Virus record (IMG/VR): IMGVR_UViG_3300008954_000025
Span: 1 to 64,000 of that record
Reading direction: 5' to 3' (one strand)
Origin: a virus
DNA length: 64,000 bases
In this document: piece by piece, positions 1-64,000 of the stretch
How positions within the stretch are numbered: the stretch's first letter is position 1
Layout of the letters: every line of letters starts with the position of its first letter
Made by a program: the position numbers and the translations under genes
Notes under the pieces: generated by a model
Database searches by the model: none
Seen by the model: only the letters and a program-made list of their open reading frames with translations
What the model was told of the DNA's origin: nothing

Positions 1-136
1 CCTTCGCCTTCGGCCTCGGCCTGTTCCGGCTCCATCGAGCCGAGGTCCAGTTCCGCAAAGCGCTCTGGGCGCGGCGCGAGTAGCGCGGTTCCGTGGCGGG
101 GCGCTCGCGCGCGCGTGACTGTCCGTACAGAAACTA

Positions 137-169
137 TTGCCACCCACACAGTTGTGTGGTACCACACAA
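137..169 (+). promoter_or_regulatory. Sigma70-like promoter overlapped by a perfect 18-bp palindrome (operator candidate)
   Basis: TTGCCA(137-142)-17 bp-TACCAC(160-165), TG two bases before the -10, ATG 6 nt downstream; TTGTGTGGTACCACACAA (152-169) is a perfect palindrome; a further CCACACA at 144-150. Confidence 0.6.
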
Positions 170-171
170 GA

Positions 172-465
172 ATGAGCCACACCGCGACGACGAGACGTGA
201 CTTCCTTTGGCAGTTTGCCGGGACCGCGGTAGCAGTGGTCGCTGTCGGTGCGGGGGCCCTCGCAGGCAGCGGCGCGCCTCCCGCGACCAGGGCGCTCGCG
301 ACCATTCGCATCAACGGTGAGGTGGTCGGCTACGCGCCCGAGTTCACGCTCGTCGAGCCTGGTGCGCTCGGCGATGTCGTGACCTTGGACCTCCCTTACG
401 AAGTGCTGCCAGCCACGTACAGCTGCACGTTCACATGCCCCGCCGCACGGAGCCGACGTGAGTAG
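172..465 (+). CDS. Tat-signal protein with truncated tail-tube-like domain
   Basis: MSHTATTRRDFLW twin-arginine motif, hydrophobic stretch, ALA cleavage site; remainder aligns by eye with the tail tube protein at 43605 (VGYA, LD, E..P..Y..TFT). Confidence 0.7.
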   Translation: MSHTATTRRDFLWQFAGTAVAVVAVGAGALAGSGAPPATRALATIRINGEVVGYAPEFTLVEPGALGDVVTLDLPYEVLPATYSCTFTCPAARSRRE

Positions 466-1288
466 TGACGGCGATGGGACCGAACCGTACGGCATGTTCG
501 CGCTCTCACTCTTCTACGACGACCTGCAATCTACCTTGCCGCATGAATGGCACTCAACCGAAGGGACTCCAATGAAACCACAACACCTCCGATACCTGCT
601 CCGAGACTCCCGGACCCCGAAGCGTTCCGAGGAGCGCGGCATGGACCTTCCGGACGCGGCTTGGCAGCTGCTCGACGACGGCGCCGAGCTCCGCGTCCAC
701 GAGACGTTCGGACCGTTCGTGCTCACCGCGACTGAAGGTGCCGGCTACGGCGAACTGGCGTGGGCCGGACGCGAGAAGCTACCCGAGGCGGTCGCCGCGG
801 CGTACGCGGCGCAGCGCGCGACTCGAGGCGTCGACGACGTCGAGTGGCGGGGCGAGTGGCCGACGGACCCCGGGTTCTACTGGTTCTTCGGCCGGCGCGC
901 CGAGGACCGGCTCTCGGAGCCGCCCGGCCTGCACGTGGCCCGCGCCGAGGTCATGGTGGAGTCGTTCCTCACTGGCGACGGCGAGCGCAAGACGCGCGAG
1001 TTCCTGCTGGTCACGAGTGACGGGCGCCCGATCGTCCGCGGCCAAGGCTTCACGCAGGGCATGTGGGCTCCGGTGCACACGCCCGACGAGGACGACCTGC
1101 CGGCCGAGGCGTTCGCGGTGCTGCCGCCTCCGGACCCGCAGCAGGGCGGCGCGCTGGTGCACTGCGTCCGCGGCGGCGCGAGCCTGTGCGGTGCGCAGAT
1201 CGGGGCCCGCGACACGGTCGCCCGGACCACCCAGCTCGCGCTGATCTCGTGCCCCACGTGCCGCGCCGCGGCGGAGCGTGTCGGCTGA
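458..1288 (+). CDS. Hypothetical phage protein with C-terminal Cys/His zinc-finger-like motif (start may be ATG 572)
   Basis: Coding-like codon usage; WPTDPGFYWF motif; HC..LC..CPTC; stop overlaps next ATG. Confidence 0.65.
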   Translation: MSSDGDGTEPYGMFALSLFYDDLQSTLPHEWHSTEGTPMKPQHLRYLLRDSRTPKRSEERGMDLPDAAWQLLDDGAELRVHETFGPFVLTATEGAGYGELAWAGREKLPEAVAAAYAAQRATRGVDDVEWRGEWPTDPGFYWFFGRRAEDRLSEPPGLHVARAEVMVESFLTGDGERKTREFLLVTSDGRPIVRGQGFTQGMWAPVHTPDEDDLPAEAFAVLPPPDPQQGGALVHCVRGGASLCGAQIGARDTVARTTQLALISCPTCRAAAERVG

Positions 1289-1530
1289 TGGGCATCAAGG
1301 TCCTCGCGCGCGTCGAGTGCGACAAGCACGGCTGCAAACACCTCGTGTACCGCACCTACGGCGGGCGCACGGGCCGGAAGCCGTCGAACGACACCAACGA
1401 GATCGTGCGCCTGCGCAACGAGGGCTGGAGCGTGATCACGGGCGGCTACCCATCGACGTTCGATGACGTGCGCGTGGTGCTGTGTCCGGAGCACGCCGTC
1501 GAGGAGCCAAGGAAGGACGCACGAGCATGA
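1288..1530 (+). CDS. Small hypothetical protein with Cys motifs
   Basis: TGATG coupling at 1288; CDKHGC ... GW ... LCPEH. Confidence 0.65.
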   Translation: MGIKVLARVECDKHGCKHLVYRTYGGRTGRKPSNDTNEIVRLRNEGWSVITGGYPSTFDDVRVVLCPEHAVEEPRKDARA

Positions 1531-1808
1531 ACGACGACAACGTGCGCAGCAGCCTGCTGCAGCTGCTCGAGTTCGGGATGTACGCCACCGAGTGGCGGCG
1601 CCGCACCGACGACAAGTACGCCGTCGCGGTCAGCTACCACAACATCATCATCAGCCGGCAGTTTTGGAAGTGGTCCGTCAAAGAGGACTTCGCCTTCGGG
1701 CGCCGCGTCGTCGCTGGCGAGTCCGGTCCGGAAGTCGAGGAGCTGCTCGCCGAGGTGCAAGCCGCTTTGCGGTACTTGCGGTCCCTGCGCCCGGAGGAGG
1801 ACTCGTGA
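1527..1808 (+). CDS. Hypothetical protein
   Basis: AAGGA RBS, ATGA overlap with previous ORF. Confidence 0.6.
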   Translation: MNDDNVRSSLLQLLEFGMYATEWRRRTDDKYAVAVSYHNIIISRQFWKWSVKEDFAFGRRVVAGESGPEVEELLAEVQAALRYLRSLRPEEDS

Positions 1809-1866
1809 CCGCGAACGTCGACACGGTGAAGACCCAGCTCCGCGTCTAACAAGGAGGAGAGACCTG

Positions 1867-3315
1867 ATGGACATCTTGAAAGCACACGCCGCCGTACAGT
1901 CGATCGACGCGGACGGGACGCCGCACGTACTCGTCGAGGTCGAGTGGTCCGAGAAGCTGCGGAGGGCGCACCGCAACTCGCCGACCGGCGCGCCCGCAAC
2001 CAGCGTTGCGCTCGTCGCGCCCGGCACGTCGTCCATCCGCGGCCCGCAGCCGCGTGACCCGGCGACCGAGCAGGAGCTTCGGGGCGAAGGCGCGCGCCTG
2101 CGAGAGCAGGCCAAGCGTCTCCGGAGGCGGCTGTTTGCCGAGAGGCGGCGGACCGCGTCCACGCGTGCACTGGCGCCGGCGGAGTGGCCGGCGATCGACA
2201 TCGTCGTGTCCGCCCTCGGCGACTTGCCGCCGAACCCCATCGTCGCGCTGCGGACCGATCAGCCGTACCCGTCCACGATGATCGCGGCGTTGCGGGCGGC
2301 GCTGGCCGCACGGTTCGGTGCCGGCACGCAGGTCTTCATGCTGCACGCTGGCGACACGCTGGAACCCAGCGACGAAGCCGAGCGCGAAGCGGCGATGCAG
2401 CAGACCTGGCATGCGCGGGCGCAGCGGCTGATCGCCGAGCTCATGGAGCTCGCTGCCACCTCGGGCGAGCATCGGAGCCTGCCGGACGGCGGTTCGGAAC
2501 GCAGCCCGATCTCGCGCCTGCGCCGGCGACCCCTCGTACACCTGGCCGAAGACGAGGTCAGCTTCCGCGTGGGCTGGTTCGAGTCCGAGGCGCTCAAGTC
2601 CGTCGCGGAGATCGCCGAGCACGAGGACGCGGTGTTCGCAGGCGAGGTCTGCGACCAGGTCCGCGACACGCTCCAAGCGCTCGAGGACCTCGGAGCTGAC
2701 GAGTGGTCCGACCGGCAGTACGCCGGCGAGGGCAGTCGAGCGCTCGGGCGTCCCGGAGGTATCATCGACCTGCTTCAGCGCTTGATGGACCAGCTCGTAG
2801 AGCTTCGGGCCAACGCGCGCCTGGACGCGTGCGCCGTGGACCGGGTCCTCGTCGAGCCGTGGAGCCAGTGCACGAAGTGCGGCGCCCACCTGTGCTCGGA
2901 TGGCGCGTGCGTATCGGCGCACTGGGCCAAGATGCACACTGACGTCGAGATGCCGCAGGACATGTTCGACGCCGTGACGCCGCGTCCTGGCACCGAGTCA
3001 CGGCGTGTCGTCGTTCCGGACGGCGCACCGACCTACGAGGTCGAGGACATCTTCGTCTCGATGAAGCACGGCGGTAATCGCGTCGCGCTGGTGCGTCCCG
3101 GTGAGTTGCCGCTGCCGTTCAAGGACTCGCTGGCGTGGTTCGAGGACGTACGGAACCTCGGAACCACGGCCCACCCGAAGTGGGCAGGTAAGAAGCTCGT
3201 GCGCATCCTCGACGTGCAGCGTGTCGGCGGCAGCATCGCCAGCGTGCAGCGTTCCGAGAACGACAGCTACGGCCTGCTGTTCGACGAAGGCTGCTTCGAC
3301 GGAGGCTTGCTGTGA
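1867..3315 (+). CDS. Hypothetical, probably multi-domain phage protein
   Basis: Strong AAGGAGG RBS, 482 aa ORF, CTKCGAHLC motif. Confidence 0.7.
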   Translation: MDILKAHAAVQSIDADGTPHVLVEVEWSEKLRRAHRNSPTGAPATSVALVAPGTSSIRGPQPRDPATEQELRGEGARLREQAKRLRRRLFAERRRTASTRALAPAEWPAIDIVVSALGDLPPNPIVALRTDQPYPSTMIAALRAALAARFGAGTQVFMLHAGDTLEPSDEAEREAAMQQTWHARAQRLIAELMELAATSGEHRSLPDGGSERSPISRLRRRPLVHLAEDEVSFRVGWFESEALKSVAEIAEHEDAVFAGEVCDQVRDTLQALEDLGADEWSDRQYAGEGSRALGRPGGIIDLLQRLMDQLVELRANARLDACAVDRVLVEPWSQCTKCGAHLCSDGACVSAHWAKMHTDVEMPQDMFDAVTPRPGTESRRVVVPDGAPTYEVEDIFVSMKHGGNRVALVRPGELPLPFKDSLAWFEDVRNLGTTAHPKWAGKKLVRILDVQRVGGSIASVQRSENDSYGLLFDEGCFDGGLL

Positions 3316-3557
3316 GCGGGCGCGGCCTGGAGCGCGATGCTGCCGTCGCGGCGATGAGCGACGGCGTGCTGCACGCTGCCAACGCGCGCATGGCCGAAGC
3401 CGAGGCGCAAGGCTACTGGCGGGAGGCGCAAGAGCTCCACGCCAAGTGTCGCCAGATTCGCAGCTCGCTGCCGGCCGAGGCCGGAAGCCCTGCGCTGTGG
3501 CTCAGTGTCGGGCTGATCGTGGGCCTGACCGTCGGGCTCCTTGCCGGGAGCTTGTGA
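3312..3557 (+). CDS. Small protein with C-terminal transmembrane helix
   Basis: GTGA overlap; ALWLSVGLIVGLTVGLLAG. Confidence 0.6.
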   Translation: MSGRGLERDAAVAAMSDGVLHAANARMAEAEAQGYWREAQELHAKCRQIRSSLPAEAGSPALWLSVGLIVGLTVGLLAGSL

Positions 3558-4162
3558 TGGCGAACGTGTGGGGTGTGATGTTGACGTGTGTCGGCTGCGA
3601 CGATGGCGGCGCCCTGTTCGCGGAGGCGATGCCGAACCGCTGCACCGAGTACGCGTACCGCGACTACGACGGGCCGATGCAGGAGGTCAGTCGGGGCGGC
3701 GGCGGACAGCAGGGCTGGCACCTGGACGTGTGGCTCGGCAGCTACAAGTCCCTCAACATCGACGAGCTGGTCGACATGCTGCGCGAGTGGACGAAGGTGA
3801 AGAGCTTCAAGCGCCTCGAGGCCGGCGAGCGGCGGTTCTTCGACGCCGACCTCGTGTCGTGCTTCGTCTGCTACGAGGAGGACGGCGGCCGCTACGCTCG
3901 GCCGGTGCAGGTCTGGCCGCCAGCTCCGCTGCCCGAGGTCGACCTGCGGCCGGCGCTGACTGACGCGGCGCTCGTGCAGCAGGCGTGCAGCGGATGTAAC
4001 GGGCGCGCGACCGTCGCGACGCCGTGTCACGCCTGCGGCGCCTTCGTACCCACACTCCGGGTGCAGGTGGTCGACGGCCCGCCGGACATCTCCGGCAAGG
4101 CGATTGACCAGGCACGGGCCGAGCACGGCCTACCGCCGCTAGGAGACCCGCTCAATGACTGA
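3557..4162 (+). CDS. Hypothetical protein with C-terminal CxxC..CxxC
   Basis: Start MANVWGV coupled by TGATG; CSGC..CHAC. Confidence 0.65.
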   Translation: MANVWGVMLTCVGCDDGGALFAEAMPNRCTEYAYRDYDGPMQEVSRGGGGQQGWHLDVWLGSYKSLNIDELVDMLREWTKVKSFKRLEAGERRFFDADLVSCFVCYEEDGGRYARPVQVWPPAPLPEVDLRPALTDAALVQQACSGCNGRATVATPCHACGAFVPTLRVQVVDGPPDISGKAIDQARAEHGLPPLGDPLND

Positions 4163-5297
4163 CCACTCTGACGACCGCGCTGACGGCACCACCGCTGCGT
4201 CGAACATCGACCGGAGGTTCGCGGCGCTCAACCGCGTCCGGTACTCGCTGCCGGGTTCCGGGCTCCCCAACGGCCAGATGCCGCGCGACGGCTTCGATCG
4301 GCTGCGGCCCGCGTTCGTCATCAAGGCGCGCGAGCGCTCGCTCGACGCGCGCATCGCCGACGCGATCGCGGATGGCCGCTGTCGGGAGACGCGCCCGTTC
4401 ACGCTGTCTTGGGTCAACGGCCGGGTCGCGTGGGCGCACCCGCACGTTCCGTCGCAGACGCCGTTGCGCTACCCGCACACGCTCGAGTGGGCTGCGCGCC
4501 GCCACCCCGCGGCCCGCGCGCCGTCTCCTGACTTCGGCGAGGGCGTGCTCAAGCAGTACTACGGCCAGCAACTCTCCACCGCGCGACGACTCGCGCAGTA
4601 CGCCGCGAACCCGGACGCCGTGCTCGACCAGCTCTCGCGCTCGTCCTCGCTACCCTTCTTCCCGCCACCTGCCACCACCAACAAGGAGACCGACATGGAC
4701 AACGACGACATCCTCACCCGCAACACCACAGCCGTGACGGCCGCCGAAGCGCTGCTGCTGGCCCTGCGTGACGGCGCGCGGCCGCCGCTCGACTCGAAGG
4801 GCGTCGCGCGCCCGCGCTACCCGGGGTGGACCGACTTCAAGCTGGTGCCGCTGTCCGAGCGCAGCGACATTCCCAGCAACAGCTGGACGATCCTCGAGGT
4901 GTTCGAGCAGGCCGAGGTCGTGCTGCTCGGCTTCAAGCGCGACGACTACGTCGCCTCGGTCTGTGCCGAGCGCGACGAGGCGCTGGAGGCCGCCAAGGCG
5001 GCGCGAGCGAAGACGCGTGTCGCCGAGCAGCAGCACACCAAGCTCCAGACCGACCTCGCGGTGGCCGAGGACCGGGTCGGCGCCGCCGACCGAGAGCGCC
5101 GGCGCGTCGCCGAGATCGCCCAGGTCGATCGCCAGCTGCTCCGTCGCTTCGAGGAGGACTTCGCGACGCTCCGCAAGGAGCTGGGCGACGAGCGCCTTCG
5201 CGCCGTCCTGGGTCGCGTGGAGCCGCCGAAGCGGGAAGTCCCGGAGACCACGGGGGACCCCCGCGGTTCCAACCGCGACATCGCCGATCTGCTATGA
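4155..5297 (+). CDS. Hypothetical protein with C-terminal coiled coil; probable internal start at ATG 4695
   Basis: 380 aa ORF; internal AAGGAG-N7-ATG (MDNDDIL); heptad-rich C-terminal part. Confidence 0.6.
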   Translation: MTDHSDDRADGTTAASNIDRRFAALNRVRYSLPGSGLPNGQMPRDGFDRLRPAFVIKARERSLDARIADAIADGRCRETRPFTLSWVNGRVAWAHPHVPSQTPLRYPHTLEWAARRHPAARAPSPDFGEGVLKQYYGQQLSTARRLAQYAANPDAVLDQLSRSSSLPFFPPPATTNKETDMDNDDILTRNTTAVTAAEALLLALRDGARPPLDSKGVARPRYPGWTDFKLVPLSERSDIPSNSWTILEVFEQAEVVLLGFKRDDYVASVCAERDEALEAAKAARAKTRVAEQQHTKLQTDLAVAEDRVGAADRERRRVAEIAQVDRQLLRRFEEDFATLRKELGDERLRAVLGRVEPPKREVPETTGDPRGSNRDIADLL

Positions 5298-5512
5298 GGC
5301 GCCCGATGACGGACGCCGAGCTGGAGGCGCATCGGCTCGCCGTGGAGCAGTGCGTCCGGGAGACGCGCGCGATCGGCCGAACGCGTCGCCGCCGAACCCC
5401 TGCGCCCGGCGCGCCGTGGTGGGCCAAGCTGCTGGCCGTGCTCTTCGGTCTGTCGGTCGGCGCGGCGATAGCCGATGCGATACACGGACCGCCCACGGAC
5501 CCATGGGCCTGA
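5294..5512 (+). CDS. Small membrane protein
   Basis: ATGA overlap; WWAKLLAVLFGLSVGAAIA helix. Confidence 0.55.
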   Translation: MRRPMTDAELEAHRLAVEQCVRETRAIGRTRRRRTPAPGAPWWAKLLAVLFGLSVGAAIADAIHGPPTDPWA

Positions 5513-5636
5513 ACGCTGCAGGGGGCGCTAGGCGCTCTGTGTTGCCGCTGGCGGCGCTCTGGTACCCTGCCGAGGCCCGGACTGTTACGCGTAAAGGTGG
5601 GCGCGCTCCCCGCCGAATCGAGGGAGAACCCTAGCA

Positions 5637-5891
5637 ATGGTGACGGACAAGCAAATTGAGGTGCTCCGCGTGTTCATGGGCGCGCGGTCGGCCAACGAGC
5701 CGCCTCCGACCTTTCGGGAGCTGTGCGTGCGGTTCGGCTGGAACTCCACGGGCACGGCCCGCGACCACGTGCGCGCGCTGGGGCGGCAAGGGCTGCTCGA
5801 GGACATGGCAGGTGTGCGATCGCGGCGCTGGCGTCTGACGCGTCGGGGCGTCCGGATCGCGCAGGATGCGATCGACGCTGAGCGTGGCTGA
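5637..5891 (+). CDS. LexA-type winged-HTH DNA-binding domain only (no S24 peptidase domain)
   Basis: TDKQIEVL...PPTFRELCVRFGWNSTGTARDHVRALGRQGLL matches the LexA N-domain pattern; GGGAG RBS. Confidence 0.8.
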   Translation: MVTDKQIEVLRVFMGARSANEPPPTFRELCVRFGWNSTGTARDHVRALGRQGLLEDMAGVRSRRWRLTRRGVRIAQDAIDAERG

Positions 5892-5946
5892 CCCGCTGGG
5901 CGGCACCGGCCGCGCTTCTACCACGAACCAGCGAGGCTCGCTACTG

Positions 5947-5955
5947 TGCTAGTCT
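5947..5955 (+). promoter_or_regulatory. Extended -10 promoter, leaderless terL transcript
   Basis: TG-C-TAGTCT ending 6 nt before GTG 5962; no SD. Confidence 0.55.
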
Positions 5956-5961
5956 GCGAGC

Positions 5962-7695
5962 GTGAGCGTTCATGCGCCGCGAGTGGGCCGGAAGGTCATC
6001 GACGCGATGTGCCGCCGCTCGCTGGCCTTCTTCGCGAGCGAGAAGCTCCTAGGCGATCCAGAACCGCCCTTTTCTGGACGCTTCCTCGTCGCGCAGCACC
6101 ACGAGGAATGGTCGGACCTCATATGCAACAACGACCGTGTCTGCATCGAAGCGGCGCGAGGACATGGCAAGAGCCACTTCTTCACCCTGGCCCTGCCGTT
6201 GTGGGACGCGTTCCGGGTTAAGCGCGCCGGCCTCGACCCACCCGACTGCGTCATCTTCTCTGCGAGTCAGCGGCAGGCCCAGCGCCTGCTGAAGAAGGTC
6301 CAGATCCAGCTCGAAACGAACCCGAAGCTCGCGCACCTTCTCCCCGGCGAGCAGGAGCGCAGGCAGTGGTCGTCGCAGGGGCTCAGGCTGGCCAACGGCT
6401 ACACGATCAACGCGAGCGGGTACGGTACGAAGGTCCGCGGTGGCCACCCGCGCCTGATCGTGGTCGACGACGGGTTCAACGACAACACGGCCTACTCGGA
6501 GGTGGTGCGGGCCAAGGAGATCGACTACTTCTTCCAGGCCATCCGCCCGATGCTGATCCCCGGCGGCAAGATCGCCGTCGTCGGCACGCCGCTGCACCGC
6601 CAGGATCTCTACGCGCTGCTGTCGAAGAACCCGCAGTACCAGTTCCGCCGGTACCCCGCGATCCGCGAAGGGGAGGGGCCGAACAAGGGGCAGCCGCTGT
6701 GGCCAGAGCTCTACTCGATGGAGGACCTTCGGGCGATCGAGGAGGAGGTCAAGTCGATCCGGTTCACCCGCGAGTACCTGTGCCAGCCCGTCGCTGACGG
6801 CAGCTCGCTGTTCCCTCGGCGGCTCTTCGAGGGCGAGAACGTCGAGCAACCGGACGTGCGCCTCGGCATGCCGCTGGAGTTCTGGCGAAGGCTCGGGATC
6901 CAGTTCACGGCCATCGGTGTGGACTTCGGCCTCAGCAGCTCGGTCTCAGCGGACTACACCGTCGTGTGGACGATGGGCCTCGACAGCACAGGGAACCGGT
7001 GGATCATGGACATCTATCGGGAGAAGGGCCTCGAATACACCGAGCAGAAGAAGCTCATCGTCCATGCCGCCAAGCGCTACCAAGCCGACCTGGTCTACGT
7101 CGAGAGCAACCAGGCGCAGCGCATCTACGGTGACGAGCTCCGCAACGAGACGGACCTGCCGATCCAGAACCACAACACTGGCGAGAACAAGCACTCGCAG
7201 GTGAAGGGGCTGCCCGCGCTCCGCGTGCTGCTCGAGAACCGGAAGTACCGGCTGCCGATGGGTGACGAGCGGAGCCGCGCGCTCATCGGCGCGTGGATTG
7301 AGGAGATGCAGGGCGTCACGGTGCAGATGGGTAAGGTGGTCAGCCTGGCTGAGCACGACGACCTGCCGATGGCCAACTGGATCTGCGAGCGCGCGTTCGC
7401 CGACACCCCGTTCGACTTCAGCTTTGGCGAAGAGGACGGCGACAAGGAGGCGTTCGACGAGCTGATGCTCGACATCGCCGGCACGGGTGATCCAGCGAGC
7501 CCCGACTACATCGAGGACGACGCCTTCGTTCTGGGCGCGGAGCCCGCCGGCCGTGGTCGGCCACCGACGATCAACGCGCGCATGGTGGACGGGCACCCCG
7601 AGGACGTGTTGCACGCGACTGAGCCTCCAGCTAAGAACCAGGGGTACCCGTTCGGCGCGCCGACTGCTGCGCAGATCCTGGGAGGCGGCTTCTGA
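5962..7695 (+). CDS. terL: Terminase large subunit
   Basis: Walker A AARGHGKS, Walker B LIVVDD, VGTP coupling motif, F.REY.C, nuclease GVDFG and HDD. Confidence 0.95.
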   Translation: MSVHAPRVGRKVIDAMCRRSLAFFASEKLLGDPEPPFSGRFLVAQHHEEWSDLICNNDRVCIEAARGHGKSHFFTLALPLWDAFRVKRAGLDPPDCVIFSASQRQAQRLLKKVQIQLETNPKLAHLLPGEQERRQWSSQGLRLANGYTINASGYGTKVRGGHPRLIVVDDGFNDNTAYSEVVRAKEIDYFFQAIRPMLIPGGKIAVVGTPLHRQDLYALLSKNPQYQFRRYPAIREGEGPNKGQPLWPELYSMEDLRAIEEEVKSIRFTREYLCQPVADGSSLFPRRLFEGENVEQPDVRLGMPLEFWRRLGIQFTAIGVDFGLSSSVSADYTVVWTMGLDSTGNRWIMDIYREKGLEYTEQKKLIVHAAKRYQADLVYVESNQAQRIYGDELRNETDLPIQNHNTGENKHSQVKGLPALRVLLENRKYRLPMGDERSRALIGAWIEEMQGVTVQMGKVVSLAEHDDLPMANWICERAFADTPFDFSFGEEDGDKEAFDELMLDIAGTGDPASPDYIEDDAFVLGAEPAGRGRPPTINARMVDGHPEDVLHATEPPAKNQGYPFGAPTAAQILGGGF

Positions 7696-7796
7696 TGCAC
7701 ATCTGCCCCGAAGAGATCCTCGCGCTCGTGGCGGCGCTGCCGTTCGTCCGTGTCGCGTGGGCACGATGGAGAGGGAGGCGCGCATGCCAAAGCTGA
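7695..7796 (+). CDS. 33 aa membrane-associated peptide (not in ORF track)
   Basis: MHICPEEILALVAALPFVRVAWARWRGRRACQS, TGATG-coupled to terL. Confidence 0.45.
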   Translation: MHICPEEILALVAALPFVRVAWARWRGRRACQS

Positions 7797-9352
7797 CGCT
7801 GCGACGTTCACTGTCCTCGATGCGCGCATCCCTCGGCCTGTCGCTGTCGCCGTTCAACCACGGCGAGCGCACGCCAGGGCAGGTGCCGCAGCGCGACCCG
7901 GCGTATGCGGTGGCGCCCGAGGTGATGAAGCTGGCCACAGCGGCCGCGGTGCCCGAGGCGCAGCTGCTCCTGCGGCATTCGGCTCCGGTGTTCCGGGCCA
8001 ACGACGTCGCCAAGGGCCTGGGGCTGGATCGGCAGACGGAGAAGCGGCTGGGCAGCATGGTCCGCGACGCTGCGCACGGCGCCGTCAACGAGGCGGTCTT
8101 CCGTCAGGACCTGATGGGCCGGTTGTACAGCCAGGCCGGCCTCGAGCCGGAGCGCCGGCGGGCCGTCTTCCAGCGAGCGCTCATGTTCTGGCGGACGACG
8201 GACGGCGGCTCCGCGCGCAGGCAGACGCTGCGCAAGGGGCGCAAGACGGAGCTGCCGGTGTCGGCCGTGCGGGAGCAGGCGTCGACCAAGCTCGGCATCC
8301 CCCAGCACAAGCTCCCGCAGCGCGGGCGCGCGGACCCGGTCACGCAGGTGATGGGAGACAGCAAGCGCGCGATCCCACCCGGCTCCGTGCGCGTGCACTA
8401 CAGCAAGACGCGCGGCGGGTACGTGCGCGCGGAGAAGCTGCCGGACGGCACGTGGAAGATCTTGGGCAAGGTGCACGACAAGGACGGCGGCAGCGATAAG
8501 AAGAAGGACGCGCACCCCGAGCTGCACCCCAAGGACGAGCACCCCTCATCGCCGCCCCCAGGCAAGGAGCCCGTGCACACGCGGGACGGCAAGCCGTACC
8601 GGCGACACCCGAACCCCCCGATGACCGTAGGCAAGGCGGTCGTGTATTCTCATGGAGAAGCGGCCGCGGCCGAGGAGATGAAGAAGATGGAACGCGAAGA
8701 GCTGTTCAAGGCGATCAAGGACTTCCAGGTGCCGGCGGACGACGTCAGCAAGGGCGAGAGCATGGAGGGCATGCCGTCGCCTGGCGGCGCTGGCGGCACG
8801 ATGCAGAAGCTCGACAGCAGCGGGCACGAGAAGGACCCCGAGCAGCAGCTCAAGCCTGGCAACCCCGAGGGCCACGAGCTGGGCAACGGCGCGGGCTCCG
8901 GCGACGCCAACGGCCTGGGCAACGCCAAGCAGGGCAGCGAGGGGCTGGCCAAGGGCAGCGAGGGCGACGAGGCGCCGGCCGAGACCGTGGCCAAGGGCGA
9001 CCCCCGCGCGAACTACCCGGTGGCGATGCCGACCGCGCGCGGGACGCAGTGGACGCAGGGCCCGGACGCGCGCGTGGCCTACAGCTCCGTCGCCGACGAG
9101 CGCATCGCCAAGGCGATGGAGGACGGCACGCTGAGCCCCGAGCTGGGCGCGCCGTCCAGCTCACCGCTGTACGGCCTCAACAAGTGCGGCAACTGCGCCA
9201 CCGGGTTCAGCAAGGCGCTGACGGTGTGCCCCGACTGCGGCACCGACCGGCTGGCCGGCACCAACGTGGCGGGCCCCCGGGTGCAGCTGGCCAAGTCGGT
9301 GTCGCAGCGGCTGATGCCGCCGGCCGCGGGCGACCTGCACTTCGAGGACTAG
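7784..9352 (+). CDS. Probable internal head protein with multiple protease-type motifs and C-terminal zinc ribbon
   Basis: GGGAGG RBS before ATG 7784; VAKG, LFKA, VSKG, LAKG, IAKA, LAKS motifs; CGNC..CPDC; lies between terL and portal. Confidence 0.7.
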   Translation: MPKLTLRRSLSSMRASLGLSLSPFNHGERTPGQVPQRDPAYAVAPEVMKLATAAAVPEAQLLLRHSAPVFRANDVAKGLGLDRQTEKRLGSMVRDAAHGAVNEAVFRQDLMGRLYSQAGLEPERRRAVFQRALMFWRTTDGGSARRQTLRKGRKTELPVSAVREQASTKLGIPQHKLPQRGRADPVTQVMGDSKRAIPPGSVRVHYSKTRGGYVRAEKLPDGTWKILGKVHDKDGGSDKKKDAHPELHPKDEHPSSPPPGKEPVHTRDGKPYRRHPNPPMTVGKAVVYSHGEAAAAEEMKKMEREELFKAIKDFQVPADDVSKGESMEGMPSPGGAGGTMQKLDSSGHEKDPEQQLKPGNPEGHELGNGAGSGDANGLGNAKQGSEGLAKGSEGDEAPAETVAKGDPRANYPVAMPTARGTQWTQGPDARVAYSSVADERIAKAMEDGTLSPELGAPSSSPLYGLNKCGNCATGFSKALTVCPDCGTDRLAGTNVAGPRVQLAKSVSQRLMPPAAGDLHFED

Positions 9353-9366
9353 GAAAGGTCTGACCA

Positions 9367-11181
9367 GTGGCGGACGGCAACGAGACGGGGTCGTTCCGGC
9401 GAACCCTGCTGAGCTTCGCGGCCAAGTCGGCCGCCGCTGGATTGGACCGCCTCGAGGACGCGCTCTTCGACAAGGGTGAGGGCGCGGACATCGGCACAGA
9501 GCCGACAGGCGGCGCAGGGGCGCCCGGCACCGAGGCTGCGGCGTCGTCCACGCAGGGCGCGCCCGTCGTCAAGGGTGGCGCGCTCGGCCGGACGCTGCAC
9601 AGCGACTTCGCCCCGGCGGCGCCGTCGACCGGGCTCCGCGACGCGATGATCTCGAAGGCGCAGGCCACCGGCGCGATCCCCGGCGAGCCGCTCACCGAAG
9701 CCCAGGCGATCTACTGGGACCCATTCGCCCTGGTCGAGCAGCTCGGCTACAAGGAGAAGCCGACCGCCATCACCTACGGCACGCTGCAGGCGATGGTCTG
9801 GCGGCTGCCGATCCTGCGCGCGATCATCAAGACGCGCGTGGACCAGGTGGCGTCATTCTGCCTGCCACAGCAGCCGCCGCAAGACCCGGGGTTCCGGATC
9901 CGGCTGCGCGAGACCGACCGCACCCCGCAGGCGTTCGAGCTCCAGGAGATGCGCCGCCTCGAGGAGTGGCTGCTCACGACTGGCGTGATCCAGGTGGACC
10001 GGCGCGAGCGGCACGGGATGGAGTACCTCGTCCGGCAGGTCACCAACGACACGCTGATGTACGACCAGCTCAACATGGAGGTCGTCAGCGACCGTAAGGG
10101 CCGGCCGAGTCAGTGGTACTCCGTCGACCCCGCGACCGTACGCTTCGTCGACTCCGCCAAGCTGGCGCCGGACCACTCGATGGACGCGCCCTACGCGGTC
10201 CAGATCTACGACAACGTCGTCACCGGCGAGTTCACGCGGCGCGAGATGGTGTTCGGCGTCCGGAACCCGCGCAGCGACATTCGCTCGCACGGCTACGGCA
10301 CGTCCGAGACCGAGATGATGGTCAACACCGTCACCTACCTGCTGTGGGGGATGGAGTACAACGGCCGGCAGTTCTCGCAGGGCTCGATCGCCAAGGGCCT
10401 GCTCAACATCAAGGGGCCGATGCCCGAGCGCCAGCTCCGCGCGTTCCGGCGGCAGTGGTACCAGATGGTGGCCGGCGTCGAGAACGCGTGGCGCACGCCC
10501 ATCGTCAACGCCGAGGACCTGGAGTGGATCGACCTCAACAAGTCGAACCGCGACATGGAGTTCGGGCACTGGCTCGACTTCCTGATCAAGATCGCGTGCG
10601 CCATCTTCGCGATGGACCCGATCGAGGTGAACTTCAAGTACGGCGGCTCGGGCCAGAAGGCCATGTTCGAGGCCGCCAACAAGGTGAAGATCGTCGAGTC
10701 GAAAGCGAAGGGCCTGCAGCCTCTGCTGAAGTTCGTCGCCAGCATCTTCAACGAGAACATCCTGTGGCCGAACAGCGAGGACTTCACGCTCGAGTTCACC
10801 GGGCTGAGCCCGATGACGCCGAAGGAGCTCGCCGACCTCGAAACGCAGAAGGTCCGGACGTACATGATGGTGGACGAGATCCGCGCGATGCACGACCTGC
10901 CGCCGCTGGCTGACGGCCTGGGTCAGATCATCGACTCACCGAACTGGATGGAGGCGCGACGCGAGCTGCTGCTGCAGGAGCAGATGGACGCCGAGCAGGG
11001 CGGCGGCAAGCCGTCGTCCGATGGCGGCAAGCCGTCGTCCAGCGGGGGCAGCAGCGCTACGGATACGAGCACGGCCACACCCGGCACGGCGCCGGGCGGT
11101 ACGCAGCAACCTCCTCCGCCGGTGACCAAGTCGCTGACCGGCGCGCTAGGGAGCGACACCGTCTGGGACATCAGGCTGTAA
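9367..11181 (+). CDS. Portal protein
   Basis: Herelleviridae-like motifs: IIKTRVDQVA.F, D.LMYDQ.N.E, VDPATVR, RNPRSD...GYG.SE.E, NAW.TP, DMEF..W..FLI, SK.KGL.PLL. Confidence 0.93.
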   Translation: MADGNETGSFRRTLLSFAAKSAAAGLDRLEDALFDKGEGADIGTEPTGGAGAPGTEAAASSTQGAPVVKGGALGRTLHSDFAPAAPSTGLRDAMISKAQATGAIPGEPLTEAQAIYWDPFALVEQLGYKEKPTAITYGTLQAMVWRLPILRAIIKTRVDQVASFCLPQQPPQDPGFRIRLRETDRTPQAFELQEMRRLEEWLLTTGVIQVDRRERHGMEYLVRQVTNDTLMYDQLNMEVVSDRKGRPSQWYSVDPATVRFVDSAKLAPDHSMDAPYAVQIYDNVVTGEFTRREMVFGVRNPRSDIRSHGYGTSETEMMVNTVTYLLWGMEYNGRQFSQGSIAKGLLNIKGPMPERQLRAFRRQWYQMVAGVENAWRTPIVNAEDLEWIDLNKSNRDMEFGHWLDFLIKIACAIFAMDPIEVNFKYGGSGQKAMFEAANKVKIVESKAKGLQPLLKFVASIFNENILWPNSEDFTLEFTGLSPMTPKELADLETQKVRTYMMVDEIRAMHDLPPLADGLGQIIDSPNWMEARRELLLQEQMDAEQGGGKPSSDGGKPSSSGGSSATDTSTATPGTAPGGTQQPPPPVTKSLTGALGSDTVWDIRL

Positions 11182-11191
11182 GGGAGACACG

Positions 11192-11584
11192 ATGCGAGTC
11201 GAGCACCAAATCCACGTTCAGATCCACGACGACACCGACGCCAAGGACGCGCTGTGGGCGCCGGACAAGACGCTGGCCAAGACGGTCATCACGAACATGC
11301 AGCGGCACCAGGCCGGCACGTTCCAGATCGACGCGGCCGCGACGGAGAACCTGTCGCTCGGCGACATCGCGGCGGTGCGCGCGGTCTACATCGAGGTCGA
11401 CGGCAACTTCAACGTCGTGTGGAACGGCGGCGCCGAGATCTTCAACTACCTGCTCGCCGACACCACCAGCGGCCGCAAGGCGCGTTGCTTCAACGAGATG
11501 ACCGTGACCGCCTGCGCGATCACCAACCCGGGCGCGGCGGCCATCAACGGCCGCTACGTCGTGTACGGGGACCCGACGGCCTGA
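11192..11584 (+). CDS. Probable small beta-rich virion (head decoration-type) protein
   Basis: AAGGGAG RBS; beta-strand-rich 130 aa ORF in head module. Confidence 0.6.
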   Translation: MRVEHQIHVQIHDDTDAKDALWAPDKTLAKTVITNMQRHQAGTFQIDAAATENLSLGDIAAVRAVYIEVDGNFNVVWNGGAEIFNYLLADTTSGRKARCFNEMTVTACAITNPGAAAINGRYVVYGDPTA

Positions 11585-11916
11585 TGCGCGCGCTGTACGA
11601 CAGGATCTCGCCGCGGCACACCGAGATGTGCGTCGGGACGCGAACTGCGGTGGCGTTTCGGCGCCGCGGGCGGAGCTTCGTCGTGCAGGTGCCCGGTGAC
11701 GAGCACACGCCCACGCTTCAGGCGATCAACCCCACGTGGGAGTACACGATGGACGGCCAGCGCCGGCTCATGTGCACGACCGTCGATGTGGAGCTGTACA
11801 TCAACGCGCGCCGCCGGCTGCTCGAACGCCACAACGGCACGCTGACCAAGTTCGCCCGGATCGCTACGGCGGCTGGCGACGAGCTGAACCGACGACCGTT
11901 CGGGTGTGTGAGGTAA
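11584..11916 (+). CDS. Hypothetical protein
   Basis: TGATG coupling; MRALYDRISPRH start. Confidence 0.55.
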   Translation: MRALYDRISPRHTEMCVGTRTAVAFRRRGRSFVVQVPGDEHTPTLQAINPTWEYTMDGQRRLMCTTVDVELYINARRRLLERHNGTLTKFARIATAAGDELNRRPFGCVR

Positions 11917-11919
11917 GCC

Positions 11920-12894
11920 GTGCACTTTCACCTCGAGGCTGCGCAAGGCGAGTTGCGGACCAAAGGTCGGCGGCTGGTCAAGGCGATCGCGGATCGCTTG
12001 GTCGAAGAGGACGTCGAGCTGGCCAAGGCGCTGTACTCGACGCTGCTCGACCTGGCTGATGTGCAGGCGGCCGCCGAGCCGCTCAGCAAGAGCGACACCG
12101 ACGCGACGTACAACATCGCGGCCGGCTCGCAGATGGGGAACCGTGCGGTCGGCCCTGGCGGCTCCGGCCCGAACATCGCGTCGTTCTCGCCAGTCCAGCT
12201 CAAGCCGCAGACGTCGGCCAGGATGCGCGAGCGCGTCGAGGGCCAGAAGAAGACCGACGAGGAGCTCGCCTTCGCACGGCACGCCATGGACGTCCGCAAG
12301 GAGGGCATGAAGCTCATCTGGAACACCCCGGACGACTCGAAGGTCTTCGAGCTGCCGCAGCCGACACACCGCAGCGACACGGCGCAGAACGCGCTCGACG
12401 AGGCGCCGGCGCAGAAGCTCCGCCTCGAGGACAACGCGGACCGCCTGCGCGCGGGTTCGGCCGAGTCGGCGCCCAATCACGTGGGTCAGAAGCCCACGGG
12501 CCCGGCGCTGATGCTCCCGGCGAGCTATGAGAAGTGCGAGCAGCCCTCCGACGCAACCCCTGCAGCGGCGCCGACGCTCGGCCTGAGCGCTGCGGCGCCC
12601 AAGCCCGCTAGCGTCTCGCTGGATGGGCCGCTGGCCATGGGCGGTTCGCACACGGTGAAGAAGCGCGGCCTGGGCGAAGTCACGCTCACCCGCGGCGATT
12701 CCGGCTACACTGTCGACATGGACGGCTTCGATCCGGTGGAGTTCGCCTCGCTGTCGGCTGCGTGCGACCACGTGTGGGCACGTGCCAAGGGGTACGACGG
12801 CGCCGACGCCTACAAGGAAGCGCACGGCGTGAACAAGGTGCCGAGCGGAGCTGGATGGAAGTTCTGGGGTCTCAAGCGCAAGAGGGCCGCCTAG
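11920..12894 (+). CDS. Probable head-associated protein with C-terminal RAMA/DUF2924-like domain
   Basis: LVKA/LAKA/LSKS motifs; C-terminal EFASLSAACDHV...SGAGWKFWGL. Confidence 0.65.
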   Translation: MHFHLEAAQGELRTKGRRLVKAIADRLVEEDVELAKALYSTLLDLADVQAAAEPLSKSDTDATYNIAAGSQMGNRAVGPGGSGPNIASFSPVQLKPQTSARMRERVEGQKKTDEELAFARHAMDVRKEGMKLIWNTPDDSKVFELPQPTHRSDTAQNALDEAPAQKLRLEDNADRLRAGSAESAPNHVGQKPTGPALMLPASYEKCEQPSDATPAAAPTLGLSAAAPKPASVSLDGPLAMGGSHTVKKRGLGEVTLTRGDSGYTVDMDGFDPVEFASLSAACDHVWARAKGYDGADAYKEAHGVNKVPSGAGWKFWGLKRKRAA

Positions 12895-13160
12895 TGTCCG
12901 TGCACGTTCCCACGAAGCTGGTGCTCGGCGCCGACGACCTCGGGTCGATTCGGTGTCCCGGGTGTAAGAACAAGGCGCTGCAGAAGTCGTCCGACGGTGC
13001 GCTGACCCTGCGGCCCAAAGGCCCGGTGCGTTTCGAGGACGACCGCTGCTTCATGAAGTGCTTCCACTGCGACCGCTCGATCGAGCTGCCGCTGGCGCTG
13101 GCCAAGAGCGAAGACGCCGCCCCTGCGCGGGTCGTGCTTCGCATGCCCGCGCACCGCTGA
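12894..13160 (+). CDS. Small zinc-ribbon protein
   Basis: CPGC...CFHC; LQKS and LAKS motifs; TAGTG coupling. Confidence 0.7.
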   Translation: MSVHVPTKLVLGADDLGSIRCPGCKNKALQKSSDGALTLRPKGPVRFEDDRCFMKCFHCDRSIELPLALAKSEDAAPARVVLRMPAHR

Positions 13161-13184
13161 CGGTCGGGGCGCAAAACGCCCAGC

Positions 13185-13214
13185 TTGACCGGACCCCGGA
13201 AACAACAGTAAGAC
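13185..13214 (+). promoter_or_regulatory. Sigma70-like promoter for protease-scaffold-capsid operon
   Basis: TTGACC(13185-13190)-18 bp-TAAGAC(13209-13214). Confidence 0.45.
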
Positions 13215-13220
13215 CGAAGA

Positions 13221-13330
13221 CAGGCTCGGTCGGGAAACGTCGTTCGCGCGGCAGATTCCGGAAAGGGGCGCAAGTGATGGTCTGGCACGGACCTCACCTG
13301 CGCCCCTTTTCCATTTTAAGCCGAGCCCGG
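13221..13330 (+). ncRNA. Structured 5' leader / candidate cis-regulatory RNA
   Basis: GGCTCGG(13223-29) pairs with CCGAGCC(13321-27), enclosing a CGGGA..TTCCG arm and a long hairpin GGAAAGGGGCGCA(13260-72)/TGCGCCCCTTTTCC(13299-312). Confidence 0.5.
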
Positions 13331-13337
13331 AGACGAA

Positions 13338-14261
13338 GTGGACGAGCTCTGGGACGAACTGGTGAAGGGCATGACCGGCGACGGCACGTTCCGCTACTTC
13401 GCACCGATCTCGTTCTTCGAGAAGGCCGACGCGCCCAAGGGCGAGCAGCGCCGGTTCGGCGGCATCAGCACGACCGACGAGAAGGACCAGGAGGGCGAGC
13501 AGATCCTCCAGCGCGGCCTCGACTTCGACAGCTACTTCATCAAGAAGGGCTGGTTCAACGACAACCACGCCAAGAACGCCGGCGGCATCGTCGGCTACCC
13601 CTCGGGCGTCCAGTTCTTCAAGAAGGGCTCCAGGCTCCCTGACGGGACCACGGCGCGCGCCAACCTGCATTGGACCGAGGGCTACCTACTCAACGGGCAC
13701 CCGCCCGCCGACGCCATTTGGTCGGCCGGCATGGCGCTGCAGAAGTCCGGCGGCGGCCGGCGCCTCGGCCAGTCCATCGAGGGCAAGGTGCTCCGGCGGA
13801 CTGGGGCCGACAACAAGACCATCGCCCGCGCGCTCGTGCGCAACGTGGCCATCACGCACTGCCCCGTGAACGTGGGCAGCTCGCTCAACTTCCTGGCCAA
13901 AGCGCTCGTCGCGGCCGAAGAGGCCGAGAACGGCGAAGCGCGCCAGCCCGGGGACGAGTGCCCCGAGACTCCGAAGCCCGCGCGCAAGGACGAGAAGATC
14001 GCCGCGCTGGGCATGGGCGCGCCCGGAGCAGCTGCCGGCTCGGCGACCGGGCTCGGTGAGCAGCCGGGGCCGTCGGCCGGGCGCATCATCACACCGCAGT
14101 CGCTCGAGGACGACCTGACCAACACCGCACACAAGTCACTGACGCGTGGGCAAGCGTTGGACGTGATCTTCGCGCGGTTCCCGAGGCTCAGCGCCGCCGA
14201 AGCCGGCCGCATGCTCGACCTCACCTACACAATGAAACGGAAGGGGCTTCTAGCGCCATGA
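13338..14261 (+). CDS. Prohead (maturation) protease
   Basis: GISTT..KDQEGE.I, F...GWFNDNH, LG.SIEGKV, VAITHCPVN; position upstream of scaffold and capsid. Confidence 0.9.
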   Translation: MDELWDELVKGMTGDGTFRYFAPISFFEKADAPKGEQRRFGGISTTDEKDQEGEQILQRGLDFDSYFIKKGWFNDNHAKNAGGIVGYPSGVQFFKKGSRLPDGTTARANLHWTEGYLLNGHPPADAIWSAGMALQKSGGGRRLGQSIEGKVLRRTGADNKTIARALVRNVAITHCPVNVGSSLNFLAKALVAAEEAENGEARQPGDECPETPKPARKDEKIAALGMGAPGAAAGSATGLGEQPGPSAGRIITPQSLEDDLTNTAHKSLTRGQALDVIFARFPRLSAAEAGRMLDLTYTMKRKGLLAP

Positions 14262-15061
14262 AGATGACCAACTGCAAGGGGTGCAACAAGGAGTACCCGG
14301 ACAACGCGCTCAACGGAGGCAAGTGCAAGGGCTGCATGAGCAAGAGCGAGGAGGACACCGTGACCACGGACGAGCTCAAGAAGTCGATGGACAAGATCGA
14401 GCAACTGACCAAGGCGGAGACGCCGGAGGCGCGCAAGCAGGACCTGCTGCAGAAGAGCCTCAACGGCAGCGCCAGCGCCGAGGAGCAGGGCGAGCTGGCC
14501 TCGCTGCTCAAGGGCGAGAAGCCCGCAGGCACCGACGTCGCCGGAGACCTGGCCAAGTCGCTCACCGACGGTGACGACCTGCAGAAGTCCATCGACGTCA
14601 GCGGCGCGCTGGCCGACCTCGTGGGGAACCTCGAGAAGGCGCTGGGCGCCGTCGGCGAGCGGATCGAGAAGTCCGCGTCGCATCAGGGCGAGGTCAACCT
14701 CGTGCTGGCCAAGGGCCTGCTCGACAGCTGCAAGCTGACCGTCCAGACCAACGACCTGGTCAAGAGCCTGCAGACCGAGATCGAGTCCTTCGGGCGCCAG
14801 CCCGCAGGGCAGCGCCGCTCCGCGAGCACGCCGAGCGACGTGGTCAGCAAGGCGCACGGCGGTCAGGCCCCGGGCGAGGACCAGATCACCAAGAGCGACG
14901 TCCTCAACATCATGGAGGCCATGTACGACGAGGGTCGCACGCCGATGGCGCCATGCGGCGAGGATCTCAACAAGGCCATCGCGAAGATGGAGAGCGTCGG
15001 CGACGTCAGCGCTCCCCTGATGCGTGACCTGGCCGCGTTCCGCAGCAAGCGGATGAACTAG
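14258..15061 (+). CDS. Capsid scaffold protein (alternative start GTG 14360)
   Basis: Helical acidic protein with about 14 hydrophobic-x-K-[S/A/G] motifs, between protease and capsid. Confidence 0.8.
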   Translation: MKMTNCKGCNKEYPDNALNGGKCKGCMSKSEEDTVTTDELKKSMDKIEQLTKAETPEARKQDLLQKSLNGSASAEEQGELASLLKGEKPAGTDVAGDLAKSLTDGDDLQKSIDVSGALADLVGNLEKALGAVGERIEKSASHQGEVNLVLAKGLLDSCKLTVQTNDLVKSLQTEIESFGRQPAGQRRSASTPSDVVSKAHGGQAPGEDQITKSDVLNIMEAMYDEGRTPMAPCGEDLNKAIAKMESVGDVSAPLMRDLAAFRSKRMN

Positions 15062-15107
15062 GCACCGTCGAAACGACTCGGTTCCAACGAAGAAGGAAGG
15101 AAACACG

Positions 15108-16559
15108 ATGCAAGGTCACAACATGGTGAGCTGGCGCGACTACGAGGGCGTCGACGGTCACGGGCAGGCAACTGTCCAGGACGTCGTCGAGCTCAAGAAG
15201 GCGCTGTCTGCGGGCTCGTCGATCAACGCGCCGGCGACGGCGGCCGGAGAGGGCTTCCCACTCCGCGTCGAGAGCCTGGAGCGGACGCTCAAGAACACCA
15301 CGTATCGGATGGAGCACATCCGGTTGTGGAAGAACATCCCGAAGGTGCCGGCCTACAACACGGTCGAAGAGTACAACCGGGTGAACGAGTACGGTGCCCA
15401 CGACCAGGGCGCCTTCATCCGAGAGGGTGAGCTCCCCGGCGAGACCGACGCGACGTACGAGCGGGTCTACGCGACGGTGAAGTACCTCGGTACTCTCCGC
15501 CGCGTCACCCACGTCATGAGCCTGGTCAAGCCGGCCCACGGGAACGTGATCGCGCAGGAGACGGTGGCCGGTACCATGTACCTGCTCCGTCAGCTCGAGC
15601 GCGCGCTGTTCTACGCGGACTCCACGCTGGACACCGACCAGTTCGACGGGTTCGAGGCGCTGATCGCGAACAACGCGCCGGCCACGCACATCATCGATCT
15701 GCGCGGGTCCCCGCTGACCGAGGACAACCTCATCGACGCGGCGCTCACCGTGCAGAACGCGCCTGCGTACGGCATCCCGACGCACCTGCACATCAACCCG
15801 GCGGTCAAGGCCGACCTCGTGAAGAGCTTCTTCCCGAAGGCGCGCTACGACCTGATGGAGAAGCCTGACGGGATGGTGGGCCTCAACATCAACGGGTTCA
15901 CCTCGCCGGCCGGCGACGTGAGGTTCGAGCCGAACGTCTTCATCGACGACGGCGGGCAGGTCCCGACGGCCGCGGTCGGCCCCGTGGCCAACATCCCGGC
16001 GACGCCGGCGCTCACCGTGGCTCCGGCCGCGGGCGGCGCGGGCACGGGGCCCTTGTGGCTCGCGGGCACCGGCGACCACGACGTGGGCGCGTACATCTGG
16101 CGCATCGTGGCGGTGAACCGCTTCGGCCAGAGCGCGTCCCGCCGGTTCCCCGCGGGCGCCGCGACGTTCACGCCTACGGCGGGTCAGTCGGTCACCATGA
16201 CCGTCACCGACGGTGGTGGACCGGCGGCGTCGTACTTCAAGGTCTACCGGACCTTGCGCGCCGGCGCGGACAACACCCAGCGGCTCATCCTCCGGGTGGC
16301 CAACGGCGGCGGCGGCGTGTTGGTCACGGACCTCAACGCGCGGCTCCCGCAGACCACGACTGGGTTCATGTTCCAGCAGGACAACACGAACATGTCGTTC
16401 GCCCAGCTCGCGCCCATGATCAAGGTGCCCCTGGCCATCGTCGACACGGCGATCCGCTGGATGCAGCTGATCTACGGAACGCCGAAGCTGTACACCCCGA
16501 ACCACAACGTGCTCTTCCGGAACATCGGACGCGCCGCCGACTTCGTCGGCACGCCGTAG
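15108..16559 (+). CDS. Major capsid protein with Ig/FN3-like insertion
   Basis: ELKKALSAG N-terminus, LRVESLE, EYNR..YG, E.ALFY.DS, QFDG, IIDLRG; insertion YIWRIVAVNRFGQSA...FKVYR; A511/K-type pattern. Confidence 0.93.
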   Translation: MQGHNMVSWRDYEGVDGHGQATVQDVVELKKALSAGSSINAPATAAGEGFPLRVESLERTLKNTTYRMEHIRLWKNIPKVPAYNTVEEYNRVNEYGAHDQGAFIREGELPGETDATYERVYATVKYLGTLRRVTHVMSLVKPAHGNVIAQETVAGTMYLLRQLERALFYADSTLDTDQFDGFEALIANNAPATHIIDLRGSPLTEDNLIDAALTVQNAPAYGIPTHLHINPAVKADLVKSFFPKARYDLMEKPDGMVGLNINGFTSPAGDVRFEPNVFIDDGGQVPTAAVGPVANIPATPALTVAPAAGGAGTGPLWLAGTGDHDVGAYIWRIVAVNRFGQSASRRFPAGAATFTPTAGQSVTMTVTDGGGPAASYFKVYRTLRAGADNTQRLILRVANGGGGVLVTDLNARLPQTTTGFMFQQDNTNMSFAQLAPMIKVPLAIVDTAIRWMQLIYGTPKLYTPNHNVLFRNIGRAADFVGTP

Positions 16560-16590
16560 AGCCCTGAACAGGGCCTGAGCACAGGGACAT

Positions 16591-16622
16591 GAGGGGGGCT
16601 GGCCGCGGGGCTGGCCCCCCTC
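16591..16622 (+). terminator. GC-rich hairpin after capsid gene (no U tract)
   Basis: GAGGGGGGCTGGCC-GCGG-GGCTGGCCCCCCTC. Confidence 0.45.
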
Positions 16623-16644
16623 ACCACCAAGGAGGAGACGCACG

Positions 16645-16998
16645 ATGGGTGCAGCCAAAAGCCAGCACATGGACGACTTCATCGGGGGCCTCAAGGACCT
16701 CGAGATCCAAAACCTCGTCGCCACGCAACAGCGCGGGCTCGGCATCCAGTTCGCCAAGGGCCAGTTCACGAAGACCGGCGGCGGCAACGAGACGGTCTCG
16801 CTCGGCGGCGACTTGGGCCTCACCGACATGGAGAACACCAGCTACCTGGCGCTCATGTTCGACCAGGCCAACGCCGTCGCCGTGCAGATCGGCACGACGC
16901 TCACCGTGGACGGCTTCGACACCGGCGCAGGGTTCGCGGGCGGCGAAACGATCGACGTCCTGATCATCGGCCAAATCGAAGACCACCCCGACCCGTAG
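16645..16998 (+). CDS. Probable head decoration protein
   Basis: AAGGAGG RBS; small beta-rich ORF directly after capsid gene. Confidence 0.65.
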   Translation: MGAAKSQHMDDFIGGLKDLEIQNLVATQQRGLGIQFAKGQFTKTGGGNETVSLGGDLGLTDMENTSYLALMFDQANAVAVQIGTTLTVDGFDTGAGFAGGETIDVLIIGQIEDHPDP

Positions 16999-17031
16999 GC
17001 GAGCAGCGAGCTCTCCTGCTAAGGTGACACC

Positions 17032-17358
17032 ATGTCTGCGATCGGACTCAGGGGACACCAACCGCGCACGCGGCGGTTCACCGCGGCCGTTGCGCCAGCG
17101 ACCGCCGCAGACGCGATCGTGCGGCGCGACGCGCCGCAGGCGACGTCGCACCTCCAGATCCGGAACGAAGAGGCCGCAGGCGGCAACAGCCTGCGCGTCT
17201 ACTGGACCGAAGCGGACTTCGACGCCAACGCCAACTTCTTCACGATTCTGCCGGCCTCCGAGTACGAGGGGCCGGCCGAGGTGAAGGAGTTCTGGGTCCG
17301 GTCAGTCGGCGGAGCCATCGCCGGTGCGGTCGCCATCTTCTACACGCGAAGAGGCTAG
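17032..17358 (+). CDS. Probable small virion structural protein
   Basis: Beta-rich ORF (HLQIRNE..SLRVYW); TG-C-TAAGGT 6 nt upstream. Confidence 0.65.
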   Translation: MSAIGLRGHQPRTRRFTAAVAPATAADAIVRRDAPQATSHLQIRNEEAAGGNSLRVYWTEADFDANANFFTILPASEYEGPAEVKEFWVRSVGGAIAGAVAIFYTRRG

Positions 17359-17360
17359 CA

Positions 17361-18119
17361 GTGGGCATCTCAGAGTCGACAACTGGCGGCGGCGGCGTAG
17401 CGACTGAAGCGCTCGACGAAGGCGTCGCGATTGCCGGGACTGACAGCACGCTGAACTTCACCGGCGCCGGCGTCACGGCGACTCAGGACGGCGGAGACCC
17501 CAACCAGGTCAACGTCGACATTCCCGGAGCGGCTGGCGCCGATCATGGCGCGCTGGTCGGGCTGGGGGATGACGATCACACTCAGTATCTTCTGGCCGAC
17601 GGTACCCGTGCGCTGTCCGGGGCGATGGACTTTGGTGGTGTTGCCCACACCAACCTGCTGAGCATCGCGATTACCAACGGCGGGCTGGCTGGCATCGTCC
17701 GCGGTATCGCCGACGCCGTGGAGATCGGCTCGACGTCGGCGCATGCGACGAGGCTCCTGGTCGCCAACGCGACCAAGCTCCAGGTCAACGCCTCGGTCCT
17801 GTCGCTGACCAGCATCGGCATCCGCGAGGAGCGGGTCGCCTTCGGTGCAGGCGCCAACGCGATTGCGGTCACGCAGTCGATCGTGGGCAAGACCGCCATC
17901 ACGGGCGGCGGCGATACGATGACGCTGCCCGCACCGGCGACGGCCGGCGACGGCTGGACGTGCTCGATCACGGACGAGAGCGGTGGCGCCGGTACGGACC
18001 ACATCACGGTCGACGTCTCGGGCGGCGGGACCATCAGCGGGCAGGCGTCCGTCGACATCACCGAAGACTACGGCTCGCTGACCGTCTACTGCGACGGCAG
18101 CAACTACTTCATCCGGTAG
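17361..18119 (+). CDS. Head fibre / whisker-like structural protein
   Basis: TLNFTGAGVTAT, DHGAL.GL.DDDHTQYLLADGTR and TLPAP...DE.G......I.V...YGSLTVYCDGSNYF motifs common in phage fibre proteins. Confidence 0.75.
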   Translation: MGISESTTGGGGVATEALDEGVAIAGTDSTLNFTGAGVTATQDGGDPNQVNVDIPGAAGADHGALVGLGDDDHTQYLLADGTRALSGAMDFGGVAHTNLLSIAITNGGLAGIVRGIADAVEIGSTSAHATRLLVANATKLQVNASVLSLTSIGIREERVAFGAGANAIAVTQSIVGKTAITGGGDTMTLPAPATAGDGWTCSITDESGGAGTDHITVDVSGGGTISGQASVDITEDYGSLTVYCDGSNYFIR

Positions 18120-18128
18120 GAGGCAACA

Positions 18129-18374
18129 ATGGCACGCGACAGGATCAACCTCGGCCGCACGGCCACTCCCGCAGGCGGTAGCTACATCGACATCGTCGGG
18201 ACGTCGGCGCAGTTCGATGGCGAGAACAACCTGGTGTCCTTGTCGGTTCGGTTCACGCTCGGTGCCGACCCGACCGAGTACGAGTCGACGACCTTCGCAC
18301 CCGGCACTTCGATGAATCAGCTCAGGCAGGAAGTTAGGCGGGTCGCCAAGCTCGCTGCGGAGGCGCTCGGATGA
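18129..18374 (+). CDS. Hypothetical protein
   Basis: AGGAGG RBS, coupled to next ORF. Confidence 0.65.
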   Translation: MARDRINLGRTATPAGGSYIDIVGTSAQFDGENNLVSLSVRFTLGADPTEYESTTFAPGTSMNQLRQEVRRVAKLAAEALG

Positions 18375-18709
18375 CCTACCTCGTCCCGGCACCAGCGACG
18401 ATGGTCGCGCCGTCCATCACGTCGGTCACGGGCACCGTCGAGACGTGGGTCGGCTCGGTCTACTTGCCGGTCCGCACGATCCCAACGATCCGCGCCTTCA
18501 TGGGCGAAGAGACAGCAGCCCACGATGCCTCGCTGCGTATTCGTCGTGACGCCGACGCGAGCATTCTGACGACGCTGACCTCTGGCGCGCTGCCGGCCGG
18601 AGTCACCGGCACGGACGTCGCGGTCGCGAACGCGGATTGGTACCACCTATATCTGTTCACGGACGACGCCGCCGGGGTGGCAATTTGCACCGGCGTGCGG
18701 TTCGAGTGA
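18371..18709 (+). CDS. Small structural/fibre-associated protein (has a disrupted paralogue at 22150-23819)
   Basis: ATGA coupling; similarity to the split copy confirms coding status. Confidence 0.75.
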   Translation: MTYLVPAPATMVAPSITSVTGTVETWVGSVYLPVRTIPTIRAFMGEETAAHDASLRIRRDADASILTTLTSGALPAGVTGTDVAVANADWYHLYLFTDDAAGVAICTGVRFE

Positions 18710-18721
18710 GGAAGAAGACTG

Positions 18722-19720
18722 ATGCCTGACCTGGAAAAAAGCTGGACCCACTCGATGGACGTCGATGTAACCGGCGCGAGCGCAGTGTTGACCGGCGCCG
18801 GTTGGGCTATCGCGTTCAAAGATCTGATGCTCGACACAGTCGAAGCGGACGGCGGCGAGTGGACGATCGAAGGCTGTAGCGACGGCGTCTCGGTCGACGC
18901 GACCGACCGTTGGGGCAGTGACACGAGCAAAGTGGTCTGGGACACGGCAGGCAACAACCACTCCTGGATCGAGCTGTCGAAGACGTATAGAGGCACCACG
19001 TACTACGTGATCCTGGACTGCGCCAACACCGACGGTGAGACCGTCACGGTCGTGTTCAGCCACACCGCCCCGTCAACCGGCGGCACGATCACGAATCGGC
19101 CGACCACGGCGGGTGCTTCGGCGTACACGTACACCGAGAAGGCCATCGACCACACTGGCGGACAGACCATGTATTTCCATGGCGGCAGGAATGAAGACGG
19201 TGGCTACTGGGTCTCGTCGGGCCGCACCGGACTCGACAACCTACCGCTGGCGTTCGTCTTCGCGACCTTGGAGACTCCGAGGACGAACATCGCCGATCCA
19301 TATGCGGTGTGGTTCGGCATCAAATACACCGAGGCGGTCAACGGCTCCTGGGAGCTGAACGACGCCGCCAACGGGTTGGCGGATGACACCAACTTCGGCA
19401 TGTTCGATGAGACGGGTGGGACCGACGCGGACGGGTGGGAGTCCTGCCCGGGGTACACGGCGCACCAGCATATCACCACGAACTCGCCAGCTTGCGCGGC
19501 CTTCCCGGCTGGCGGAGACGTGGTGGACGGTAGTTGGCCGACACTCCCTGTCCACATTTTCAATGGCGATGCCAACCAGTATGCGCTGCGAGGGCGCTGG
19601 GCCGACGTGTATCAAACTTCCGACGAGAGTCAGCTCGGCGGTGCGCCGACGGGCGGCCCCTTCACCCATATCGTCTGCGGCCATTTGGCGTTGCCCGCGG
19701 ACGCGGAGCCGACGCACTGA
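18722..19720 (+). CDS. Probable virion structural protein
   Basis: 332 aa T/G/D-rich ORF with RBS, within fibre cluster. Confidence 0.65.
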   Translation: MPDLEKSWTHSMDVDVTGASAVLTGAGWAIAFKDLMLDTVEADGGEWTIEGCSDGVSVDATDRWGSDTSKVVWDTAGNNHSWIELSKTYRGTTYYVILDCANTDGETVTVVFSHTAPSTGGTITNRPTTAGASAYTYTEKAIDHTGGQTMYFHGGRNEDGGYWVSSGRTGLDNLPLAFVFATLETPRTNIADPYAVWFGIKYTEAVNGSWELNDAANGLADDTNFGMFDETGGTDADGWESCPGYTAHQHITTNSPACAAFPAGGDVVDGSWPTLPVHIFNGDANQYALRGRWADVYQTSDESQLGGAPTGGPFTHIVCGHLALPADAEPTH

Positions 19721-19989
19721 TGCCTAACATGTACAACGACAACCACTGGGCGAGCACGCCGCTCAACATGCGGCAGTCGTCGGCGAGCGTTCGGTTACTG
19801 TCGACCGATCCAACGGGTGGCGGCTCGACGACGACGTACCACATGCGCGGTTGGGATGATGGCGGCGCACGTTGGGTAACGTGGACCAGTACGGACACAC
19901 CAGACACCAGCCCGGCCAGCGGCGACACCACGCCGAATTGGTCGGGGAGCCTGTCCGCGCCGCACGTCAGTTACACGGTCGTCGCGTGA
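19720..19989 (+). CDS. Small S/T-rich hypothetical protein
   Basis: TGATG coupling upstream, GTGA overlap downstream. Confidence 0.55.
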   Translation: MPNMYNDNHWASTPLNMRQSSASVRLLSTDPTGGGSTTTYHMRGWDDGGARWVTWTSTDTPDTSPASGDTTPNWSGSLSAPHVSYTVVA

Positions 19990-21404
19990 CCCGGCGGCCC
20001 ATCGAGGACTTCTGGCAGGTCCCGGACGGTGACGACTACGCGCCGGCTTTCGAGCGGGCGCAGCAGTCCATCCCTCCCGACGCACACATCGAGCTGGCCT
20101 TCAAGCCGAAGCTCTATCGGTGTTCGCGGAAGGTCGACCTGTATCGAGGCGTCGCGCTGATCGGACTGGAGTCTGTCGTTGGCGTGAAGGGCGACGCGAC
20201 TCCGCAAGGCGGGTTGCAAGCCGTCCCGACGCTGCACTTCGACAACCACAGCGTCGGCCTCGAGATCCACTATCCGGGGACGTACCTCCCAGAGCCCGAG
20301 GCGCGCGGCACCGTGACGATGCGGAACCTGGTCATCCACGGCTCAGGGCACATGTCCGGTCTCGACTTGCATGGCATCGTTGTCCACAACAGGCCCGTCC
20401 TCGACGGCATCACCGTCCGCGAGTTCGGCGGCGACGGGATCTATGCGTATTGCACGAGCCAAGTTCTTCCTGGCGGCGACGAGAACCCCGGCAACTGCAG
20501 CTTGATGAAGCTGACGAATGTTCGTCTGTACTTCAACGGCAACCGTGGTTTGTATCTCAACGGCGCCGACGCCAACGGCGGCGTGTTCGTCGGGCTCGAC
20601 GCCAACGCCAACGGGAAGGCCATGCCCGCTGGCGAGGCTGTTCAGATCTACGACTCGTCCTTCCTCGGGAACGTCTATATTGGCTTCCACATCGGCGGGA
20701 ACCAGTTCGGCGGACGTCCGTTCGTCACGGACAACGCGAACGCGCGGTGCCTGCTCCTCGGTTGTTACGTCGAGGGCATCGACGGGCTGTACATGGTCCC
20801 GCCGGCGATGTCGATCGGCGGCTTCTGCGGACCGCAAGAAGGCGCGACGACGCACGTCGACTCCGACCTGAACGGGTTGCTTCGGGTGAAGCCGGGCGTC
20901 ACGTGTATGAACCCGATGGGAGACAACACCATCGAGACGCGCCTCGGCTCGGCCAAGATCGGCAACGTCGCGCTGGAGCTGCTCGTCGACCAGTCGAAGA
21001 CTCAGCGCCTCCACTTCGCGCGCAAGAACCCCGGCTGGTGGGAGTTCATCGATTCCAACGCTGCAACCCTGATTGCATTCGCAGTGTCAACTGCGCTTGC
21101 GGCCGAGGGCCGTGGCCAGTTCTGGATGCCGAATGGCTTCTACTTCGGCGGCAGCGGTTCACCTCGCGGTAAGCAGCGGACCGAGCTGCGCGGCGGCATC
21201 GAGGTCGTCGTCACCGAGCTGGGCGGCGCCGTTCGTGCTGAGGGCTACGCCACGGCACCACCGCACGCTGGCGACTGGAAGCCTGGTGATAAGATCTGGA
21301 ACGCGGCGCCGACCGTCGGCGCCGTTACAGGCTGGGTCTGCACGGCGGCGGGCTCGCCTGGGAAGTGGGCGTCGCTAGGCACTGTCGGACCCGAGGAGCC
21401 CTAG
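19986..21404 (+). CDS. Right-handed beta-helix (pectate-lyase-like) spike/depolymerase-type protein
   Basis: N-terminal DGDDYAPAFERA, G/N ladder repeats (FGGDGIY, NGNRGLY), C-terminal W..GD.IWN......GWVCTAAGSPG.W. Confidence 0.75.
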   Translation: MTRRPIEDFWQVPDGDDYAPAFERAQQSIPPDAHIELAFKPKLYRCSRKVDLYRGVALIGLESVVGVKGDATPQGGLQAVPTLHFDNHSVGLEIHYPGTYLPEPEARGTVTMRNLVIHGSGHMSGLDLHGIVVHNRPVLDGITVREFGGDGIYAYCTSQVLPGGDENPGNCSLMKLTNVRLYFNGNRGLYLNGADANGGVFVGLDANANGKAMPAGEAVQIYDSSFLGNVYIGFHIGGNQFGGRPFVTDNANARCLLLGCYVEGIDGLYMVPPAMSIGGFCGPQEGATTHVDSDLNGLLRVKPGVTCMNPMGDNTIETRLGSAKIGNVALELLVDQSKTQRLHFARKNPGWWEFIDSNAATLIAFAVSTALAAEGRGQFWMPNGFYFGGSGSPRGKQRTELRGGIEVVVTELGGAVRAEGYATAPPHAGDWKPGDKIWNAAPTVGAVTGWVCTAAGSPGKWASLGTVGPEEP

Positions 21405-21407
21405 ACC

Positions 21408-21527
21408 GTGGGGCTCAAGAAGCCCGGGGCCGTCACCACGGACACGGCCAATCAGTTCGCCGGCGCGGATGACAAAGCCGTCCCGGTCTCGGCGGACCGG
21501 TTGCTGCTCGAAGACTCGGCGGCAGGC
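21408..21527 (+). pseudogene. 5' remnant of a phage fibre-type gene, fused in frame to foreign DNA
   Basis: MGLKKPGAVTTDTANQFAGADDKAVPVSADRLLLEDSAAG carries the K..P...D.LL.EDS fibre motif, then switches abruptly to a membrane protein. Confidence 0.55.
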
Positions 21528-22149
21528 GAGCCCCTCGCCGTATCTTCACTGGATGGCCTCGATCCGGAGCAGCGGGCGATCGAGCTCGGCAATCGCCTCC
21601 GAATCCGTTCGCCGGGCCTCGCTAAGGAGCTTCACGACGTCAGCCTGCGCCAGCTCGAGGACGAAGATCGGCGGAAGTCCGGGCTGGAGGCGAAAGCGTC
21701 CGGTCTCCTCCAAGCGGTCGGTATCTCGCTCGCGCTCCTCACCGCGTTTGGCGGCGCGATCATCATCAAACCCGAGTTCGTCGCAGCCCTCGGCTCCGCT
21801 GCCTGGTTCGTTCGATTCCTACTCCTCGCGGCGGTACTCGCCGGTATAGGGGCGGCGACCTGCGCTCTGCTCGCGCTCAAGGTGACGGAGTACCGCACGC
21901 TCCGCGACGAGGACGTGTTTAACGAGGAGTCTCTGCACGAAGCCGATTCCGCCTACAAATCAGACCAACCAGACACGGACAGGAACTCCGTCGCTTACTA
22001 CCACCGCTACATGACCATCGCCCACTGGCGGATCTACTGGTACGTCTTCGGGCTTCACAAGAAGAAAGCGAAGATCGTACGGTACGGCCAGCTGTGCTTC
22101 TTCGCGTTGCTCGTGTCGTTTGTGCTTCTCGCTGGGATGGTGATCCTGG
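21528..22149 (+). other. Foreign fragment encoding a 3-TM membrane protein (read as part of chimeric ORF 21408-22382)
   Basis: E..R...LEAKA..LL followed by three hydrophobic helices; codon usage differs from the phage; ORF tail after ~22150 is an out-of-frame reading of a phage gene. Confidence 0.55.
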
Positions 22150-22317
22150 GTGACGGAGACGCTGGTCGGAGCTGTGAAGCTGCCGCTGAACGCCAGCACG
22201 TCGATCGCGGCGTGGCTCGGCGAAGAGACCGGCACCTACGACGCGAACCTTCGGATCCGGAAGGCGAGCGACGCGACGGTCTTGACGACCTTGACTGCGT
22301 CCACCGCGATCAGCATG
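22150..22317 (+). pseudogene. N-terminal/middle remnant of a paralogue of 18371-18709
   Basis: ETLVGAVKLP...IAAWLGEETGTYDANLRIRKASDATVLTTLT versus ETWVGSVYLP...IRAFMGEETAAHDASLRIRRDADASILTTLT. Confidence 0.8.
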
Positions 22318-22407
22318 CTCACGTCCTCGCGCAGCTCGAATCGTATAGCTCCAGAGAATACGGCGCCGGAGGCGTAAGATGAACTCCGAGCGGTCGTCGG
22401 AGCGTTC

Positions 22408-23718
22408 GTGAAGCTGACGGACAAGGAGTGCGAAGCGATCCTCCGCGAATACGAGCTAGTCGCTGCCGAATCACGTGTCGGCGAACACGAGAAATCCGTC
22501 GTGCCCAACGAGGACGCTGTTGGGATCCCCAACCACTTCTCCGCCCGCCTTAGCGAGCTCGACATGCGAATGGTCCATGCGGTTCCCGAAGGCGGCAACT
22601 GGAAAGACATCCCAGAGTCGATCCCGTCGAAGCGACTCGATCAGATCCGAGAGAGCTTCAAGCGTGGTGAAGGCAGCCGCTCGACCTACTATGGGCGCCT
22701 GCGACACGACATGCCGTCGTATACGATCAACACGTACTTCAATCGCCCTGGCAACGGTTGCCATATCCACCCCAGCCAAGCTCGCGTCCTCTCGCAGCGC
22801 GAAGCAGCTCGGCTACAGAGCTTCCCCGATAGATTTCGATTTGTGGGCCCTCAGGGCATCGTCAATAAGCAGATCGGGAACGCGGTCCCCCCACTGCTGG
22901 CCTTCCAGATCGCGGGCCAGCTCGGCTCGCCTGGGGTCTTCGTCGACCTCTTCTCCGGAGCTGGTGGTATGGGGCTCGGGTTCAGCTGGGCTGGCTGGCA
23001 GCCCCTTGTTGCAAACGACATCGAATCGAGGTTCCTCGAAACATACAGCCAGAATGTCCATGACAGCGTGGTCCTCGGAAGTATCACCGACCCTGTCGTA
23101 CGTGCGGAGATCATCGAACGTGCGCAGACGTTGCGCGAGAAGCATCCCGACAAGCCGTTTTGGATTCTTGGCGGCCCCCCCTGCCAAGGGTTCTCCACGG
23201 CGGGGCACAAGCGCTCGATGAAGGATCAGCGTAACCACTTGTTCTGGGACTACTGCAAGGTGCTCAAGGAGCTTCGTCCGGATGGCTTCGTGTTCGAGAA
23301 CGTGACCGGTCTTCTGAACATGCAGAAGGGCAAGGTCTTCGAGATGGTCAAGGAGGCATTCAAGTCCCTCATGCCGAAGGTCGATGGCTGGCTGCTGTCG
23401 GCCGACGAGTTCGCCGTCCCCCAACGCCGGAAGCGGGTGTTCTTGATCGGCACGGTCGACCCAGATCATGAGGTTCGCCAGCCCCAACGGCTCACGACCT
23501 GTGAATCCAACGGTGAACTCTTCAGTGAGAACGAGCGCGCCGTGTCAGTCGGTGAAGCCATCGAGGATCTACCTGCGCTGAAGGCGAGCCAAGACGGCTC
23601 GGACTTGGCATACGATAGTCCGCCGAAGACGACCTATCAGGCATTCATGCGTGGTCGAATCGGTCCCGCTGAGTTTCTCGAGAGTGTAACCCGCTCCCGC
23701 GGCTGGAGCGAGGAGTGA
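22408..23718 (+). CDS. Circularly permuted DNA (cytosine-5) methyltransferase, Alw26I/Eco31I/Esp3I type
   Basis: Order TRD, IX (REAARLQSFPD), X (QIGNAVPP), I (DLFSGAGG), IV (GGPPCQGFS), VI (FENV), VIII (PQRRKRVF). Confidence 0.92.
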   Translation: MKLTDKECEAILREYELVAAESRVGEHEKSVVPNEDAVGIPNHFSARLSELDMRMVHAVPEGGNWKDIPESIPSKRLDQIRESFKRGEGSRSTYYGRLRHDMPSYTINTYFNRPGNGCHIHPSQARVLSQREAARLQSFPDRFRFVGPQGIVNKQIGNAVPPLLAFQIAGQLGSPGVFVDLFSGAGGMGLGFSWAGWQPLVANDIESRFLETYSQNVHDSVVLGSITDPVVRAEIIERAQTLREKHPDKPFWILGGPPCQGFSTAGHKRSMKDQRNHLFWDYCKVLKELRPDGFVFENVTGLLNMQKGKVFEMVKEAFKSLMPKVDGWLLSADEFAVPQRRKRVFLIGTVDPDHEVRQPQRLTTCESNGELFSENERAVSVGEAIEDLPALKASQDGSDLAYDSPPKTTYQAFMRGRIGPAEFLESVTRSRGWSEE

Positions 23719-23819
23719 TGTCTGGAACCAACGTGCCCGCCGCGGCGTGGTATGAGCTGTACCTCTATGCGAGCCATGCCGACGGGACCGCGATCTGCAG
23801 CGGGGTCATCTTCGAGTAA
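23718..23819 (+). pseudogene. C-terminal remnant of the 18371 paralogue (not in ORF track)
   Basis: MSGTNVPAAAWYELYLYASHADGTAICSGVIFE* versus DWYHLYLFTDDAAGVAICTGVRFE*. Confidence 0.8.
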
Positions 23820-24067
23820 TGCCTGAGGCGGCCATTGCGGCGCTCCGCTCGGTGTGGCCGCTCGTCGTGGCGACGCTGGCGATCGTCCTGAGTGTAGGCG
23901 CCGCGATCGGCTGGTGGCTCGTCCACCGGGGCGAGGCCACCAACGACGCGAGGCTCCGCGCAGAGCGCCGCGCCCGGATCCGCGAGGTCTTGGTCGCGTT
24001 CGATGTCCCGCGCGATCGCCGGGATGCCTGCATCGACGCGCTCGAGCGTCTTATGGCATCGTGGTGA
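23819..24067 (+). CDS. Small single-TM membrane protein
   Basis: TAATG coupling; WPLVVATLAIVLSVGAAIGWWLV. Confidence 0.6.
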   Translation: MPEAAIAALRSVWPLVVATLAIVLSVGAAIGWWLVHRGEATNDARLRAERRARIREVLVAFDVPRDRRDACIDALERLMASW

Positions 24068-24070
24068 CCT

Positions 24071-24304
24071 GTGCCGCACCCGTTCGTCCACGAACACGCG
24101 CCGACAATCAAGGACGTAGCGAAAATTCTCAACGTCAATGAAAGGACCGTCTATCGGCCGGTCCAACGGGGCGAGCTTCCGGCGTTCAAGGTGGCCGGTG
24201 CCTGGCGCTTGCTCGCCGGCGACGTCGACCGCTGGATCGACTCACAGAAGGCCGTCACGGCCGACGAGGCTGGTCGGATCACAAGCAAGGCGACCAATGG
24301 CTGA
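24071..24304 (+). CDS. Excisionase-type (HTH_17/MerR-like) DNA-binding protein, probably a chimeric foreign fragment
   Basis: TIKDVAKILNVNERTVYR...GELPAFKVAGAWR...DVDRWI. Confidence 0.75.
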   Translation: MPHPFVHEHAPTIKDVAKILNVNERTVYRPVQRGELPAFKVAGAWRLLAGDVDRWIDSQKAVTADEAGRITSKATNG

Positions 24305-24344
24305 CATCATGCCGGCGCATCAACGGTCCGCGCTCATGAAGCGA
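24297..24344 (+). pseudogene. vsr: First ~16 codons of a Vsr-like endonuclease
   Basis: MADIMPAHQRSALMKR resembles the Vsr N-terminus (MAD....QRS..M.R), then breaks off. Confidence 0.5.
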
Positions 24345-24345
24345 G

Positions 24346-24615
24346 GCCGCCCAGCTCGTCCACGCCGCCGGTGAGTCCGCCCCCGGCGACCTCCCAGCAG
24401 GAACCCACGCCGTCGTTCTCGCAGCAGACGACGCGCAGCTGTCTGCGCTCCGGGACCGACTGGAGCGTCGAGGCGTACCTCATCGTGCCGTCATCGAGGG
24501 CGATGGTGCTCACGCAGGACAGCTACTTGCGGTTGGTCTAGCGCCCGCGCCCAAGCGCGCCGTGCAGCGTCACGTGAGCAGCCTGCCGCTATTGTGGAGG
24601 CGCCAGACGACCTAA
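24346..24615 (+). pseudogene. Peptidyl-tRNA hydrolase Pth2-like gene lacking its 5' end (not in ORF track)
   Basis: AAQLVHAAGES...THAVVLA...L..L...L...GVPHRAVIE.D....GQLLAVGLAP.....V...SSLPLL; in-frame TGA at 24337 and no start codon. Confidence 0.75.
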
Positions 24616-24624
24616 CTAACTTCT

Positions 24625-24699
24625 GCGCGTGTAGCTCAGTTGGCAGAGCGCCCGGCCTAAGCAGTCGGGAGGTCCGAGGTTCGACCCCTCGCGCGCGCG
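24625..24699 (+). tRNA. Non-canonical tRNA: 6-bp anticodon stem, nominal anticodon AAG, short variable loop, no encoded CCA
   Basis: Acceptor GCGCGTG/CGCGCGC; D arm GCTC-AGTTGGCA-GAGC; CCCGGC-CTAAGCA-GTCGGG; AGGTC; T arm CGAGG-TTCGACC-CCTCG. Confidence 0.7.
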
Positions 24700-24724
24700 C
24701 TCGAGCCTTGTCGTCCGGACAGAA

Positions 24725-24940
24725 ATGTGGCAGCGTCCAGCTCGCGTGTCCGGACGGAAACCCAAGATCGGTCGTCCGCCGGGGTCCGAGTTCCCCGACC
24801 GCGTCGAGATTCGCGTGCGCGCCGGCGACAAGCGCGAGCTCGCGGCGCGCTACGAAGCCGAGAACGCTGAGCGGTCGCCGCGATACCGCTTCGCCTCCAT
24901 GGCGGCTTGGATGCGGCGGAAGCTCGGACTGCGGCCATGA
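24725..24940 (+). CDS. Small ribbon-helix-helix-like DNA-binding protein (start may be GTG 24746)
   Basis: GRPP...RVEIRV....K..L......SMAAWMR; ATGA-coupled to first glycosyltransferase. Confidence 0.55.
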   Translation: MWQRPARVSGRKPKIGRPPGSEFPDRVEIRVRAGDKRELAARYEAENAERSPRYRFASMAAWMRRKLGLRP

Positions 24941-26151
24941 CTCGTCGTCTGCTCCTGCACTGCGACTCGCTGTGCGCGAGCACCGGCTTCGCGGGCGTCG
25001 CGCGTACGATCATCGCCAACCTCGACGGCTGGGAGATCGACCAGGTCGGTATCAACCATCCCAACGCGCTCGATGAGCACGACCGCGTCCGCATCTACCC
25101 GACGCGCGGCCAGACCGACCACGGCGGGCAGCTCGCGTGCGACCTGTACCTGCAGCGCGACTACGACGTCATGCTCATCGTGCAGGACCTCCACGTCGGT
25201 GCGCAGTGGGCGCGCGGACTCCGGAGCGCGCAGGTGCAGCGCGCCCGCCAGGGTCGTAGGAAGACGCCCGTCGTCTTCTTGTTCCCCGTGGACGGGCCGA
25301 TGCTCGGCTTCACCGAGCTGGTCGACCTCGCCGACTGCGCCGTGAGCTGTACGCGATGGGGGCAGCGCGTAGTCGGTGCCCTGTCGACGTCCCGCGTGCA
25401 GGTCATCCCGCACGACGTCAGCAGCGACGCGTTCCACACGCTCCCCGAGGCGGAACGGGCGCGGCTGCACAGCAGCGTGTTCAACGTGGCGCCCGAGACA
25501 CTCACGCTGCTGTCGGTGGCGGTGAACACCATCCGCAAGGACTTGTTCCAGGTGCTCCAAGGCATCGCAGCGCTGAAGGCGCGCCGCGGTCCGGTCGCCA
25601 AGATCCACTTCCACACGCCCGGCGTGCATCAGGACATGAACCTCCGTCTCATGGCGTCGGCGCTGGACCTGGTGCAAGGCATCGACTACCAGATCGCGGA
25701 CCCGTCGCTGCTGGGCGCGCCGCGCGAGGTCATCAACGAGCTCTACAACGCCGCTGACGGGCTCGTGTTCGCGTCGCGGCGCGAGGGCTGGGGTCTGCCC
25801 ATGACGGAGGCGATGGCCGCAGGGACCGCGGTCGTCGCGCCCCGCTACGGGCCGTTCGAGGAGCTGCTGGCTCCGGACCGTGGGCTCCTGCACGAGCCTG
25901 CCGGCCAGATCTGGACTGACAAGGAGCACAGGGGCCCGTGCTGGTTGTCCGACCCGGAGGCCATCGCCGACCAGCTCGAACGCCTGCTGGACATGCGCGG
26001 GACGCCCGAGCATCAGCAGCTCCTCGAGCGCGCCCGCGCTCGTGTGCAGCGCTTCGCCCCAGAGATTGTGGCCGAGCGCTGGCGGAAGTTGCTGTACGAC
26101 GTCATGGACGGGCAGGAGCCGGCCCCGACGCCCGGCGAGGAGCTGTCATGA
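24937..26151 (+). CDS. Glycosyltransferase, GT-B fold (GT4-like)
   Basis: DS...TGF..V, N..RKD, LYNAAD....S..EGWGLP..EAMA.G. Confidence 0.92.
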   Translation: MTRRLLLHCDSLCASTGFAGVARTIIANLDGWEIDQVGINHPNALDEHDRVRIYPTRGQTDHGGQLACDLYLQRDYDVMLIVQDLHVGAQWARGLRSAQVQRARQGRRKTPVVFLFPVDGPMLGFTELVDLADCAVSCTRWGQRVVGALSTSRVQVIPHDVSSDAFHTLPEAERARLHSSVFNVAPETLTLLSVAVNTIRKDLFQVLQGIAALKARRGPVAKIHFHTPGVHQDMNLRLMASALDLVQGIDYQIADPSLLGAPREVINELYNAADGLVFASRREGWGLPMTEAMAAGTAVVAPRYGPFEELLAPDRGLLHEPAGQIWTDKEHRGPCWLSDPEAIADQLERLLDMRGTPEHQQLLERARARVQRFAPEIVAERWRKLLYDVMDGQEPAPTPGEELS

Positions 26152-27329
26152 CCGCGCTCTGGGCGCCCGTGCGCCGTGAGGCAGAAGGCCTTCCGCCCGT
26201 CCGCTTCTCGGCCGACTTCGCGTCGCCGACGGGCTACGCGAACGACGCGCGCATGCTGGCCTACGCGCTCATCCAGGCCGGCGTGGACGTGACGCTCGAC
26301 GCGATCCCGATGGACTGCGGGACTGCGCACTTCGGCCCCGTCGCCGAGGCGCTGCGCCCACACATCGACCGCGAGCTCGACGCGCCGATCCAGATCCTGG
26401 ACACCATCCCCAGCTTCTGGCCGCAGTACCGTCGCAAGGACGCGCAGCATGCAGTGGCGCGGCTCGCGTGGGAGACGGACACGACGCCGCCCGAGTGGGC
26501 TCAGCTCGCGCGGCGCTGCGCCATCGACGAGGTCTGGACGCCGAGCACGTTCAACCGAACCGTGCTGTCTGACGGCCTCCGAGCCCCCGGCTTCACGGTC
26601 CCGATGGCGCACGACCTGGACTTCATCGATCAGCACTCCGAGGGCCTGGATCTGCGGGAGCAGGGCGTCGCGAACGACGTCTTCGTGTTCCTGACCGTGG
26701 GGACCTGGATCAAGCGGAAGAACTTCGAGGGGCTGCTGGCGTCGTACTGCGCCGAGTTCGGGCCGGACGACGCCGTGTGTCTCGTGCTCAAGGTCAATAG
26801 CGGCCGAGTCGACGCCGCGGCGCGGGCGGCGATCGAGGCCGAGGTCGCAGACATCTTGATCAGCCTCGGCGCGGACCGCCGGCTGCCGCCGATCATCATC
26901 CTGCAGCAGCACCTGCCGACCGCCGAGATGATCGGCCTGTACCGGCGCGCGCAGTGCGGCGTGTTCCCGACGTTCGGCGAGGGTTGGGGGCTGCCCATCA
27001 GCGAGATGATGGCGTGCGGCACCTCATCGATCGTGACGGGATGGGGCGGCGTGCTCGAGTTCTGCGACGAGACGACGGCCTGCCTGCTGCCCTACCAGCC
27101 GACACCGGTACGCGGCATGCGGCCGATGCCGTGGTACGACGCGCGCCACAGCTGGGCCGAGCCGGATCTGTGCGCGCTGCGCGGGCACATGCGCTACGTG
27201 TTCGAGCACCGAGACGAGTGGCAGAAGACCGGCTGGGTCGCGAAGCGCCGCATCCAAGAGAACTACAACATGCGCGCCGTGGCGCTGCGGATGGTCGCGC
27301 GCCTGCGTGCGATCGCGGGGGGCCTGTAG
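26148..27329 (+). CDS. Glycosyltransferase, GT-B fold (GT4-like)
   Basis: TGYA..AR, WET, DEVWTPS.FN, RKN, P..GEGWGLP..E.MACG. Confidence 0.92.
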   Translation: MTALWAPVRREAEGLPPVRFSADFASPTGYANDARMLAYALIQAGVDVTLDAIPMDCGTAHFGPVAEALRPHIDRELDAPIQILDTIPSFWPQYRRKDAQHAVARLAWETDTTPPEWAQLARRCAIDEVWTPSTFNRTVLSDGLRAPGFTVPMAHDLDFIDQHSEGLDLREQGVANDVFVFLTVGTWIKRKNFEGLLASYCAEFGPDDAVCLVLKVNSGRVDAAARAAIEAEVADILISLGADRRLPPIIILQQHLPTAEMIGLYRRAQCGVFPTFGEGWGLPISEMMACGTSSIVTGWGGVLEFCDETTACLLPYQPTPVRGMRPMPWYDARHSWAEPDLCALRGHMRYVFEHRDEWQKTGWVAKRRIQENYNMRAVALRMVARLRAIAGGL

Positions 27330-28180
27330 TGCGCGTCGTGCTCGCCACCATCGCCTTGAACGAGGCGGAGTTCATCCCGCGGCAGCTCGCGCAGCACCTC
27401 GCTTGGCCGGGTCTCGTCGGCTGGGTCTGGGTCGAGGGCGCCGCCGAGCACTACGGCCGAAAGCACCCGGCGGCCGTGTCCCGCGACGGCCGCTCGGTCG
27501 ACGCCACGTCGCAGCTGCTGGCTGCGGCTGCGCAGCGCGACCCTCGCGTGCGGTACGTGGCGCACGGCTGGGCGCAGGGCGGTGAGCGGACGATGGGCGC
27601 CCAGAAGATCCAGCTCCGCAACGCCTACTGCACGGTCGCCGACGAGCTGGACGCAGACGTCCTGGTCGTCATCGACGCCGACGAGTTCTACACGCGAGAG
27701 GACCAAGAGCGGATCCTCGACCTCATGGCGATGCGCGGGGCGGACCACGACGCGTTCCTGTTCCGCCAGCGGCACCTGTGGCGGCCGCCGTCGCTGCTCG
27801 GCGACGAGGCGCGCTACGAGGTCACCGGGGGCTACTGGGCCGTACCGCACGTCCGCGTGTGGTGGTACGAGCGTGGCGCCCGGTACCAGAACCACAACCA
27901 CCTCGCGCTGCCGGGTCAGCGCTATAACCCGAAGCGTCTGTACCGTCCCGAGCCCGGCGACCCCGAGTGCGTGCACCTCGGCTTCGCCCGCGACCCGCGT
28001 CACCGACTCCGGACGAATGCCTACTACGTCGCCCGAGGCGAGGGCCGCGAGCGCGGCTTCAACCGTCAGCACTACGTCGACTGCCGCGAGGCGTGGGCGA
28101 CGTGGCTCCCGGACACCGCGCTGCCACAGGGCGCAAAGGTCGGCGCGTACGAAGCCGTGTTGCCGGAGGTGTTGCGATGA
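27329..28180 (+). CDS. Glycosyltransferase, GT-A fold (GT2-like)
   Basis: LNEAEFI, VEGA, S.DAT, IDADEFY (DxD), HLGFAR. Confidence 0.85.
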   Translation: MRVVLATIALNEAEFIPRQLAQHLAWPGLVGWVWVEGAAEHYGRKHPAAVSRDGRSVDATSQLLAAAAQRDPRVRYVAHGWAQGGERTMGAQKIQLRNAYCTVADELDADVLVVIDADEFYTREDQERILDLMAMRGADHDAFLFRQRHLWRPPSLLGDEARYEVTGGYWAVPHVRVWWYERGARYQNHNHLALPGQRYNPKRLYRPEPGDPECVHLGFARDPRHRLRTNAYYVARGEGRERGFNRQHYVDCREAWATWLPDTALPQGAKVGAYEAVLPEVLR

Positions 28181-28938
28181 CGCGGGAGGTCTGGCTGCGA
28201 TCCATCACCCGCGCCTTGACCTGGCGCGTGATCGCGTCGGTCACGACCGCGGTCATCGCCGTGGGCGTGTTGGTTGAGCGTGGCGCGGTGTCCCGCGCTG
28301 CGGTCCTCGGCGGCGCGCTGGCCGTCTTCGGCGCCGACTTCTTGGTCAAGCTGGCGCTGAAGATCGCGCATGAGCGTGTCTGGGCCGACGTGCGGTGGGG
28401 CCTCGAGCAGCGTCCAGGGTACATCGTGGCGCTGTTTGGCCTGCCATGCTCCGGCAAGACCACGATCGCGCGGAGTCTGGCGGATCTGCTCGACGAGCCA
28501 GGACGGACGGTCGTGCGACTGGACGGCGACACCCTCCGAGGCGAGGACGGGCTCTGCCGGGACCTGGACTTTTCGCAGGAGGGTCGGGCCGAGAATCTGC
28601 GGCGGACACGTTGTCTGGCTGCGGCGCTCGCCGACGCAGGCGCGGGCGTCGTCGTCGCGAACATCATGCCGTACGCAGCTGACCGCCAGTTGCTGCGCGA
28701 GGTGCACGCGCGCGTGCTCATGGTGCATGTGGACACGCCGGCCGATGTCTGCGAGGCGCGCGACGTCAAAGGCATGTGGAAGAAGGCGCGGACGGGTGAG
28801 CTCGCTGACTTCACCGGTGTCGACGCGCCCTTCGAGCCAGCGGCGGCGGGCGTAGTTACCGTCCGGTCGGTAGGTGCCACACCCGAAGCGTGCGCCGAAG
28901 AGATTCACGCAGTGCTCTGCGACCAGGAGTGGCTATGA
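28177..28938 (+). CDS. cysC: DUF2061 membrane domain fused to adenylyl-sulfate (APS) kinase
   Basis: RS..+ALTWR....T...HERVW..V.WG, then GLPCSGKTT, LDGD.LR, DL.FS...R.EN, CE.RDVKG, FTGVDAPFEP. Confidence 0.9.
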   Translation: MTREVWLRSITRALTWRVIASVTTAVIAVGVLVERGAVSRAAVLGGALAVFGADFLVKLALKIAHERVWADVRWGLEQRPGYIVALFGLPCSGKTTIARSLADLLDEPGRTVVRLDGDTLRGEDGLCRDLDFSQEGRAENLRRTRCLAAALADAGAGVVVANIMPYAADRQLLREVHARVLMVHVDTPADVCEARDVKGMWKKARTGELADFTGVDAPFEPAAAGVVTVRSVGATPEACAEEIHAVLCDQEWL

Positions 28939-29981
28939 CCGGTACGCGCATCGGCCTCGTCGGCTACTGCTGCCCGACAGGTCTCGGCTACGAGAACCGC
29001 CGCATGTGGAGCGGCCTGCCGGACGTGCGCTGGCTCGTGTGGCCGCACGAGCTGCTCGGCGTCGCTGACCTCGACACCTTGTCCGGCGACGGCGGCGAGC
29101 TGGACCTGTCGGCGGTCCAGACGGAGTCCAGCGTCGACGTCTGCGTCGATGCGTTCCTCGACGGCGTGGACGTGGTGGTCTGCGCCGAGCGGCCGTTCCC
29201 AGATGACTTGTTCAGCCGCGCACACGCCCGCGGCGTGAAGACCGTCCTGCTCATCAACCCGGAGTGGCGGGTCGGCGAGTCGTGGTCTGAGGCCGACGTG
29301 GCCGTCGCACGCACTGCCGTGTGCAAGCGCGTCGTGGAGCAGGTCACTGGGCGCCGCGACGTTCACCACATCCCCTGTCCGCTGGACATCGAGCAGCTGC
29401 CCTTCGCCCATACGCTCCGGGCGGACTGGGGCCTATACTCGCACGGCTGGGGCGGGGTGCACGACCGCAAGGGCTGGCCGACGATCCGCGCCTTGTTGAA
29501 CGTCTCGCCGACGGCACCAGTCATCGTGCGGTCTCAGCGCGTTCTCCTCGATTCACCAGTGCCGGTACACCCGGCGGTCGACTCGCCCGCAGATCTGTAC
29601 AGCCCGGACGGTGATGTTTCGGCTGACATCGCGATTCAACCGTCACGGTTCGAGGGTGTGGGCCTAGCCATCCTCGAAGCCATGGCGTGCGGCCTGCCGG
29701 TGCTCACGACTGACGCGCCGCCCATGAATGAGTACCTGCACGCAGCCTACGGTGACCTCGCGCACTACGCGCTGCTCGCTGTCGAACGCGTGGACCTCGT
29801 GCCCATGTGGGCGCCGTGGCCGTCGAACCTCGTGGAGCCGTCCGTCGTGGCGGAAGTTATGGCGAAGCTGCAGGCCGAACCGGACGTCGTCGCCGAGCTG
29901 TCGCTGCGCGGGCGCGCCTACGTCGTGAAGCATCACGGTGAAGCCGCGTGGGCCGCGCTACGGGAGGCCGTCATCGGATGA
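28935..29981 (+). CDS. Glycosyltransferase, GT-B fold (GT4-like)
   Basis: TGLG, DRKG, QPSRFEGVGL.ILEAMACGLPVLTTDAPPMNE. Confidence 0.9.
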   Translation: MTGTRIGLVGYCCPTGLGYENRRMWSGLPDVRWLVWPHELLGVADLDTLSGDGGELDLSAVQTESSVDVCVDAFLDGVDVVVCAERPFPDDLFSRAHARGVKTVLLINPEWRVGESWSEADVAVARTAVCKRVVEQVTGRRDVHHIPCPLDIEQLPFAHTLRADWGLYSHGWGGVHDRKGWPTIRALLNVSPTAPVIVRSQRVLLDSPVPVHPAVDSPADLYSPDGDVSADIAIQPSRFEGVGLAILEAMACGLPVLTTDAPPMNEYLHAAYGDLAHYALLAVERVDLVPMWAPWPSNLVEPSVVAEVMAKLQAEPDVVAELSLRGRAYVVKHHGEAAWAALREAVIG

Positions 29982-30985
29982 AGATTCACATCGTCACGCA
30001 CGAGGACATGGACGGCTTCCTGTGGGGCGTGCTCGAGGGCTGGCTCAACGGCTACACGCTCAGCCAGCACGAGGTCCGGATCAGTGGAGACCGTACCCTG
30101 CTCGGCGCCGCATCGCCCGACTTCTGGGAGACGCTGCCGACGACCGACGCGATCCTCTTCTGTGCCACGAGCGCCAAGTCGACCTGCGCGCCGCGCGCGC
30201 TCGAGCTGATCGCCAAGCACGATCTGTGGAAGCGCATCGTGCACTCTGACTACGTGCACAACACCAAGCTCAAGTACCCGAAGCTCGCGGAGCGTTGCGG
30301 GCGCCTCTTCGTCGGCAAGCGCTACAAGTACCTACGCTGCTGCGAGGGCTGGGACCACGCCGAGTGGCTGCCGCGTACCGGCATTCAGCGGCGAACGGGG
30401 CGGTACCTGCCACCGCTGCCGTGGCGACTGTGGAAGGACCTCCCCGCCGTCGGCGTCTACCACACGTTCAAGGCCGCACAGAAGCACCGGCTGCCGTGGC
30501 TGAAGGCCGCGCGCGAGGTGCTCCCGAACGGCGTGTATGGCGCTGTGGAGCCGCCAGCTCAGCAGCAGCCGCTGCTGCAGAAGGTCTACGGCACGCGCCA
30601 CAACAGTAACTACCTGGAGCTGGCGTCGCGTGCGCGCATTGGTCTGTACCTCATGGGCGGCACGGCGCTCGGCCACCAGTTCTGGGAGTACGCCGCGCTC
30701 GGCTGCGCCATCGTCGCACAGCATGCGAGCACGCACCCGCTGGCCGAAGAAGGCACGCAGGAGTGGGAGCACTTCGGCGAGGCCGGCGGCGTGTCACTCG
30801 TCGAGGGCGAGGACTTCGTCTACTTCAAGACGGAGGACGAGCTCCGGTCGCTGTTCGCCGAGCTGGACGCCGACCCGGAGCGCTGTGAGCAGATGGCGAA
30901 GCGGGTCACCGCGAAGACGACGCAGTTCTACAGCGGGTTCCGCGGCTGGTACGTGATGCAAGCTCTGAAGGAGGTCGCGCGGTGA
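29978..30985 (+). CDS. Probable glycosyltransferase (CgeB/Glyco_trans_1_2-like)
   Basis: C-terminal Y.......+I.L...G......FWE..A.G......F.EGEDFVYF...EL; cluster context. Confidence 0.65.
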   Translation: MKIHIVTHEDMDGFLWGVLEGWLNGYTLSQHEVRISGDRTLLGAASPDFWETLPTTDAILFCATSAKSTCAPRALELIAKHDLWKRIVHSDYVHNTKLKYPKLAERCGRLFVGKRYKYLRCCEGWDHAEWLPRTGIQRRTGRYLPPLPWRLWKDLPAVGVYHTFKAAQKHRLPWLKAAREVLPNGVYGAVEPPAQQQPLLQKVYGTRHNSNYLELASRARIGLYLMGGTALGHQFWEYAALGCAIVAQHASTHPLAEEGTQEWEHFGEAGGVSLVEGEDFVYFKTEDELRSLFAELDADPERCEQMAKRVTAKTTQFYSGFRGWYVMQALKEVAR

Positions 30986-31158
30986 CGCTTGAAGGTCGCA
31001 AGATCACCAGTTCCCCGCTCAGGTTGGACCGCGCGCGCTTGACCATGCAGTTGCAAGAAGCGCGGTCGCGTCTCGGCTTGCGCGACTTGCTTGGGCCGTG
31101 GGGCAGGCCAGCAGAACCGAAGCCTAACGTGCACCTCCTCATGCCCAAGAGACTGTGA
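30982..31158 (+). CDS. 58 aa hypothetical protein (not in ORF track)
   Basis: AAGGAGG RBS, GTGA overlap upstream and TGATG overlap downstream. Confidence 0.4.
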   Translation: MTLEGRKITSSPLRLDRARLTMQLQEARSRLGLRDLLGPWGRPAEPKPNVHLLMPKRL

Positions 31159-31730
31159 TGACGCCGCAACTCGACGACAACCCGCAACCGTGGCTGGCAG
31201 CTGAGGCTGTCGCGCACTTGGAGCGCGCGCTCACGTCGCGGTCGCACGTGCTCGAGTTCGGGGCCGGCAACTCCAGCGTTTGGTTAGCCGAGCGCTGCGG
31301 CCAGCTCGTCTCGGTGGAGAGTGCGCTTCCGTGGGCGGCGCTTCTCGTTCGAGCGCTCAAAGGCGCCGACCACGTCTCCGTCATTCACGTCCCGCCGGAC
31401 GAGACGCCCCACCCTCCGTTCCGCGGCGCTCGCGGGAAGTCGTACCGTGCATACGTCGAAGCTGGCGTGTCGGCCGTCGCAGACGAGCTCGGGGGCCGCC
31501 TGGACCTGCTCCTCGTGGACGGCCGCGCGCGTGTCGCGTGCATTCGAGCGTGCGCTCCGTTGGTGCGGCCCGGCGGACTGCTCGTGCTCGATAACGCCGA
31601 CCGGCCACGCTACGCGCAGGCGCCGCGTTTCCTGATCGACGGCGGCTGGGAGCACGAGGCCACTTACACGGCCGACTTCGGAGATCGGCCCCCACAGACG
31701 GCGTTCTGGCGCCGGAGCGCAGGCACATGA
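31158..31730 (+). CDS. Class I SAM-dependent methyltransferase
   Basis: VLEFGAGNSS, VSVE, DLLLVDGRAR..C, PGGLLVLDN. Confidence 0.88.
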   Translation: MTPQLDDNPQPWLAAEAVAHLERALTSRSHVLEFGAGNSSVWLAERCGQLVSVESALPWAALLVRALKGADHVSVIHVPPDETPHPPFRGARGKSYRAYVEAGVSAVADELGGRLDLLLVDGRARVACIRACAPLVRPGGLLVLDNADRPRYAQAPRFLIDGGWEHEATYTADFGDRPPQTAFWRRSAGT

Positions 31731-32287
31731 ACAAGAAACTTCAGGCAATCAAGGCCGCGATGGCGTACGTTCCCGGCTACGCCGAGATCGACGTGTTTGT
31801 GGAGACCGGCACGGCGTTCGCCACGACGGCGACAGCTGCGTGCGAGGTCTTCGCGGAGGTGCACTCCATCGACCTGTCAGAGAAGCTGCACCAGCGCGCG
31901 GTGGAGCAGTTCGGTGACCGCGAAGGCTTGACCTTCCACTTCGGCGATAGCGCTGAGGTACTGCCGCAGGTGCTCGCGAACATCGCCCGGCCGGCGGTGG
32001 TCCTCCTGGACGCGCACTACTGTCGAGGCTTTGCTGACGCTGCAGCCAGGCAGTCGTTCCCGCTGTGGTCCGAGCTGGACACGCTACTGGCCCGACCGTA
32101 CGCCGACCTCGTGCTGGTGGACGACATCCACACCTTCGGCCGCGAGCGGCCGGACATCAGGGCAACGGACGGTCCGGAGTGGGAAGCCGTAACGCCCCGC
32201 ACCCTCGCCGCTTACGTCAACGAGCGGCTGGTGACGCACGCGCCGTTCCGCGATCAGTACGCGCTCTTCATGAAGGCGGCGACGTGA
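31727..32287 (+). CDS. Class I SAM-dependent methyltransferase-like protein
   Basis: FVETGT, V.SIDL, GDS..VL, LDAH, VDD. Confidence 0.8.
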   Translation: MNKKLQAIKAAMAYVPGYAEIDVFVETGTAFATTATAACEVFAEVHSIDLSEKLHQRAVEQFGDREGLTFHFGDSAEVLPQVLANIARPAVVLLDAHYCRGFADAAARQSFPLWSELDTLLARPYADLVLVDDIHTFGRERPDIRATDGPEWEAVTPRTLAAYVNERLVTHAPFRDQYALFMKAAT

Positions 32288-32295
32288 CGGGCGGA

Positions 32296-33264
32296 TCAGT
32301 TGCAGCCGTCGCAGATGGAGAGCTGCCGGCGTCCGCCACGCTCGCGGGTGGTTTGGTACAGGTCGCTGTTGACGATCTCCAGCAGGCTCCCAACCTCGAC
32401 CACGTTGCCGAGCTCCAGTTCGTAGTTCATGTCGTGGCAGCAGATTGTCACGTTCCCGTGGGGACTGATCGACGGGCGCCGTGCGTGCCGGCAGCCACCG
32501 CGGTTGCTGACGAGGCGCGTCTTACCGTCTATCTGCTTAGTGGTCACGCGAGCGCGCCAGGTGCGGTTGGTGGGCAGCGCGGTCAGCGCCTCCTCGTGCT
32601 GCTCCTCGGTCATCGCGCCGATCTTGTACAAGCCCATCTGTTTGGGCTGCCACTGCGGCAAGCCGTAGCTCGTGATCTGCTTCTGCAGCGCAGCCAGCTC
32701 GTGCTCGTTCCACGCCGTGACGATCGACGCGCCGGTGGTGTAGAGGCCGGGTGTGTCGCTGCGCCTCTGTTCCCCTCGCCGCTGCACCATAGCGCCCAGT
32801 GTCTGCAGGTTCTGCTTCTGCTGACTGATGTTGATCCGGCCTGCGATCTTGAGCGCCGTCTCCTTTTCGAGCGAGTCGACTTCGTAGACGATGCGGAGCT
32901 GCTTGCCGTGCGACTTGAACACGTCGCACATGGCGTCGATGCGCGCCCAGTCGACGGAGACCGCAAGTTTACTTGCGATTTCTGTCGTCATCCCACTGTC
33001 GGCGACGTGCTCCAGCAACTCGTAGATGTCGGGGTGAGCGAAGGACTCGCCGGCTTGATAGACGATCGCACGCGAGAAGCCCTCAGCCTTCATGATGTCG
33101 ATGATCTGCTTGAACATCGGCGTGGGCATGACCGCGTTGGTTCCTGTCTGCCAGCGCTGGTGGTGGCAGTAAACGCAGCGGTGGGGGCACACAGAGCAGA
33201 CGTCGACGAGGCTAGTTTTGGGCCGCCAGGGGTATTGCGCGAGGTCCGCTGCAGAGGTGGTCAT
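32296..33264 (-). CDS. Radical SAM protein with SPASM/twitch domain
   Basis: CPHRCVYC, GES, C-terminal C.......G.V..CC.D......GNV......C.GC; start ATG 33264. Confidence 0.88.
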   Translation of the reverse strand: MTTSAADLAQYPWRPKTSLVDVCSVCPHRCVYCHHQRWQTGTNAVMPTPMFKQIIDIMKAEGFSRAIVYQAGESFAHPDIYELLEHVADSGMTTEIASKLAVSVDWARIDAMCDVFKSHGKQLRIVYEVDSLEKETALKIAGRINISQQKQNLQTLGAMVQRRGEQRRSDTPGLYTTGASIVTAWNEHELAALQKQITSYGLPQWQPKQMGLYKIGAMTEEQHEEALTALPTNRTWRARVTTKQIDGKTRLVSNRGGCRHARRPSISPHGNVTICCHDMNYELELGNVVEVGSLLEIVNSDLYQTTRERGGRRQLSICDGCN

Positions 33265-33271
33265 CCTGGCC

Positions 33272-33282
33272 AGCCTAGCACA
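33272..33282 (-). promoter_or_regulatory. Extended -10 promoter, leaderless radical SAM transcript
   Basis: TGTGC-TAGGCT ending 7 nt before ATG; near-identical to the terL element. Confidence 0.55.
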
Positions 33283-33299
33283 CGGCTGCGAGGGGCGGA

Positions 33300-33845
33300 G
33301 TGATCCGCTACGCCGAAAAGGTCGGGCGCGCTGTGTCCCTGGCGCGGTGCGTGCCGGAGTTGTTCGCGGAGGGGCAGCGCTCGGTCCTGTACGTTGGGGC
33401 GCGTGCGTCACGGACCGAGTTCGCCGAAGACCTCGCTGCAGCCGGCGCCACGATCGACGTGCTCGAAGCGTGGGCGCAGAACGTCGCCGACTTGCGGGAG
33501 GCCGCGCCGTCTTGGCTGCGGCACGTGTTCCATCACGACGTCCGCGACGTGGATCTGCTACCCGCGCTGCACTACGACGTGGTCTTCTGGTGGCACGGTC
33601 CCGAGCACGTCACGCGGCTCGAGGCGCAGCGCACCGCGGTCAAGCTCCAGCGCATCGCGCCGCTCGTCGTGCTCGGCTGTCCGTGGGGCGACTATCCGCA
33701 GGGCGCGCTCGGCGGCAACCCGTACGAGGTCCACCAGTGGGCCCCCGAACCGGAGGAGTTCGAGGCGCTCGGCTTCGACGCCGAGGTGCTCCCACCGAGG
33801 GGCCGCGGCGGCAACATCCTGTCGTGGTGGCGCAAGAGAGGTTGA
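33300..33845 (+). CDS. Class I SAM-dependent methyltransferase-like protein
   Basis: SVLYVGA, DVLE, DVR, YDVVFWWHGPEH, NPYEVH...W. Confidence 0.75.
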   Translation: MIRYAEKVGRAVSLARCVPELFAEGQRSVLYVGARASRTEFAEDLAAAGATIDVLEAWAQNVADLREAAPSWLRHVFHHDVRDVDLLPALHYDVVFWWHGPEHVTRLEAQRTAVKLQRIAPLVVLGCPWGDYPQGALGGNPYEVHQWAPEPEEFEALGFDAEVLPPRGRGGNILSWWRKRG

Positions 33846-33846
33846 C

Positions 33847-34485
33847 GTGACGAGCTACGACCCACTGACCTACTGGACCGAGCGCACGCGCAAGTTGCTG
33901 GACACCGACAACCCGGCGCTGGTGCATCGCGACCGGAGTCTCGAGGTCGACGTCAAGACGGCTGACTGGCTGCGTGCGGTCCTGCTGTCTGAAGAGCTGC
34001 GCCTTGGCCATAAGCCGTCGATCCTCGAGGTCGGCTGCGGGTTCGGGCGCTGGTCGCAGATCCTGAAGTCGCGGTACGCCCGCTACGTCGGCGCCGACAT
34101 CGTAGCTGACCGCGTGCAGGTCGCGCTGGACGACTACGCGGCGGACAACGTCGACTTCGTCGTCGTGGCGGCCGACGGTCGGTGGGATGTGCAGGCGCCA
34201 GCGGACGTTGTCCCGGTCGACGTCGTCATGTCGATCACCGTGCTGCAGCACGTCGACTTCGACACCACCGCCCGCCTGCTGCAGACCATGGACCGGCACC
34301 TCAAGCCTGGCGGCGCCGCGCTGCTCGCCGAGTGGCGCATGTACGACGAGCCACAACAGATGCTGGACGCGCGAACGCACGAGGCGCACATGTTGCCGAA
34401 GTCGATACCCGAGCTGCGTGCAGTCGTCCCGGACCTCAACTGGACCGGGCGCCAAGGCCGCTTCATCTTGAGGAAGCCAGAATGA
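33847..34485 (+). CDS. Class I SAM-dependent methyltransferase
   Basis: YW.ER, ILEVGCGFGRW, YVGADI, DVVM..TVLQH, LKPGG. Confidence 0.9.
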   Translation: MTSYDPLTYWTERTRKLLDTDNPALVHRDRSLEVDVKTADWLRAVLLSEELRLGHKPSILEVGCGFGRWSQILKSRYARYVGADIVADRVQVALDDYAADNVDFVVVAADGRWDVQAPADVVPVDVVMSITVLQHVDFDTTARLLQTMDRHLKPGGAALLAEWRMYDEPQQMLDARTHEAHMLPKSIPELRAVVPDLNWTGRQGRFILRKPE

Positions 34486-35489
34486 AGATCGTCAGCGTTT
34501 GCCGAACCTATCCGACGCAGCGTCCGGGCGGCATGCCGCACGTCACGCAGGACCGTGCAAGAGCGCTTGCGCGAGCTGGTCACGACGTCACGGTCGTGAC
34601 CACGAGCCTGAAGGACGACGGCCGAACCGAGCTGGACGATGACGGCGTGCGTGTCGTGCATACGGCCTGCCCGTCGCAGGCGTACACGCCGCTGTTCGCC
34701 GAGCGGTGCCGCTGGGAGTGCGAGGACCTCGCGCCGGACGTGATCCACCTCGACAGCTTCGACCGCGCGCGGCCGTGGTGGGTCGGCCTGTCGGCGCGCA
34801 CCGTGGTGACGATGCACGGCTTCGGCGTGGGCGCGATGCTCACGTCGTGGAACAAGTTCCTGGCCGGAGGCCGCACGGCGCCGATGCCGGACTGGTCCGC
34901 GCTGCGCGACGAGGCGGACGTGCTGCAGACGTTCGATCGGGTCTTGGCCATCTCGACCCACGAGCAGTGGATGCTGTCGGACGTGTACAACCTGCAGGAC
35001 CGCGTGCGCTTGGTGCCTAACCCGATCGCGCCGTACTTCTTCGACATGCCGTGGCCCGTACCGGCCGTGCCGGCGGCCCCATTCGTGTGCATCGGGAACC
35101 CCGGCACCAGCGGCAATCGCGACTTCGGCCGGGTCCGCGACGCGGCGCGAGCAGCTGGCGTACCGCTCGAGGTCATCACTGGCGTGGAGCGCTCCCGCAT
35201 CCCGCAGATGCTCGACGAGAGTCAGGGGCTCGTGCTGCCGACGCTGTGGTCGCAGGGCTACGACCTCGCTGTGGCCGAAGCTCTAGCGCGTCGGCGCCCC
35301 GTCATCGTCTCGGGTACCGGCTCGTACTGGCACCTGCGCGCTCCGTACGTTCGCGTCATCCCGCGCGCGGCCGCGTTAGACGTACTTGTTGAGGCGCTCC
35401 AAGCAGCACTACCGGAAGTGCCCGCCGGCGCCGCGGACGACCACCGCCCCAACCGGCACGTCGACGCATGGGAGGCCGCTCTTGCCTGA
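34482..35489 (+). CDS. Glycosyltransferase, GT-B fold (GT4-like)
   Basis: MKI.......P..PGG, LARAGHDVTVVT, PDVIH, V.TMHG, VPNPI, VLPT...G......EALA...PVI. Confidence 0.88.
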   Translation: MKIVSVCRTYPTQRPGGMPHVTQDRARALARAGHDVTVVTTSLKDDGRTELDDDGVRVVHTACPSQAYTPLFAERCRWECEDLAPDVIHLDSFDRARPWWVGLSARTVVTMHGFGVGAMLTSWNKFLAGGRTAPMPDWSALRDEADVLQTFDRVLAISTHEQWMLSDVYNLQDRVRLVPNPIAPYFFDMPWPVPAVPAAPFVCIGNPGTSGNRDFGRVRDAARAAGVPLEVITGVERSRIPQMLDESQGLVLPTLWSQGYDLAVAEALARRRPVIVSGTGSYWHLRAPYVRVIPRAAALDVLVEALQAALPEVPAGAADDHRPNRHVDAWEAALA

Positions 35490-36798
35490 TCGCGCACTCG
35501 CTGTCTTCGGCCACAGCCGCCCCGAACTGCTGCGTCGCGTGCTCGCGCAGGTGCCCCAGCTCGACGGCGCGAACGAGTTCGACCTGTGGTGCTTCATCGA
35601 CGGCCCAAGGGAGCACGACGCGGAGCTGGTGCAGCAGTGCGAGGCTGTAGCTCGCGCCGTCGTCCCTCGGGAGCGGTTGGTCGTGCGCGGCAAGAATCTC
35701 GGTGTCGGCCTGCACCAGACCGGGGCGCGTCGATTCTTGTTCGAGGAGCAGGGCTACGACGCCGTGCTGCAAGTCGAAGACGACGTCGAGCTCTCACCCT
35801 GCGCGCTCACGGCGCTCGGCGCGCTGCACCATGCGAAGCCGGGTCTGGTAGGCCACAGCTTCATGGACACGCGCAGCTCGCGTGAGAAGCTGGGCGCGCT
35901 TCGGGACGTGCGTCCTGGAGCGGCGCTGCTGTGTGCGCTGATCACCGGCGAGGTGTACGACGCGACGGCCGGGACGATGGACGCGTACGCCGAGCGCTTC
36001 CTCATGCCGCTGCACCAGCGCGGGCGCCCGTACAAGTGGCGGGACGACGCAGCCATCCGCAAGTTCCTGTCGGACCTCGTCGGCCACGACGTGACGTCGC
36101 TGTACCCGACGAGCCAGGACGCCGTGCTGCTCGCCGCGTGCGTCGCGGCCGACGTGCCCGTCTGGTCGCCGACGGTGAACCACATTCGGCACGTCGTCGA
36201 CACTGGCGAGCACGTGCTGCCCAGCTCGGACGTGGGCATTGCCTGTCGACGGACCAAGCTCGACCTCTTCCCTGGTGCGGTGGCGGTCACTGCGCTGTCG
36301 GACCCGCAGCTGGACGACACGTCCCCTCCGCTGGGCAGCCAGCGCAGCTACCTGCACGTGAGCCTGCTGCAGCTGTACACCGAGGCCCGGCCGGAGACCG
36401 CGATTCAGTACGGCATCACGCCGGCGACGCCTGTGCTATTGGGCCTGACCGGGGGCGAGCTCCACACGGTCGAGGTCGAGCGCGCGTGGCAGGAGCGCGT
36501 GGCGTTCGACCTCCCGGCGCGGAGCTTCGGGCGCTGGTGCCCGCATGGAGGGCGGTCGTTCGCAGGCGTGGCGCGGCTGGACGATGCACTGGCCCGGGTC
36601 CCTGGGCTGCCGAGGGAAGCCGACCTGGTGCTCGTGAACGCGCCGGCCGGCAGTGCGTGCTTGCGAGCCGCGGCGCGGCGCGTCGCCCCCGGCGGCCTGC
36701 TACTGACTGACGATCCGCGTGCCCGGCCCCCTAGCGGTCCGTGGCACCGCATAGACATCGACGGCGGAGCCGCGTTCCGTCGCACGGAGGACTCATGA
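35482..36798 (+). CDS. GT-A fold glycosyltransferase with C-terminal degenerate methyltransferase-like domain
   Basis: GGAGG-N6-TTG start; RPELLRRVL, FIDGP, NLGVG, VEDD; C-terminal LHTVE...W, DLVLVN, VAPGGLLLTDD. Confidence 0.8.
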   Translation: MPDRALAVFGHSRPELLRRVLAQVPQLDGANEFDLWCFIDGPREHDAELVQQCEAVARAVVPRERLVVRGKNLGVGLHQTGARRFLFEEQGYDAVLQVEDDVELSPCALTALGALHHAKPGLVGHSFMDTRSSREKLGALRDVRPGAALLCALITGEVYDATAGTMDAYAERFLMPLHQRGRPYKWRDDAAIRKFLSDLVGHDVTSLYPTSQDAVLLAACVAADVPVWSPTVNHIRHVVDTGEHVLPSSDVGIACRRTKLDLFPGAVAVTALSDPQLDDTSPPLGSQRSYLHVSLLQLYTEARPETAIQYGITPATPVLLGLTGGELHTVEVERAWQERVAFDLPARSFGRWCPHGGRSFAGVARLDDALARVPGLPREADLVLVNAPAGSACLRAAARRVAPGGLLLTDDPRARPPSGPWHRIDIDGGAAFRRTEDS

Positions 36799-37244
36799 GC
36801 AACGTAGAAGACACCGGTGGCCGCGAGCCTGCCGAGGGGCTCCGGAAGCAGCGGCGTGCCGAGGCGGCCGCGCGCCGGCGCGCCGCGGCCAAGGATCGCC
36901 CACCCGCGGAGCCGTGTTGGGGCCAGGTGGTTGCGGTGGAGCCGGCCGACATCGACCGCTTCGCCGCCCTGCACCAGAAGTCGCAGGCCGAGCGGCTCCG
37001 GTTCGCGGACATGGCAGCCAGCGCGATGCAGCAGCTGGCCCCGCAGCTCCTGGCAATGGGCGAGGCGAACAAGGAGGTCCGCGGCGTGTTGACGCACCTC
37101 GCCGAGAAGTATCGCATCACCCCCGAGGAGCGGGGCGCGGACGCTGTGTGGGAGCTGCTGCCGGCTGAAGGCGGCTTCGTCCGCCGCGATGAGGTCCCCG
37201 AAGTCCCGGTGCCGCCCGCGCCGGACACCCCGGACGACCCTTAG
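36795..37244 (+). CDS. Hypothetical helical protein
   Basis: GGAGG RBS, ATGA overlap. Confidence 0.65.
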   Translation: MSNVEDTGGREPAEGLRKQRRAEAAARRRAAAKDRPPAEPCWGQVVAVEPADIDRFAALHQKSQAERLRFADMAASAMQQLAPQLLAMGEANKEVRGVLTHLAEKYRITPEERGADAVWELLPAEGGFVRRDEVPEVPVPPAPDTPDDP

Positions 37245-37272
37245 CCCGCTGCTGTGGTAGGCTAAGACCGCC

Positions 37273-38352
37273 GTGTCTGGGCCGGCCGTCATCAACTTCA
37301 TCGTCCAGAACTTGGGGGCCGTCCGCCAGTTCTACGACGAGATCCGCGTACACCGGAGCGTTACGGGCCGCGCAGGGCCCTACGTCGAGGTCACCGCGGC
37401 CGGCGTCGCCGAGTACCCGCGGATCCCGCTCGAGGACGACAAGGTCGTCTACGAGTTTGCCCATCGGCAGGGGGACCCGACTGACTGGTATCGGGTCTCC
37501 TACAGCCTCTCCACCGACGCTACGGGTACGGTGGAGTCGTCACAGTGCGACCCGGTCCGGGCCGACTTGGAGCAGGTCCGCGACGTCATCACCGCGCAGG
37601 AGATCAAGACCAATTTCCTGTTCGGTCTGGACCTGACCGACGACCGCGGCGAGGAGCTGCCCGACAGTGTGTACGAGTGGTACGCGCTCGCGGCCACCGA
37701 CCTGCTGGAGTCCCAGCTCGACATCGCCATCCGGACCCGCACCATCGACAGCTCGGCCGTCGACGGCGGCGTCAGCGCGCCCGGCGACGAGTTCCAGGAC
37801 TTCTTGGTGCAGGAGTACTACAAGTTCATCTGGCTGCAGCTCGACCGGTACCCCGTCATCAGCGTCGACCGGATCCGGCTGGTGCTGCCCAACGGGCAGG
37901 AGATCATCAACTTCGACACGAGCTGGTTCAAGGTGCTCCAGGCCAAGGGCCAGGTGATGATCATCCCCAGCTCCGGCTCGACCGCCACGATCACGCTGGG
38001 ACAGAGCGGCGCGTGGCTGCCGCTCGTGTACGGCTGGACCGACTTCATCCCCGACGTGTTCGAGATCCGCTACACGGCCGGCTTCGCTAACGGCGTGCCG
38101 CCCGCGCTCAAGAACCTCGTCGGCAAGATGGCCGCGATCGGACCGCTGGCGATCCTCGGCGACCTGATCATCGGCGCCGGTATCGCCGAGCAGAACATCT
38201 CGATGGACGGGCTGATGCAGAACGTCCGGAGCACCGCGTCGGCGACCAACTCCGGGTTCGGCGCGCGGATCCGCCAGTACCTGGCCGAGATCAAGCAGGA
38301 GCGCAAAGACCTCTACCGCTTCTACCGCGGTATCCCGCTGCAGGTGGCGTAG
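37273..38352 (+). CDS. Head-tail adaptor (neck) protein
   Basis: E..LDI.I, P...I.Y.AG, GDLIIGAGIA...SMDG......T.SA..SG.GARI, as in Herelleviridae neck proteins; TGTGG-TAGGCT upstream. Confidence 0.8.
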   Translation: MSGPAVINFIVQNLGAVRQFYDEIRVHRSVTGRAGPYVEVTAAGVAEYPRIPLEDDKVVYEFAHRQGDPTDWYRVSYSLSTDATGTVESSQCDPVRADLEQVRDVITAQEIKTNFLFGLDLTDDRGEELPDSVYEWYALAATDLLESQLDIAIRTRTIDSSAVDGGVSAPGDEFQDFLVQEYYKFIWLQLDRYPVISVDRIRLVLPNGQEIINFDTSWFKVLQAKGQVMIIPSSGSTATITLGQSGAWLPLVYGWTDFIPDVFEIRYTAGFANGVPPALKNLVGKMAAIGPLAILGDLIIGAGIAEQNISMDGLMQNVRSTASATNSGFGARIRQYLAEIKQERKDLYRFYRGIPLQVA

Positions 38353-39155
38353 TGGGCGTGAAGAGCGACGTCGTCGGGCTGCCCTTCAAGCTCAACCCGC
38401 GCGTGGACTTCGAGATCGCGCGGTTCGAGAAGCTCGTCGAGCGGAGCCCTCGCTTCGTCTGGGAGCGCAGCGCGCTGTGCCCGTGCGCCAACAACAACAC
38501 GCAGACGCAGCAGGCCGACGTGACGTGCGTGCTGTGCGGCGGTGCTGGCTTCTTCTGGTTCGGGCCCAACGGCTACGTCGTCGATGAGGACGTGGTGGGC
38601 GCGCTCACCCAGACGCAGAAGAGCGTGCAGGCGCGGAACGACGGCGCGATCATCCGGGGCTTCATGGCGAGCGCCCAGATGATGCAGACCGGCTACGACC
38701 GGCTGGGCGGCTGGTTCTGGGGCCAGATGCGCATCACCGTGCGGCCGGAGAACAAGCTCGGCTACTACGATCGACTCATCAACCTGGACGAGTCGATCGT
38801 GTTCACCGAGACGCTGGAGGTCGACGGCGCAGCGACGACGCAGCTGCGGTACCCGGCCATCGACGTGTACGAGCTCCGCACGCTCACGTCGCGGTTCATC
38901 TGCGGCGTGCACTACGACGTCGTTGACGGAGACATCTCCTGGCTCGGCGGCCAGGAGCCCGACGCTGACACGCGCATCGCGGTCCACTACCTGTGCCACC
39001 CCGCGTGGATCGTCATCAACTTCCCGCACGTCGAGCGCGCGTCGACGACGCGGTCGAAGACGCGGACGGCCGCTGGCCAGCCGTCGCCGCCGCCAGTGCC
39101 GCAGTCGCTGCCGATCCACGCAGACGTCAAACTCGAGTTCGAGCGGGAGGGCTAG
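38352..39155 (+). CDS. Neck / head closure protein with zinc-binding motif
   Basis: WERSALCPC...C.LC.G.G, LGYYDR, L.YP pattern typical of this position. Confidence 0.75.
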   Translation: MGVKSDVVGLPFKLNPRVDFEIARFEKLVERSPRFVWERSALCPCANNNTQTQQADVTCVLCGGAGFFWFGPNGYVVDEDVVGALTQTQKSVQARNDGAIIRGFMASAQMMQTGYDRLGGWFWGQMRITVRPENKLGYYDRLINLDESIVFTETLEVDGAATTQLRYPAIDVYELRTLTSRFICGVHYDVVDGDISWLGGQEPDADTRIAVHYLCHPAWIVINFPHVERASTTRSKTRTAAGQPSPPPVPQSLPIHADVKLEFEREG

Positions 39156-39845
39156 ATGCTGGACGTGCTGTTCGACGGCGGCCCGCGGTACGAGGACCAG
39201 ATCGAGTACGCCGCGCACGGCGTGCGGCGGGACATTTTGGAGTCCGTCGGCCGCGAGCTGCGCGAGCGGTGGGTCCAGATGGTCGAGCGCGAGGTCTCGC
39301 CCGAGATGGCGCAGATCTACATCGAGGCCATCTCGGAGCCGATCATCGTCGGGGACAGCGTGTCCGTGGAACTGGACGAGAGTCACCACGCCGTCGTCCG
39401 GACCATCGAGCACGGCCAGAACAGCACCGACATGAAGGCGGCGCTGCTCAGGTCACCGAAGGCCAAGACGGCCAAGGACGGCGGGCGGTACATCGACGTG
39501 CCGCTGGTCTACAAGGACCCGCGCATGACCGCGCAGCGCCGTGTCTTCCCGCGGGACCTGCTCCCTGCGTTCCGCGGGACCGATCCACGAGGCCGCGTGG
39601 TGCCCCGCGACGCCGACCACGGCCTGCGCGGGCTGCGCAAGGACGACCTGGAGTGGAAGAAGCAGCACCACACGCCGATGAATAGGTTCCAGGGCGTGAA
39701 GTTCCGGAGAGTCTCGGAGAAGAGCGGGAGCTGGATCTCGCAGACGACGTCGGCCCACAACTTCGCCGCGCGCATGCAGCACGTCGTGTCCATGGTCGTC
39801 GACAGCGCGATCGACAAGGAGCTGAAGCGGGGACGCCTGGGATGA
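39156..39845 (+). CDS. Neck/tail completion protein
   Basis: DMK..LL.S.KAK..KDG.RY..VP, FRRVS.KS..WI. Confidence 0.7.
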   Translation: MLDVLFDGGPRYEDQIEYAAHGVRRDILESVGRELRERWVQMVEREVSPEMAQIYIEAISEPIIVGDSVSVELDESHHAVVRTIEHGQNSTDMKAALLRSPKAKTAKDGGRYIDVPLVYKDPRMTAQRRVFPRDLLPAFRGTDPRGRVVPRDADHGLRGLRKDDLEWKKQHHTPMNRFQGVKFRRVSEKSGSWISQTTSAHNFAARMQHVVSMVVDSAIDKELKRGRLG

Positions 39846-40558
39846 TCGAGCGGTTCATCTACACGGCGCTGACCGACGGGCTCGCCGAGCTGACGGCCGA
39901 GCCCGTGCGCCTCGAGCGCGTCTTCGACTTCTTCATGGGGCTCGACGACGCCGAGGTCGCCAAGATCCGGACGTACTACGCCAGCGACCCGCCGAACGTC
40001 ATCCACAACTTCCCGCGCGAGAACAGCCCGTTCCCGCTGTTCGCCATCGTGCTCAAGAACGAGTCGGAGCCCACCAAGTTCCTCGGCGACTTCGCTGGCC
40101 AGATCACCGACCTGGACCTCGATGCCTACGAGGGCTTCGAGGCGGACGGCGTCGACGGCTCCGAGGTCTTCGGGTCCATCTACCAGCACTCGTTCAACAT
40201 CATGGTGTACGCCAAGCACCCCGATGTGTGCATTTGGTACTACCACCTCGCCAAGTACATCATGACGCGCGCCCGCGCCTTCTTCGTGGAGTGTGGACTG
40301 TTCGACATGGAGCTGGGCGGCCAGGACGTGGCGCCCGACCCGCGCTACATCCCGGCCTTCCTGTTCGCGCGCACCTTGCGCTTCTCCTGTCAGCGCCAGT
40401 TCGAGGTCGTCGGGGAGCCTGCGAGTGAGGCGGAGGGCGGCGGCCGGGTCCGGGCAGTGGCCGGCATCCACGTCGCGGGCGGCTCAAACACGACCGTGGA
40501 CGGTGACGACGCAGTCCCTGGGGTCAAGACGCTCGTCACGCCCTACAATACAGAGTAA
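39842..40558 (+). CDS. Tail terminator / completion protein
   Basis: Position before sheath; NFPR...P...I.L..E.E...FLG, F.R.L. Confidence 0.65.
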   Translation: MIERFIYTALTDGLAELTAEPVRLERVFDFFMGLDDAEVAKIRTYYASDPPNVIHNFPRENSPFPLFAIVLKNESEPTKFLGDFAGQITDLDLDAYEGFEADGVDGSEVFGSIYQHSFNIMVYAKHPDVCIWYYHLAKYIMTRARAFFVECGLFDMELGGQDVAPDPRYIPAFLFARTLRFSCQRQFEVVGEPASEAEGGGRVRAVAGIHVAGGSNTTVDGDDAVPGVKTLVTPYNTE

Positions 40559-40570
40559 AAGGGGAAAGAC

Positions 40571-40831
40571 GTGGCTACACGACGAACGAGGACGACCCGG
40601 GCGGCGAAGACGGCGGCCAAGACGCCCGCAGTGGCGCCCGCCCCGCCCGCCCCGCCGCAGCCTGTGCTTCCGCGCGTCAAGCTCGTGGTGTTCACGCAGA
40701 CTTCCGGTGTGCACCCCACGCGGATGGCCGGGTTCGTCCGCAGGATGCGGGGGATCCAGCCTGAGCGGCGAACAATGGTAGAGTGGCGGCAGGCGTACGA
40801 GGCGTTCCTGCGGGCCCCGATCGTAGGCTAG
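40571..40831 (+). CDS. Small basic protein preceding sheath
   Basis: RBS; AGF...M......T..EW...Y.AF. Confidence 0.6.
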   Translation: MATRRTRTTRAAKTAAKTPAVAPAPPAPPQPVLPRVKLVVFTQTSGVHPTRMAGFVRRMRGIQPERRTMVEWRQAYEAFLRAPIVG

Positions 40832-40843
40832 AGGTACTGAGAG

Positions 40844-43594
40844 ATGACGGCGACCACGATCTTCTTCGACGGACGACTGACCGCTATCCCCGGCGTGGAG
40901 ACGCGCGTGGATGCCTCTGCGCTCGAGCAGGTGGGCCTGGGCGCGAGCGGCGTGGTGGGACTTATCGGTACCGGCGTCGGTGGCCGGCCCGTGAGCTCGG
41001 GCATGACTGTCGACCAGATCATCCAGCTGACCAGCCCCCGAGCTGCGCGGGACACCTTCCGCTCCGGCGACCTGCGTGAGGCGTGCTCCGTCGCGTTCGA
41101 GCCGAGCACCGACGCGGCCATTCCTGGTGGCGCCCAGACGATCATCGCCATGAAGGTCAACCAGGCGACGCAGGCCACCGCGGTCCTGTCCAACACCATC
41201 GGCGACGCGCTGACTCTGACCTCCGAGGATTGGGGTGAGTTCACCAACCAGATCAAGGTCTCGGTGGGCAACGCAGGTGCCGGCGCATTCGGGCGCTTGC
41301 TCACCGTGGTGCTGGAGGCGACCACCGAGTCGGGCGACGGTGTTGGGCAGGTCGACGACACGATCACTAACCAAGAGACGGCGCTGTTCCAGCTCGACTA
41401 CGAGCCGAGCACGCTGCTCGACGCCGGCTGGGAGACGATGACGGCCGACGTCCTGCCCACTGGGACTGTCCGCTGCTACGGCACGCGGACCGACCCCGGG
41501 CTCGACGGCGACGTGGACAGTGGCGATACCATGCCGGGCGGCGCTGACACGCTCGAGGTCCTCGCCGCAGTCACCAGCGCGAACATGGTCTCCAAGGTCG
41601 TTACGGTCTACGGCCTCAACAACGCTGGTACGCCGGCGCCCGTTAGTGAGCAGTTTACGCTGCACGCTGTCGATGCTGCCGCGAATCCCATCGCCGGCAC
41701 CGTGACCTTCTCCAAGGTGCTCGGTGTCATCGTCGACCAGACGTCCGGCAGCGGCGTCGCGACGGACCAGATCATCAACGTCCGTGAAGCGTCTGGCAAC
41801 ACGGTCATCTACTCGGTCGCCGTCGCCGCGCTGCGTGAAGGTCTCGTGCAGCCCTCGGCCATGTTCGTTGGCGGGACGACGATCGTCGGCGCGCTCGACG
41901 CAGCGCCTGGCGGCACGCGCGACGTCGCTGTCTGGGGTCTGGCGGCCAACGGCGCCGCGGCCTCCGACACGCTGCAGTTCACGATCGCGAATGGGGCCGT
42001 CGCCGTGCGCGGCTCGACGAACTTCTCACAGATCGACGTCATCGCCCTCGGCGACATGGACGCAGGCCGGACACTGACGATCAGCGCCGTCGCGGCGCAG
42101 ACCAACGGCTCCATCGATACGCTGACGAAGGTGCAGGACTACTTCAACGCGCGACAGGTCGACAACGTCGCCGCCGGCGCGCAGGAGTTCGGCTTCACGT
42201 TCACGATGCGGACGGCGCAGACGGGCCTCGACCCGGCCTTGCTCGACTGGACGAACACGCCGACGAACATCTTCAACCAAGGTTCGCCTGCGACCGCGCA
42301 CGCCGGCTTCTCGGCTGTGCTCAACGCGATGGTTGACTACTACACCACCAGCTCGGACCTGGTGACGCCTACTCGCACGGCGTTCACTGCGAAGCTGTAC
42401 ACGTTGTCGATCACGACGGAGGGCATCGGCGACTGGGACGTGACGATCGACGGCGTCACCGTGACGTACACGGCCGACGGTGCCGACACGGTCACGACCA
42501 TCGCAGCGGGGCTCGTCCTGCTCATCAACAACCACCCGACCCTGTCGCAGTACGTGCTCGCGGCCTCGACGGCGGGCGTCCTCACGGTCTCGGGCTCGAC
42601 ACCGCGGGCGACGACTGGGTTCATCACGACCATCGCCGGGGCTGCTGGTGGAGGCACCTGGGCGCTCGTGCTGACGACGGCGCAGGCGGGTAGCGGGCAG
42701 CCGCCAGACAACGTCACCAACCAGTTCCTCTCCGGTGGCGGTGAGGGTGTCGCGGCCGGCGGTGATTGGCAGGAGGCGCTCGACCAGCTCCGCAAGGTGG
42801 ACTGCAACACCATCGTGGTGCTCAGCGGCGACCCGGCCGTGCACAGCGCGCTCGAGGCGCACTGCGCGTATATGGGCGGCGCCGGCAAGTCGGAGCGCGA
42901 CGGTATCGTCGGGCTGTCCGCGGTCGACTCGGACAACGCGCCGACCGGCGTGCTGCCTGCCAAGGCGAGCATCAAGTCGCAGGTCCTGAGCATCAACTCG
43001 CGGCACATCCGAGCCTGCGCGCAGACGATCGATCGGCCGAACACCGCCGGCGTCTCGACGACGTTCATGCCGTGGTTCCAGGCCGCCGGCGCTGCGGGCA
43101 TGCAAGCCGGCAGTCCCGTCGGCACCAGCCTCACGCGCAAGACCATGAAGGTCGCGGCCATCGCGCAGGACAGCTCGTGGGATCCGGTCGAGGACGCGCA
43201 CGAGATGATCCTCGCCGGCCTGTGGTTCATGGAGGCGCACCGCACGGGCCGCCGCTGCGTCCGGAACATCACGACGTACCTGCAGTCGGTCAACCTGGCC
43301 TTCGTCGAGGCGTCGGTGAACGAGGCGGTGAACTTCACCGTGTTCAACTTCCGGAACGCGATGGAGACGGTGGTCGGCGAGCCAGGCTTTGCGGGCACGC
43401 TGGCTGCGGGCAAGAGCGCGGCGCAGACCAGCCTCAACCTGCAGCTGCGGGAGGGGGCCGTCATCCAGTGGCGGGCGCTGTCGCTCACGCTGGCCGCCGA
43501 CGTGATGGACGTCTCGGTGGAGGTCGCGCCCATCATCCCGGTCAACTTCGTCAGGGCAACGGTCCACCTGGTCACGTTGTCCCAGGCGGCGTAA
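40844..43594 (+). CDS. Contractile tail sheath protein with large insertion domains
   Basis: F.G.....PGV...VD.S.L, V..IG...GG.P, FRSGDL, S.DWG...N; C-terminal L.GG..G, SLT.K, ITTY, E.SV, PI.PVNFV. Confidence 0.92.
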   Translation: MTATTIFFDGRLTAIPGVETRVDASALEQVGLGASGVVGLIGTGVGGRPVSSGMTVDQIIQLTSPRAARDTFRSGDLREACSVAFEPSTDAAIPGGAQTIIAMKVNQATQATAVLSNTIGDALTLTSEDWGEFTNQIKVSVGNAGAGAFGRLLTVVLEATTESGDGVGQVDDTITNQETALFQLDYEPSTLLDAGWETMTADVLPTGTVRCYGTRTDPGLDGDVDSGDTMPGGADTLEVLAAVTSANMVSKVVTVYGLNNAGTPAPVSEQFTLHAVDAAANPIAGTVTFSKVLGVIVDQTSGSGVATDQIINVREASGNTVIYSVAVAALREGLVQPSAMFVGGTTIVGALDAAPGGTRDVAVWGLAANGAAASDTLQFTIANGAVAVRGSTNFSQIDVIALGDMDAGRTLTISAVAAQTNGSIDTLTKVQDYFNARQVDNVAAGAQEFGFTFTMRTAQTGLDPALLDWTNTPTNIFNQGSPATAHAGFSAVLNAMVDYYTTSSDLVTPTRTAFTAKLYTLSITTEGIGDWDVTIDGVTVTYTADGADTVTTIAAGLVLLINNHPTLSQYVLAASTAGVLTVSGSTPRATTGFITTIAGAAGGGTWALVLTTAQAGSGQPPDNVTNQFLSGGGEGVAAGGDWQEALDQLRKVDCNTIVVLSGDPAVHSALEAHCAYMGGAGKSERDGIVGLSAVDSDNAPTGVLPAKASIKSQVLSINSRHIRACAQTIDRPNTAGVSTTFMPWFQAAGAAGMQAGSPVGTSLTRKTMKVAAIAQDSSWDPVEDAHEMILAGLWFMEAHRTGRRCVRNITTYLQSVNLAFVEASVNEAVNFTVFNFRNAMETVVGEPGFAGTLAAGKSAAQTSLNLQLREGAVIQWRALSLTLAADVMDVSVEVAPIIPVNFVRATVHLVTLSQAA

Positions 43595-43604
43595 GGAGTA
43601 GTTC

Positions 43605-44084
43605 ATGGCGGCACCGGCTTCACAACGCGCAGGCATCACCAAGGGCTTGGTCGCCACGGGCGCGCGCGTCCACCTGGCGATCAAGCAGAGGCCGGTGGGG
43701 TACGCGACGATCGCGTCGTACTCCGAGACGATCGGCTACGACCCCGTGGCCGTGCTCGACCAGATGGAAATCGCCGAGCACGTGCCCGTCAGCTACGACG
43801 TCACGTTCACCGCAGCGCGGCTGTACATCGTCAAGAAGTCGCTCAAGGAGATCGGCTTCATGCCGCAGTGGCCCTCGGGCCAGGGCAGCGATCAGCTCCT
43901 GCTGAACATCCTCGCCCTCGGCGAGATGACGGCCGACATCATCGACCAGCAAGTGAGCACGCTCGTGTCGCTCGAAGGCGTCCGGGTCACGTCGCACAAC
44001 CTGACCTTCGGCGCGCGCAGCATCGTGGGCGAGGACGTGGCGTTCGTGGCTATCCGCGCCATCGACGCGGTCGAGGCGCCGTAG
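43605..44084 (+). CDS. Tail tube protein
   Basis: Follows sheath; TGARV.L.I....VGYA, PV.VLD.....EHVPV.Y.V. Confidence 0.85.
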   Translation: MAAPASQRAGITKGLVATGARVHLAIKQRPVGYATIASYSETIGYDPVAVLDQMEIAEHVPVSYDVTFTAARLYIVKKSLKEIGFMPQWPSGQGSDQLLLNILALGEMTADIIDQQVSTLVSLEGVRVTSHNLTFGARSIVGEDVAFVAIRAIDAVEAP

Positions 44085-44134
44085 AAGCGCGGCACTTACT
44101 GTCCGTACAAGCCCAACTCTGGTAGAACGCGGAC

Positions 44135-44659
44135 ATGGTCCGCAAGCGAACATCCGCTACTAAACCGTCCACGACAGCCGAGACTGCCGCCGATCTCCGC
44201 GCGCAGGCTGCCGAGCTGGCCCGCGCGCCCCTGGTCGCTGCACCCGATCCGGAAGAGGAGAAGGACGCCGAGTCCGAGCTCGACGCGACCGAGGTCACCT
44301 TCGACTTCAAGCACGTCGACCGGCGCGGGAACACGCACGAGGGTGTGTTCACCAACCGCATCCTGACTGTCGGCGAGCAGCAGGCGGCTGCCGCGACCTC
44401 TGCGCGGCTGAGCGGTGGGGTGCCGCGCGAGGCGCTGGATGCCGGCGCGGCCGTGCTCAACGACGCCATCGCGCACATGGCACTGTCGTTCACCGAGGCC
44501 AAGACTGGCGACTTCCGTGGTCCGAGCTGGGCGCAAGACCTTCGGGCGCTCTTTGAGCAGGAGATCATCATCGAGCTGTGGAAGAAGGTGGTGGCGCACG
44601 AGCGCCGGTTCTTTCGACTGGACGAGGTTGCAGAATCTGGCCAAGAACCCGCCGAATGA
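44135..44659 (+). CDS. Tail assembly chaperone (short form)
   Basis: Between tube and tape measure; TGG-TAGAAC 6 nt before ATG. Confidence 0.75.
   Translation: MVRKRTSATKPSTTAETAADLRAQAAELARAPLVAAPDPEEEKDAESELDATEVTFDFKHVDRRGNTHEGVFTNRILTVGEQQAAAATSARLSGGVPREALDAGAAVLNDAIAHMALSFTEAKTGDFRGPSWAQDLRALFEQEIIIELWKKVVAHERRFFRLDEVAESGQEPAE
44609..44617 (+). other. Putative +1 ribosomal frameshift site TTC TTT CGA
   Basis: Slip of TTT to TTC joins the chaperone to the +1 frame FDWTRLQNLAK...WWSDKYKLPPNDPRF, which has no convincing own start. Confidence 0.7.
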
Positions 44660-44963
44660 CGACCTCGGCGCACTTCAGCGCTGGTGGTCCGACAAGTACA
44701 AGTTGCCCCCGAACGACCCCCGGTTCATGGACCGGCCGTTCGCAATGCACGTGCGGGACTTCCTTGAGGACATGACGCAGGTTCTGTCTCGCATAGAGCA
44801 GCAGCTGCGTCTTGGCGGGGCCGGAGAGGATCAGTCCGACCTGGAGAAGACAAAAGAGACCATTCAGCGCATTCTGGGCGTCAACACCGACTCGGCGGCC
44901 GCCTGGCAGGAGGAGGTCGAGAAGGCACTCGAAGAGGGTAGAATGCCGGACTGGGAGACGTGA
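44613..44963 (+). CDS. Tail assembly chaperone C-terminal extension (frameshift product with 44135)
   Basis: WW..KY.LPP.DPRF motif; ends just before the tape measure RBS. Confidence 0.7.
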   Translation, partial: FDWTRLQNLAKNPPNDDLGALQRWWSDKYKLPPNDPRFMDRPFAMHVRDFLEDMTQVLSRIEQQLRLGGAGEDQSDLEKTKETIQRILGVNTDSAAAWQEEVEKALEEGRMPDWET

Positions 44964-44971
44964 GGCAGTAG

Positions 44972-47488
44972 ATGGCAGTCAAAAAAGTCGACGTCGAGCT
45001 CAACTACAAGACCAAGCTCGACCGCCAGTCCCTCGCGGAGCTTCAGCGCAACACGCGCTCCGTCACGAGCGCGATCGACCTGAACCAGCTGCGTCAGGTC
45101 GCCACGCTCCTCACAAACATAAAAGGGTCCGTCCTCGACATCAACAAGATCGCGGGCACGGCCACGCAAGCGATCAGCGGGCCGGTTCGGGCGTCGGTCT
45201 TCTCGCGCGGCGGGCGGCAGCAGACCAACTACTACATCCCGGGACGCCAAGGCGCCGCGTCGATTGGCGCCGCGATGCACCATCAGGCGGCCTATCTCGA
45301 CCAGCTCGCGGGCGGCAAGGCGACACCGCAGGCCATCGGCGAGGCGGCAGGCGTCCTCGAAGGACTCATCGGCCATCAGCGGCGCCAGGTCGCCGACGCA
45401 CAAGCACGTCAGCAGGCGCGGCACAGCCGCCTGCAGATGATCCCGCACCCAACGCTGTACGGCTCCGGAGGCATGACCATGTCGCCCGGTGCGATGGCTG
45501 GCGGCTCGGCGGCGACCCGCGCCGGCTTCGTTGGCCCGGGCTGGGGCTGGACGCGCGGGCTCGGCGGTTGGGGGGCAGGCCCAACGCGGCCTGCGGCGGC
45601 GGCCGCGGGTCCCCAGCTGCTGCTCGGTGCGGGCGCGGCTCCACTACAGCAGCTTGGTGGTGGGCGCGTCCCGCTACAGCTCGGCGCAGGTGCCGCGCGC
45701 GTCGGCTACCCGCCGCCGCCTGGTCCGCCGGCGGCGCCGCAGCTGCTGTTGCCTGCTGGGGGGTCAGGTCCGCTGCTGCTGGGGCCCGGCGGTGGTGGCC
45801 CAGCGTATTTGGGCGCAGGGCCGCGCGTTGGCTATCCAGGGGGAAGCCGCCCTCCACTGCAACTGCCCGCCTGGAGCTCGCACATATCGCCGCAGGGGAT
45901 GGGGCCGCAGACGCCGTACCACCTCGAGGTCGGCGCTACGCCGTGGCAAGGTCCCCTGACGCGCGAAGCGTCACGGGCGGCCACTGTCCAGTCGATGGGC
46001 ATCGGGTCCCAAGGCGGGAACCTGTACACCGCGTATCAGTACGCAGTCCGGCAGGGCGCGAGCCCGGCTGCGGCGGGTGCGGCGATGCGCAGCGGCGACG
46101 AGAGCGTCCTCCTCGCGCTCGCCGGCGGCGCCGGCGCGGGTGGCGGCCGCGGGGCCGGTCTTCGGCTGGCCGGCAAGGCCGCGCTGGTCGGCCACGCGTT
46201 CCGGCGGGCACCGCAAATGGTGGTCGGCGCTACGTGGGGCATGGGCTTCGGCGAGTCCGCCTTCGGCGTGCCTGGTGCCTTCCTCGGCGGCGCGCTCGGA
46301 CTCGCCATGGGTCCGCAGTTCCGCGCAGTCGGCCAGCGCATGATCAAGGCCGCGGCTGGGACCAACCAGTACCGCCTCGCGGCGCAGTCGCTTTACAGCG
46401 TGGCTGGTGAGCCCGGCGCGGCGTACGGCAGCAAGATTGGCGGCGGCCTCCGCAGCGCGGGTGTGGCGCTCGGTTTCGACCCGACGCAGACGGCGCAGAT
46501 CGCAGCGCGTACAGCGCGCAGCGCTGGCGGGTGGGCCGGTCCTGGGATGGACCAGAACGTCATGCTCGGCCTCTTCGGTGCGCGGATGGGCCTGTCCGCA
46601 GGCGCCGTCGGCAACCTCGGCTTCGCGGGGCGCCGCGGCGGGCTGGGCGGGCGCGGCGGTCGTATGTTCGCTGAGCACGCGTGGATGGGCGGTTTGGCGT
46701 CTGGCCTCGAGGGCAGCGAGCTGGTCGACCTGCTGGAGACGGCGGGAGCTGATGCCGGCGTGTTCCGGTCGACAGGTATCGGGACCAGCCTCGGCGGCTT
46801 CGCCGGCGCGACTGGGGCGAGTCGCAGCTTGGGCGTCGACACATTCCAGGGCTCGCGCATCGGGCACGGGATCCGCCAGTCCGGGCGCGCGCGGTCCCTC
46901 CGCGGGCCGCAGGGCTTCCTGGACATTCTGATGCTGCAACAGTTCGGCGGCCTCGGGCGCCTGGGCAGCGGCGTGTCGTTCAGCCGGCTCCGCGACGCGC
47001 GCAAGCGCATGGAGTCCGGCGCAGGCTTCACGGCGGGCAACATCGGCAGCTTCATCGACCGCCTGATCCAGATGGGCGGCGGCGGAGCTGGGGGCGAGTA
47101 CCTCGCGCAGCAGTCGCTGTTGGAGCTCGGCGTCCCCGTCGGTACAGGTCTCATGGAGGAGATCGGTCAGTACCGCTCGACGGGTCAGATGCCACAGGGC
47201 GTGGTCGACGCGTTCCGGAAGGGCGGAGGCAAGGCCGGCAAGTTCGCTGCGGGCGGCGGCCTGGCCGGGCAGCTCGAAGGCACGACCGACTCGCAACTCG
47301 GGCAGCTCGCCGCGGCGGCGGACCGCGTGCATGAGGCCGCGATGCAGCTCGAGGGTGGGCTCGTCGCCATGCAGAAGGCGCAGGCGCGTATTACCGAGAG
47401 CCTCGTGCACTACAATGGTGCCGTGGAACGCGCGGCCGCGGGACTGACGCGTGTCGGCGACATCGTCGAAGGGATCGGGCGTCCGTAG
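44972..47488 (+). CDS. Tape measure protein
   Basis: Long Gly/Ala-rich ORF after the chaperones. Confidence 0.75.
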   Translation: MAVKKVDVELNYKTKLDRQSLAELQRNTRSVTSAIDLNQLRQVATLLTNIKGSVLDINKIAGTATQAISGPVRASVFSRGGRQQTNYYIPGRQGAASIGAAMHHQAAYLDQLAGGKATPQAIGEAAGVLEGLIGHQRRQVADAQARQQARHSRLQMIPHPTLYGSGGMTMSPGAMAGGSAATRAGFVGPGWGWTRGLGGWGAGPTRPAAAAAGPQLLLGAGAAPLQQLGGGRVPLQLGAGAARVGYPPPPGPPAAPQLLLPAGGSGPLLLGPGGGGPAYLGAGPRVGYPGGSRPPLQLPAWSSHISPQGMGPQTPYHLEVGATPWQGPLTREASRAATVQSMGIGSQGGNLYTAYQYAVRQGASPAAAGAAMRSGDESVLLALAGGAGAGGGRGAGLRLAGKAALVGHAFRRAPQMVVGATWGMGFGESAFGVPGAFLGGALGLAMGPQFRAVGQRMIKAAAGTNQYRLAAQSLYSVAGEPGAAYGSKIGGGLRSAGVALGFDPTQTAQIAARTARSAGGWAGPGMDQNVMLGLFGARMGLSAGAVGNLGFAGRRGGLGGRGGRMFAEHAWMGGLASGLEGSELVDLLETAGADAGVFRSTGIGTSLGGFAGATGASRSLGVDTFQGSRIGHGIRQSGRARSLRGPQGFLDILMLQQFGGLGRLGSGVSFSRLRDARKRMESGAGFTAGNIGSFIDRLIQMGGGGAGGEYLAQQSLLELGVPVGTGLMEEIGQYRSTGQMPQGVVDAFRKGGGKAGKFAAGGGLAGQLEGTTDSQLGQLAAAADRVHEAAMQLEGGLVAMQKAQARITESLVHYNGAVERAAAGLTRVGDIVEGIGRP

Positions 47489-49252
47489 ATGCCAAAGCCG
47501 AGTCACAGCGCTGCAGGCAACCGCTCCGGCACGTTCCGCGGGTCGGAGACCAGCGGCGCGAAGGTGTCCGTTTACGGACACGCCGACGAGCCGGGAATGC
47601 CGCAGGCGCGGAAGCGCGCGATCCACTTCGACTCGCGGGCGCACGGCGTCAGCGACGATCGGTTCCGGCTGATCGCGGCCGAGACGCGCAAGAACATCGA
47701 CGGCAGCCCCGGCACGTTTACGTTCGCGGTGAAGTCGCGAGACCCGAACGTGGACCTGCGTGACATCATCGTCGACGACGACTGGGTCGACATCTCGTTC
47801 ACGCGGCACGACCGGAGCTTCCACGCCATGCGTGGTCTGGTCGATGTCGTGGCGCCGGCCACCTCGGCGTCGGGTACTGGCGCCACCGAAACGACCTACG
47901 TCGTGACCGGACGTGACTTCACCAAGATCTTCGAGCTGACGCCCGTGTGGTTCGACCGCATCACCGACGGCGACTACGCCGGCGCGGCGCTCACGCGGAT
48001 CATGGAGGAGACCGAGGGCGTCTTCGGGAACGTCAAGGAGGTCGTGTCGAACCTGCTGTTCGGCTTCCTCCACGAGCTGGACGAGCTGGGCCGCGCGACT
48101 TGGGTGCTCCCGCCTTCGCTGCCGTCCGGCCAAGGCACCGTCGAGGTCATCCAGTACGGCAAGCCGCGTTTGAAGAAGAGCCCGCCAGGCCCGAAGCCGT
48201 CGCCGTTCTCGCTGCAGGCGCCGCCGTCGCCGTCGATCACGCGCCCGCTCGTATCGATCCGAGGCGGCCGGAACTTCTTAGACGAGATCCAGTACTTCAC
48301 GGACCACTGGATGAACGACCCGCTGCGGTCGAGCTCGCTCAATCCGGTCTACTTCGATCCGCAGAACACGTACCTGTGGCCGATAGCGCAGCACTACTCG
48401 GACCCGGCCCTGTGCGAGCTGTGGTGCGACCTCGTATCGCGCGACTCACCAGACACAGTCGCGTACACGCACAACGATCAGGGCAGCACGCCCGACACGA
48501 CGGCGATGGCTGTGATCCTACGCGACAGGCCGTTCCTCACCGCTACGCGCCGCGAAGCCGCCGCGAACGTGAACGAGCCGGATCCCGACAAGCCGGAAGC
48601 GCTGTCGTCCGGGCCCTGGCTCAACCGCATCCCGCTGTACACGGTCGACCGCGGGGACTGCGTCGCCGTCCAGACCGCGCGCAGCGGCGCCGAGCGCCGG
48701 AACATGTTCATGGCCGCGCCCGCGATCTACCAGGAGAGCTTGAAGGCGTGGCCCGAGCTGCAGACGCCGCTCATCAGCGTGAAGGACGTGAGCCGCCACG
48801 GCGTGCGGCGCATGGACGTCATCACGAACTATGCGACGTCCTCGACGGACGTCGACCTCGACGGCTCGCCGCTCGGCCTCGCGCTCAACTACAGGGAGCG
48901 GATCCGCGACTTCCACTGCATGAACTACCTGTTCTACAGCGGGACCATACCGCTGGCGATCGGACGCCCGGACATTCGCGTCGGCGGCCGACTCCGGATC
49001 CGCGGTGACGACCCGGCGCGCGACGAGACGTACTACGTCGAAGAGGTCCGCAACGCCTGGCAGGCTCCGGAGAGCCTCACCCGCGCCGGCGGGCTGGCCA
49101 CGACGCTGGGCGTGACCCGAGGTTGGCGGGGCACCGATCAATCGCTGGTGCGGGCGTTCAACGTGATCCGTGACGAGTACAACGACGCTGCGATCCAGGA
49201 GGAGCTGCAGAAGCAGGCCGCCGCGATCAAAGCGCGCGAGGAGGACAAGTAG
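47489..49252 (+). CDS. Baseplate hub protein
   Basis: T.K......GTF.F, D.I..DDWV.I, M.GLVD, GRDF.K, P.L.EL, LR..PF, G.P.IRVG.RL, YYVE.V, T.LGVTRG. Confidence 0.8.
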   Translation: MPKPSHSAAGNRSGTFRGSETSGAKVSVYGHADEPGMPQARKRAIHFDSRAHGVSDDRFRLIAAETRKNIDGSPGTFTFAVKSRDPNVDLRDIIVDDDWVDISFTRHDRSFHAMRGLVDVVAPATSASGTGATETTYVVTGRDFTKIFELTPVWFDRITDGDYAGAALTRIMEETEGVFGNVKEVVSNLLFGFLHELDELGRATWVLPPSLPSGQGTVEVIQYGKPRLKKSPPGPKPSPFSLQAPPSPSITRPLVSIRGGRNFLDEIQYFTDHWMNDPLRSSSLNPVYFDPQNTYLWPIAQHYSDPALCELWCDLVSRDSPDTVAYTHNDQGSTPDTTAMAVILRDRPFLTATRREAAANVNEPDPDKPEALSSGPWLNRIPLYTVDRGDCVAVQTARSGAERRNMFMAAPAIYQESLKAWPELQTPLISVKDVSRHGVRRMDVITNYATSSTDVDLDGSPLGLALNYRERIRDFHCMNYLFYSGTIPLAIGRPDIRVGGRLRIRGDDPARDETYYVEEVRNAWQAPESLTRAGGLATTLGVTRGWRGTDQSLVRAFNVIRDEYNDAAIQEELQKQAAAIKAREEDK

Positions 49253-50493
49253 TGCCGCGGATCGGTGCGCAACCTCGCCTGCAAGCCGGCACGCAACGTC
49301 CGGGAGGCATCCCGCTGGTGCGCTCCGCGCGCGGCGTGATGATGCGCGGCGTCGTCGTGCGCACGTACTCGTTCAATGCGGACGAGCGCTATGCGTGCAT
49401 GGACCGGCGCTCGACGCCCGCGGCGCAGTACGCCGACGTGCTCTGCTACACGAGCATGCGCGGCGGCCGCTATCACTACCTGCCGCGTTGCCTGATCAGC
49501 CGCGAGTACAGCGGCGCGCACGACGGCGACATCTCCACGCCGCGGCCGAATCGGCACGGCTTCGGGCAGACTCCTGACGTCAACACGAAGACCAGCCCGG
49601 CGATGATGGACGGCGACCACGTGCTCGTCGGCTTCATCGACGACCGCTGCGAACAGGGCGTGATCCTCCGACACATCCCGCACCCTCGAGCGGACACCGG
49701 CAAGGCGCCCGACGCCGCCAGCGGCGACCGTCTCCGCATCATCGGCGACGGCGTCACTGACGACGGCACGCCACGCGCGATCAAGCACCAGGGTGTGGTG
49801 GTCGGCGTGACGGCCAACGGCGGCTGGCTGCTCGACCTGCGCCGGGCGCACCTCGGCTTCGGCGGCGGTGGCACGGCCAACACCGGCGGCGGCTACGACG
49901 CAAACACGGGTGACGAGGTCGCGAGCACGCAGATCGACACGCAGACGAACTACGCATCGGCAGGCAACGTCCGTGTCCGGCTGCCCGACGACGCAGTGTT
50001 CTCGGTCGACTACGGCGACGGCTCGGTCGAGCGCATCAGTCTGCTTCACCATGCAGCGGGGCAGTCGACGATGGCGCTCATGGCCGACTACGTCCGCATC
50101 GGCTCGCCGGCGGCCGCCGTGGTCAGCCCCGAGGACGCTGCGGTGCGCGGTACGGCATGGGGCGACGCCCGGAACACGCTGTACCGCGACGTTGACACTC
50201 GGCTCGGTCACATCTCGACGGCTGCGGACGTGCTGAAGACGGCGGCGGGCAACTTCGCAGGCAGCAGCGTCTCGGCCAGCCAGGGCAGTTCAACTGTTCA
50301 GGTCGTGCCGGCTACGGCGAGCGCCGCGCTCGGGGGCGCGCTCGAGGCATTCCTCATAGTGCTGAAGGGGCAACTCGAAGCCATCAAGCTGTCAATCGAC
50401 TCGTTCGAGCGCCCCACGACTGGCGCGGACCAGTCAGCCGAGGAGGCCAACGCCTACTTGTCGAACCACGTATACTTCGTGGAGGAGGCGTAG
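49252..50493 (+). CDS. Baseplate central spike (gpV/gp5-like OB fold)
   Basis: GVVV, DGD.VLVGFIDD....VI...IPHP; position after hub. Confidence 0.7.
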   Translation: MPRIGAQPRLQAGTQRPGGIPLVRSARGVMMRGVVVRTYSFNADERYACMDRRSTPAAQYADVLCYTSMRGGRYHYLPRCLISREYSGAHDGDISTPRPNRHGFGQTPDVNTKTSPAMMDGDHVLVGFIDDRCEQGVILRHIPHPRADTGKAPDAASGDRLRIIGDGVTDDGTPRAIKHQGVVVGVTANGGWLLDLRRAHLGFGGGGTANTGGGYDANTGDEVASTQIDTQTNYASAGNVRVRLPDDAVFSVDYGDGSVERISLLHHAAGQSTMALMADYVRIGSPAAAVVSPEDAAVRGTAWGDARNTLYRDVDTRLGHISTAADVLKTAAGNFAGSSVSASQGSSTVQVVPATASAALGGALEAFLIVLKGQLEAIKLSIDSFERPTTGADQSAEEANAYLSNHVYFVEEA

Positions 50494-52388
50494 TGATTCA
50501 GCTCATCCCCACCACTGCGGCCGACGTCGAGCAGCAAGCCAAGCAGCAGGCTGATGAGAAGTATTGGAAGAAGTTCCTGTACTTCTTCGAGCTGCGCATC
50601 GCTTCGCCGGCGTTCGATGGAGACGGCGTCGGGCCCCAGTTCGCCATGATGCCGCTGATCCTCGCGCCGCAGCGCATGACGATGGGCGAGCCGTTCGCAG
50701 TGAAGGCCACACCGACGCTCGGCGGCGGCCTGTACGTGGAGGAGTCCGGGATTCTCGCGAGGCCCATGCAGATCGCGGGCACGACCGGCTTCGCGCCGCG
50801 TCTGCTCGACCGCGTCCCGGTGTCGTCGAAGCGCGTGCGCGATGAGCTCCGATCGTACGTGGATCGGACGGTCGAGGTGGACGACTCCGTCACGCGCCTG
50901 TCGGGGCAGAAGCAGCTGCAGATGCTCCAGGACCGCATCTTTCGGCTCTACGCCGACCTGAAACGGAACCCGGAGACGTCGGCCGGCACCGAGCTGATCT
51001 GGCACAACATCAAGGACGACGAGCACTGGCGCGTCATCCCGCAGAGCTTCGAGCTGCGCCGCGCGTCGCGCCGCAGCACGATGTACTTCTACAACATCCA
51101 GATGCTCGCGGTGGAGCCTGCGGCGCAGCGCTCTCGGATCGTCTCCGAGGACCACGACCTCTTCGATGAGATCGGCGACCCGGCGCGGTCCATCCGCGAG
51201 GGCATCGACCTCGTGAGCGGGACGCTGGACAACGTGGGTGGCCTGGGACGAGACACGGACGACTCCATCCGGAGTTACGTCAGCTCGGTCCGCTCGGTCA
51301 CCCAGATCGCCGCCTCGGCGAACAACGTCGCGGCGGCCTCGGCCGACTTCGTGAACGGCCGGACTACCGAGATTCGAGGCGTCACGTCCGACGGGCTCCT
51401 GCAGTTGCTCGCCGACACCGAGAACCTCCTGGACGCCATGGACTCCTCGCTGGTCGCCGTAGGCACGCTGCCGGCCTCTGTGCGCGCCGACTGGACCGAC
51501 TTGGAGCGCGGGCTTCAGCGCATCGCTGCCTGGCCAGACCGGCTCCAGACGGCCCTACAGGCCCGCGTGACCGCGCTGGACGACGGCTCCGAGACCACCG
51601 AGGCCGAATCCGCCGCCGTGACCGCCCAGGTGACGTTCAGAGGCGTTCGGGCGGCCGGGACGCGGCCGAGGCTGGGTGACGCCCGAAAGCGCCGAGCGGC
51701 CCGTCTGGAGACACGCAGGCGCGCGCTCGAGGTCGCCGGCCTGACGGAGCGCACGGTCGGACAGGGGCAGACCATTCACGACATCGCCGCCGAGTACTTG
51801 GACGACGCGTCGCGGTACCGGGAGATCGCGGCGATCAATGACCTGCGGGCACCCTACATCCACCCGGCGGGGCTCCCGGGCACCCTACGACCGGGCGATC
51901 AGATCCTCATCCCGAGTCGGGCGTCTCGGCAGACGGCGCGGACGCTGCCGGTCGTCCGGGGCACCGACCTCCTCGCGCCCGAGACGCACCGCCTGTTCGG
52001 CGTGGACTGGCGCCTCGAACCGTCCTCGGACGGGAGCGGATTGTACGATATGGTGCTCGATGAGGCGAACAACGCAGGTAAGGACGTGAAGCGCGTCGCG
52101 GGGATCCCTAACCTGGAGCAGGCTGTAGGCACCCGTCTCCGTACGAACAAAGGGGACAGCGCGATGTACCGAGAGCTGGGGACCAATGTGGTGGTGGGCA
52201 TGGGCAACACAGTCGTGGACACGGAGACGGCGCGGCTGCACATGACCTCCGCGGTGCAGGACGACCCGCGCATCGTGACCGTGTCGGGGGTCCAGCTCGC
52301 GCCGAGGGGGCCGGACAGCATCGACGTCGAGTTCAACGCTTCGGTGTACGGCCTGTCCGACCGGGTGAACATCACGTCGCGGACGTAG
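50493..52388 (+). CDS. Baseplate protein fusing tube-initiator-like, LysM and gp25-like domains
   Basis: N-terminal P.......P.....T.GG..VE.......I.GTTG and F.LRR......Y.YNI; LysM TV.QG.TI.DIA..YL....Y.EIA..N.L; C-terminal G..NL.QA...RL.T.KG, DPRI..V. Confidence 0.8.
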   Translation: MIQLIPTTAADVEQQAKQQADEKYWKKFLYFFELRIASPAFDGDGVGPQFAMMPLILAPQRMTMGEPFAVKATPTLGGGLYVEESGILARPMQIAGTTGFAPRLLDRVPVSSKRVRDELRSYVDRTVEVDDSVTRLSGQKQLQMLQDRIFRLYADLKRNPETSAGTELIWHNIKDDEHWRVIPQSFELRRASRRSTMYFYNIQMLAVEPAAQRSRIVSEDHDLFDEIGDPARSIREGIDLVSGTLDNVGGLGRDTDDSIRSYVSSVRSVTQIAASANNVAAASADFVNGRTTEIRGVTSDGLLQLLADTENLLDAMDSSLVAVGTLPASVRADWTDLERGLQRIAAWPDRLQTALQARVTALDDGSETTEAESAAVTAQVTFRGVRAAGTRPRLGDARKRRAARLETRRRALEVAGLTERTVGQGQTIHDIAAEYLDDASRYREIAAINDLRAPYIHPAGLPGTLRPGDQILIPSRASRQTARTLPVVRGTDLLAPETHRLFGVDWRLEPSSDGSGLYDMVLDEANNAGKDVKRVAGIPNLEQAVGTRLRTNKGDSAMYRELGTNVVVGMGNTVVDTETARLHMTSAVQDDPRIVTVSGVQLAPRGPDSIDVEFNASVYGLSDRVNITSRT

Positions 52389-52398
52389 AGGACAGCCA

Positions 52399-54084
52399 AT
52401 GCCCAAGCTGCAGATCAAGACCAAGCAGGAAGTCCAGCGGGACATCATCAACGCGGTCGTGGCGCGCACGTCGCTGTCCGACGTCACTGACAGCTCCACC
52501 CTCAAGCACTTCATCACGGCGCTCTCGACCGAGATCGCCGAGGTCTACTACCAGTTCACCCGACTCGCGGAGCTTTTCGACTTCCGCAAGGCGGCGGGCC
52601 TCGACCTCGACGAGCGCGCCAAGGAGATCCTCGGCGGGACCATCGAGCGGTTCGAGGCGCGCCGCGCCGTCGGGCAGCTCGAGTTCACACGTGCTGTCGC
52701 GACCGCTGCGCCGGTCACCATCCCGGCTGGGACGATCGTCGAGACGGCCGACGGCACCGCCGTCGAGACGACCGAGGACGCCCCCATCGCCGCGGCCGCG
52801 ACCAGCTCGGCGCCCTTCGCCGACGCCCGCGCCGTCGAGGTCGGTGTGGACGGGAACATCGGCGTCGCCACGGCCGTCGTCTTCCGGACGAAGCCGATCG
52901 GCGTCGACTCGGTCAGCAACCCGTCCAGCTTTGGGCAGGGTCGCGACCGCGAGTCGGACGACGCCTACCGTGCGCGCATCCTGGACCTCATCGCGACGCT
53001 CCCACGCTGCACACCAGAGGCGCTCGCGTTCATCGTCCTCGGCGTCGAGGACCCGGCAGGCAGTGGCAAGACGATCGTCTTTTCGCACACGTTCGAGAAC
53101 GCCAACGCGCCCGGCACGGCCATCGTGTACGTCGACGACGGCACGGGGAACGTGGCCGACTACGCGCGCCGACGGAGCGCCGCGGTGGTCGCCGCGCCCG
53201 GGGTCGACTCGCTGAGCGTGCTCACCGGAACCACGCAGACGCTGACGTCGGCCGGCGCGTTCCCGACCGACGCGACCGAGCGGGCCGAGATCGTCGGTGG
53301 CTACATCGCGATCACCAACGCGGCCAACGCAGGCAACGAGGGCCTGTTCCCGATCCTGTCGGTCCCGGACGCCAACACGATCACGTACACGAACGCCGAC
53401 GGCGTGGTCGAGGGTGCGGGCGCGCTCTTCGTTGCGGGCGAGCCGCTGACGCTCGGCTTGAACGGCCCGCCGACGGACAGCGCCGTGGGCGGCGAGGAGT
53501 TCCTCGACCACAACAACTTCCCGATGGTCACCGGAACGGACCTGCTCTACCTCGTCCGGGGCGACACGATCACGCTGCTGACGCCGGACACGGCCGCAGG
53601 TAACGACTACGACCTGCGCCAGTCGAACGGCCGCATCTTCTTCTCGGGCACGGCGGGTCCGCTGCAGACTGGTGACCGGATCGTCTCTGGGTACCAGTAC
53701 TACACCGGCGTCATCGCCGAGGCGCAGAAGGTCGTCGACGGCGACATCGACGACCGGCTGAACTACCCCGGCTGGCGCGCTGCTGGAGTCGACGTTCGGG
53801 TCCTGCCGCCGACGGTGCGGCAGCGCGCGGTCACGGCGCGGTTGACCGTCCTCGAGGGCTTCGAGCGGACGACTGTCGTGTCCGACGCGGAGACCGCGGT
53901 CAGCGACTACATCAACAACCTGGGCATCAGCGGCGACGTCATCTACCACGAGCTCGTGGAGCGGGTGATGGGCGTCGACGGCGTGTACGACATCACGCTG
54001 CTGCTCGATGGCGCGGAGTCGAACGTGACCATCGACGATCACGAGATCGCGCGCATCACCGCGCTGAACATCGACGTGGCGTAG
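52399..54084 (+). CDS. Baseplate J-like wedge protein
   Basis: A.G.DLD, A.G...F, IPAGT.V, G..GN, G.D.ESD..YR.R, VYVDDG, G.RAAGV.V.V, YIN.L.I. Confidence 0.9.
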   Translation: MPKLQIKTKQEVQRDIINAVVARTSLSDVTDSSTLKHFITALSTEIAEVYYQFTRLAELFDFRKAAGLDLDERAKEILGGTIERFEARRAVGQLEFTRAVATAAPVTIPAGTIVETADGTAVETTEDAPIAAAATSSAPFADARAVEVGVDGNIGVATAVVFRTKPIGVDSVSNPSSFGQGRDRESDDAYRARILDLIATLPRCTPEALAFIVLGVEDPAGSGKTIVFSHTFENANAPGTAIVYVDDGTGNVADYARRRSAAVVAAPGVDSLSVLTGTTQTLTSAGAFPTDATERAEIVGGYIAITNAANAGNEGLFPILSVPDANTITYTNADGVVEGAGALFVAGEPLTLGLNGPPTDSAVGGEEFLDHNNFPMVTGTDLLYLVRGDTITLLTPDTAAGNDYDLRQSNGRIFFSGTAGPLQTGDRIVSGYQYYTGVIAEAQKVVDGDIDDRLNYPGWRAAGVDVRVLPPTVRQRAVTARLTVLEGFERTTVVSDAETAVSDYINNLGISGDVIYHELVERVMGVDGVYDITLLLDGAESNVTIDDHEIARITALNIDVA

Positions 54085-54094
54085 GAGACGCAGC

Positions 54095-55903
54095 GTGCCC
54101 GTCATCAACCAGCAGACGCTCACATCGCACGCCACCTTCACCGCGGCGATCGCAGGCATCCCCGCTGGTGCGTGGCCGGCTGGTGGCTACGAGCTGCGCG
54201 CCGACGACGACGGCCCGTACGTGGAGACGATCACCGTCAGCCCCGCGACGGTGACGATCGCGGACAAGGGCAACGAGGAGCTGACGCTGTCCGGGCGCCT
54301 CGACGGCGGGGGCCTCGTCCCGACGACCGTCGTGGACGCCGACCCGGCACCCGCTGGTGGCGACGGCGTGTACGTGTGGGGCGTCAACGACGTCACGATC
54401 AAGGAGCTCGTCTTCATCGACGTGCACACGTCGAACGCGTTCACGAACGCGGCCGTCCGCATCGGTGAGCGCGGTGGCGGAACGAACCTGCCAGCGCACC
54501 GCATCACCATCGACAGCTGCCTCCTGGGACAGATCACCGTCCCGGCCGCCAACGCGGGCGTGTACATCGAGGGACTCGGCGCTGCGTGCGATGACATTCA
54601 GATTCTCGGCGGCGACCCCTCCGTCGACGTGGTGCCGCGGACGCAGATCCGGGGGACGCGGAGCTGGTGCGTCTACGCACAGAACGTCACGCAGCTGACG
54701 ATCGACTACGCGCTGTTCCTGCAACACACGGGCGCGCTCAGCTCGGGTGCAGCCATTCAGCTCATCAACACCGACGACGTCTTCATGCACCGGACGTTTC
54801 ACCGGCTGCACGAGACGGCAGCCCTGTACGTCGGGGCGTCGGACCGCGTGCGCGTGGTCAACTCGCAGTTCCAGGAGTGCAACGACACCGACGTCAACAA
54901 CGAGTACATCGAGCTGGACAACGTCGACGGGTTCGCGTCCTGGAACAACACGTTCGCGCACCTCGACGGCACCGACCCGATCCGTGCCTTCACGTACGTC
55001 CACAACTCGACGGCCGGCAGCGTCATCCACTTCGAGGGCAACATCTTCTACCTCGCCGGTACTGGCGCGACGCACGATGTCTACCGGCTCGGCGCCGTGG
55101 TGGACCTCAGTGCGCTGCAGACCGGCGACTCGAGCAGCAACTGCTTCCACCTCGTCGACGCAGGCGAGGCTGCACCGAACACGCCAGGCATCGCCCGCGT
55201 CGATGCGACGGCGACAGACTACGAGACGCTGACGGCCTGGCGGGCCGGCGCGTCGTTGGACCCCTCCGGCTCGATCGGCGCCGTGCGGTCAGTCGACGCC
55301 GACCCGGTGTTCCAGGACGCCACGCCCGGCAGCGGGGCGGACCTGCGCATCGGCACTACCAGCGGCGCCATCGGCATCGCGGCCAAGACGTGGACCGCGG
55401 CGTTCGGCGAGGCGGCCGTCACGCAGCCGATGACCGCCGACTTCTTCGGCAACGCGCGCTCCGAGGCGCTCAACGATGCCGGGTACCACGAGGTGATCAC
55501 GACCTCGACGTCGGTCACGCCGACCACCGTCGAGAAGAACGGCGGGTACCGGATCGCAGTGACGGGGCTGTCGATCCCGGACGGCAGCTATCGCTTCCAC
55601 CTCGGGCCGCTCGGCACCACCGCTGACCCGATCTGCTACGCCGGTAGCTACGGCAGCGTGAACGACGTCGTCGTCGCTGACGGTTCGGGCGTCTTCGTGT
55701 CGCCGCCGCTAGCCTCCGGCGGCCCGTACAACGTCTTCGTCGCCGGGTTCGACGCGACCTCCGGCAGCACCGAGCTCGTGTCTGGTGCCGTGTCGTACGT
55801 GCACAAAAACCACCGCAGCAGTTTGTACGCGCTGCGCTCTCTGCTACTGCCGTGGTGGAAGACCGGACCGCGCCAGGTCGCGAAGGAGCCGCTGCAGACA
55901 TGA
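54095..55903 (+). CDS. Beta-helix tail fibre/spike-type protein
   Basis: Beta-helix-like repeats, NNTF, GNIF, S..ADP.F, DF.GN.R....DAG..E. Confidence 0.7.
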   Translation: MPVINQQTLTSHATFTAAIAGIPAGAWPAGGYELRADDDGPYVETITVSPATVTIADKGNEELTLSGRLDGGGLVPTTVVDADPAPAGGDGVYVWGVNDVTIKELVFIDVHTSNAFTNAAVRIGERGGGTNLPAHRITIDSCLLGQITVPAANAGVYIEGLGAACDDIQILGGDPSVDVVPRTQIRGTRSWCVYAQNVTQLTIDYALFLQHTGALSSGAAIQLINTDDVFMHRTFHRLHETAALYVGASDRVRVVNSQFQECNDTDVNNEYIELDNVDGFASWNNTFAHLDGTDPIRAFTYVHNSTAGSVIHFEGNIFYLAGTGATHDVYRLGAVVDLSALQTGDSSSNCFHLVDAGEAAPNTPGIARVDATATDYETLTAWRAGASLDPSGSIGAVRSVDADPVFQDATPGSGADLRIGTTSGAIGIAAKTWTAAFGEAAVTQPMTADFFGNARSEALNDAGYHEVITTSTSVTPTTVEKNGGYRIAVTGLSIPDGSYRFHLGPLGTTADPICYAGSYGSVNDVVVADGSGVFVSPPLASGGPYNVFVAGFDATSGSTELVSGAVSYVHKNHRSSLYALRSLLLPWWKTGPRQVAKEPLQT

Positions 55904-58845
55904 CCGAGGGGTTGATCGAAGGACTGACCGGCGCGCTCGGCGACGAGCTGTCACGCCTCGGCGGCTTCCGGTCGACCCGGGTGCAAGTGCAGTTGACGCC
56001 GGCGGCCACGGTCGTCGACTACGGCGCGGCGTTCAACCCGAACGCCGAGACGGCACAGCCGTGGAACCTGGATCCGCACCAGGGCGCTGTGTCAATCAAC
56101 GCGGCTGGCACGACCGCGACGTTGACGGTCGGCGCCGAGCGTGGCTTCAGCGCCGCCATCACGGCCGCCCACCGCTTCCGTATCCTGTCGCCTCTGCTCG
56201 CGGCGCCCTCGGTGACCGACTCGATCGTGTCGCGCGACTCGGCGACGCAGCTCACGCTGGGCGGCGGGGTGTTCGACGACAAAGACACCAACGCCTCGTG
56301 GGAGGTCTACGACCCGACGCTCATTCACCACCTCAACGTCGAGACGACCTTCGGTTGGGACACCAGCGGCATGTTCGTTATGGCCGGCGGCCTGTACCGG
56401 TACACGGGGACGACGCCTGTCCAGCTCCGAAACGTCGAGTTCTTCAACGGCGAGGTCTGGACCTACCTGCTGCCGCAGGACCTCATCTTCGAGGTCGGCG
56501 ACGAGGTCGTGGACTTCACGCGCGCGTTCTCGGCTGTCGATTCGATGTGGCGGTCCTTCCTCGTCGACTACGCGACTGGGACCGACCTCGACACCCTCGG
56601 CTACAACCTTGGCGTGCGCCGTGTGCCGACCAGCCTCGACGCCGTCTATCGCGCGGTGATCAAGGCCATCGCGTACGTCCCCCGCGGCACGATGTGGGTC
56701 ATCGAGCTGCTGCTCGCCGCGCTGATCGGTGAAGGCAACTACGAGGTGTTCGAGGACCTGACCCAGCGCGTGCCGACGGCTGCGCAGGTCGCGGCCGGCG
56801 CGCACTTCCGTTTCAGCGCGAACCACCCCGCACAGATCTTTATCCGCGCGACGGCTGCGTCTGGCGCCGCCGGCAAGACGTTCGTCGAGGACGTCGAGCG
56901 CAGGCCGCTGCTGGCCGGCAACACCGTGCAGATCACCGAGACGCCGATCAAGGTCGTGGGCGTCGAGCTCGCGCGCGAGTGCTTCGAGCGCCTGGTCGCT
57001 TCGGGCGACAGCGCGACCGGCACGGTCACTGCGACGACCGGCCCCGGCAGCACACCCACCACGCTGTCGGTCGCGTACGACGCGGCGGCCGGGCTGCTGT
57101 CGGGCGAGGTGTTGGTCGGCGACGACTTCCACATCACGTCGCCGGGGCTGCTCGGCCGCGTCGGTCCTATCTCAGCCGTCTCCGGGACCACGCTGACGCT
57201 CCGCGACATCGACGGCGCGGCTGGCATGCAGCTGCGGCGCGCGTGGACGGGGCTGGCCTGGAAGGTCACCCGCGAGAAGACGGGCGTGCTCCACGGCTAC
57301 CGGCCGTCCGAGGACCTGCAGGTCGAATACGAGGGCGGACCCCTTCGCCAGCTGTGGGTCTACGACGGCAACGACCTCGGCGATCCGGACACGTGGCCGG
57401 CGGCCGAGACGACGTACGTCACGCACGTGACCGAGGCCGGACAGGGCCAGTTCCTCCGCATCGCCGAGCCGCCGTCGGTGGACTCGCGCGCCTTCTACGA
57501 CATGCAGTCGCGCGTGACGGAGCAGAGCTACGCCACGTTCGAGCTGCTGGTCCGGATCAACGGCGCCGACGGGGCTGACGTAGGCGGCTCCGACGCGAGC
57601 AAGCCGCAGTTCTCGATGCAGCTCGAAGACGGCCGGCGCCTCATGGCCGTCGGCGTGCTCGCGTCGGGTGCCGGCGGCGACACGCGCTTCGGGTTCTTCA
57701 ACCCCAACGGCGCAGTGCCGTGGATCACCTCCGGCGGCGCGGTGACCATCCCGTCCGGCGAGTGGACCACCCTCGAGATCAAGAAGTGCCGCAACGACAA
57801 CGTCCAGCTCTACGCGGACGGCCGCCTCGTCGAAGACGTGCCGTACGGCGACTTCCCGTCCGGCGGTGCCTTCCGACGGCGCTTCGGCAACACGAGCGGC
57901 CCGCAGACCGGCATCCTCATCGACGTCAAGCACGCGGACTGGTCTGCACGCACGCCCCGCGACTACTGGAACCACCACGTCGCGACAGGCGATGCGGCGG
58001 ACGCCGGCCCGAACGTCACCGACACAGGCACCAGCGGCGCGTTCGGCAGCGCGGTGGTGGGCGACCTCGTCCGCATCCACCGCCACTCGACGCTGAACGC
58101 GGTGGGCGGCGATGCTCGCGGCGAGTGGGTCATCGACGATGTCGTGGACGCGAACACGGCCCGCACGACCTACGGCCGGACGCACAACGACGGCCAGGTC
58201 ATCGCCGGCTCGCTGCTGCAGTTCCGGAGCGAGGACGACCCCCGCGCGTTCACGTTCCCGACGGACCTCGGCAACCAGATCGAGCTGGTCACTGGCGCGG
58301 ACGCCGGCACGGTCTGGCTGATCGACCAGTTGCTGGACCCAAACACCGGCCGCAACCTCGCGACGCTGGATGACGGGACGACGGCCGCGCTGGTCAACGT
58401 CCCGACCGTGACGAGCGTGGCGCTGGTGTCGCCTGTGCCAGCCGGCGCCGCGACGCTCACCGCGCAGAGCCGGTCGCAGTGGCGGAAGATGCTCACCGCG
58501 CAGCCGGCCCCGTCCGATCCGGACGTGGGCTTCGAGGTCGTGGATCAGGGCACGCTGGTCGGTACCACGCTGACGCTGCCGCAGACGTTCCCGATCGGGC
58601 TGTACACGCTGCCGGACGGCCCGCTGGTCGAGGTGCACTACACGCGGCTGCTGACGGCGCAGGTGGTCGAGAACGCCGACGTGGTCAATGACACCAACGC
58701 AGACCCAGGCTATGCCTACTACCCGTTCTACCTCTCAGACAGCTTCGGGTGGGTGAAGGGCATCCTGGACGTGATCACCGCGGCCGGCGTGCACGTCGAT
58801 CTGCGCAACTTCTTCCGCGACGCCTCCGGGCCGCACATTAGGTAG
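55900..58845 (+). CDS. Large baseplate wedge/tail protein with probable lectin (LamG-like) domain
   Basis: ATG.DLD.LG...GV.R......YR..IK, PRGT, EW.TLEI.K....VQLY.DG, C-terminal AAGV. Confidence 0.75.
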   Translation: MTEGLIEGLTGALGDELSRLGGFRSTRVQVQLTPAATVVDYGAAFNPNAETAQPWNLDPHQGAVSINAAGTTATLTVGAERGFSAAITAAHRFRILSPLLAAPSVTDSIVSRDSATQLTLGGGVFDDKDTNASWEVYDPTLIHHLNVETTFGWDTSGMFVMAGGLYRYTGTTPVQLRNVEFFNGEVWTYLLPQDLIFEVGDEVVDFTRAFSAVDSMWRSFLVDYATGTDLDTLGYNLGVRRVPTSLDAVYRAVIKAIAYVPRGTMWVIELLLAALIGEGNYEVFEDLTQRVPTAAQVAAGAHFRFSANHPAQIFIRATAASGAAGKTFVEDVERRPLLAGNTVQITETPIKVVGVELARECFERLVASGDSATGTVTATTGPGSTPTTLSVAYDAAAGLLSGEVLVGDDFHITSPGLLGRVGPISAVSGTTLTLRDIDGAAGMQLRRAWTGLAWKVTREKTGVLHGYRPSEDLQVEYEGGPLRQLWVYDGNDLGDPDTWPAAETTYVTHVTEAGQGQFLRIAEPPSVDSRAFYDMQSRVTEQSYATFELLVRINGADGADVGGSDASKPQFSMQLEDGRRLMAVGVLASGAGGDTRFGFFNPNGAVPWITSGGAVTIPSGEWTTLEIKKCRNDNVQLYADGRLVEDVPYGDFPSGGAFRRRFGNTSGPQTGILIDVKHADWSARTPRDYWNHHVATGDAADAGPNVTDTGTSGAFGSAVVGDLVRIHRHSTLNAVGGDARGEWVIDDVVDANTARTTYGRTHNDGQVIAGSLLQFRSEDDPRAFTFPTDLGNQIELVTGADAGTVWLIDQLLDPNTGRNLATLDDGTTAALVNVPTVTSVALVSPVPAGAATLTAQSRSQWRKMLTAQPAPSDPDVGFEVVDQGTLVGTTLTLPQTFPIGLYTLPDGPLVEVHYTRLLTAQVVENADVVNDTNADPGYAYYPFYLSDSFGWVKGILDVITAAGVHVDLRNFFRDASGPHIR

Positions 58846-58862
58846 GATGAGGAGAGTATCCC

Positions 58863-60659
58863 GTGAGCGACACCAAGAAGTACCTGCGTACCGAAGACGG
58901 CGAGCGCGTCGACCAGCCGGACTTCCAGCACGCGGCCGAGCGCTCTCAGCTCAACGGCCTCACCCAGATGGGCGACTCGGTGCTGGTGGGCGTCGACCGC
59001 GCACGTGCAGCTGCGGGCGACCCGGCGCAGCTGCGTCACTACGTGCTCGAGGGCTTCGAGGTCCGGGCGCAGGCGTCCGGCTCCATCGTCGAAGTCGACG
59101 GCGGCGTCGCGCTCATGGGCTACCGCCATGAGCGCCAGGTGCAGTACGGCGCGGTGAACTCCGGCCAGACGATGCAGCTGCACGACGTCGGCGGGGCCGC
59201 GAACCCTGGCGTCGTGCACACCATCTGGGTCCGCTTCAACCTCGCCGACGAGGACCCCGGCAACCGCGCCTTCTGGAACAGCGCCGGCGCGCCGCCAGTC
59301 GAGATCGTGCGCAGCATCCCCACCCGGCTCGCCGAGGAGTGGCAGATTACGCACACCGAGGGCGACTGGCAGGTCGCGGGCACCGTGTCGCCCGGAGACG
59401 AGTGGATGCCAGTCGCGACGGTCACGCCGTCGGACATCACCAACACGCTCACCGGCACGCGCGTCTTCTACTTCGAGGGCCGGGAGTCCGCGCTCTTCGA
59501 GTTGGGCGACGCGGACTGGGGCCACGCCACCGACCGCGATCCCCTGCGCGAGACGAACGGCGTCTTCGGCTTCCGGCGCTTCGCGATGGGCGTGCTGAGG
59601 CAGTTGCAGGGCATCATTCACGGCTCAGGCTCGGTGTCACTCGGCAGCCAGCCCTGGTACACGGACGTCACGGGATTCACCTCCGCCGGTGACGAGCAGG
59701 GCCTGCGCGAGCTTCATTTCAACAAGCTCGACAGTCGCGGACGCACAGCCGGGTCGCCATACGGCGAGATGACGGGCCACCTGGACCCCGCCCTCGCCAA
59801 CGACAATACGCTCGACATCGGCAGCCTAACCCAGCGCTGGCGCGACTTCATCGGCCGCGGCGTCCAGCTCGGCGCGGGGTTCATCGCGTCGCAGGCCGAC
59901 GCGCTGCTGCCGCGCATCACGATGCCCGTGCGCACAACGGCGCTCGACCGCACGCTGCTGTGGGAAGTCACTGACTCATCGTACGCGCCAGGCACGTTCC
60001 GCCTCTACGCCTCCAAGCCTGCCGGGACTGGCCTGGCTTATGTAGCGACGCTCAATGCGGCCTGGAACCCCGCCACGAGCCAATGGGATCGCGACGTCGT
60101 CCTCGGAGCACGAGACGCAGTCATCGTTAGTGTCACACCCGAGTCTGCGACCCTAACCATCGGTCGACACGCCGCTGCGCTCGCAGCCTCATGGAACGAT
60201 GTTTTCGCGGCAGGGGGCAGCGACTGGGCCATTGTGTTTCGGGGACCCAACAACGGCACCAACCGATCGGAGCTCGACTCATTCGACCTCACGAACAACG
60301 CGGGCGCGACTGTCGGCGGTAGCGAGAGCGTCTACGCCAACTCGATCTGCAAGGCGTGGGGTATGGTCCAGACCGACGGCGCGGGGCTCATCTCCACTCG
60401 TCGTGGATACGGCTACGACCAGGCCGGACTCGTGCTTACCGGACCTGGCGGGCTGCAGGTCGACCTGCTGGGCACACCGATCAGCACCTTCGACTACGCC
60501 GTGGTCACCAGCGTGGTCAACGCAGCTACTGGGACACCCGCCGCGATCGGCGCGCTTCCTGATGCGCTCCAGCCCGAGCGCTTCGTGATCAACTCGACGC
60601 TCAACTTCAACACCGTCTCCGTGAAGATCTTCTTCCAGGTCTTCGGGCGCACCTCGTGA
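58863..60659 (+). CDS. Tail fibre / baseplate-attached protein
   Basis: ERVD.PDF N-terminus, D....DIGS...RW, C-terminal N.I.KAWG.V. Confidence 0.7.
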   Translation: MSDTKKYLRTEDGERVDQPDFQHAAERSQLNGLTQMGDSVLVGVDRARAAAGDPAQLRHYVLEGFEVRAQASGSIVEVDGGVALMGYRHERQVQYGAVNSGQTMQLHDVGGAANPGVVHTIWVRFNLADEDPGNRAFWNSAGAPPVEIVRSIPTRLAEEWQITHTEGDWQVAGTVSPGDEWMPVATVTPSDITNTLTGTRVFYFEGRESALFELGDADWGHATDRDPLRETNGVFGFRRFAMGVLRQLQGIIHGSGSVSLGSQPWYTDVTGFTSAGDEQGLRELHFNKLDSRGRTAGSPYGEMTGHLDPALANDNTLDIGSLTQRWRDFIGRGVQLGAGFIASQADALLPRITMPVRTTALDRTLLWEVTDSSYAPGTFRLYASKPAGTGLAYVATLNAAWNPATSQWDRDVVLGARDAVIVSVTPESATLTIGRHAAALAASWNDVFAAGGSDWAIVFRGPNNGTNRSELDSFDLTNNAGATVGGSESVYANSICKAWGMVQTDGAGLISTRRGYGYDQAGLVLTGPGGLQVDLLGTPISTFDYAVVTSVVNAATGTPAAIGALPDALQPERFVINSTLNFNTVSVKIFFQVFGRTS

Positions 60660-60982
60660 TGAAGCAGGCCAAGAACTGGCTCAAGTGGATCGGCGGTCTC
60701 GTGCTGTTCGTCCTGGTCGCCGCCGGCGCGCGGGCATTGTTCATGCGGCGCGGCCGGCCGGTCCTGCCGGACGTGAAGCACGAGCTCGCCGCGATCGAGG
60801 CCGAGCGCAAGACGGCCCGCCTCGAGGCCGAGCGTGGTCACGCTGAGGCGCTCGCGGCCGTGTACCGCGACCACGCGGATGCGCTGGCCGGCCTGGACGA
60901 CGCCGCCGCGGCAGAGGCAGAATCGCTGAGTGCCGACCCTCAAGCGCTGGCTGGCTTCCTGGTGCGTGCTGCTCGCGGGTAG
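60656..60982 (+). CDS. Inner-membrane spanin-like protein
   Basis: N-terminal TM then Ala-rich coiled coil; overlaps next gene. Confidence 0.55.
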   Translation: MMKQAKNWLKWIGGLVLFVLVAAGARALFMRRGRPVLPDVKHELAAIEAERKTARLEAERGHAEALAAVYRDHADALAGLDDAAAAEAESLSADPQALAGFLVRAARG

Positions 60983-61397
60983 CGCCGTCGCGTACGCCGA
61001 AGTCGAGTGCGACACCGCCTTCCCTGACCGCTGCTCGGCCCCCATCGAAGCGGGCGCCCCGGCGCCGTTCGCCGGCCAGGTGCTGACGACCGAACTGGCC
61101 GTGGCGCTCGGGCAGAAGGCCAACGCAGCCGCAGCTCGCCAGGCGCTGGCCGTGCGTACAGCGACGCGCGCAGCGGCCGTGGAACACCGATACCGGCTAG
61201 ACCTGGCCGCTGCGGACACCCACGCGTGCGAGCGGCGCGAGCTGGTTCAGCAGGAGCGGGCGGAGCGCGCAGAGGAAGCTGTGCGGGCGGCCGAGCCGGG
61301 CGTGCTCGACCACCCGCTGTTCTGGGCGCTCATAGGCGTAAGTGTGATGGCCGGCGCCTTCGCGCTGGCTCGCGGTGAGATCAAAGGGCTCGAGTAG
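60930..61397 (+). CDS. Spanin-like secreted protein with C-terminal TM
   Basis: Signal peptide, G.PAPFAG..L motif, coiled coil, HPLFWALIGV..GA anchor. Confidence 0.55.
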   Translation: MPTLKRWLASWCVLLAGSAVAYAEVECDTAFPDRCSAPIEAGAPAPFAGQVLTTELAVALGQKANAAAARQALAVRTATRAAAVEHRYRLDLAAADTHACERRELVQQERAERAEEAVRAAEPGVLDHPLFWALIGVSVMAGAFALARGEIKGLE

Positions 61398-61417
61398 GCG
61401 CCTGCGCGCCCTCGGGC

Positions 61418-61807
61418 CTACAGGAAGCGCTGCTGCACTTCGACCGAGCTGACGAGGTCGCGGGTAGCCGCGTCCACGTTGTCGCCGGTCTGCACCGTGA
61501 CGATGTCGCCAGGCTCCACGTCGATGGACAGGCTGAGTGTGTCCTGCGACGTCGAGGCGGCGGCCATGGTAGCCTGGGCGCCGCTGTTGATCGTGCCGTT
61601 GACGGCGACGGCCGTGTCCTGGTCGCCGGCCGGCGCGACACGAGACGCCACGCGGTGAGCGATGATGCGGCCGCGGATGCCGACGACGCCTCCGCCGAAG
61701 CGGGTGTTCGCTACGGTCGGCTGCGCCGAGAACGCGTCGATGCGCATCGAGTTGCGGAACTGGCCCGCGATGTTTGCCCAGTCGCTGGGGCTGTTCGGCG
61801 TTACCAT
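61418..61807 (-). CDS. Hypothetical beta-rich protein, possibly virion decoration
   Basis: 129 aa ORF; TG-T-TACACA 6 nt before ATG. Confidence 0.6.
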   Translation of the reverse strand: MVTPNSPSDWANIAGQFRNSMRIDAFSAQPTVANTRFGGGVVGIRGRIIAHRVASRVAPAGDQDTAVAVNGTINSGAQATMAAASTSQDTLSLSIDVEPGDIVTVQTGDNVDAATRDLVSSVEVQQRFL

Positions 61808-61840
61808 GAAGTGTGTGTAACATAGCCCCCGCGATGACGG

Positions 61841-62617
61841 CTAGGGCTGCATGTCGATGAAGTCCAGGCGGCTGTAGGACCTGCGTCGGGCGCAGACTTC
61901 GTAGCCCTCCCGGCTGCCTTCGTCGTTCGTGTTGCCTTCGATGGTCGTCACCACGCTCGGCGTGGCGTCCGTGACGATGCCGGTGTGCGCCCAGTCGTCG
62001 TCGCGACGATAGGTGAGGAAGAGGTCCCCAGCTCGAAGCTGCGGGAGCGTGCGTCCGGGACGTGGGGCGGACGCGTAGCGGATCAGCCGGCCGTCCTGCT
62101 CTGCCGCGAGCGCGAGCACGTCGCAGCTGACCGTGCTGCGCAGCGGCCGATCAGCGCCCGTGGCCTCGCACGCCTGCCCGATGATGTAGCTGACGAAGCC
62201 TGCGCACCAGGCCCACACGTCGCCGTCGCGGCCGCTGCAGTACAGGCGCACCCACGGCCCCCGGTTCTGGCCGCCGACCTCCCTGGGGTGCTGCGCGAGG
62301 TGCTGCTTGGCGAAGTGGACGATCGCCTCGGGGAGTGTCATGCCGACTGTTGCCTGCCGGTCGATCGCAGCGGCGCGCTCCATCGGACGGTGCAGCGCCT
62401 GCCACGTGGTCGCGTCGACCTCGCCGTACTGGACTGGGGCGCGGCGCCCCACGTTGACCTGGAAGGCTGTGACGGCCGCTTCGGTCGCGGGGCCGAAGTC
62501 CCCGTCTATGGCGCAGCCGAAGTCGTGCAGGTTGAGCCACTCTTGGAGGTCCCGAACGTCAGTTCCCCGGCTCCCCTTCCGCAACACGCGCCGATGGTGA
62601 CACGGGGTTCGCCTCAA
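61841..62617 (-). CDS. Endolysin: peptidoglycan-binding domain plus CHAP-type peptidase (start may be GTG 62587)
   Basis: LRKGSRG.DV..LQ..L, DGDFGPATEAAV..FQ; WCAGFV, HTGIV, TIEGNT. Confidence 0.9.
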   Translation of the reverse strand: MRRTPCHHRRVLRKGSRGTDVRDLQEWLNLHDFGCAIDGDFGPATEAAVTAFQVNVGRRAPVQYGEVDATTWQALHRPMERAAAIDRQATVGMTLPEAIVHFAKQHLAQHPREVGGQNRGPWVRLYCSGRDGDVWAWCAGFVSYIIGQACEATGADRPLRSTVSCDVLALAAEQDGRLIRYASAPRPGRTLPQLRAGDLFLTYRRDDDWAHTGIVTDATPSVVTTIEGNTNDEGSREGYEVCARRRSYSRLDFIDMQP

Positions 62618-63314
62618 CGTCTATGGTGACACTGGTAGGCGCAGGTAGGGCGGGCACTGCCGTGGGTGTGCCCTGGTCGTCGTCCTCGGCCGATTCGACC
62701 TCCTCCAGCTCCGCGCGACGGTGCGCGAGCGCCGCCTTGGTCATCGCGGCGATCTCGTCGGCGGTGACGCCGTCAGGCAGCGCGTCGTGGTCGGTGGCGT
62801 CGTCTGATTGCATGCCTCCCGGGACCAGGCGGTCAGCCGCCATCGGCGCGATCTCTTCGACACGACGGGACATGTCTACGAAGCTGCGCATCAGCCCCTC
62901 ATAGGAGCGGGGCAGGACGCCGTCTGGGTCCATCAGCATCTTGTATGCCTGGGCCCGGACGTCGATGAGCATCTTCACGTCGGCGATCAGCGCCTGCGTG
63001 AGCGTGTCAGCCGCGCGCCGGCGCATCTCCTTGAAGGTCTCGGACAGGAAGCGCTGGCGCTCGATGACCCAGTTGTCTTGAGTGCTCCAGCGCTCGAGGG
63101 TTCGCCGGCTGACGCGCCCCTCGAACTTGGGGTGGTTGGCGAGCTTGTCGATCGAGTCGCACTGCGGATCAGTGATGTAGGCGATTCCCGCATTGCGACG
63201 CAGCTGCTCGTTGCGGACGGCTGTCTTGGCCTGCTTGAACTCGACGATGTCGGCCCGCGGCTCGTCGAGCTCCGCCGCGTCGGTCTCTTCAGCGATGCTG
63301 AGCTCGTCGTCCAT
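62559..63314 (-). CDS. HTH protein, candidate terminase small subunit
   Basis: SIDKLA......VS.RTL.RWS..DNW..ER, then helical region and acidic tail; TAATG coupling. Confidence 0.55.
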   Translation of the reverse strand: MDDELSIAEETDAAELDEPRADIVEFKQAKTAVRNEQLRRNAGIAYITDPQCDSIDKLANHPKFEGRVSRRTLERWSTQDNWVIERQRFLSETFKEMRRRAADTLTQALIADVKMLIDVRAQAYKMLMDPDGVLPRSYEGLMRSFVDMSRRVEEIAPMAADRLVPGGMQSDDATDHDALPDGVTADEIAAMTKAALAHRRAELEEVESAEDDDQGTPTAVPALPAPTSVTIDVEANPVSPSARVAEGEPGN

Positions 63315-63562
63315 TAGTCCTTCATCCCGAAGCCCCGGTTCGGGGCGCTGATGCCGAAGTGCCCCGGGACCTTCCGGCCATCTTCCAGTATGGCGGCCGT
63401 CCGGAACCGCTTGTCGGCTGTCGCGCCAGCAGTGTTCGCGATCAGCCGCTCCAGCTCGGCGCTGCAGCGATCGCAGCGTTGGGGCTTGCCGCAGTCGCTG
63501 ATCGAGTGCGTGCGCTCGGTCTCGGCGCCGCATGAGGGGCAGCGGTAGTCGTATCGCGGCAC
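63314..63562 (-). CDS. FmdB-family zinc ribbon protein
   Basis: MPRYDYRCPSCG...E....I.D.....C..C...L.RLI. Confidence 0.85.
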   Translation of the reverse strand: MPRYDYRCPSCGAETERTHSISDCGKPQRCDRCSAELERLIANTAGATADKRFRTAAILEDGRKVPGHFGISAPNRGFGMKD

Positions 63563-63568
63563 GTCTTG

Positions 63569-63597
63569 ATTGTCGGCGGGACGTCGGTGCTCGTCAA
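63569..63597 (-). promoter_or_regulatory. Sigma70-like promoter, leaderless transcript
   Basis: TTGACG-17 bp-GACAAT-6 nt-GTG. Confidence 0.65.
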
Positions 63598-63675
63598 GTC
63601 ATCGCAAGCCCCGAAGCTCTGGACTCGGGGCGCCCCAGCGTTTCGTACGTTGGGGACCCTGGCGAAGTAGCGGAG

Positions 63676-64000
63676 TTAGCGCTCGTCGAGCTGCGCGGTG
63701 ATCCAGTCCCGAACGGCGCGGAGCTCGTCCGGTTCCATCGCGTCGGAGAGCGCACGGCGCGTGACGCCGGCGCCGTGGCAGGTGCGGCAGATTGGCGTCA
63801 CCTCGGCAGTCACCGCCTCGTACTTCCGGGCGCCGCGACAGCGCGTGCAGGGCTCCTCGACCGGCGGGCAGTGCGTCATGCGCCACTCACGGAGGTACTG
63901 CGCGAGCGCCTGGAACCACTTGGCGCCCATCGGCCAGCCGAGGCCCTTTTCGAGCGCGTCCACGAGCTGGACCGCGTCGATGATGATGTAGCGCCGATTG
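63676..64000 (-). CDS. Partial gene (5' end outside window) with CxxCxG zinc-finger repeats
   Basis: CTRCRG...CRTCHG.G; frame open to window edge. Confidence 0.6.
   Translation of the reverse strand, partial: NRRYIIIDAVQLVDALEKGLGWPMGAKWFQALAQYLREWRMTHCPPVEEPCTRCRGARKYEAVTAEVTPICRTCHGAGVTRRALSDAMEPDELRAVRDWITAQLDER

What the first reader, a model, noticed from the sequence alone, without database searches (positions are those of the whole stretch)
172..465. Tat signal peptide fused to a truncated paralogue of the phage's own tail tube
Seen: the N-terminus is a textbook twin-arginine signal (TRRDFL, hydrophobic core, ALA). The mature part ALATIRINGEVVGYAPEFTLVEPGALGDVVTLDLPYEVLPATYSCTFT aligns with one 2-residue gap to tube residues ARVHLAIKQRPVGYATIASYSETIGYDPVAVLDQMEIAEHVPVSYDVTFT (shared A, I, VGYA, E, V, LD, E, P, Y, TFT). 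It sits 43 kb from the tail module behind its own promoter. Known: Tat exports folded proteins, whereas tube proteins assemble in the cytoplasm. Inference: an exported half-tube could be a superinfection-exclusion decoy that caps or jams incoming related tails, or a sink for a host sensor of tube protein. I know of no described example.
Basis: partly seen in the sequence, partly recalled or inferred. Interest (0 to 1): 0.8.

Follow-up and report, generated by a model that had tools for sequence, protein, structure and literature searches.

The report
Export-tagged fragment of phage tail tube
An uncultured marine phage carries a small gene that joins a bacterial folded-protein (Tat) export signal to a copy of the most conserved third of its own tail-tube protein; the design is real and kept in a sister phage, I found no paper describing it, and its function (possibly blocking rival phages at the cell envelope) is untested.

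Summary
Window 172-465 (+) is a 97-codon gene. It starts with a near-consensus twin-arginine motif (TRRDFL), an uncharged Ala/Gly/Val core and an ALA cleavage-type site.

Residues 42-92 are homologous to residues 20-71 of the phage's own tail tube (43605-44084):
- Pairwise BLASTP alone is marginal (E 0.004).
- Profile comparison gives 95-96% probability (E about 1e-8). Its score is 51, against a maximum of 20 in 200 column shuffles.
- The tube-family HMM ranks this ORF and its one homologue directly after the tube among 1,157 six-frame ORFs.

The only homologue (102 aa, 40% identity) sits at the same place in a sister phage. It keeps both parts and passes the curated Tat-signal cut-offs. The signal is under purifying selection. 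The tube-like part and the whole cassette have diverged much further than the flanking genes.

The fragment is a third of the tube, not half. "Own promoter" is not shown; there is only a perfectly conserved upstream element. The function is inferred only. My best guess is an exported or membrane-anchored tube mimic that interferes with DNA delivery by incoming related phages.

Earlier notes of this scan (unchecked) describe analogous Tat-tagged virion-protein pieces in other, unrelated phage genomes.

The parts
3..83 (+). 3' end of the upstream gene, cut by the contig end. In the sister phage it is an 86-aa Gly/Ala-rich probable two-helix membrane protein.
   Evidence: Aligns with L007:2113-2193, 85% aa identity, stop TAG 81-83.
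84..171 (+). Intergenic region with two blocks that are 100% conserved in the sister phage: GTGACTGTCCGTACAGAAA (115-133) and CCACACA-GT-TGTGTGG-TA-CCACACA (144-168), ending 3 nt before the ATG. It is a candidate regulator or promoter site; its function is not shown.
   Evidence: alignment. The blocks are unique in the window. There is no sigma-70 consensus and no unusual RNA fold, z about 0.
172..465 (+). The 97-aa gene (protein P0001): Tat-type signal plus tube-derived domain.
172..297 (+). Tat-type signal peptide or signal anchor, residues 1-42: n-region, TRRDFL, h-region, c-region ending in ALA.
   Evidence: 63% aa identity to the homologue with dN/dS 0.13. The AVGAGAL block has 7 of 7 codons that differ only at the third base.
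295..447 (+). Tube-homologous domain, residues 42-92. It corresponds to tube residues 20-71 (strands 1-3 and the loop between strands 2 and 3). It is followed by a short basic tail (448-462).
   Evidence: It keeps tube-family residues G32 Y33 A34 L51 D52 P61 Y64 F68.
40844..43594 (+). Tail sheath gene (context).
   Evidence: phrog_279 tail sheath, E 8.9e-44.
43605..44084 (+). Tail tube gene, the parent paralogue (159 aa).
   Evidence: phrog_985. Profile hit to the phage 812 tail tube 8q01_A, E 1.7e-7. AF2 model (pLDDT 67) matches tail tubes of phage 812, cyanophage A-1(L), monocin, diffocin and others.

Best explanation
Shown: window 172-465 is a real, protein-coding accessory gene of an uncultured marine contractile-tailed phage. 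Its product has a twin-arginine (Tat) type N-terminal signal. Its roughly 55-residue body descends from an old partial duplication of the phage's own tail-tube gene. It keeps only the first three beta-strands and their connecting loop, which is the most conserved third of the tube family.

Inferred:
- The host Tat pathway carries the protein across the cytoplasmic membrane. It is then either released by signal peptidase after ALA-42 or left anchored by the uncleaved signal, as in Rieske proteins.
- There it acts as a molecular mimic of the tube. It binds a partner that normally contacts this part of the tube in an incoming virion of the same or a related phage. Candidate partners are the tape measure protein as it leaves the tube, or the exposed distal tube or hub ring.
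- This blocks genome delivery (superinfection exclusion).
- The fast divergence of the mature part, and the replacement of the whole cassette between sister phages, would then reflect specificity matching to each phage's own tail.

My confidence that the gene and its two-part architecture are real is about 0.85. The figure below is for the whole statement, including the function.
For: Gene reality and selection:
- The codon-position GC pattern is coding-like.
- A syntenic homologue shares 40% identity and keeps both parts.
- The signal region has dN/dS 0.13 at saturated dS, and the AVGAGAL block is kept through 7 of 7 synonymous third-base changes.
- Both alleles recur unchanged in several metagenome contigs.

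Tat signal:
- The consensus TRRDFL lies at residues 6-12 with a suitable h-region and c-region.
- The homologue passes TIGR01409 and PF10399.
- The weak PDB hits are all N-terminal Tat signal anchors of Rieske proteins.

Tube homology.

Ancient origin rather than recent copying: no DNA-level similarity to the tube gene.

The copied part is the best-conserved part of the tube: mean column conservation 0.81, against 0.51 and 0.64 for the rest.

Accessory, variable locus:
- The cassette has dS 1.45, against 0.47 in both flanks.
- The sister phage has two extra small genes next to it.
- A private, perfectly conserved upstream element is present.
- The gene is not in the lysis cassette, which lies at 60.6-62.6 kb.

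Precedent for envelope-located phage proteins that stop DNA delivery by binding tail parts: T4 Imm binds the tape measure protein, and HK97 gp15 is cited likewise (bioRxiv 10.64898/2026.03.06.709160).
Against: - No experiment or structure supports export, binding or exclusion.
- The window protein itself scores below the curated Tat cut-offs.
- A three-strand fragment of a beta-sandwich may not fold alone, and the monomer model is unusable (pLDDT 47).
- The family has only two alleles in one lineage, so conservation evidence is thin. The dN/dS values rest on 30-96 codons with saturated dS.
- The mature part's dN/dS of about 0.6 is also compatible with relaxed constraint.
- The host and its envelope type are unknown. 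The only hints are a weak Rz-like spanin match and a relative's contig binned with a Gemmatimonadetes MAG.
- No integrase was found (all records are partial). Exclusion would therefore have to act during lytic infection, as in T4.
Confidence: 0.38

Rival explanations
1. The protein is real and exported, but it serves another envelope role. It could carry a signal-less partner across the membrane by the Tat 'hitchhiker' route, for example full-length tube or another late protein bound by strand complementation. It could mask or modify a host envelope component used as a receptor. It could protect the infected cell from tailocins or related contractile devices.
For: The evidence for a real gene, a Tat signal and tube homology is the same as above. 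Nothing here points to the incoming phage as the target rather than some other partner. Earlier scan notes, which are unchecked, name hitchhiker Tat substrates as a closest known case for similar genes.
Against: I know of no precedent for a phage exporting its own tail parts. The fragment lacks two thirds of the fold needed to form a ring. A locus that is variable and fast-diverging is more typical of conflict genes than of a core step in the phage's own cycle.
Confidence: 0.2
2. Neutral leftover. A partial duplication of the tube gene happened to acquire a hydrophobic, arginine-rich leader. It persists in one lineage without function and is slowly decaying.
For: Only two alleles are known. 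The mature part is only 33% identical between them, with dN/dS about 0.6. GC3 (0.78) is lower than in most genes of the window, which show 0.85-0.95. There is no Shine-Dalgarno at the usual spacing.
Against: The frame is intact in both alleles despite saturated synonymous divergence. The signal has dN/dS 0.13, with 7 of 7 synonymous-only codon changes in its core. Eight tube-family hallmark residues are kept in both alleles. A 100% conserved element lies just upstream. Each allele is identical across several samples.
Confidence: 0.15
3. Cytoplasmic decoy. The fragment stays in the cell and soaks up a host defence sensor that recognises tube protein (DSR2-like). The N-terminus would not be used for export.
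For: DSR2 is activated by phage tail tube protein; solved DSR2-tube complexes appear among the fold matches of this phage's tube. The copied segment is the most conserved part of the tube, which is the kind of surface a sensor would read.
Against: The Tat motif and h-region are the best-conserved part of the gene and pass curated Tat models in the homologue. That is hard to explain for a cytoplasmic decoy. No defence or anti-defence family matched.
Confidence: 0.07
4. Chance resemblance, or not a gene at all.
For: The single pairwise BLASTP E-value is only 0.004. High-GC DNA gives many Arg/Ala-rich open frames, and a second Tat-like motif occurs in a non-coding frame at about 70.8 kb of the contig.
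Against: Profile-level statistics and shuffling controls argue against it. So do the reciprocal search, the syntenic homologue and the selection signal.
Confidence: 0.03

Closest known systems
Tail tube proteins of contractile tails (this phage's own tube at 43605-44084; Staphylococcus phage 812 tube, PDB 8Q01/8R5G; T4 gp19 family PF06841)
   Same: Residues 42-92 are homologous to tube residues 20-71 (hhalign probability 95-96%). Hallmark residues G-Y-A, L-D, P, Y and F are kept. The protein-language-model search also points to PF06841 clusters, but only at a lead-level score of 0.78.
   Different: Only one third of the fold is present. It has an export signal in place of the tube's N-terminal arm. 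It is encoded 43 kb from the tail module, between the leftward genes and the terminase. It cannot form a tube ring by itself.
Tat signal peptides, including the uncleaved signal anchors of Rieske iron-sulfur proteins (TIGR01409, PF10399)
   Same: The S/T-R-R-x-F-L motif, a weakly hydrophobic h-region, and a c-region with a basic residue and A-x-A. The homologue passes both curated models. The weak PDB hits are all Rieske N-termini.
   Different: The passenger is a roughly 55-aa fragment of a virion protein, not a cofactor enzyme. The window allele is below the cut-offs. Export is untested.
Envelope-located superinfection exclusion proteins that block DNA delivery: T4 Imm and HK97 gp15 (bioRxiv 10.64898/2026.03.06.709160), P22 SieA (PMC10883804), TP-J34 Ltp (from my own knowledge)
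   Same: It is small, phage-encoded and predicted to sit outside the cytoplasm. These proteins act on the tail's tape measure or channel, which is the partner class proposed here.
   Different: There is no sequence relation. None of them is derived from a virion protein, and none that I know of uses a Tat signal. The function here is only inferred.
Tab, tail assembly blocker of Pseudomonas prophages (PMC10884400)
   Same: A phage-encoded protein that targets the tail (tape measure) of a competing phage.
   Different: Tab acts in the cytoplasm on assembly. It has no export signal and is not tube-derived.
Analogous genes noted earlier by this scan on other phage genomes (e1-5873460, e1-5740632, e1-5704135, e1-5411941, e1-5935399; AI notes, unchecked)
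   Same: The same design idea: a Tat signal joined to a copy or pieces of the phage's own tube, capsid or sheath, encoded away from the structural module.
   Different: They are not sequence relatives of this gene. Some are full-length or mosaic. Two of those phages are said to carry their own TatA, which I did not find here (partial records).

Membership tests
Tat (twin-arginine) signal peptide | S/T-R-R-x-F-L-K-type motif close to the N-terminus | tested here: met
   T-R-R-D-F-L lies at residues 6-12 in the window protein and 8-14 in P0003. It is the only strict match at an ORF start in the 88-kb contig.
Tat (twin-arginine) signal peptide | Uncharged, moderately hydrophobic h-region followed by a c-region with a signal-peptidase site | tested here: met
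   The 18-aa h-region has mean hydropathy 1.55 in the window protein and 1.12 in P0003. ALA lies at 40-42, and P0003 has GAA a few residues earlier. The site is not strictly conserved, so an uncleaved anchor is possible.
Tat (twin-arginine) signal peptide | Score above the curated cut-off of TIGR01409 or PF10399 | tested here: inconclusive
   The window protein scores 9.8 vs 16.7 and 19 vs 24, which is not met. P0003 scores 17.7 vs 16.7 and 25 vs 24, which is met.
Tat (twin-arginine) signal peptide | Export depends on TatABC and on the arginine pair | not testable with these tools
   This needs a reporter assay. SignalP and TatP were not available.
Contractile-tail tube protein family | Significant sequence or profile similarity to tube proteins | tested here: met
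Contractile-tail tube protein family | Complete tube fold of about 140-160 residues, able to form hexameric rings | tested here: not met
   Only tube residues 20-71 are represented. No tube-like sequence lies downstream in any frame. The monomer model is unusable. It is therefore a derivative, not a member.
Contractile-tail tube protein family | Encoded beside the sheath gene in the tail module | tested here: not met
   It lies 43 kb upstream of the sheath and tube genes and 5.5 kb upstream of the terminase.
Known superinfection exclusion or defence protein families | Sequence membership in a described family | tested here: not met
   Pfam, PHROGs, NCBIfam and PADLOC gave no match beyond the Tat signal.
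Known superinfection exclusion or defence protein families | Protects the expressing cell from infection | not testable with these tools
   This needs a cultured host or a surrogate system.

The most novel reading that the evidence does not exclude
Large uncultured phages may export copies of the most conserved pieces of their own virion proteins through the host Tat pathway. In this case it is the tape-measure-facing or ring-forming strands of the tail tube. The exported pieces would be envelope-located mimics that trap or jam the delivery apparatus of superinfecting relatives. That would make this a class of exclusion protein created by exaptation of structural genes. This gene would be one independent instance of a wider theme that the scan has also noted on unrelated phages.
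Probability: 0.3. Interest if true: 0.8.

Novelty: new variant of a known kind. Interest (0 to 1): 0.62.

Why it matters
Tail tube subunits are cytoplasmic assembly parts. A conserved export tag on a tube fragment means the phage uses a piece of its injection machine outside the cytoplasm.

If it blocks incoming tails, it would show a simple evolutionary route to exclusion proteins: copy the surface that the target already binds. It would also give a ready-made probe for the poorly known step in which the tube and tape measure meet the inner membrane. And it would explain a class of small 'hypothetical' phage genes.

If it is instead a hitchhiker-type exporter or a decaying copy, that is a useful caution for annotating such genes.

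Tried and rejected
- Complex prediction of the mature part with the tube gave no verdict. It counts neither for nor against binding.
- The AlphaFold2 monomer with a 2-sequence alignment had pLDDT 47 and is unusable.
- No RNA holder was listed among the sequencing runs. Laid contigs only showed identical sequence in marine metagenomes.
- The word-based homologue search found only the protein itself. The exhaustive HMMER search found one true homologue plus repeat-protein noise.
- Searches anchored on the downstream gene, the terminase, the ORF alignment and the conserved upstream DNA element reached only the same sister lineage.
- Lysis-cassette idea: rejected. The endolysin and a weak Rz-like spanin match lie at 60.6-62.6 kb.
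- Recent gene conversion from the tube gene: rejected. There is no DNA similarity.
- Frameshifted full-length paralogue: rejected. There is no tube-like sequence in other frames nearby.
- Longer upstream start (GTG 115): rejected. The extension has a stop in the sister phage.
- Leader RNA structure: z about 0.
- Sigma-70 promoter: none found.
- Second Tat-like motif at about 70.8 kb of the contig: it lies in a non-coding frame and is a chance match.
- Phage-borne TatA and a tyrosine integrase: not found, in partial records.
- Phage collection searches by DNA and protein: nothing relevant.
- Literature searches for Tat plus tail tube or exclusion: no description found.

Full report
**Setting**

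The window is the first 64 kb of an 87.9-kb IMG/VR virus contig, estimated about 55% complete. It has 68% G+C, and nearly all genes lie on the + strand. Runs that hold it are marine metagenomes.

Landmarks:
- large terminase at 5962-7695 and portal at 9367-11181;
- tail sheath at 40844-43594;
- a 159-aa gene directly after the sheath, at 43605-44084;
- endolysin at 61841-62617 (-) and a weak Rz-like spanin match at 60656-60982.

The 159-aa gene is the tail tube. A profile of 21 homologues hits the solved tail tube of Staphylococcus phage 812 (8q01_A, E 1.7e-7). Its AlphaFold2 model (pLDDT 67) matches tail tubes of phage 812, cyanophage A-1(L), monocin, diffocin, Mu, P1 and others.

**The gene**

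An ATG at 172 opens a 97-codon frame that ends at TAG 463-465. GC by codon position (0.66/0.59/0.78) is the most coding-like of the six frames, although GC3 is lower than in most genes here.

The frame happens to stay open to base 1, but that is not coding. The upstream gene ends at TAG 81-83 in another frame, and in the sister phage the stretch before the ATG contains a stop. The contig end cuts the upstream gene. In the sister phage that gene encodes an 86-aa Gly/Ala-rich probable membrane protein.

**The Tat part**

Residues 6-12 read T-R-R-D-F-L. An 18-residue uncharged Ala/Gly/Val-rich stretch follows (mean hydropathy 1.55). Then comes a c-region with prolines and one arginine, ending in A-L-A at 40-42.

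The window protein is below the curated cut-offs of TIGR01409 (9.8 vs 16.7 bits) and PF10399 (19 vs 24). Its homologue passes both (17.7 and 25 bits). The weak PDB matches of the two-sequence profile are all N-terminal Tat signal anchors of Rieske proteins. An uncleaved anchor is therefore as possible as a cleaved signal. SignalP and TatP were not available.

**The tube part**

Pairwise BLASTP to the tube is marginal for the window protein (E 0.004, with gaps). It is better for the homologue (E 3e-5, 12 of 21 identical around P-x-S-Y-D-V-x-F-T-A).

Further tests:
- Smith-Waterman scores lie 4.7-5.5 sd above 2000 shuffles, and the tube is the best-scoring of 54 window proteins.
- The ORF pair against 21 tube homologues gives hhalign probability 95.2%, E 2.9e-8, aligning ORF 42-92 with tube 20-71.
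- The mature part alone scores 51.1. Two hundred column shuffles gave mean 11.2, sd 2.4, max 20.4, and the reversed sequence gave 11.2.
- A tube-family HMM searched against all 1,157 six-frame ORFs of 40 aa or more in the window and the sister locus ranks the tube first, the sister ORF second (7.5e-5) and the window ORF third (0.018). Noise starts at E 4.4.
- Searching the sister records with the tube protein or its profile returns only this ORF.

In the tube model the matched segment is strand 21-26, strand 29-46, a loop, and strand 60-76. It is the best-conserved third of the tube family: mean column conservation is 0.81, against 0.51 and 0.64 elsewhere, and the most conserved 22-residue stretch starts at residue 49. 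Both alleles keep G32, Y33, A34, L51, D52, P61, Y64 and F68.

There is no DNA-level similarity to the tube gene, so the duplication is old. No tube-like sequence follows in any frame, so the truncation is genuine.

**Relatives**

An exhaustive HMMER search of 1.84 billion representatives found one true homologue, P0003 (102 aa, 40% identity). The other hits are repeat proteins. P0003 lies at the same place in a sister phage whose terminase is 92% identical.

The flanks align at 78-79% DNA identity. The ORF itself is barely alignable as DNA. Nei-Gojobori estimates:

| Region | dS | dN | dN/dS |
|---|---|---|---|
| Whole ORF | 1.45 | 0.67 | 0.46 |
| Both flanking genes | 0.47 | - | - |
| Signal (residues 1-30; 63% identical) | - | - | 0.13 |
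| Mature part (33% identical) | - | - | about 0.6 |

In the h-region the block A-V-G-A-G-A-L is kept although all seven codons differ at the third base. The signal is therefore under protein-level constraint. The cassette as a whole is older than, or was exchanged independently of, its surroundings.

The sister phage also has two extra small genes between this ORF and the next shared gene. Each allele recurs unchanged in several contigs or samples.

**Upstream region**

The 88-bp intergenic region contains two blocks that are identical in both phages. One holds three copies of CCACACA, two of them as an inverted repeat, and ends 3 nt before the ATG. The blocks are unique in the window. They match no sigma-70 consensus and fold no better than shuffles. 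There is no Shine-Dalgarno at the normal distance. A private regulatory site, perhaps with a leaderless message, is plausible but not shown.

In the sister contig the genes further upstream run leftward, and this ORF is about the fifth gene of the rightward unit.

**What it probably does**

The conserved export signal argues that the tube-derived segment works outside the cytoplasm. The variable, fast-diverging, optional-looking locus is what one expects of a conflict gene.

Known envelope-located exclusion proteins act on the tail's delivery parts. T4 Imm binds the tape measure protein, and HK97 gp15 is thought to do the same (bioRxiv 10.64898/2026.03.06.709160). [quoted passage not shown]

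My best reading is that the exported or anchored fragment presents a tube surface to the tape measure, or to the opened tube or hub end, of an incoming related phage, and so stops genome delivery. This is inference. I give the full statement 0.38 and the architecture alone about 0.85.

Rivals:
- another envelope role, including Tat hitchhiking (0.20);
- a neutral leftover (0.15);
- a cytoplasmic decoy for a tube sensor such as DSR2 (0.07);
- chance (0.03).

**Comparison and novelty**

Four literature searches found no paper on a Tat-tagged tube or virion fragment. The gene is not a member of the tube family, because two thirds of the fold are absent. It is not a member of any described exclusion or defence family either.

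Earlier notes of this scan describe Tat signals joined to a tube copy, a sheath domain, or mosaics of capsid and tube pieces in other uncultured phages. These are unchecked AI notes and not sequence relatives. I tested two of their points here. No phage TatA gene was found (partial records). The body here is a single contiguous tube segment, not a mosaic.

I rate it a new variant of a known kind: an envelope-located phage accessory protein built from the phage's own tube.

**Limits**

- There are only two alleles.
- The host is unknown. One relative's contig is binned with a Gemmatimonadetes MAG, which is weak evidence.
- There are no expression data and no usable structure.
- The complex prediction gave no verdict.

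Noticed in passing
window 172-465 versus L007:2296-2604 and their flanks: Synonymous divergence of the ORF (dS about 1.45) is three times that of the genes on both sides (0.47). The cassette looks exchanged or much older than its surroundings, with the perfectly conserved upstream element as a possible recombination boundary.
   Followed up: partly
L007:2597-3067: The sister phage has two extra small genes (89 aa, basic coiled-coil-like; 65 aa) between the Tat-tube ORF and the shared downstream gene. The window has only about 100 bp there. Neither matches any family.
   Followed up: partly
window 144-168: Three copies of CCACACA, two of them forming an inverted repeat, end 3 nt before the start codon and are identical in both phages. 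This may be an operator-like site, and the message may be leaderless.
   Followed up: partly
window 208-252 versus tube residues 7-20 (43623-43664): BLASTP also aligned the signal's h-region with the tube's N-terminal arm (Q-x-A-G...V-A-x-G-A). The Tat signal might have evolved from the tube's own N-terminal arm. The segment is low-complexity, so this is unproven.
   Followed up: no
window 3-83; L007:1933-2193 and L007:1121-1660: The genes just upstream encode an 86-aa glycine-zipper-like two-helix membrane protein and a 179-aa coiled-coil protein with a Gly-rich hydrophobic C-terminus. The Tat-tube gene therefore sits in a small cluster of envelope-directed proteins, far from the lysis genes.
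   Followed up: partly
G000 contig about 70805-70969 (outside the window): A second Tat-like motif (TTRRDLL plus a hydrophobic stretch) occurs in a 54-codon frame with non-coding GC pattern (0.54/0.64/0.62). I judged it a chance match on the strand opposite a real gene.
   Followed up: yes
window 60656-62617: The lysis genes are split across strands: a weak Rz-like spanin match on + (60656-60982) and an endolysin on - (61841-62617). If the spanin is real, it suggests a host with an outer membrane.
   Followed up: partly
window 43605-44084 homologues: Database homologues of the tube carry a precomputed Pfam label, PF26461, that is absent from the Pfam copy searched here. The window's tube therefore got no Pfam hit although its family is apparently curated.
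   Followed up: no

Follow-up and report, generated by a model that had tools for sequence, protein, structure and literature searches.

Phage and foreign sequence alternate inside coding sequence in a high-GC phage genome, with restriction-modification gene fragments among the inserts

Between positions 21408 and 24615 of the 64,000-nucleotide stretch of viral DNA analysed here (the window), phage and foreign sequence alternate. The most probable reading is that the region is a real mosaic that circulates in nature in a marine phage of high GC, generated by illegitimate recombination at three sites. Up to nine novel joints lie within 3.3 kb, inside ORFs, and most of the cargo consists of gene fragments. 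As the first-pass annotation of this DNA had proposed, two of the inserts are related to restriction-modification (RM) systems, and the methyltransferase (MTase) and helix-turn-helix (HTH) pieces belong to one type of operon, found in loci L005 and L084.

Three replaced blocks relative to a sister phage

The alternation was confirmed by comparison with a sister phage (loci L002/L003, ~80% nucleotide identity), which is collinear with the window at all but three sites. In blastn searches, window blocks 12087-21417, 22152-22307, 23729-24091 and 24700-28182 matched, in the same order, sister blocks 2086-11420, 11686-11841, 11872-12236 and 12505-15985, at 74 to 81% nucleotide identity (E 1e-37 to 0). 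The three gaps thus fit, to within a few bases, the junctions at 22150, 22317/23718 and 24091 that had been placed from the letters alone. An alignment to a sister with intact genes had also been suggested, and L002 has both a whole 183-aa fibre-like gene (an ORF at L002 11411-11962) and a whole 95-aa gene at the gap sites; the intact 183-aa gene was found on 14 contigs from several sources. The inserts displace phage sequence, as had been claimed: 265 bp of phage DNA gave way to 734 bp of foreign DNA at the first site, ~21 to 30 bp to ~1,420 bp at the second, and 268 bp to 608 bp at the third. GC content is 0.60 to 0.63 in the foreign pieces versus 0.66 to 0.69 in the phage pieces, and every replaced block looks composite (1a plus 1b, 2a plus 2b, and 3a plus 3b). 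The features are as follows.

18371-18709, + strand: intact paralogue of the disrupted C-terminal domain, given for context (ORF list, alignment)
21408-22382, + strand: chimeric 324-aa ORF spanning three junctions (ORF list; identical protein in the ENA and JGI assemblies)
21408-21417, + strand: start of the fibre-like gene (MGL-K-KP), common to the sister 183-aa gene (end of blastn block, alignment)
21418-21518, + strand: piece 1a, ~100 nt, phage-like GC of 0.68 (no sister DNA match)
21519-22151, + strand: piece 1b, fragment of a foreign membrane-protein gene (69% identity to P0002; GC 0.627)
22152-22307, + strand: central part of the fibre-like gene, holding the first half of the C-terminal domain (81% nucleotide identity to L002 11686-11841)
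22308-22375, + strand: piece 2a, 68-nt leader of low GC, 0.60 (comparison with an X6 contig)
22376-23726, + strand: piece 2b, 3' part of a fused N6A::C5 MTase gene (P0157 residues 519-965)
22408-23718, + strand: intact 436-aa ORF for a circularly permuted C5 MTase (PF00145, E 8e-61)
23727-23819, + strand: 3' end of the fibre-like gene, covering the final ~30 codons of its paralogous domain (L002 homology back at 23729; alignment to the 18371 protein)
23819-24067, + strand: small TM phage gene, undisturbed (78% amino acid identity to L002/L003)
24071-24091, + strand: first 7 codons (MPHPFVH) of a phage gene encoding 95 aa in the sister (alignment to the L002 ORF at 12216-12503)
24092-24304, + strand: piece 3a, HTH_17 regulator gene of an RM operon (PF12728, E 1e-14)
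24297-24344, + strand: 16 codons, MADIMPAHQRSALMKR, overlapping the HTH stop (sequence reading)
24346-24615, + strand: piece 3b, a Pth2-like gene of phage type reduced to its 3' two-thirds to three-quarters (PF01981)
24625-24700, + strand: tRNA-Leu(AAG) (ARAGORN; Rfam, 51.3 bits)

Seen against the sister, the first-pass assignment of the phage genes hit was wrong in detail: what it had taken for a fibre gene start and for the middle and end of a separate paralogue are all parts of one gene, the 183-aa fibre-like gene of L002. Its proposal that removal of the MTase restores the paralogue was borne out. Joining 22150-22314 to 23718-23819 gives an in-frame 88-aa product whose full length aligns with residues 23-112 of the protein encoded at 18371-18709, with an alignment score of 205 versus 133 and 86 for the separate pieces. 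The product can likewise be aligned to the C-terminal half of the 183-aa sister protein. DNA homology with the sister stops at about 21417-21424, and with a sister of only ~80% identity as the reference the left end of insert 1 is placed approximately. The 324-aa ORF runs from fibre-like codons 1-5 through 21418-21518 and the membrane-protein core into a 76-aa read-through tail, where the paralogue domain and the leader are read in a wrong frame. Three genes are destroyed in the window lineage (the fibre-like gene, the 95-aa gene and Pth2), which the phage may tolerate; the paralogue of the fibre-like C-terminal domain at 18371-18709 remains whole.

Piece 1a showed neither a DNA match in the sister nor protein relatives when these were sought. 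Piece 1b is 69% identical over 211 aa to residues 25-235 of P0002, continues the phage start in frame and has no stop codon of its own. Its family has 289 representatives with a conserved core corresponding to P0002 residues 44-236, and by this alignment the piece keeps the entire conserved core of a rare membrane-protein family. Like the Pycsar TM effectors, it is a helical multi-pass membrane protein of about 200 to 300 aa; unlike them, it has no cyclase or nucleotide-binding part here. PADLOC PycTM models gave weak matches in 6 of 40 family members (E down to 1.5e-4) and no match to the window copy or to P0002, and searches of the PDB and BFVD libraries returned no structural match. Any tie to defence would be a weak one, through the PADLOC scores of relatives.

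At the third site, the first-pass annotation had ended the insert at 24344, but against the sister the replaced block extends to 24700, where the 3' end of the tRNA-Leu coincides with the point at which sister homology restarts. It had also read VPHPFVH as the start of Pth2, and these codons are instead the start of the sister's 95-aa gene, whose ORF matches nothing in Pfam or NCBIfam. We rejected MPHPFVH as a Pth2 start; full-length phage Pth2 homologues have no such motif in their N-terminal regions. The identification of a Pth2 remnant at 24346-24615 itself stood (PF01981, 25.9 bits against a cut-off of 23, covering only positions 48-115 of the 115-position profile). Relative to homologues, the remnant lacks a start codon and ~20 to 25 N-terminal codons. 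In 14 viral loci, most of them with adjoining tRNA genes, the Pth2 frames are longer and apparently full-length (up to 63% identity), and Pth2-tRNA-Leu is a common phage module that is absent from the sister, in whose loci L002/L003 no tRNA was found. It may have been in place beforehand, or it may have come in together with the HTH piece.

The methyltransferase, the HTH regulator and their source

Piece 2b is 93.7% identical at the amino acid level to residues 519-965 of the 965-aa P0157 protein, a fusion of an Eco57I-type N6A domain to a permuted C5 domain (PF00145). The last base of piece 2a supplies the T of a TGA stop at 22375-22377, and the C5 MTase ORF begins downstream at a GTG preceded by GGAG as a ribosome-binding site. 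The ORF scores 187 bits against TIGR00675 (cut-off 100.65), and its translation contains motifs I (FxGxG), IV (PCQ), VI (ENV), VIII (QRR) and X (GNAVP), with motifs IX-X lying N-terminal of I-VIII. In agreement with this permuted order, the PF00145 match falls in two stretches, with profile positions 3-194 at residues 178-390, and PADLOC MTase_II model PDLC03381, a stand-alone permuted model, was matched over positions 6-390 of 396. The motif order, the Pfam score and this end-to-end match support the first-pass identification of a permuted C5 MTase.

Permuted C5 MTases are a hallmark of M.Alw26I, M.Esp3I, M2.Eco31IC and M2.BsaI (PMC5944983), and the window enzyme shares the placement of IX-X before I-VIII with these type IIS enzymes and with M.BsmAI and M.BsmBI. 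The closest full-length relatives of the window enzyme are N6A::C5 fusions, beside RE_Alw26IDE in L005 and L084, whereas the window holds the C5 half only, cut at residue 519 and lying inside a disrupted phage gene. Neither an N6A domain nor an RE_Alw26IDE gene was found near the window MTase, which would make it an orphan remnant of an Alw26I-type system and probably an orphan anti-restriction methylase. Like orphan phage MTases, it stands alone in a phage genome with no partner endonuclease; unlike them, it breaks into a gene of structural type where they lie between genes, its 93.7% identical full-length parent still exists, and the cut is visibly fresh. Relatives of the C5 MTase are present in 839 phage records, and the nearest annotated example found is a putative cytosine-specific MTase of Thermus phage phiLo (46.6% identity). 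The ORF is unbroken, comes with a ribosome-binding site of its own and is conserved from sample to sample. The putative methylase would most likely modify the phage genome and guard it against the cognate endonuclease.

The same lineage has lost its N6A half elsewhere. Within a cluster defined at ≥90% identity, the C5-only form begins at residue 519 in the window and at residue 491 in P0154/P0156, and in L108, a phage contig with a terminase gene, residues 1-13 are joined to 548-960. By these sequences, the methylase lineage was trimmed independently on at least three occasions, two of them in phages, leaving the C5 half each time, which to us is a new observation.

Piece 3a begins at about codon 2-3 of the HTH gene, in frame behind the 7 phage codons, and matches PF12728 at 54.8 bits (cut-off 27). 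Its nearest relative, P0166, is 74% identical and starts MTPALTIKDVA. Against the NCBIfam MAD1 model (NF047737) it reaches 56.7 bits, below the cut-off of 80, so that the window HTH is not an equivalog. It resembles the MAD1-like HTH regulators at the head of RM operons and of methylation-associated defence operons in its PF12728 domain and in having relatives upstream of a fused MTase, but differs from them in that the phage copy does not adjoin the MTase and comes after it, on the downstream side. The overlapping 16 codons are possibly the start of a vsr gene. We take the stretch to resemble a Vsr N-terminus (RS..M); it gave no PF03852 match even at E 10, with only 16 codons to score, and a Vsr-like gene lies nearby in only 1 of ~185 MTase loci.

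HTH_17 homologues (49 to 59% amino acid identity) lie upstream of the MTase homologue in L005, L006, L035, L009 and L084. Reading of the ORFs in L005 and L084 gave the order HTH_17, fused N6A::C5 MTase, RE_Alw26IDE. The neighbours of these operons are Phage_GPD in L005 and Phage_lysozyme in L084. In relatives, these operons are carried on prophages, with lysozyme or GPD (baseplate-hub) genes of phage type adjoining them. A prophage or lysogen encountered during infection may therefore have been the source.

How the joints arose

In the reading that we prefer, the ancestral state would have been that of the sister, with a 183-aa fibre-like accessory gene, a small TM gene and a 95-aa gene, and in the window lineage foreign DNA would have replaced phage DNA at three sites inside coding sequence. 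Insert 2b would be the C5 half of a fused MTase from a type IIS RM operon of the Alw26I/Esp3I type, insert 3a the HTH regulator that heads such an operon plus the first codons of the next gene, and insert 1b the complete core of a membrane-protein family with a faint resemblance to Pycsar TM effectors. The joining would be non-homologous or at the level of microhomology, rather than the work of a mobile element. In line with the first-pass annotation, no transposase or integrase family match above threshold was found among the region's ORFs (ORF list, domain searches), and no terminal repeats or target duplications at the boundaries; likewise, no ORF of the region contains an endonuclease domain by domain search, and Rfam at E up to 1 detected the tRNA but no intron RNA. 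Replacement of phage sequence without the hallmarks of a mobile element is what non-homologous or microhomology joining would give. The fusion is in frame at 2 of the 3 left joints, as chance alone could produce (about 1 in 9), and the membrane core and the HTH, being in frame with phage start codons, may be expressed. Of the earlier interpretation, then, the three foreign segments and the derivation of two of them from one RM operon type survive, while the Pth2 start and the gene count do not.

In phage mosaicism and moron acquisition, as treated in the Hendrix and Hatfull literature, illegitimate joints usually survive at gene boundaries. The window resembles such cases in its abrupt joints, its lack of mobile-element marks, its replaced resident sequence and its differing GC, and departs from them in having up to nine joints inside ORFs. 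The same phage pair also differs by a whole-gene indel of an APS-kinase gene (28182-28944), and as this lies at gene boundaries, the in-ORF joints described here are unusual.

A single event, in which one donor defence island (membrane effector, HTH, vsr and fused MTase) was copied piecemeal during repair of a multiply cut phage genome or during replication with repeated template switching between phage and donor, seems unlikely. It would account for the collinear phage pieces left on one strand between foreign pieces, for the uniform GC of the latter, for the shared operon type of HTH and MTase, and for the composite look of each block, as template switching would give. Yet in the phage the MTase piece precedes the HTH piece, whereas in the operon the HTH comes first, and each of the three pieces has its nearest relative on a different short contig: P0157 (8,964 nt), P0166 (3,748 nt) and P0002 (3,789 nt). 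The joint at 22150-22152 is 5 nt upstream of a GAGAC, an Alw26I-type cutting position, but only this one of at least 6 joints lies near GTCTC/GAGAC, which is within chance, and such sites are not depleted genome-wide (observed/expected 1.05). Moreover, the independent truncations of the MTase lineage in other genomes suggest that capture is recurrent rather than a one-off catastrophe. A narrower version, in which all joints date from one catastrophic event while the phage was being restricted by a prophage-borne Alw26I-type system and the pieces were copied from that very system, is a shade more doubtful still. If true, such a single restriction-triggered event would be a direct natural record of anti-restriction gene acquisition, the protective C5 half included.

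It is improbable that the MTase block (22308-23726) is a self-mobile or homing cassette and that inserts 1 and 3 are unrelated older scars. Such a cassette could explain the near-clean insertion relative to the sister, with about 21 to 30 bp lost, and the recurrence of the block in run X6, where 22307-23726 is ~98.6% identical, has the same ends (22307 and 23726) and is unlike the window in its flanks at boundaries inferred from the sister. However, the searches described above for an endonuclease, transposase, terminal repeat, target duplication or intron RNA were all negative. One X6 contig holds 22307-22374 with unlike sequence upstream, and a separate one matches only from 22376; X6 diverges again after 23726. 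On the contig that matches from 22376, the sequence before this point translates as the upstream part of an intact fused MTase gene, and at least this boundary is thus simply where donor and phage copies part; the X6 contigs are of equal depth, so the 68-nt leader may lie elsewhere in the X6 donor genome.

That the joints are products of chimeric metagenome assembly, absent from real molecules, is very improbable. The window derives from a metagenome, as a viral contig with completeness estimated at 55%, and the joints fall inside ORFs with shifts in GC, as a chimera might show. Against this, the junction-spanning ORFs occur exactly in both the ENA (50,059-nt contig) and JGI assemblies and as a cluster variant on a 5,524-nt Logan contig. 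The first-pass annotation had named sequence spanning the junctions as a check, and Logan contigs supply it: one X1 contig spans 20400-23687 and another 24013-24773, X2 contigs bridge 22150/22307 and 24091, and X5, from another study, bridges the 23718-23729 joint with zero mismatches. The bridging contigs represent two studies, one of them with two samples, and depth is even, about 8.3 across X1. Between samples, position 22315 varies by a SNP and position 23687 by an in-frame 3-nt indel, yet the joints are identical, so that small population variants ride on them. As independent assemblies from three sources and Logan contigs of two studies share the junctions, we reject the chimera. There is equally little to be said for decay of a once-complete phage-borne defence island, one large insertion later trimmed by deletions: all the foreign content is fragmentary, and in L084 and L005 a related operon is carried complete next to the lysozyme or GPD gene of a phage, but the phage stretches 22152-22307 and 23727-24091 are interleaved in sister order and orientation, which one insertion plus deletions cannot explain.

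Overall, the mosaic arising by illegitimate recombination at three sites would be a real and unusually dense instance of a phage gaining anti-restriction genes by sloppy recombination, a kind of process that is already known.

Comparison with sister phages

The patchwork locus belongs to a 64-kb window taken from the start of an IMG/VR virus record, which is 87.9 kb long and is estimated to be 55% complete. The window has a GC content of about 0.68, and its sequence is present in Logan contigs from marine metagenome runs. Tail-fibre-like genes lie upstream of the locus, where a 510-aa protein (19872-21404) weakly matches a tail-fibre PHROG, and a glycosyltransferase cluster lies downstream. 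The elements of the locus are as follows.

21418-22151, plus strand: insert 1, membrane-protein core
22308-23726, plus strand: insert 2, C5 methyltransferase (MTase)
24092-24700, plus strand: insert 3, HTH, Pth2 remnant and tRNA
21408-22382, plus strand: chimeric 324-aa ORF, crossing three joints

A search with the 510-aa protein identified two contigs of sister phages, L002 and L003, with no differences between them in this region. By blastn, window positions 12087-21417, 22152-22307, 23729-24091, and 24700-28182 are collinear with L002/L003 positions 2086-11420, 11686-11841, 11872-12236, and 12505-15985, respectively, with 74-81% identity. The three intervening gaps lie a few bases at most from 22150, 22317/23718, and 24091, the junctions at which the first-pass annotation had proposed that phage and foreign sequence alternate, and the comparison bears out this alternation. 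It also agrees with the proposal that inserts 1 and 3 replaced phage sequence; loss relative to the sister is seen at all three sites. The first two gaps fall within a single intact sister ORF of 183 aa (L002 11411-11962), which starts with MGLTKP, matching MGLKKP in the window, and the C-terminal half of which matches both window paralogue pieces. Fourteen contigs from several sources carry the intact protein or a member of its 90% cluster. As had been predicted, joining window positions 22150-22314 to 23718-23819 restores an in-frame product, here of 88 aa, that aligns along its full length with residues 23-112 of the protein encoded by the intact paralogue at 18371-18709. Because the sister is collinear and carries an intact 183-aa gene, and because the rejoined pieces are in frame, the alternation is real and the window allele is the derived state. 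No near DNA relative of the locus was found in the phage collection, and a search for closer sisters using the small TM gene returned L002 and L003 again and nothing else.

A chimeric assembly was rejected as the source of these joints. The exact 324-aa chimeric ORF is present in JGI (87,892-nt contig) and ENA (50,059-nt contig) data, and a 5,524-nt Logan contig carries a variant from its cluster. Similarly, the exact MTase is found in ENA, and its cluster includes a 436-aa JGI member, while the HTH ORF, which crosses the joint at 24091, has an exact copy in ENA and clusters with a 77-aa JGI protein. Joints are bridged in sequencing runs of two studies: run X1 holds 20400-23687 on one Logan contig and 24013-24773 on another, run X2 (same study) has contigs over 21866-22405 and 23926-24219, and run X5 (a different study) carries 23401-23774 on one contig with zero mismatches. 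Read depth is even along the stretch. Moreover, the joints are common to samples that differ by a population SNP (A>G at 22315, run X1) and by an in-frame 3-nt insertion behind 23687, near the MTase C terminus. The insertion was seen in X2, at part of the depth in X1, and in X6, a run from a third study; it fits continued selection on the methylase. Two apparent joints (20596 to 25307 and 21214 to 24676) were disregarded because their sides are only 22 letters each.

The methylase and its parent gene

The ORF at 22408-23718 encodes a complete C5 MTase in which motifs IX-X precede motifs I-VIII, confirming the permuted enzyme recognized by the first-pass annotation. Permuted C5 MTases are a known mark of M.Alw26I, M.Esp3I, M2.Eco31IC, and M2.BsaI (PMC5944983). 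The 90% cluster of the window MTase includes P0157, a 965-aa protein in which an Eco57I-type N6A domain is followed by a C5 domain, and the window from 22378 onward is 93.7% identical to P0157 residues 519-965. The methylase is a truncated new member of a known family. In an Aliikangiella genome (L005) and a viral contig (L084), the fused MTase gene is preceded by an HTH_17 gene and followed by a convergent RE_Alw26IDE endonuclease gene (E 1e-192 or better), and the operon adjoins a Phage_GPD gene in L005 and a Phage_lysozyme gene in L084. L084 also carries an HhH-GPD glycosylase-like gene (L084:2729-3553, minus strand; E 3e-5) between the HTH and fused methylase genes, and it may serve in T:G repair, as Vsr does beside other C5 methylases.

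Run X6, a sediment metagenome, matches the window only over 22307-23726 (about 98.6% identity), with both flanks unlike the window; its lack of cover over inserts 1 and 3 is not evidence on the donor. One X6 contig matches from 22376, and the 30 letters ahead of that point encode the stretch of the fused gene immediately preceding residue 519. This puts the start of the foreign MTase piece at 22376, and the TGA at 22375-22377 was created by the 22375/22376 joint. The 68-nt leader at 22308-22375 is a separate piece from the MTase; X6 holds it on its own contig, which ends exactly at this joint and has the depth of the contig with the intact fused gene.

Two C5-only relatives from Logan, P0154 and P0156, begin at fusion residue 491, behind a new N terminus, and in the phage contig L108, which also encodes a terminase (phrog_38, E 1e-62), methylase residues 1-13 are joined in frame to residues 548-960. 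These C5-only forms are all 94-97% identical to P0157. Counting that of the window, three independent cuts lie inside one 57-residue linker, with the C5 half kept each time; one methylase lineage has been pared to the C5 half on at least three separate occasions, two of them in phage contigs. This recurrent retention leads to the prediction that C5 methylation of one strand suffices to block the cognate type IIS endonuclease, which is simple to test at the bench.

At L108:5800-9098, in an unrelated phage, the C5-only methylase is flanked by repeated intergenic elements and paralogous small genes (starts MDAKQTAFLTNQ and MNADQTAFLTNL), an arrangement that looks like a cassette array and may favour gene exchange. 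Outside the window, at 83,892-84,323 of the full genome G000 (minus strand; L190:1393-1824), an open frame in a lower-GC patch (0.56-0.62) has a below-threshold PF00145 match (E 0.03) and sequence like motifs IX/X of a canonical C5 methylase; it may be a second captured restriction-modification fragment.

The membrane-protein and HTH-tRNA inserts

Residues 38-248 of the chimeric 324-aa ORF are 69% identical to residues 25-235 of P0002, the nearest membrane-protein relative. An exhaustive search yielded 289 representative relatives, with a conserved core equivalent to P0002 residues 44-236, and the whole core is therefore retained in the window. It lies in frame with the phage start codon and, lacking its own stop, reads through for 76 codons. 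Pfam, NCBIfam, PHROG, and PADLOC gave no match to the window protein itself, but 6 of 40 relatives weakly match PADLOC PycTM models, and Atlas points in the same direction. Searches of viral contigs and of plasmids for the membrane protein returned nothing. Its AlphaFold model is confident (pLDDT 85.7) and has three long helices, with no significant match in PDB or BFVD (best, BAR-like coiled helices, E > 0.07). No relatives were found for the 40-residue N terminus of the chimeric ORF, and the 100 nt at 21418-21518, of phage-like GC, match neither the sister nor P0002.

In insert 3, the ORF at 24071-24304 opens with seven phage codons (MPHPFVH), which lead into an HTH_17 domain. These codons had been read as the probable start of Pth2, which is not supported; they are shared with, and begin, a 95-aa sister ORF (L002 12216-12503) that matches no Pfam or NCBIfam family. 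The nearest HTH relative, P0166 (74% identity), begins MTPALTIKDVA, placing the joint around HTH codon 2-3, and in five loci HTH homologues with 49-59% identity are found upstream of the MTase homologue. Sixteen codons overlapping the HTH stop, which by eye we take to resemble the Vsr N terminus, gave no match in a PF03852 (Vsr) search. The frame from 24346 is Pth2-like (PF01981, profile 48-115) and lacks a start codon and some 20-25 N-terminal residues. Since longer, apparently full-length Pth2 homologues occur in 14 viral loci, most adjoining tRNA genes, often tRNA-Leu(AAG), the Pth2-tRNA segment is a phage-type module; its GC is likewise phage-like (0.69). The sister loci have no tRNA and no Pth2 match, the latter carrying little weight because these records are fragments, and sister homology picks up again at 24700, the tRNA 3' end. 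The tRNA-Leu(AAG) gene itself (24625-24700) measures just 76 nt and so lacks the long variable arm that bacterial tRNA-Leu usually has; several other phage contigs have similar short tRNA-Leu(AAG) genes behind Pth2-like genes.

Origin of the locus

We suggest that the locus arose by illegitimate recombination of the phage with foreign DNA, at least part of which came from an Alw26I-type operon of the kind adjoining phage genes in L005 and L084. In line with the first-pass annotation, no transposase, integrase, terminal repeats, or target duplications were found; nor was there an intron RNA at the locus, and a search for inverted or direct repeats at the ends of the inserts gave only chance-level matches. 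The foreign pieces share a GC of 0.60-0.63, and it is possible that all came from one donor in one event. However, the MTase/HTH order in the phage is the reverse of that in the operon, each of the three pieces has its nearest relative on a different contig, and a GAGAC/GTCTC site is found near one joint only of at least six. The genome shows no GTCTC/GAGAC depletion, and these sites give no evidence for restriction-induced breaks.

Over the 23-kb comparison with the sister, the only other window-specific gain is a whole APS-kinase gene (28182-28944; PF01583 E 2e-41) at gene boundaries; the remaining two differences comprise 520 bp of extra sequence in the sister plus one unequal replacement. 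This ordinary cassette indel, absent from the sister, contrasts with the in-ORF joints of the locus, which are therefore unusual and probably young.

There is ample precedent for orphan phage methylases and for mosaic joints. The locus is set apart by how densely its joints are packed, by a cargo of defence-gene fragments, by a parent gene that survives almost unchanged, and by the C5 half having been captured alone more than once. For annotation, the 324-aa and 77-aa ORFs should be treated as chimeras of phage and foreign codons. The locus documents an early stage of phage gene capture that is rarely on record: the 965-aa parent methylase survives at 94% identity, the disrupted gene can still be rejoined in frame, and the intact allele of the sister remains in circulation.

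What the first reader, a model, noticed from the sequence alone, without database searches (positions are those of the whole stretch)
24725..36798. 12-kb glycan-building and tailoring cluster embedded between head and neck genes
Seen: seven glycosyltransferases (four GT4-like, one CgeB-like, two GT-A), four SAM methyltransferases plus a fused degenerate one, an APS kinase and a radical SAM/SPASM enzyme, mostly translationally coupled and headed by an RHH-like gene. No nucleotide-sugar synthesis, flippase, polymerase or base-hydroxymethylase genes are visible, and the GTs lack TM segments. Known: some actinobacteriophages glycosylate capsid and tail proteins using a few GT genes located among structural genes. 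Inference: a much more elaborate system building a methylated, possibly sulfated, oligosaccharide on the virion. The Thr/Ser-rich insertion domains of capsid, sheath and fibres are candidate acceptors. Possible roles are shielding from proteases or host sensors, or adhesion.
Basis: partly seen in the sequence, partly recalled or inferred. Interest (0 to 1): 0.8.

Follow-up and report, generated by a model that had tools for sequence, protein, structure and literature searches.

The report
Swappable sugar-building island in a phage
An uncultured marine phage carries, between its head and neck genes, fourteen enzyme genes for building and decorating a sugar chain: an old three-enzyme core plus add-on cassettes that close relatives swap, which most likely coats the virus particle, although the target is untested.

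Summary
The cluster is real. Between the capsid/fibre genes and the neck gene of an SPO1-like, 68% GC marine phage lie 14 tightly coupled genes. Six are Pfam-supported glycosyltransferases and a seventh (g14) is GT-A by transitive homology. Two are clear methyltransferases (a third is weak, a fourth unsupported). There is also an APS kinase with a hydrophobic N-terminus, and a radical SAM enzyme that lies on the minus strand. All are under purifying selection.

New here:
- The pair g02-g03 plus the g14 GT-A domain is an old core. It sits at the same place in 48-49% GC relatives whose capsid proteins form one clade with this phage.
- Accessory genes are exchanged as whole-gene cassettes. One relative, 99% identical from g11 onward to another relative, replaces g07-g10 with six other genes, including a Sulfotransfer_2 enzyme.
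- This phage has the APS kinase but no detectable sulfotransferase in its 88 kb. Sulfation is therefore supported for the relative, not here.

The acceptor is unproven. Virion proteins are the best guess (about 0.5) and host envelope glycans the main rival.

Similar islands are in print (pelagimyophage HRC islands, the Corndog cassette). This scan already holds 228 notes that contain the same search words, on other DNA.

The parts
24746..24940 (+). g01, small basic protein (64-71 aa; ATG 24725 or GTG 24746) whose stop overlaps the g02 start.
   Evidence: No Pfam, PHROG or PDB match. 82% identical in sister L004, dN/dS 0.10.
24937..26151 (+). g02, GT4-type glycosyltransferase; part of the conserved core.
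   Evidence: Glycos_transf_1 49.4 bits. phrog_2170 E 1e-22. 42-45% identical homologues at the same place in L048 and L063.
26148..27329 (+). g03, GT4-type glycosyltransferase; part of the conserved core.
   Evidence: Glyco_trans_1_4 32.2 bits. phrog_2170 E 1e-18. 38-41% identical homologues in L048 and L063.
27329..28180 (+). g04, GT2-like (GT-A) glycosyltransferase; marginal match.
   Evidence: Glycos_transf_2 24.0 bits against a cut-off of 23.3. 82-86% identical in L004 and L014.
28177..28938 (+). g05, adenylyl-sulfate (APS) kinase with a hydrophobic DUF2061-like N-terminus. It is a whole-gene indel, absent from sister L004/L005.
   Evidence: APS_kinase 142.5 bits; TIGR00455 141.8 bits against 138.7. 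Hydrophobic N-terminus. The sister alignment jumps from 28182 to 28944. 70% identical in L014, dN/dS 0.19.
28935..29981 (+). g06, GT4-type glycosyltransferase.
   Evidence: Glycos_transf_1 42.9 bits.
29978..30985 (+). g07, Glyco_trans_1_2 (CgeB-type) glycosyltransferase; first gene of the swappable cassette g07-g10.
   Evidence: 27.9 bits against a cut-off of 25. No tblastn match in 50,697 phage records. Absent from L014.
30986..31157 (+). Non-coding remnant of the 3' end of a GT61-like gene that is intact in the sister (L004:11011-12192).
   Evidence: Window 31006-31104 aligns to L004:12040-12138. The sister ORF has a Glyco_transf_61 match, E 1.4e-5, 25.8 bits, just below the cut-off of 27.
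31158..31730 (+). g08, Methyltransf_24-type SAM methyltransferase.
   Evidence: 27.3 bits against a cut-off of 26.3. 30% identical homologue in L063.
31727..32287 (+). g09, possible methyltransferase (weak).
   Evidence: Methyltransf_24 E 0.013, 16.8 bits, below cut-off. hhalign to the g08 family gives probability 1%.
32296..33264 (-). g10, radical SAM enzyme with a shortened SPASM/twitch-like domain, on the minus strand (the ORF is open to 33411).
   Evidence: Radical_SAM 38.1 bits and SPASM 38.1 bits. Conserved C26, C30, C33 plus C258, C275, C276, C318, C321. Only 3 protein clusters among 5.8 billion. dN/dS 0.11.
First gene of the conserved right arm.
   Evidence: No family match. hhalign to the g08 family gives probability 0.2%. 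83-86% identical in L004 and L014.
33847..34485 (+). g12, class I SAM methyltransferase.
   Evidence: Methyltransf_25 55.9 bits, Methyltransf_11 52.2 bits.
34482..35489 (+). g13, GT4 glycosyltransferase.
   Evidence: Glyco_transf_4 67.4 bits.
35482..36798 (+). g14, GT-A glycosyltransferase domain (about residues 1-280, part of the core) fused to a partial methyltransferase-like C-terminus.
   Evidence: No Pfam match itself. Among 40 remote homologues scanned, 13 match Glyco_tranf_2_3 and 10 Glycos_transf_2. C-terminus against the g08 family: hhalign probability 92.6%. Stand-alone N-domain homologues at the same place in L048 and L063.
36795..37244 (+). g15, unknown 149-aa protein coupled to g14, directly before the neck gene.
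   Evidence: No family match. 71% identical in L002 and L014.

Best explanation
This is a phage-encoded glycan build-and-decorate module that is expressed with the late (virion) genes. A core of two GT4 enzymes (g02, g03) and one GT-A enzyme (g14 N-domain) was acquired once by the ancestor of this phage clade. I infer that it starts and extends a sugar chain from host nucleotide sugars, on a cytoplasmic acceptor. Accessory enzymes (g04, g06, g07, g13; methyltransferases g08, g12 and perhaps g09; the radical SAM enzyme g10) extend and tailor the chain. These accessory genes are exchanged between closely related phages as whole-gene cassettes, so each strain makes a different glycan. The most likely acceptor is the phage's own particle (capsid surface domain, or the fibre-like proteins encoded just upstream), modified in the cytoplasm during assembly. 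The APS kinase supplies PAPS for sulfation. That step is complete in relative L014, which also has a sulfotransferase. In this phage either the partner lies in the unsequenced ~45% of the genome or the step is orphaned.

Shown: gene families, position, coupling, purifying selection, clade-wide core, cassette exchange.
Inferred: the order of the reactions, late expression, the acceptor and any role.
For: Families.

Position: same strand and overlapping stop/start codons with the structural genes. No promoter-like site was found in 21000-38500, and the three terminator-like sites were fewer than the 6.1 expected from shuffles.

Selection: dN/dS is 0.10-0.32 for every gene, against 0.22-0.24 for the neck gene.

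Old core at a fixed site: of 53 capsid-related viral loci with at least 5 kb downstream, 4 carry cluster homologues. Two are sisters. L048 and L063 (GC 0.48-0.49) carry g02-like, g03-like and g14N-like genes in the same order, and in their records the neck gene follows directly. The four module-bearing capsid proteins in the tree (window, sister L039, L048, L063) form one clade (support 100/99).

Cassette exchange: the sister lacks g05 exactly at its gene borders and has an extra GT61-like gene, of which the window keeps a remnant. L014 replaces g07-g10 by six genes: DUF2334/deacetylase-like, DUF6625, FkbM methyltransferase, Methyltransf_24, one unknown, and Sulfotransfer_2 (E 4e-16). From the g11 start onward L014 is 98.9-99.96% identical to sister contigs, yet only about 80% identical on the left arm. 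All 5 relatives' contigs that reach the island end inside it.

Soluble enzymes without nucleotide-sugar synthesis genes.

Precedent: Corndog has an O-methyltransferase, two glycosyltransferases and a GlcNAc-transferase inside its structural operon; they are not in virions and were proposed to modify the capsid (PMC4351075, passages). Mycobacteriophage capsid and tail-tube glycans are reported in the passages that cite Freeman 2023.
Against: No acceptor is identified. Capsid and tube have no S/T-rich tails, and the S/T enrichment of sheath and fibre-like proteins is modest. No Pfam domain was found in any of the eight proteins between capsid and cluster, nor in the capsid or sheath.

The capsid loop insertion that co-occurs with the module (5 of 5 against 0 of 74) is a single evolutionary event on one clade, so it is not independent evidence.

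g02, g07, g08 and g14 have no homologue in mycobacteriophages among 50,697 phage records.

The APS kinase carries a membrane-type N-terminus, which would suit a membrane-bound acceptor better.

The authors of the closest published islands (HRC) favour host O-chain modification (PMC7029224).

No sulfotransferase was found in this phage's 88 kb. Late expression is inferred from position only, and no RNA run was listed.
Confidence: 0.5

Rival explanations
1. The island remodels the host's envelope glycans during infection. The soluble glycosyltransferases would act on lipid-linked O-antigen, capsule or cell-wall precursors made and exported by host machinery. The cell surface changes, which blocks superinfection by competitors or stops progeny from sticking to debris. 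Cassette swapping would track host glycotype diversity.
For: This is the published reading for the closest island type: a hypervariable HRC between vrlC and the neck gene gp14 in pelagi- and cyanomyophages, with fibres, many glycosyltransferases and radical SAM cassettes (PMC7029224, passages). The best NCBIfam matches of the GT4 enzymes, all far below cut-off, are to polysaccharide and glycolipid enzymes. The APS kinase has a membrane-type N-terminus. Glycosyltransferases of lipid-linked pathways also usually lack transmembrane segments (my own knowledge).
Against: There is no initiating phosphoglycosyl transferase, flippase, polymerase or ligase. This rests on the gene-by-gene Pfam results; I ran no dedicated family search for them. 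The module has stayed in the virion module, coupled to it, across hosts of 48% and 68% GC, whereas an envelope-specific pathway would be expected to turn over with the host. A seven-transferase chain built late in a lytic cycle has little time to reach the surface (inference).
Confidence: 0.27
2. The APS kinase is not part of the glycan pathway in this phage. It is either a stand-alone sulfur-metabolism auxiliary gene that landed in the island, or a leftover of a sulfation cassette whose sulfotransferase was swapped out with the g07-g10 exchange.
For: It is a precise whole-gene indel, absent from the sister. No sulfotransferase of five Pfam families, no homologue of L014's two candidates and no ATP sulfurylase was found in 88 kb. 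It is more diverged than its neighbours (70% against 80-88%; dS 1.1 against 0.5-0.8). APS kinases occur in 8 unrelated low-GC viral contigs; 7 of them hold no match to the other cluster genes, and the eighth has only a distant g02-like match (21% identical) about 7 kb away.
Against: dN/dS is 0.19 and the kinase motifs are intact. It is translationally coupled on both sides. In L014 the same gene, in the same slot, sits with a Sulfotransfer_2 gene. The record is only about 55% complete.
Confidence: 0.35
3. The enzymes hypermodify the phage DNA with a glycan, as in glucosyl-hydroxymethylcytosine and related systems.
For: Phage glycosyltransferases that put diverse glycans on DNA are reported (Pyle et al. 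2024, seen only as a citation in PMC12619734). The SPO1-type relatives of this phage use a modified base (my own knowledge).
Against: No thymidylate-synthase-type hydroxymethylase in 88 kb. The phage carries an intact-looking C5-cytosine DNA methylase (206.7 bits), which presupposes ordinary cytosine. The genes sit in the structural operon, not with the replication genes. Seven transferases plus methyltransferases exceed any DNA glycan I know of (my own knowledge).
Confidence: 0.05
4. The module makes a free cytoplasmic or secreted product (a methylated polysaccharide, glycolipid or glycosylated small molecule) that helps infection, rather than decorating a protein.
For: Soluble GT4 enzymes plus SAM methyltransferases also build intracellular polymethylated polysaccharides in actinobacteria (my own knowledge). 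A radical SAM enzyme is present.
Against: There is no scaffold-forming, carrier or export gene. Position and coupling tie it to virion genes. Strain-level cassette swapping is more typical of exposed surface structures (inference).
Confidence: 0.08

Closest known systems
Mycobacteriophage virion-glycosylation cassettes (cluster O Corndog gp35-38; Che8 and Myrna of Freeman et al. 2023)
   Same: Glycosyltransferase and O-methyltransferase genes sit inside the virion structural operon and encode soluble enzymes that are not themselves virion components (PMC4351075, passages). Glycans on capsid and tail-tube subunits are reported in citing passages.
   Different: Those cassettes have four genes against fourteen here. 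The four genes I tested have no detectable sequence homology to them. This island adds an APS kinase, a radical SAM enzyme and a CgeB-type transferase, and shows cassette exchange. This phage has no C-terminal S/T-rich acceptor tails. Freeman 2023 itself is not held, so its details are known to me only at second hand.
Host recognition cluster (HRC) islands of pelagimyophages and cyanomyophages (Zaragoza-Solas et al. 2020, PMC7029224)
   Same: [quoted passage not shown]
   Different: Those phages are T4-like (vrlC, gp14). This one has SPO1/Herelleviridae-type head, neck and sheath genes. The HRC is 34-45 kb and was read as host O-chain modification. The passages I read mention no conserved enzyme core, APS kinase or sulfotransferase.
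Bacterial O-antigen and capsule loci
   Same: A conserved frame with exchangeable glycosyltransferase and tailoring cassettes, swapped at gene borders between otherwise near-identical genomes (my own knowledge for the bacterial side; for this phage).
   Different: No initiating transferase, flippase, polymerase or nucleotide-sugar genes. The locus is on a lytic-type phage, inside its virion operon.
Virus-encoded glycosylation of giant viruses (chlorovirus capsid glycans with methylated sugars; A064R-type fusions of transferase and methyltransferase) and glycosylation of the Bacillus spore surface by CgeB/Sps enzymes
   Same: Soluble, particle-encoded or particle-dedicated enzymes decorate a protein shell assembled inside the cytoplasm. 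The glycosyltransferase-methyltransferase fusion resembles g14, and the CgeB-type domain occurs in g07. These comparisons are recalled, not tested.
   Different: No sequence relation was tested. Hosts and particle types differ.

Membership tests
Phage virion-glycosylation cassette (Corndog/Che8 type) | Glycosyltransferase and methyltransferase genes embedded in the virion structural operon | tested here: met
   The cluster lies between the major head protein (15108-16559) and the neck gene (37273-38352), on the same strand and coupled.
Phage virion-glycosylation cassette (Corndog/Che8 type) | Sequence homology to the known cassette enzymes | tested here: not met
   tblastn of 4 of the 14 genes against 50,697 phage records: g07, g08 and g14 gave no match. 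g02 matched 32 records, none a mycobacteriophage; the best was Tetrasphaera phage TJE1, 26.7% identical.
Phage virion-glycosylation cassette (Corndog/Che8 type) | Glycans demonstrated on capsid or tail-tube subunits | not testable with these tools
   Needs mass spectrometry of particles. No isolate exists.
Phage virion-glycosylation cassette (Corndog/Che8 type) | Recognisable acceptor tails on capsid or tube (C-terminal, as described in the passage citing Freeman 2023) | tested here: not met
   Capsid: best 40-residue window has 25% S+T. Tube: 20%. No C-terminal extension in the capsid alignment.
HRC hypervariable island (Zaragoza-Solas 2020) | Island in the structural region directly upstream of the neck gene | tested here: met
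HRC hypervariable island (Zaragoza-Solas 2020) | Gene content differs between close relatives | tested here: met
   APS kinase indel, GT61 gene loss, and replacement of g07-g10 beside flanks that are 99% identical between two of the relatives, L014 and L004/L002/L003.
HRC hypervariable island (Zaragoza-Solas 2020) | T4-like backbone (vrlC to gp14) with tail-fibre genes inside the island | tested here: not met
   The head, neck and sheath PHROG families and the tblastn hits are of SPO1/Herelleviridae type. Fibre-like genes (17361-21404) lie upstream, with only weak C-terminal PHROG matches.
Adenylyl-sulfate kinase (CysC; PF01583, TIGR00455) | Family model above its curated cut-off, with an intact P-loop | tested here: met
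   142.5 bits against 21.1; TIGR00455 141.8 bits against 138.7. A GxxxxGK[ST] P-loop is visible in the translation.
Glycan sulfation pathway | A PAPS-dependent sulfotransferase encoded with the kinase | tested here: not met
   PF00685, PF03567, PF13469, PF09037 and PF17784 gave no match at E<=1 in 88 kb. PF09037 rang in no control genome, so that one test says nothing. Met in relative L014 (Sulfotransfer_2, 60.2 bits). The record is about 55% complete.
Radical SAM / SPASM | CxxxCxxC motif with Radical_SAM and SPASM models above cut-off | tested here: met
   38.1 bits against 29.5 and 38.1 bits against 21.5. C26, C30 and C33 are conserved.
Radical SAM / SPASM | Full seven-cysteine SPASM motif for two auxiliary clusters (motif recalled) | tested here: not met
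   Only five conserved C-terminal Cys (258, 275, 276, 318, 321), and the protein ends right after CxxC. This is twitch-like, with one auxiliary cluster.
GT4 glycosyltransferases | Pfam GT4-type models above cut-off | tested here: met
   g02, g03, g06 and g13.
Ribbon-helix-helix regulators (for g01) | A match to any RHH family or structure | tested here: not met
   No Pfam match at E<=5, no PHROG, and no PDB match better than E 0.24.

The most novel reading that the evidence does not exclude
Phage particles have heritable, exchangeable 'glycotypes'. In this reading a clade-wide three-enzyme core primes a specific surface loop of the capsid protein: the AGTG[DE]H insertion, found only in module-bearing capsids. 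Strain-specific cassettes, swapped by recombination at gene borders, then finish the chain with different sugars, methyl groups or sulfate. Near-identical phages would thus wear different coats. This would be the phage-side mirror of bacterial O-antigen diversity, driven by whatever recognises particles in the sea (host surface lectins or defences, grazers, or adhesion to particles).
Probability: 0.2. Interest if true: 0.8.

Novelty: new variant of a known kind. Interest (0 to 1): 0.5.

Why it matters
Glycosylation of phage particles has been shown experimentally only for a few mycobacteriophages, as far as the texts I could read say. The large glycan islands of marine phages have been read as host-surface modification, without a test.

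This locus gives a clean comparative handle. A small core has been kept at one site across a deep phage clade and across a 20-point shift in GC. Alternative tailoring cassettes, one of them with a complete kinase-plus-sulfotransferase pair, sit in flanks that are 99% identical between two of the relatives. That makes the question 'what do these islands decorate, and why do they vary?' testable with three or four genes and one capsid protein.

If the particle is the target, surface chemistry becomes a variable trait of marine phages, with consequences for adsorption, decay and recognition.

Tried and rejected
The protein atlas did not hold g14 or its relative P0123. I used profile searches instead.

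PDB sequence searches. These were uninformative for g14, g13 (69), g07 (71), g01 (102) and L014's two candidate sulfotransferases (83, 84). g10 matched only PqqE, E 4e-5.

The viral scan gave 8 unrelated low-GC contigs; none held the cluster, and only L007 had a distant g02-like match. The metagenome scan gave L014, which was decisive.

Context of the g14-type GT-A family in cellular genomes. Alignments A2 and A6 were too diverse for the scanner. The single proteins P0140 and P0144 found nothing in viral contigs or in genome contigs. I therefore cannot say whether the family is phage-only.

Other relatives. A scan with A1 returned only the sisters. Megablast of the cluster against phage records found no match.

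Acceptor search. The S/T composition scan and Pfam on ten head-to-neck, capsid and sheath proteins gave nothing usable. 'FN3-like' for the capsid insertion domain is my reading of the alignment; no model supports it.

Promoter and terminator scan. It found no promoter-like site, and three terminator-like sites against 6.1 expected from shuffles.

Reads. Only Logan contigs at low depth, from 4 runs of one study, one of which may be the source. They carry the window's own version; X1 record 5 spans 27665-30999, that is g04 into g07. The listed joints have sides of 25 letters or fewer, and I treat them as spurious. No RNA holder was listed.

Literature. 'phage + adenylylsulfate kinase + glycosyltransferase + sulfotransferase' returned 0 papers. 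A search with sulfotransferase, glycosyltransferase, methyltransferase, phage genome and structural genes listed 15 of 42 papers; by the term counts in the listing, no phage paper among them contained the word sulfotransferase. Freeman 2023 is not held. Supplementary files were not opened.

Rejected idea. The co-occurrence of the capsid loop insertion with the module is not independent evidence, because the tree shows one clade and so one event.

Full report
WHAT THE DNA IS. The window is the first 64 kb of an 87,892-bp linear IMG/VR virus record, estimated about 55% complete, with 62-72% GC in 2-kb windows. PHROG matches give an SPO1/Herelleviridae-type layout on the plus strand: large terminase 5962-7695, portal 9367-11181, protease 13338-14261, scaffold 14258-15061, major head protein 15108-16559, a run of small and fibre-like proteins up to 21404, then neck/connector 37273-38352, sheath 40844-43594 and tube 43605-44084. 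The neck protein's tblastn hits are 651 phage records, all below 60% identity; the best listed are Bacillus phages at 32-34%. Megablast of the cluster against 50,697 phage records found nothing.

THE GENES. In high-GC DNA most long ORFs are spurious, so I chose genes by third-position GC and coupling. Fourteen enzyme-type genes, plus the small g01, fill 24746-37244. Pfam above its own cut-offs gives:
- GT4-type glycosyltransferases g02, g03, g06 and g13
- the CgeB-type Glyco_trans_1_2 protein g07
- a marginal GT2, g04
- the APS kinase g05 (142.5 bits)
- methyltransferases g08 and g12
- a radical SAM/SPASM protein

The last one is on the minus strand (32296-33264). The plus-strand frame that the coupling pattern would suggest has GC3 of 40-70% and no family match.

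g14 has no Pfam match and only three protein clusters among 5.8 billion. An exhaustive profile search found 767 proteins at E<=0.001, mostly of about 280-310 residues and covering g14's first 280 residues. I scanned 40 of the best 150 listed. Of those, 13 match Glyco_tranf_2_3, 10 Glycos_transf_2, 2 GNT-I and 1 MGAT2. The N-domain is therefore a GT-A glycosyltransferase. Its C-terminus aligns to the second half of the g08-type methyltransferase domain (hhalign 92.6%).

g09 is a weak methyltransferase candidate (E 0.013). g11, g15 and g01 have no support for any family.

Only the APS kinase has a hydrophobic N-terminus (weak DUF2061 match). The radical SAM protein keeps CxxxCxxC and five further conserved Cys, so it has a shortened, twitch-like auxiliary domain.

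The 88-kb record has no match to Epimerase, NTP_transferase, ATP-sulfurylase or thymidylate synthase, nor to five sulfotransferase families. One of those five, PF09037, rang in no control genome either, so that test says nothing.

RELATIVES, AND WHAT THEY ADD. Sister contigs, about 80% identical in DNA, carry the island at the same place. There are two exact differences. The APS kinase is missing at its gene borders (the alignment jumps from 28182 to 28944). A 393-aa GT61-like gene (E 1.4e-5, just under cut-off) sits between g07 and g08, where the window keeps only a 3' remnant.

A metagenome contig (L014) has g03, g04, the APS kinase (70% identical) and g06. It then carries six different genes in place of g07-g10: DUF2334/polysaccharide-deacetylase-like, DUF6625, an FkbM methyltransferase, Methyltransf_24/CmcI-like, an unknown 262-aa protein, and Sulfotransfer_2 (60.2 bits). 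After these come g11-g15 and the neck gene. From the start of g11 onward L014 is 98.9-99.96% identical to the sister contigs. Its left arm is only about 80% identical and the middle is unrelated. All exchanges fall at gene borders. All 5 relatives' contigs that reach the island end inside it, as expected when assemblers meet co-existing variants.

Every gene is under purifying selection (dN/dS 0.10-0.32; neck gene 0.22-0.24).

Logan contigs from four runs of one marine study carry the window's own arrangement. One of these runs may be the source.

DEPTH OF THE MODULE. A scan with the capsid protein gave 80 viral loci.
- In the 45 loci that hold both capsid and neck genes, the gap is 475-9175 bp and none has a homologue of any cluster gene.
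- Of the 53 loci with at least 5 kb downstream, 4 have homologues: the two sisters, plus L048 and L063.

L048 and L063 have 48-49% GC and capsids 52-53% identical to the window's. They carry g02-like, g03-like and stand-alone g14N-like genes in the same order, followed by different accessory genes (a g08-like methyltransferase; a reversed class I methyltransferase; a reversed amidohydrolase) and then the neck gene. In the capsid tree, the four module-bearing capsids included (window, sister L039, L048, L063) form one clade with support 100/99.

The module was therefore acquired once, has tracked its lineage through a large change in base composition, and has grown to fourteen genes in the high-GC branch. 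The same clade alone has a short insertion, AGTG[DE]H, in the capsid's surface insertion domain (5 of 5 against 0 of 74 aligned). Because this is one event on one branch, it is a lead and not evidence.

WHAT IT MOST LIKELY DOES. The anatomy is a set of soluble transferases using host nucleotide sugars, coupled to virion genes, with a fixed core and exchangeable tailoring enzymes. This fits a cytoplasmic build-and-decorate pathway on a protein acceptor, and the phage's own particle is the obvious candidate.

The precedent is the Corndog cassette: an O-methyltransferase, two glycosyltransferases and a GlcNAc-transferase between portal and protease. They are expressed but not packaged, and were proposed to modify the capsid (PMC4351075, passages). 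There are also the capsid and tail-tube glycans of mycobacteriophages, reported at second hand in PMC12619734 and PMC13313380 (passages). The primary paper is not held.

I put this reading at about 0.5. What is missing is an acceptor signature. Capsid and tube lack S/T-rich tails. The ten proteins tested (the eight between capsid and cluster, plus capsid and sheath) have no Pfam domain. The four genes tested have no homologue in mycobacteriophages.

RIVALS. The main rival, at about 0.27, is remodelling of host envelope glycans. That is the published interpretation of the positionally equivalent HRC islands of pelagi- and cyanomyophages (PMC7029224, passages). The membrane-type N-terminus of the APS kinase leans that way. 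DNA glycosylation is unlikely: there is no hydroxymethylase, an intact C5-cytosine methylase sits next door, and the module is the wrong one. A free glycan or glycolipid product cannot be excluded.

SULFATION. In L014 the kinase and a Sulfotransfer_2 enzyme sit in one cluster, so a sulfated product is well supported there. In this phage the cassette that holds the sulfotransferase is replaced by g07-g10, and no sulfotransferase is detectable in 88 kb. The kinase is either served by a gene in the missing part of the genome, or is a conserved orphan, or has another use.

COMPARISON AND NOVELTY. Glycan islands in phage structural modules are known. Cases in print are Corndog, the HRC islands and a small sugar-gene group in Tetrasphaera phage TJE1. 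This scan's own notebook holds 228 notes containing the same search words, in at least 210 genomes; the eight shown describe similar glycan clusters in uncultured phages. Those notes are unchecked AI notes, and one of them gave me the HRC lead.

Three things are particular here. The backbone is SPO1-like rather than T4-like or siphoviral. There is a demonstrable three-enzyme core with one origin. And cassette replacement is caught between contigs (L014 and the sister contigs) that are 99% identical on one side, including a kinase-plus-sulfotransferase version. My two literature searches that combined phage terms with sulfotransferase or APS kinase and glycosyltransferase found no description of such a sulfation arm. 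Supplements were not opened, and many journals are not held.

I class it as a new variant of a known kind, with interest 0.5.

Noticed in passing
window 16100-16200 (capsid protein, loop just before the motif ...HDVGAY...), with L039, L040, L048, L063: A 5-residue loop insertion, AGTG[DE]H, in the capsid's surface insertion domain. It occurs in all 5 capsids whose genomes carry the glycan module and in none of 74 other aligned relatives. The tree shows one clade, hence one event.
   Followed up: partly
L014:5793-6581: A 262-aa protein next to the Sulfotransfer_2 gene. By eye it has sulfotransferase-like PAPS-binding motifs, but no Pfam or PDB match.
   Followed up: partly
window 21417-24700 against L004:4377-5462: The sister phage has about 1.1 kb where the window has about 3.3 kb. 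That stretch holds the C5 methylase and tRNA/Pth2 region which earlier notes describe as patched-in foreign fragments.
   Followed up: no
window 11015-11134 (portal C-terminus, residues 550-589): A Ser/Thr/Gly/Pro-rich tail, 40% S+T in 40 residues. It is the only strongly S/T-rich stretch in a plausible gene of the record.
   Followed up: no
L048:13816-14688: In the 48% GC relative, a Laminin_G_3 (concanavalin-like lectin fold) protein, E 1e-15, lies between the capsid gene and the glycan module.
   Followed up: no
L035 (Tetrasphaera phage TJE1, record 5388-10731): A cultured actinophage holds the best cultured-phage match of g02 (26.7% identical). There it sits in a small group annotated as nucleotidyl transferase, guanylate kinase, nucleotide-sugar epimerase, methyltransferase and glycosyltransferase, upstream of the terminase genes.
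   Followed up: no
L006-L013: APS kinase homologues (32-55% identical) occur in 8 unrelated low-GC (0.25-0.40) viral contigs. Their neighbours were not annotated.
   Followed up: no
window 33264-33300: Only 35 nt separate the divergent starts of the minus-strand radical SAM gene and g11. No promoter-like site was found by the sigma-70 scan.
   Followed up: no
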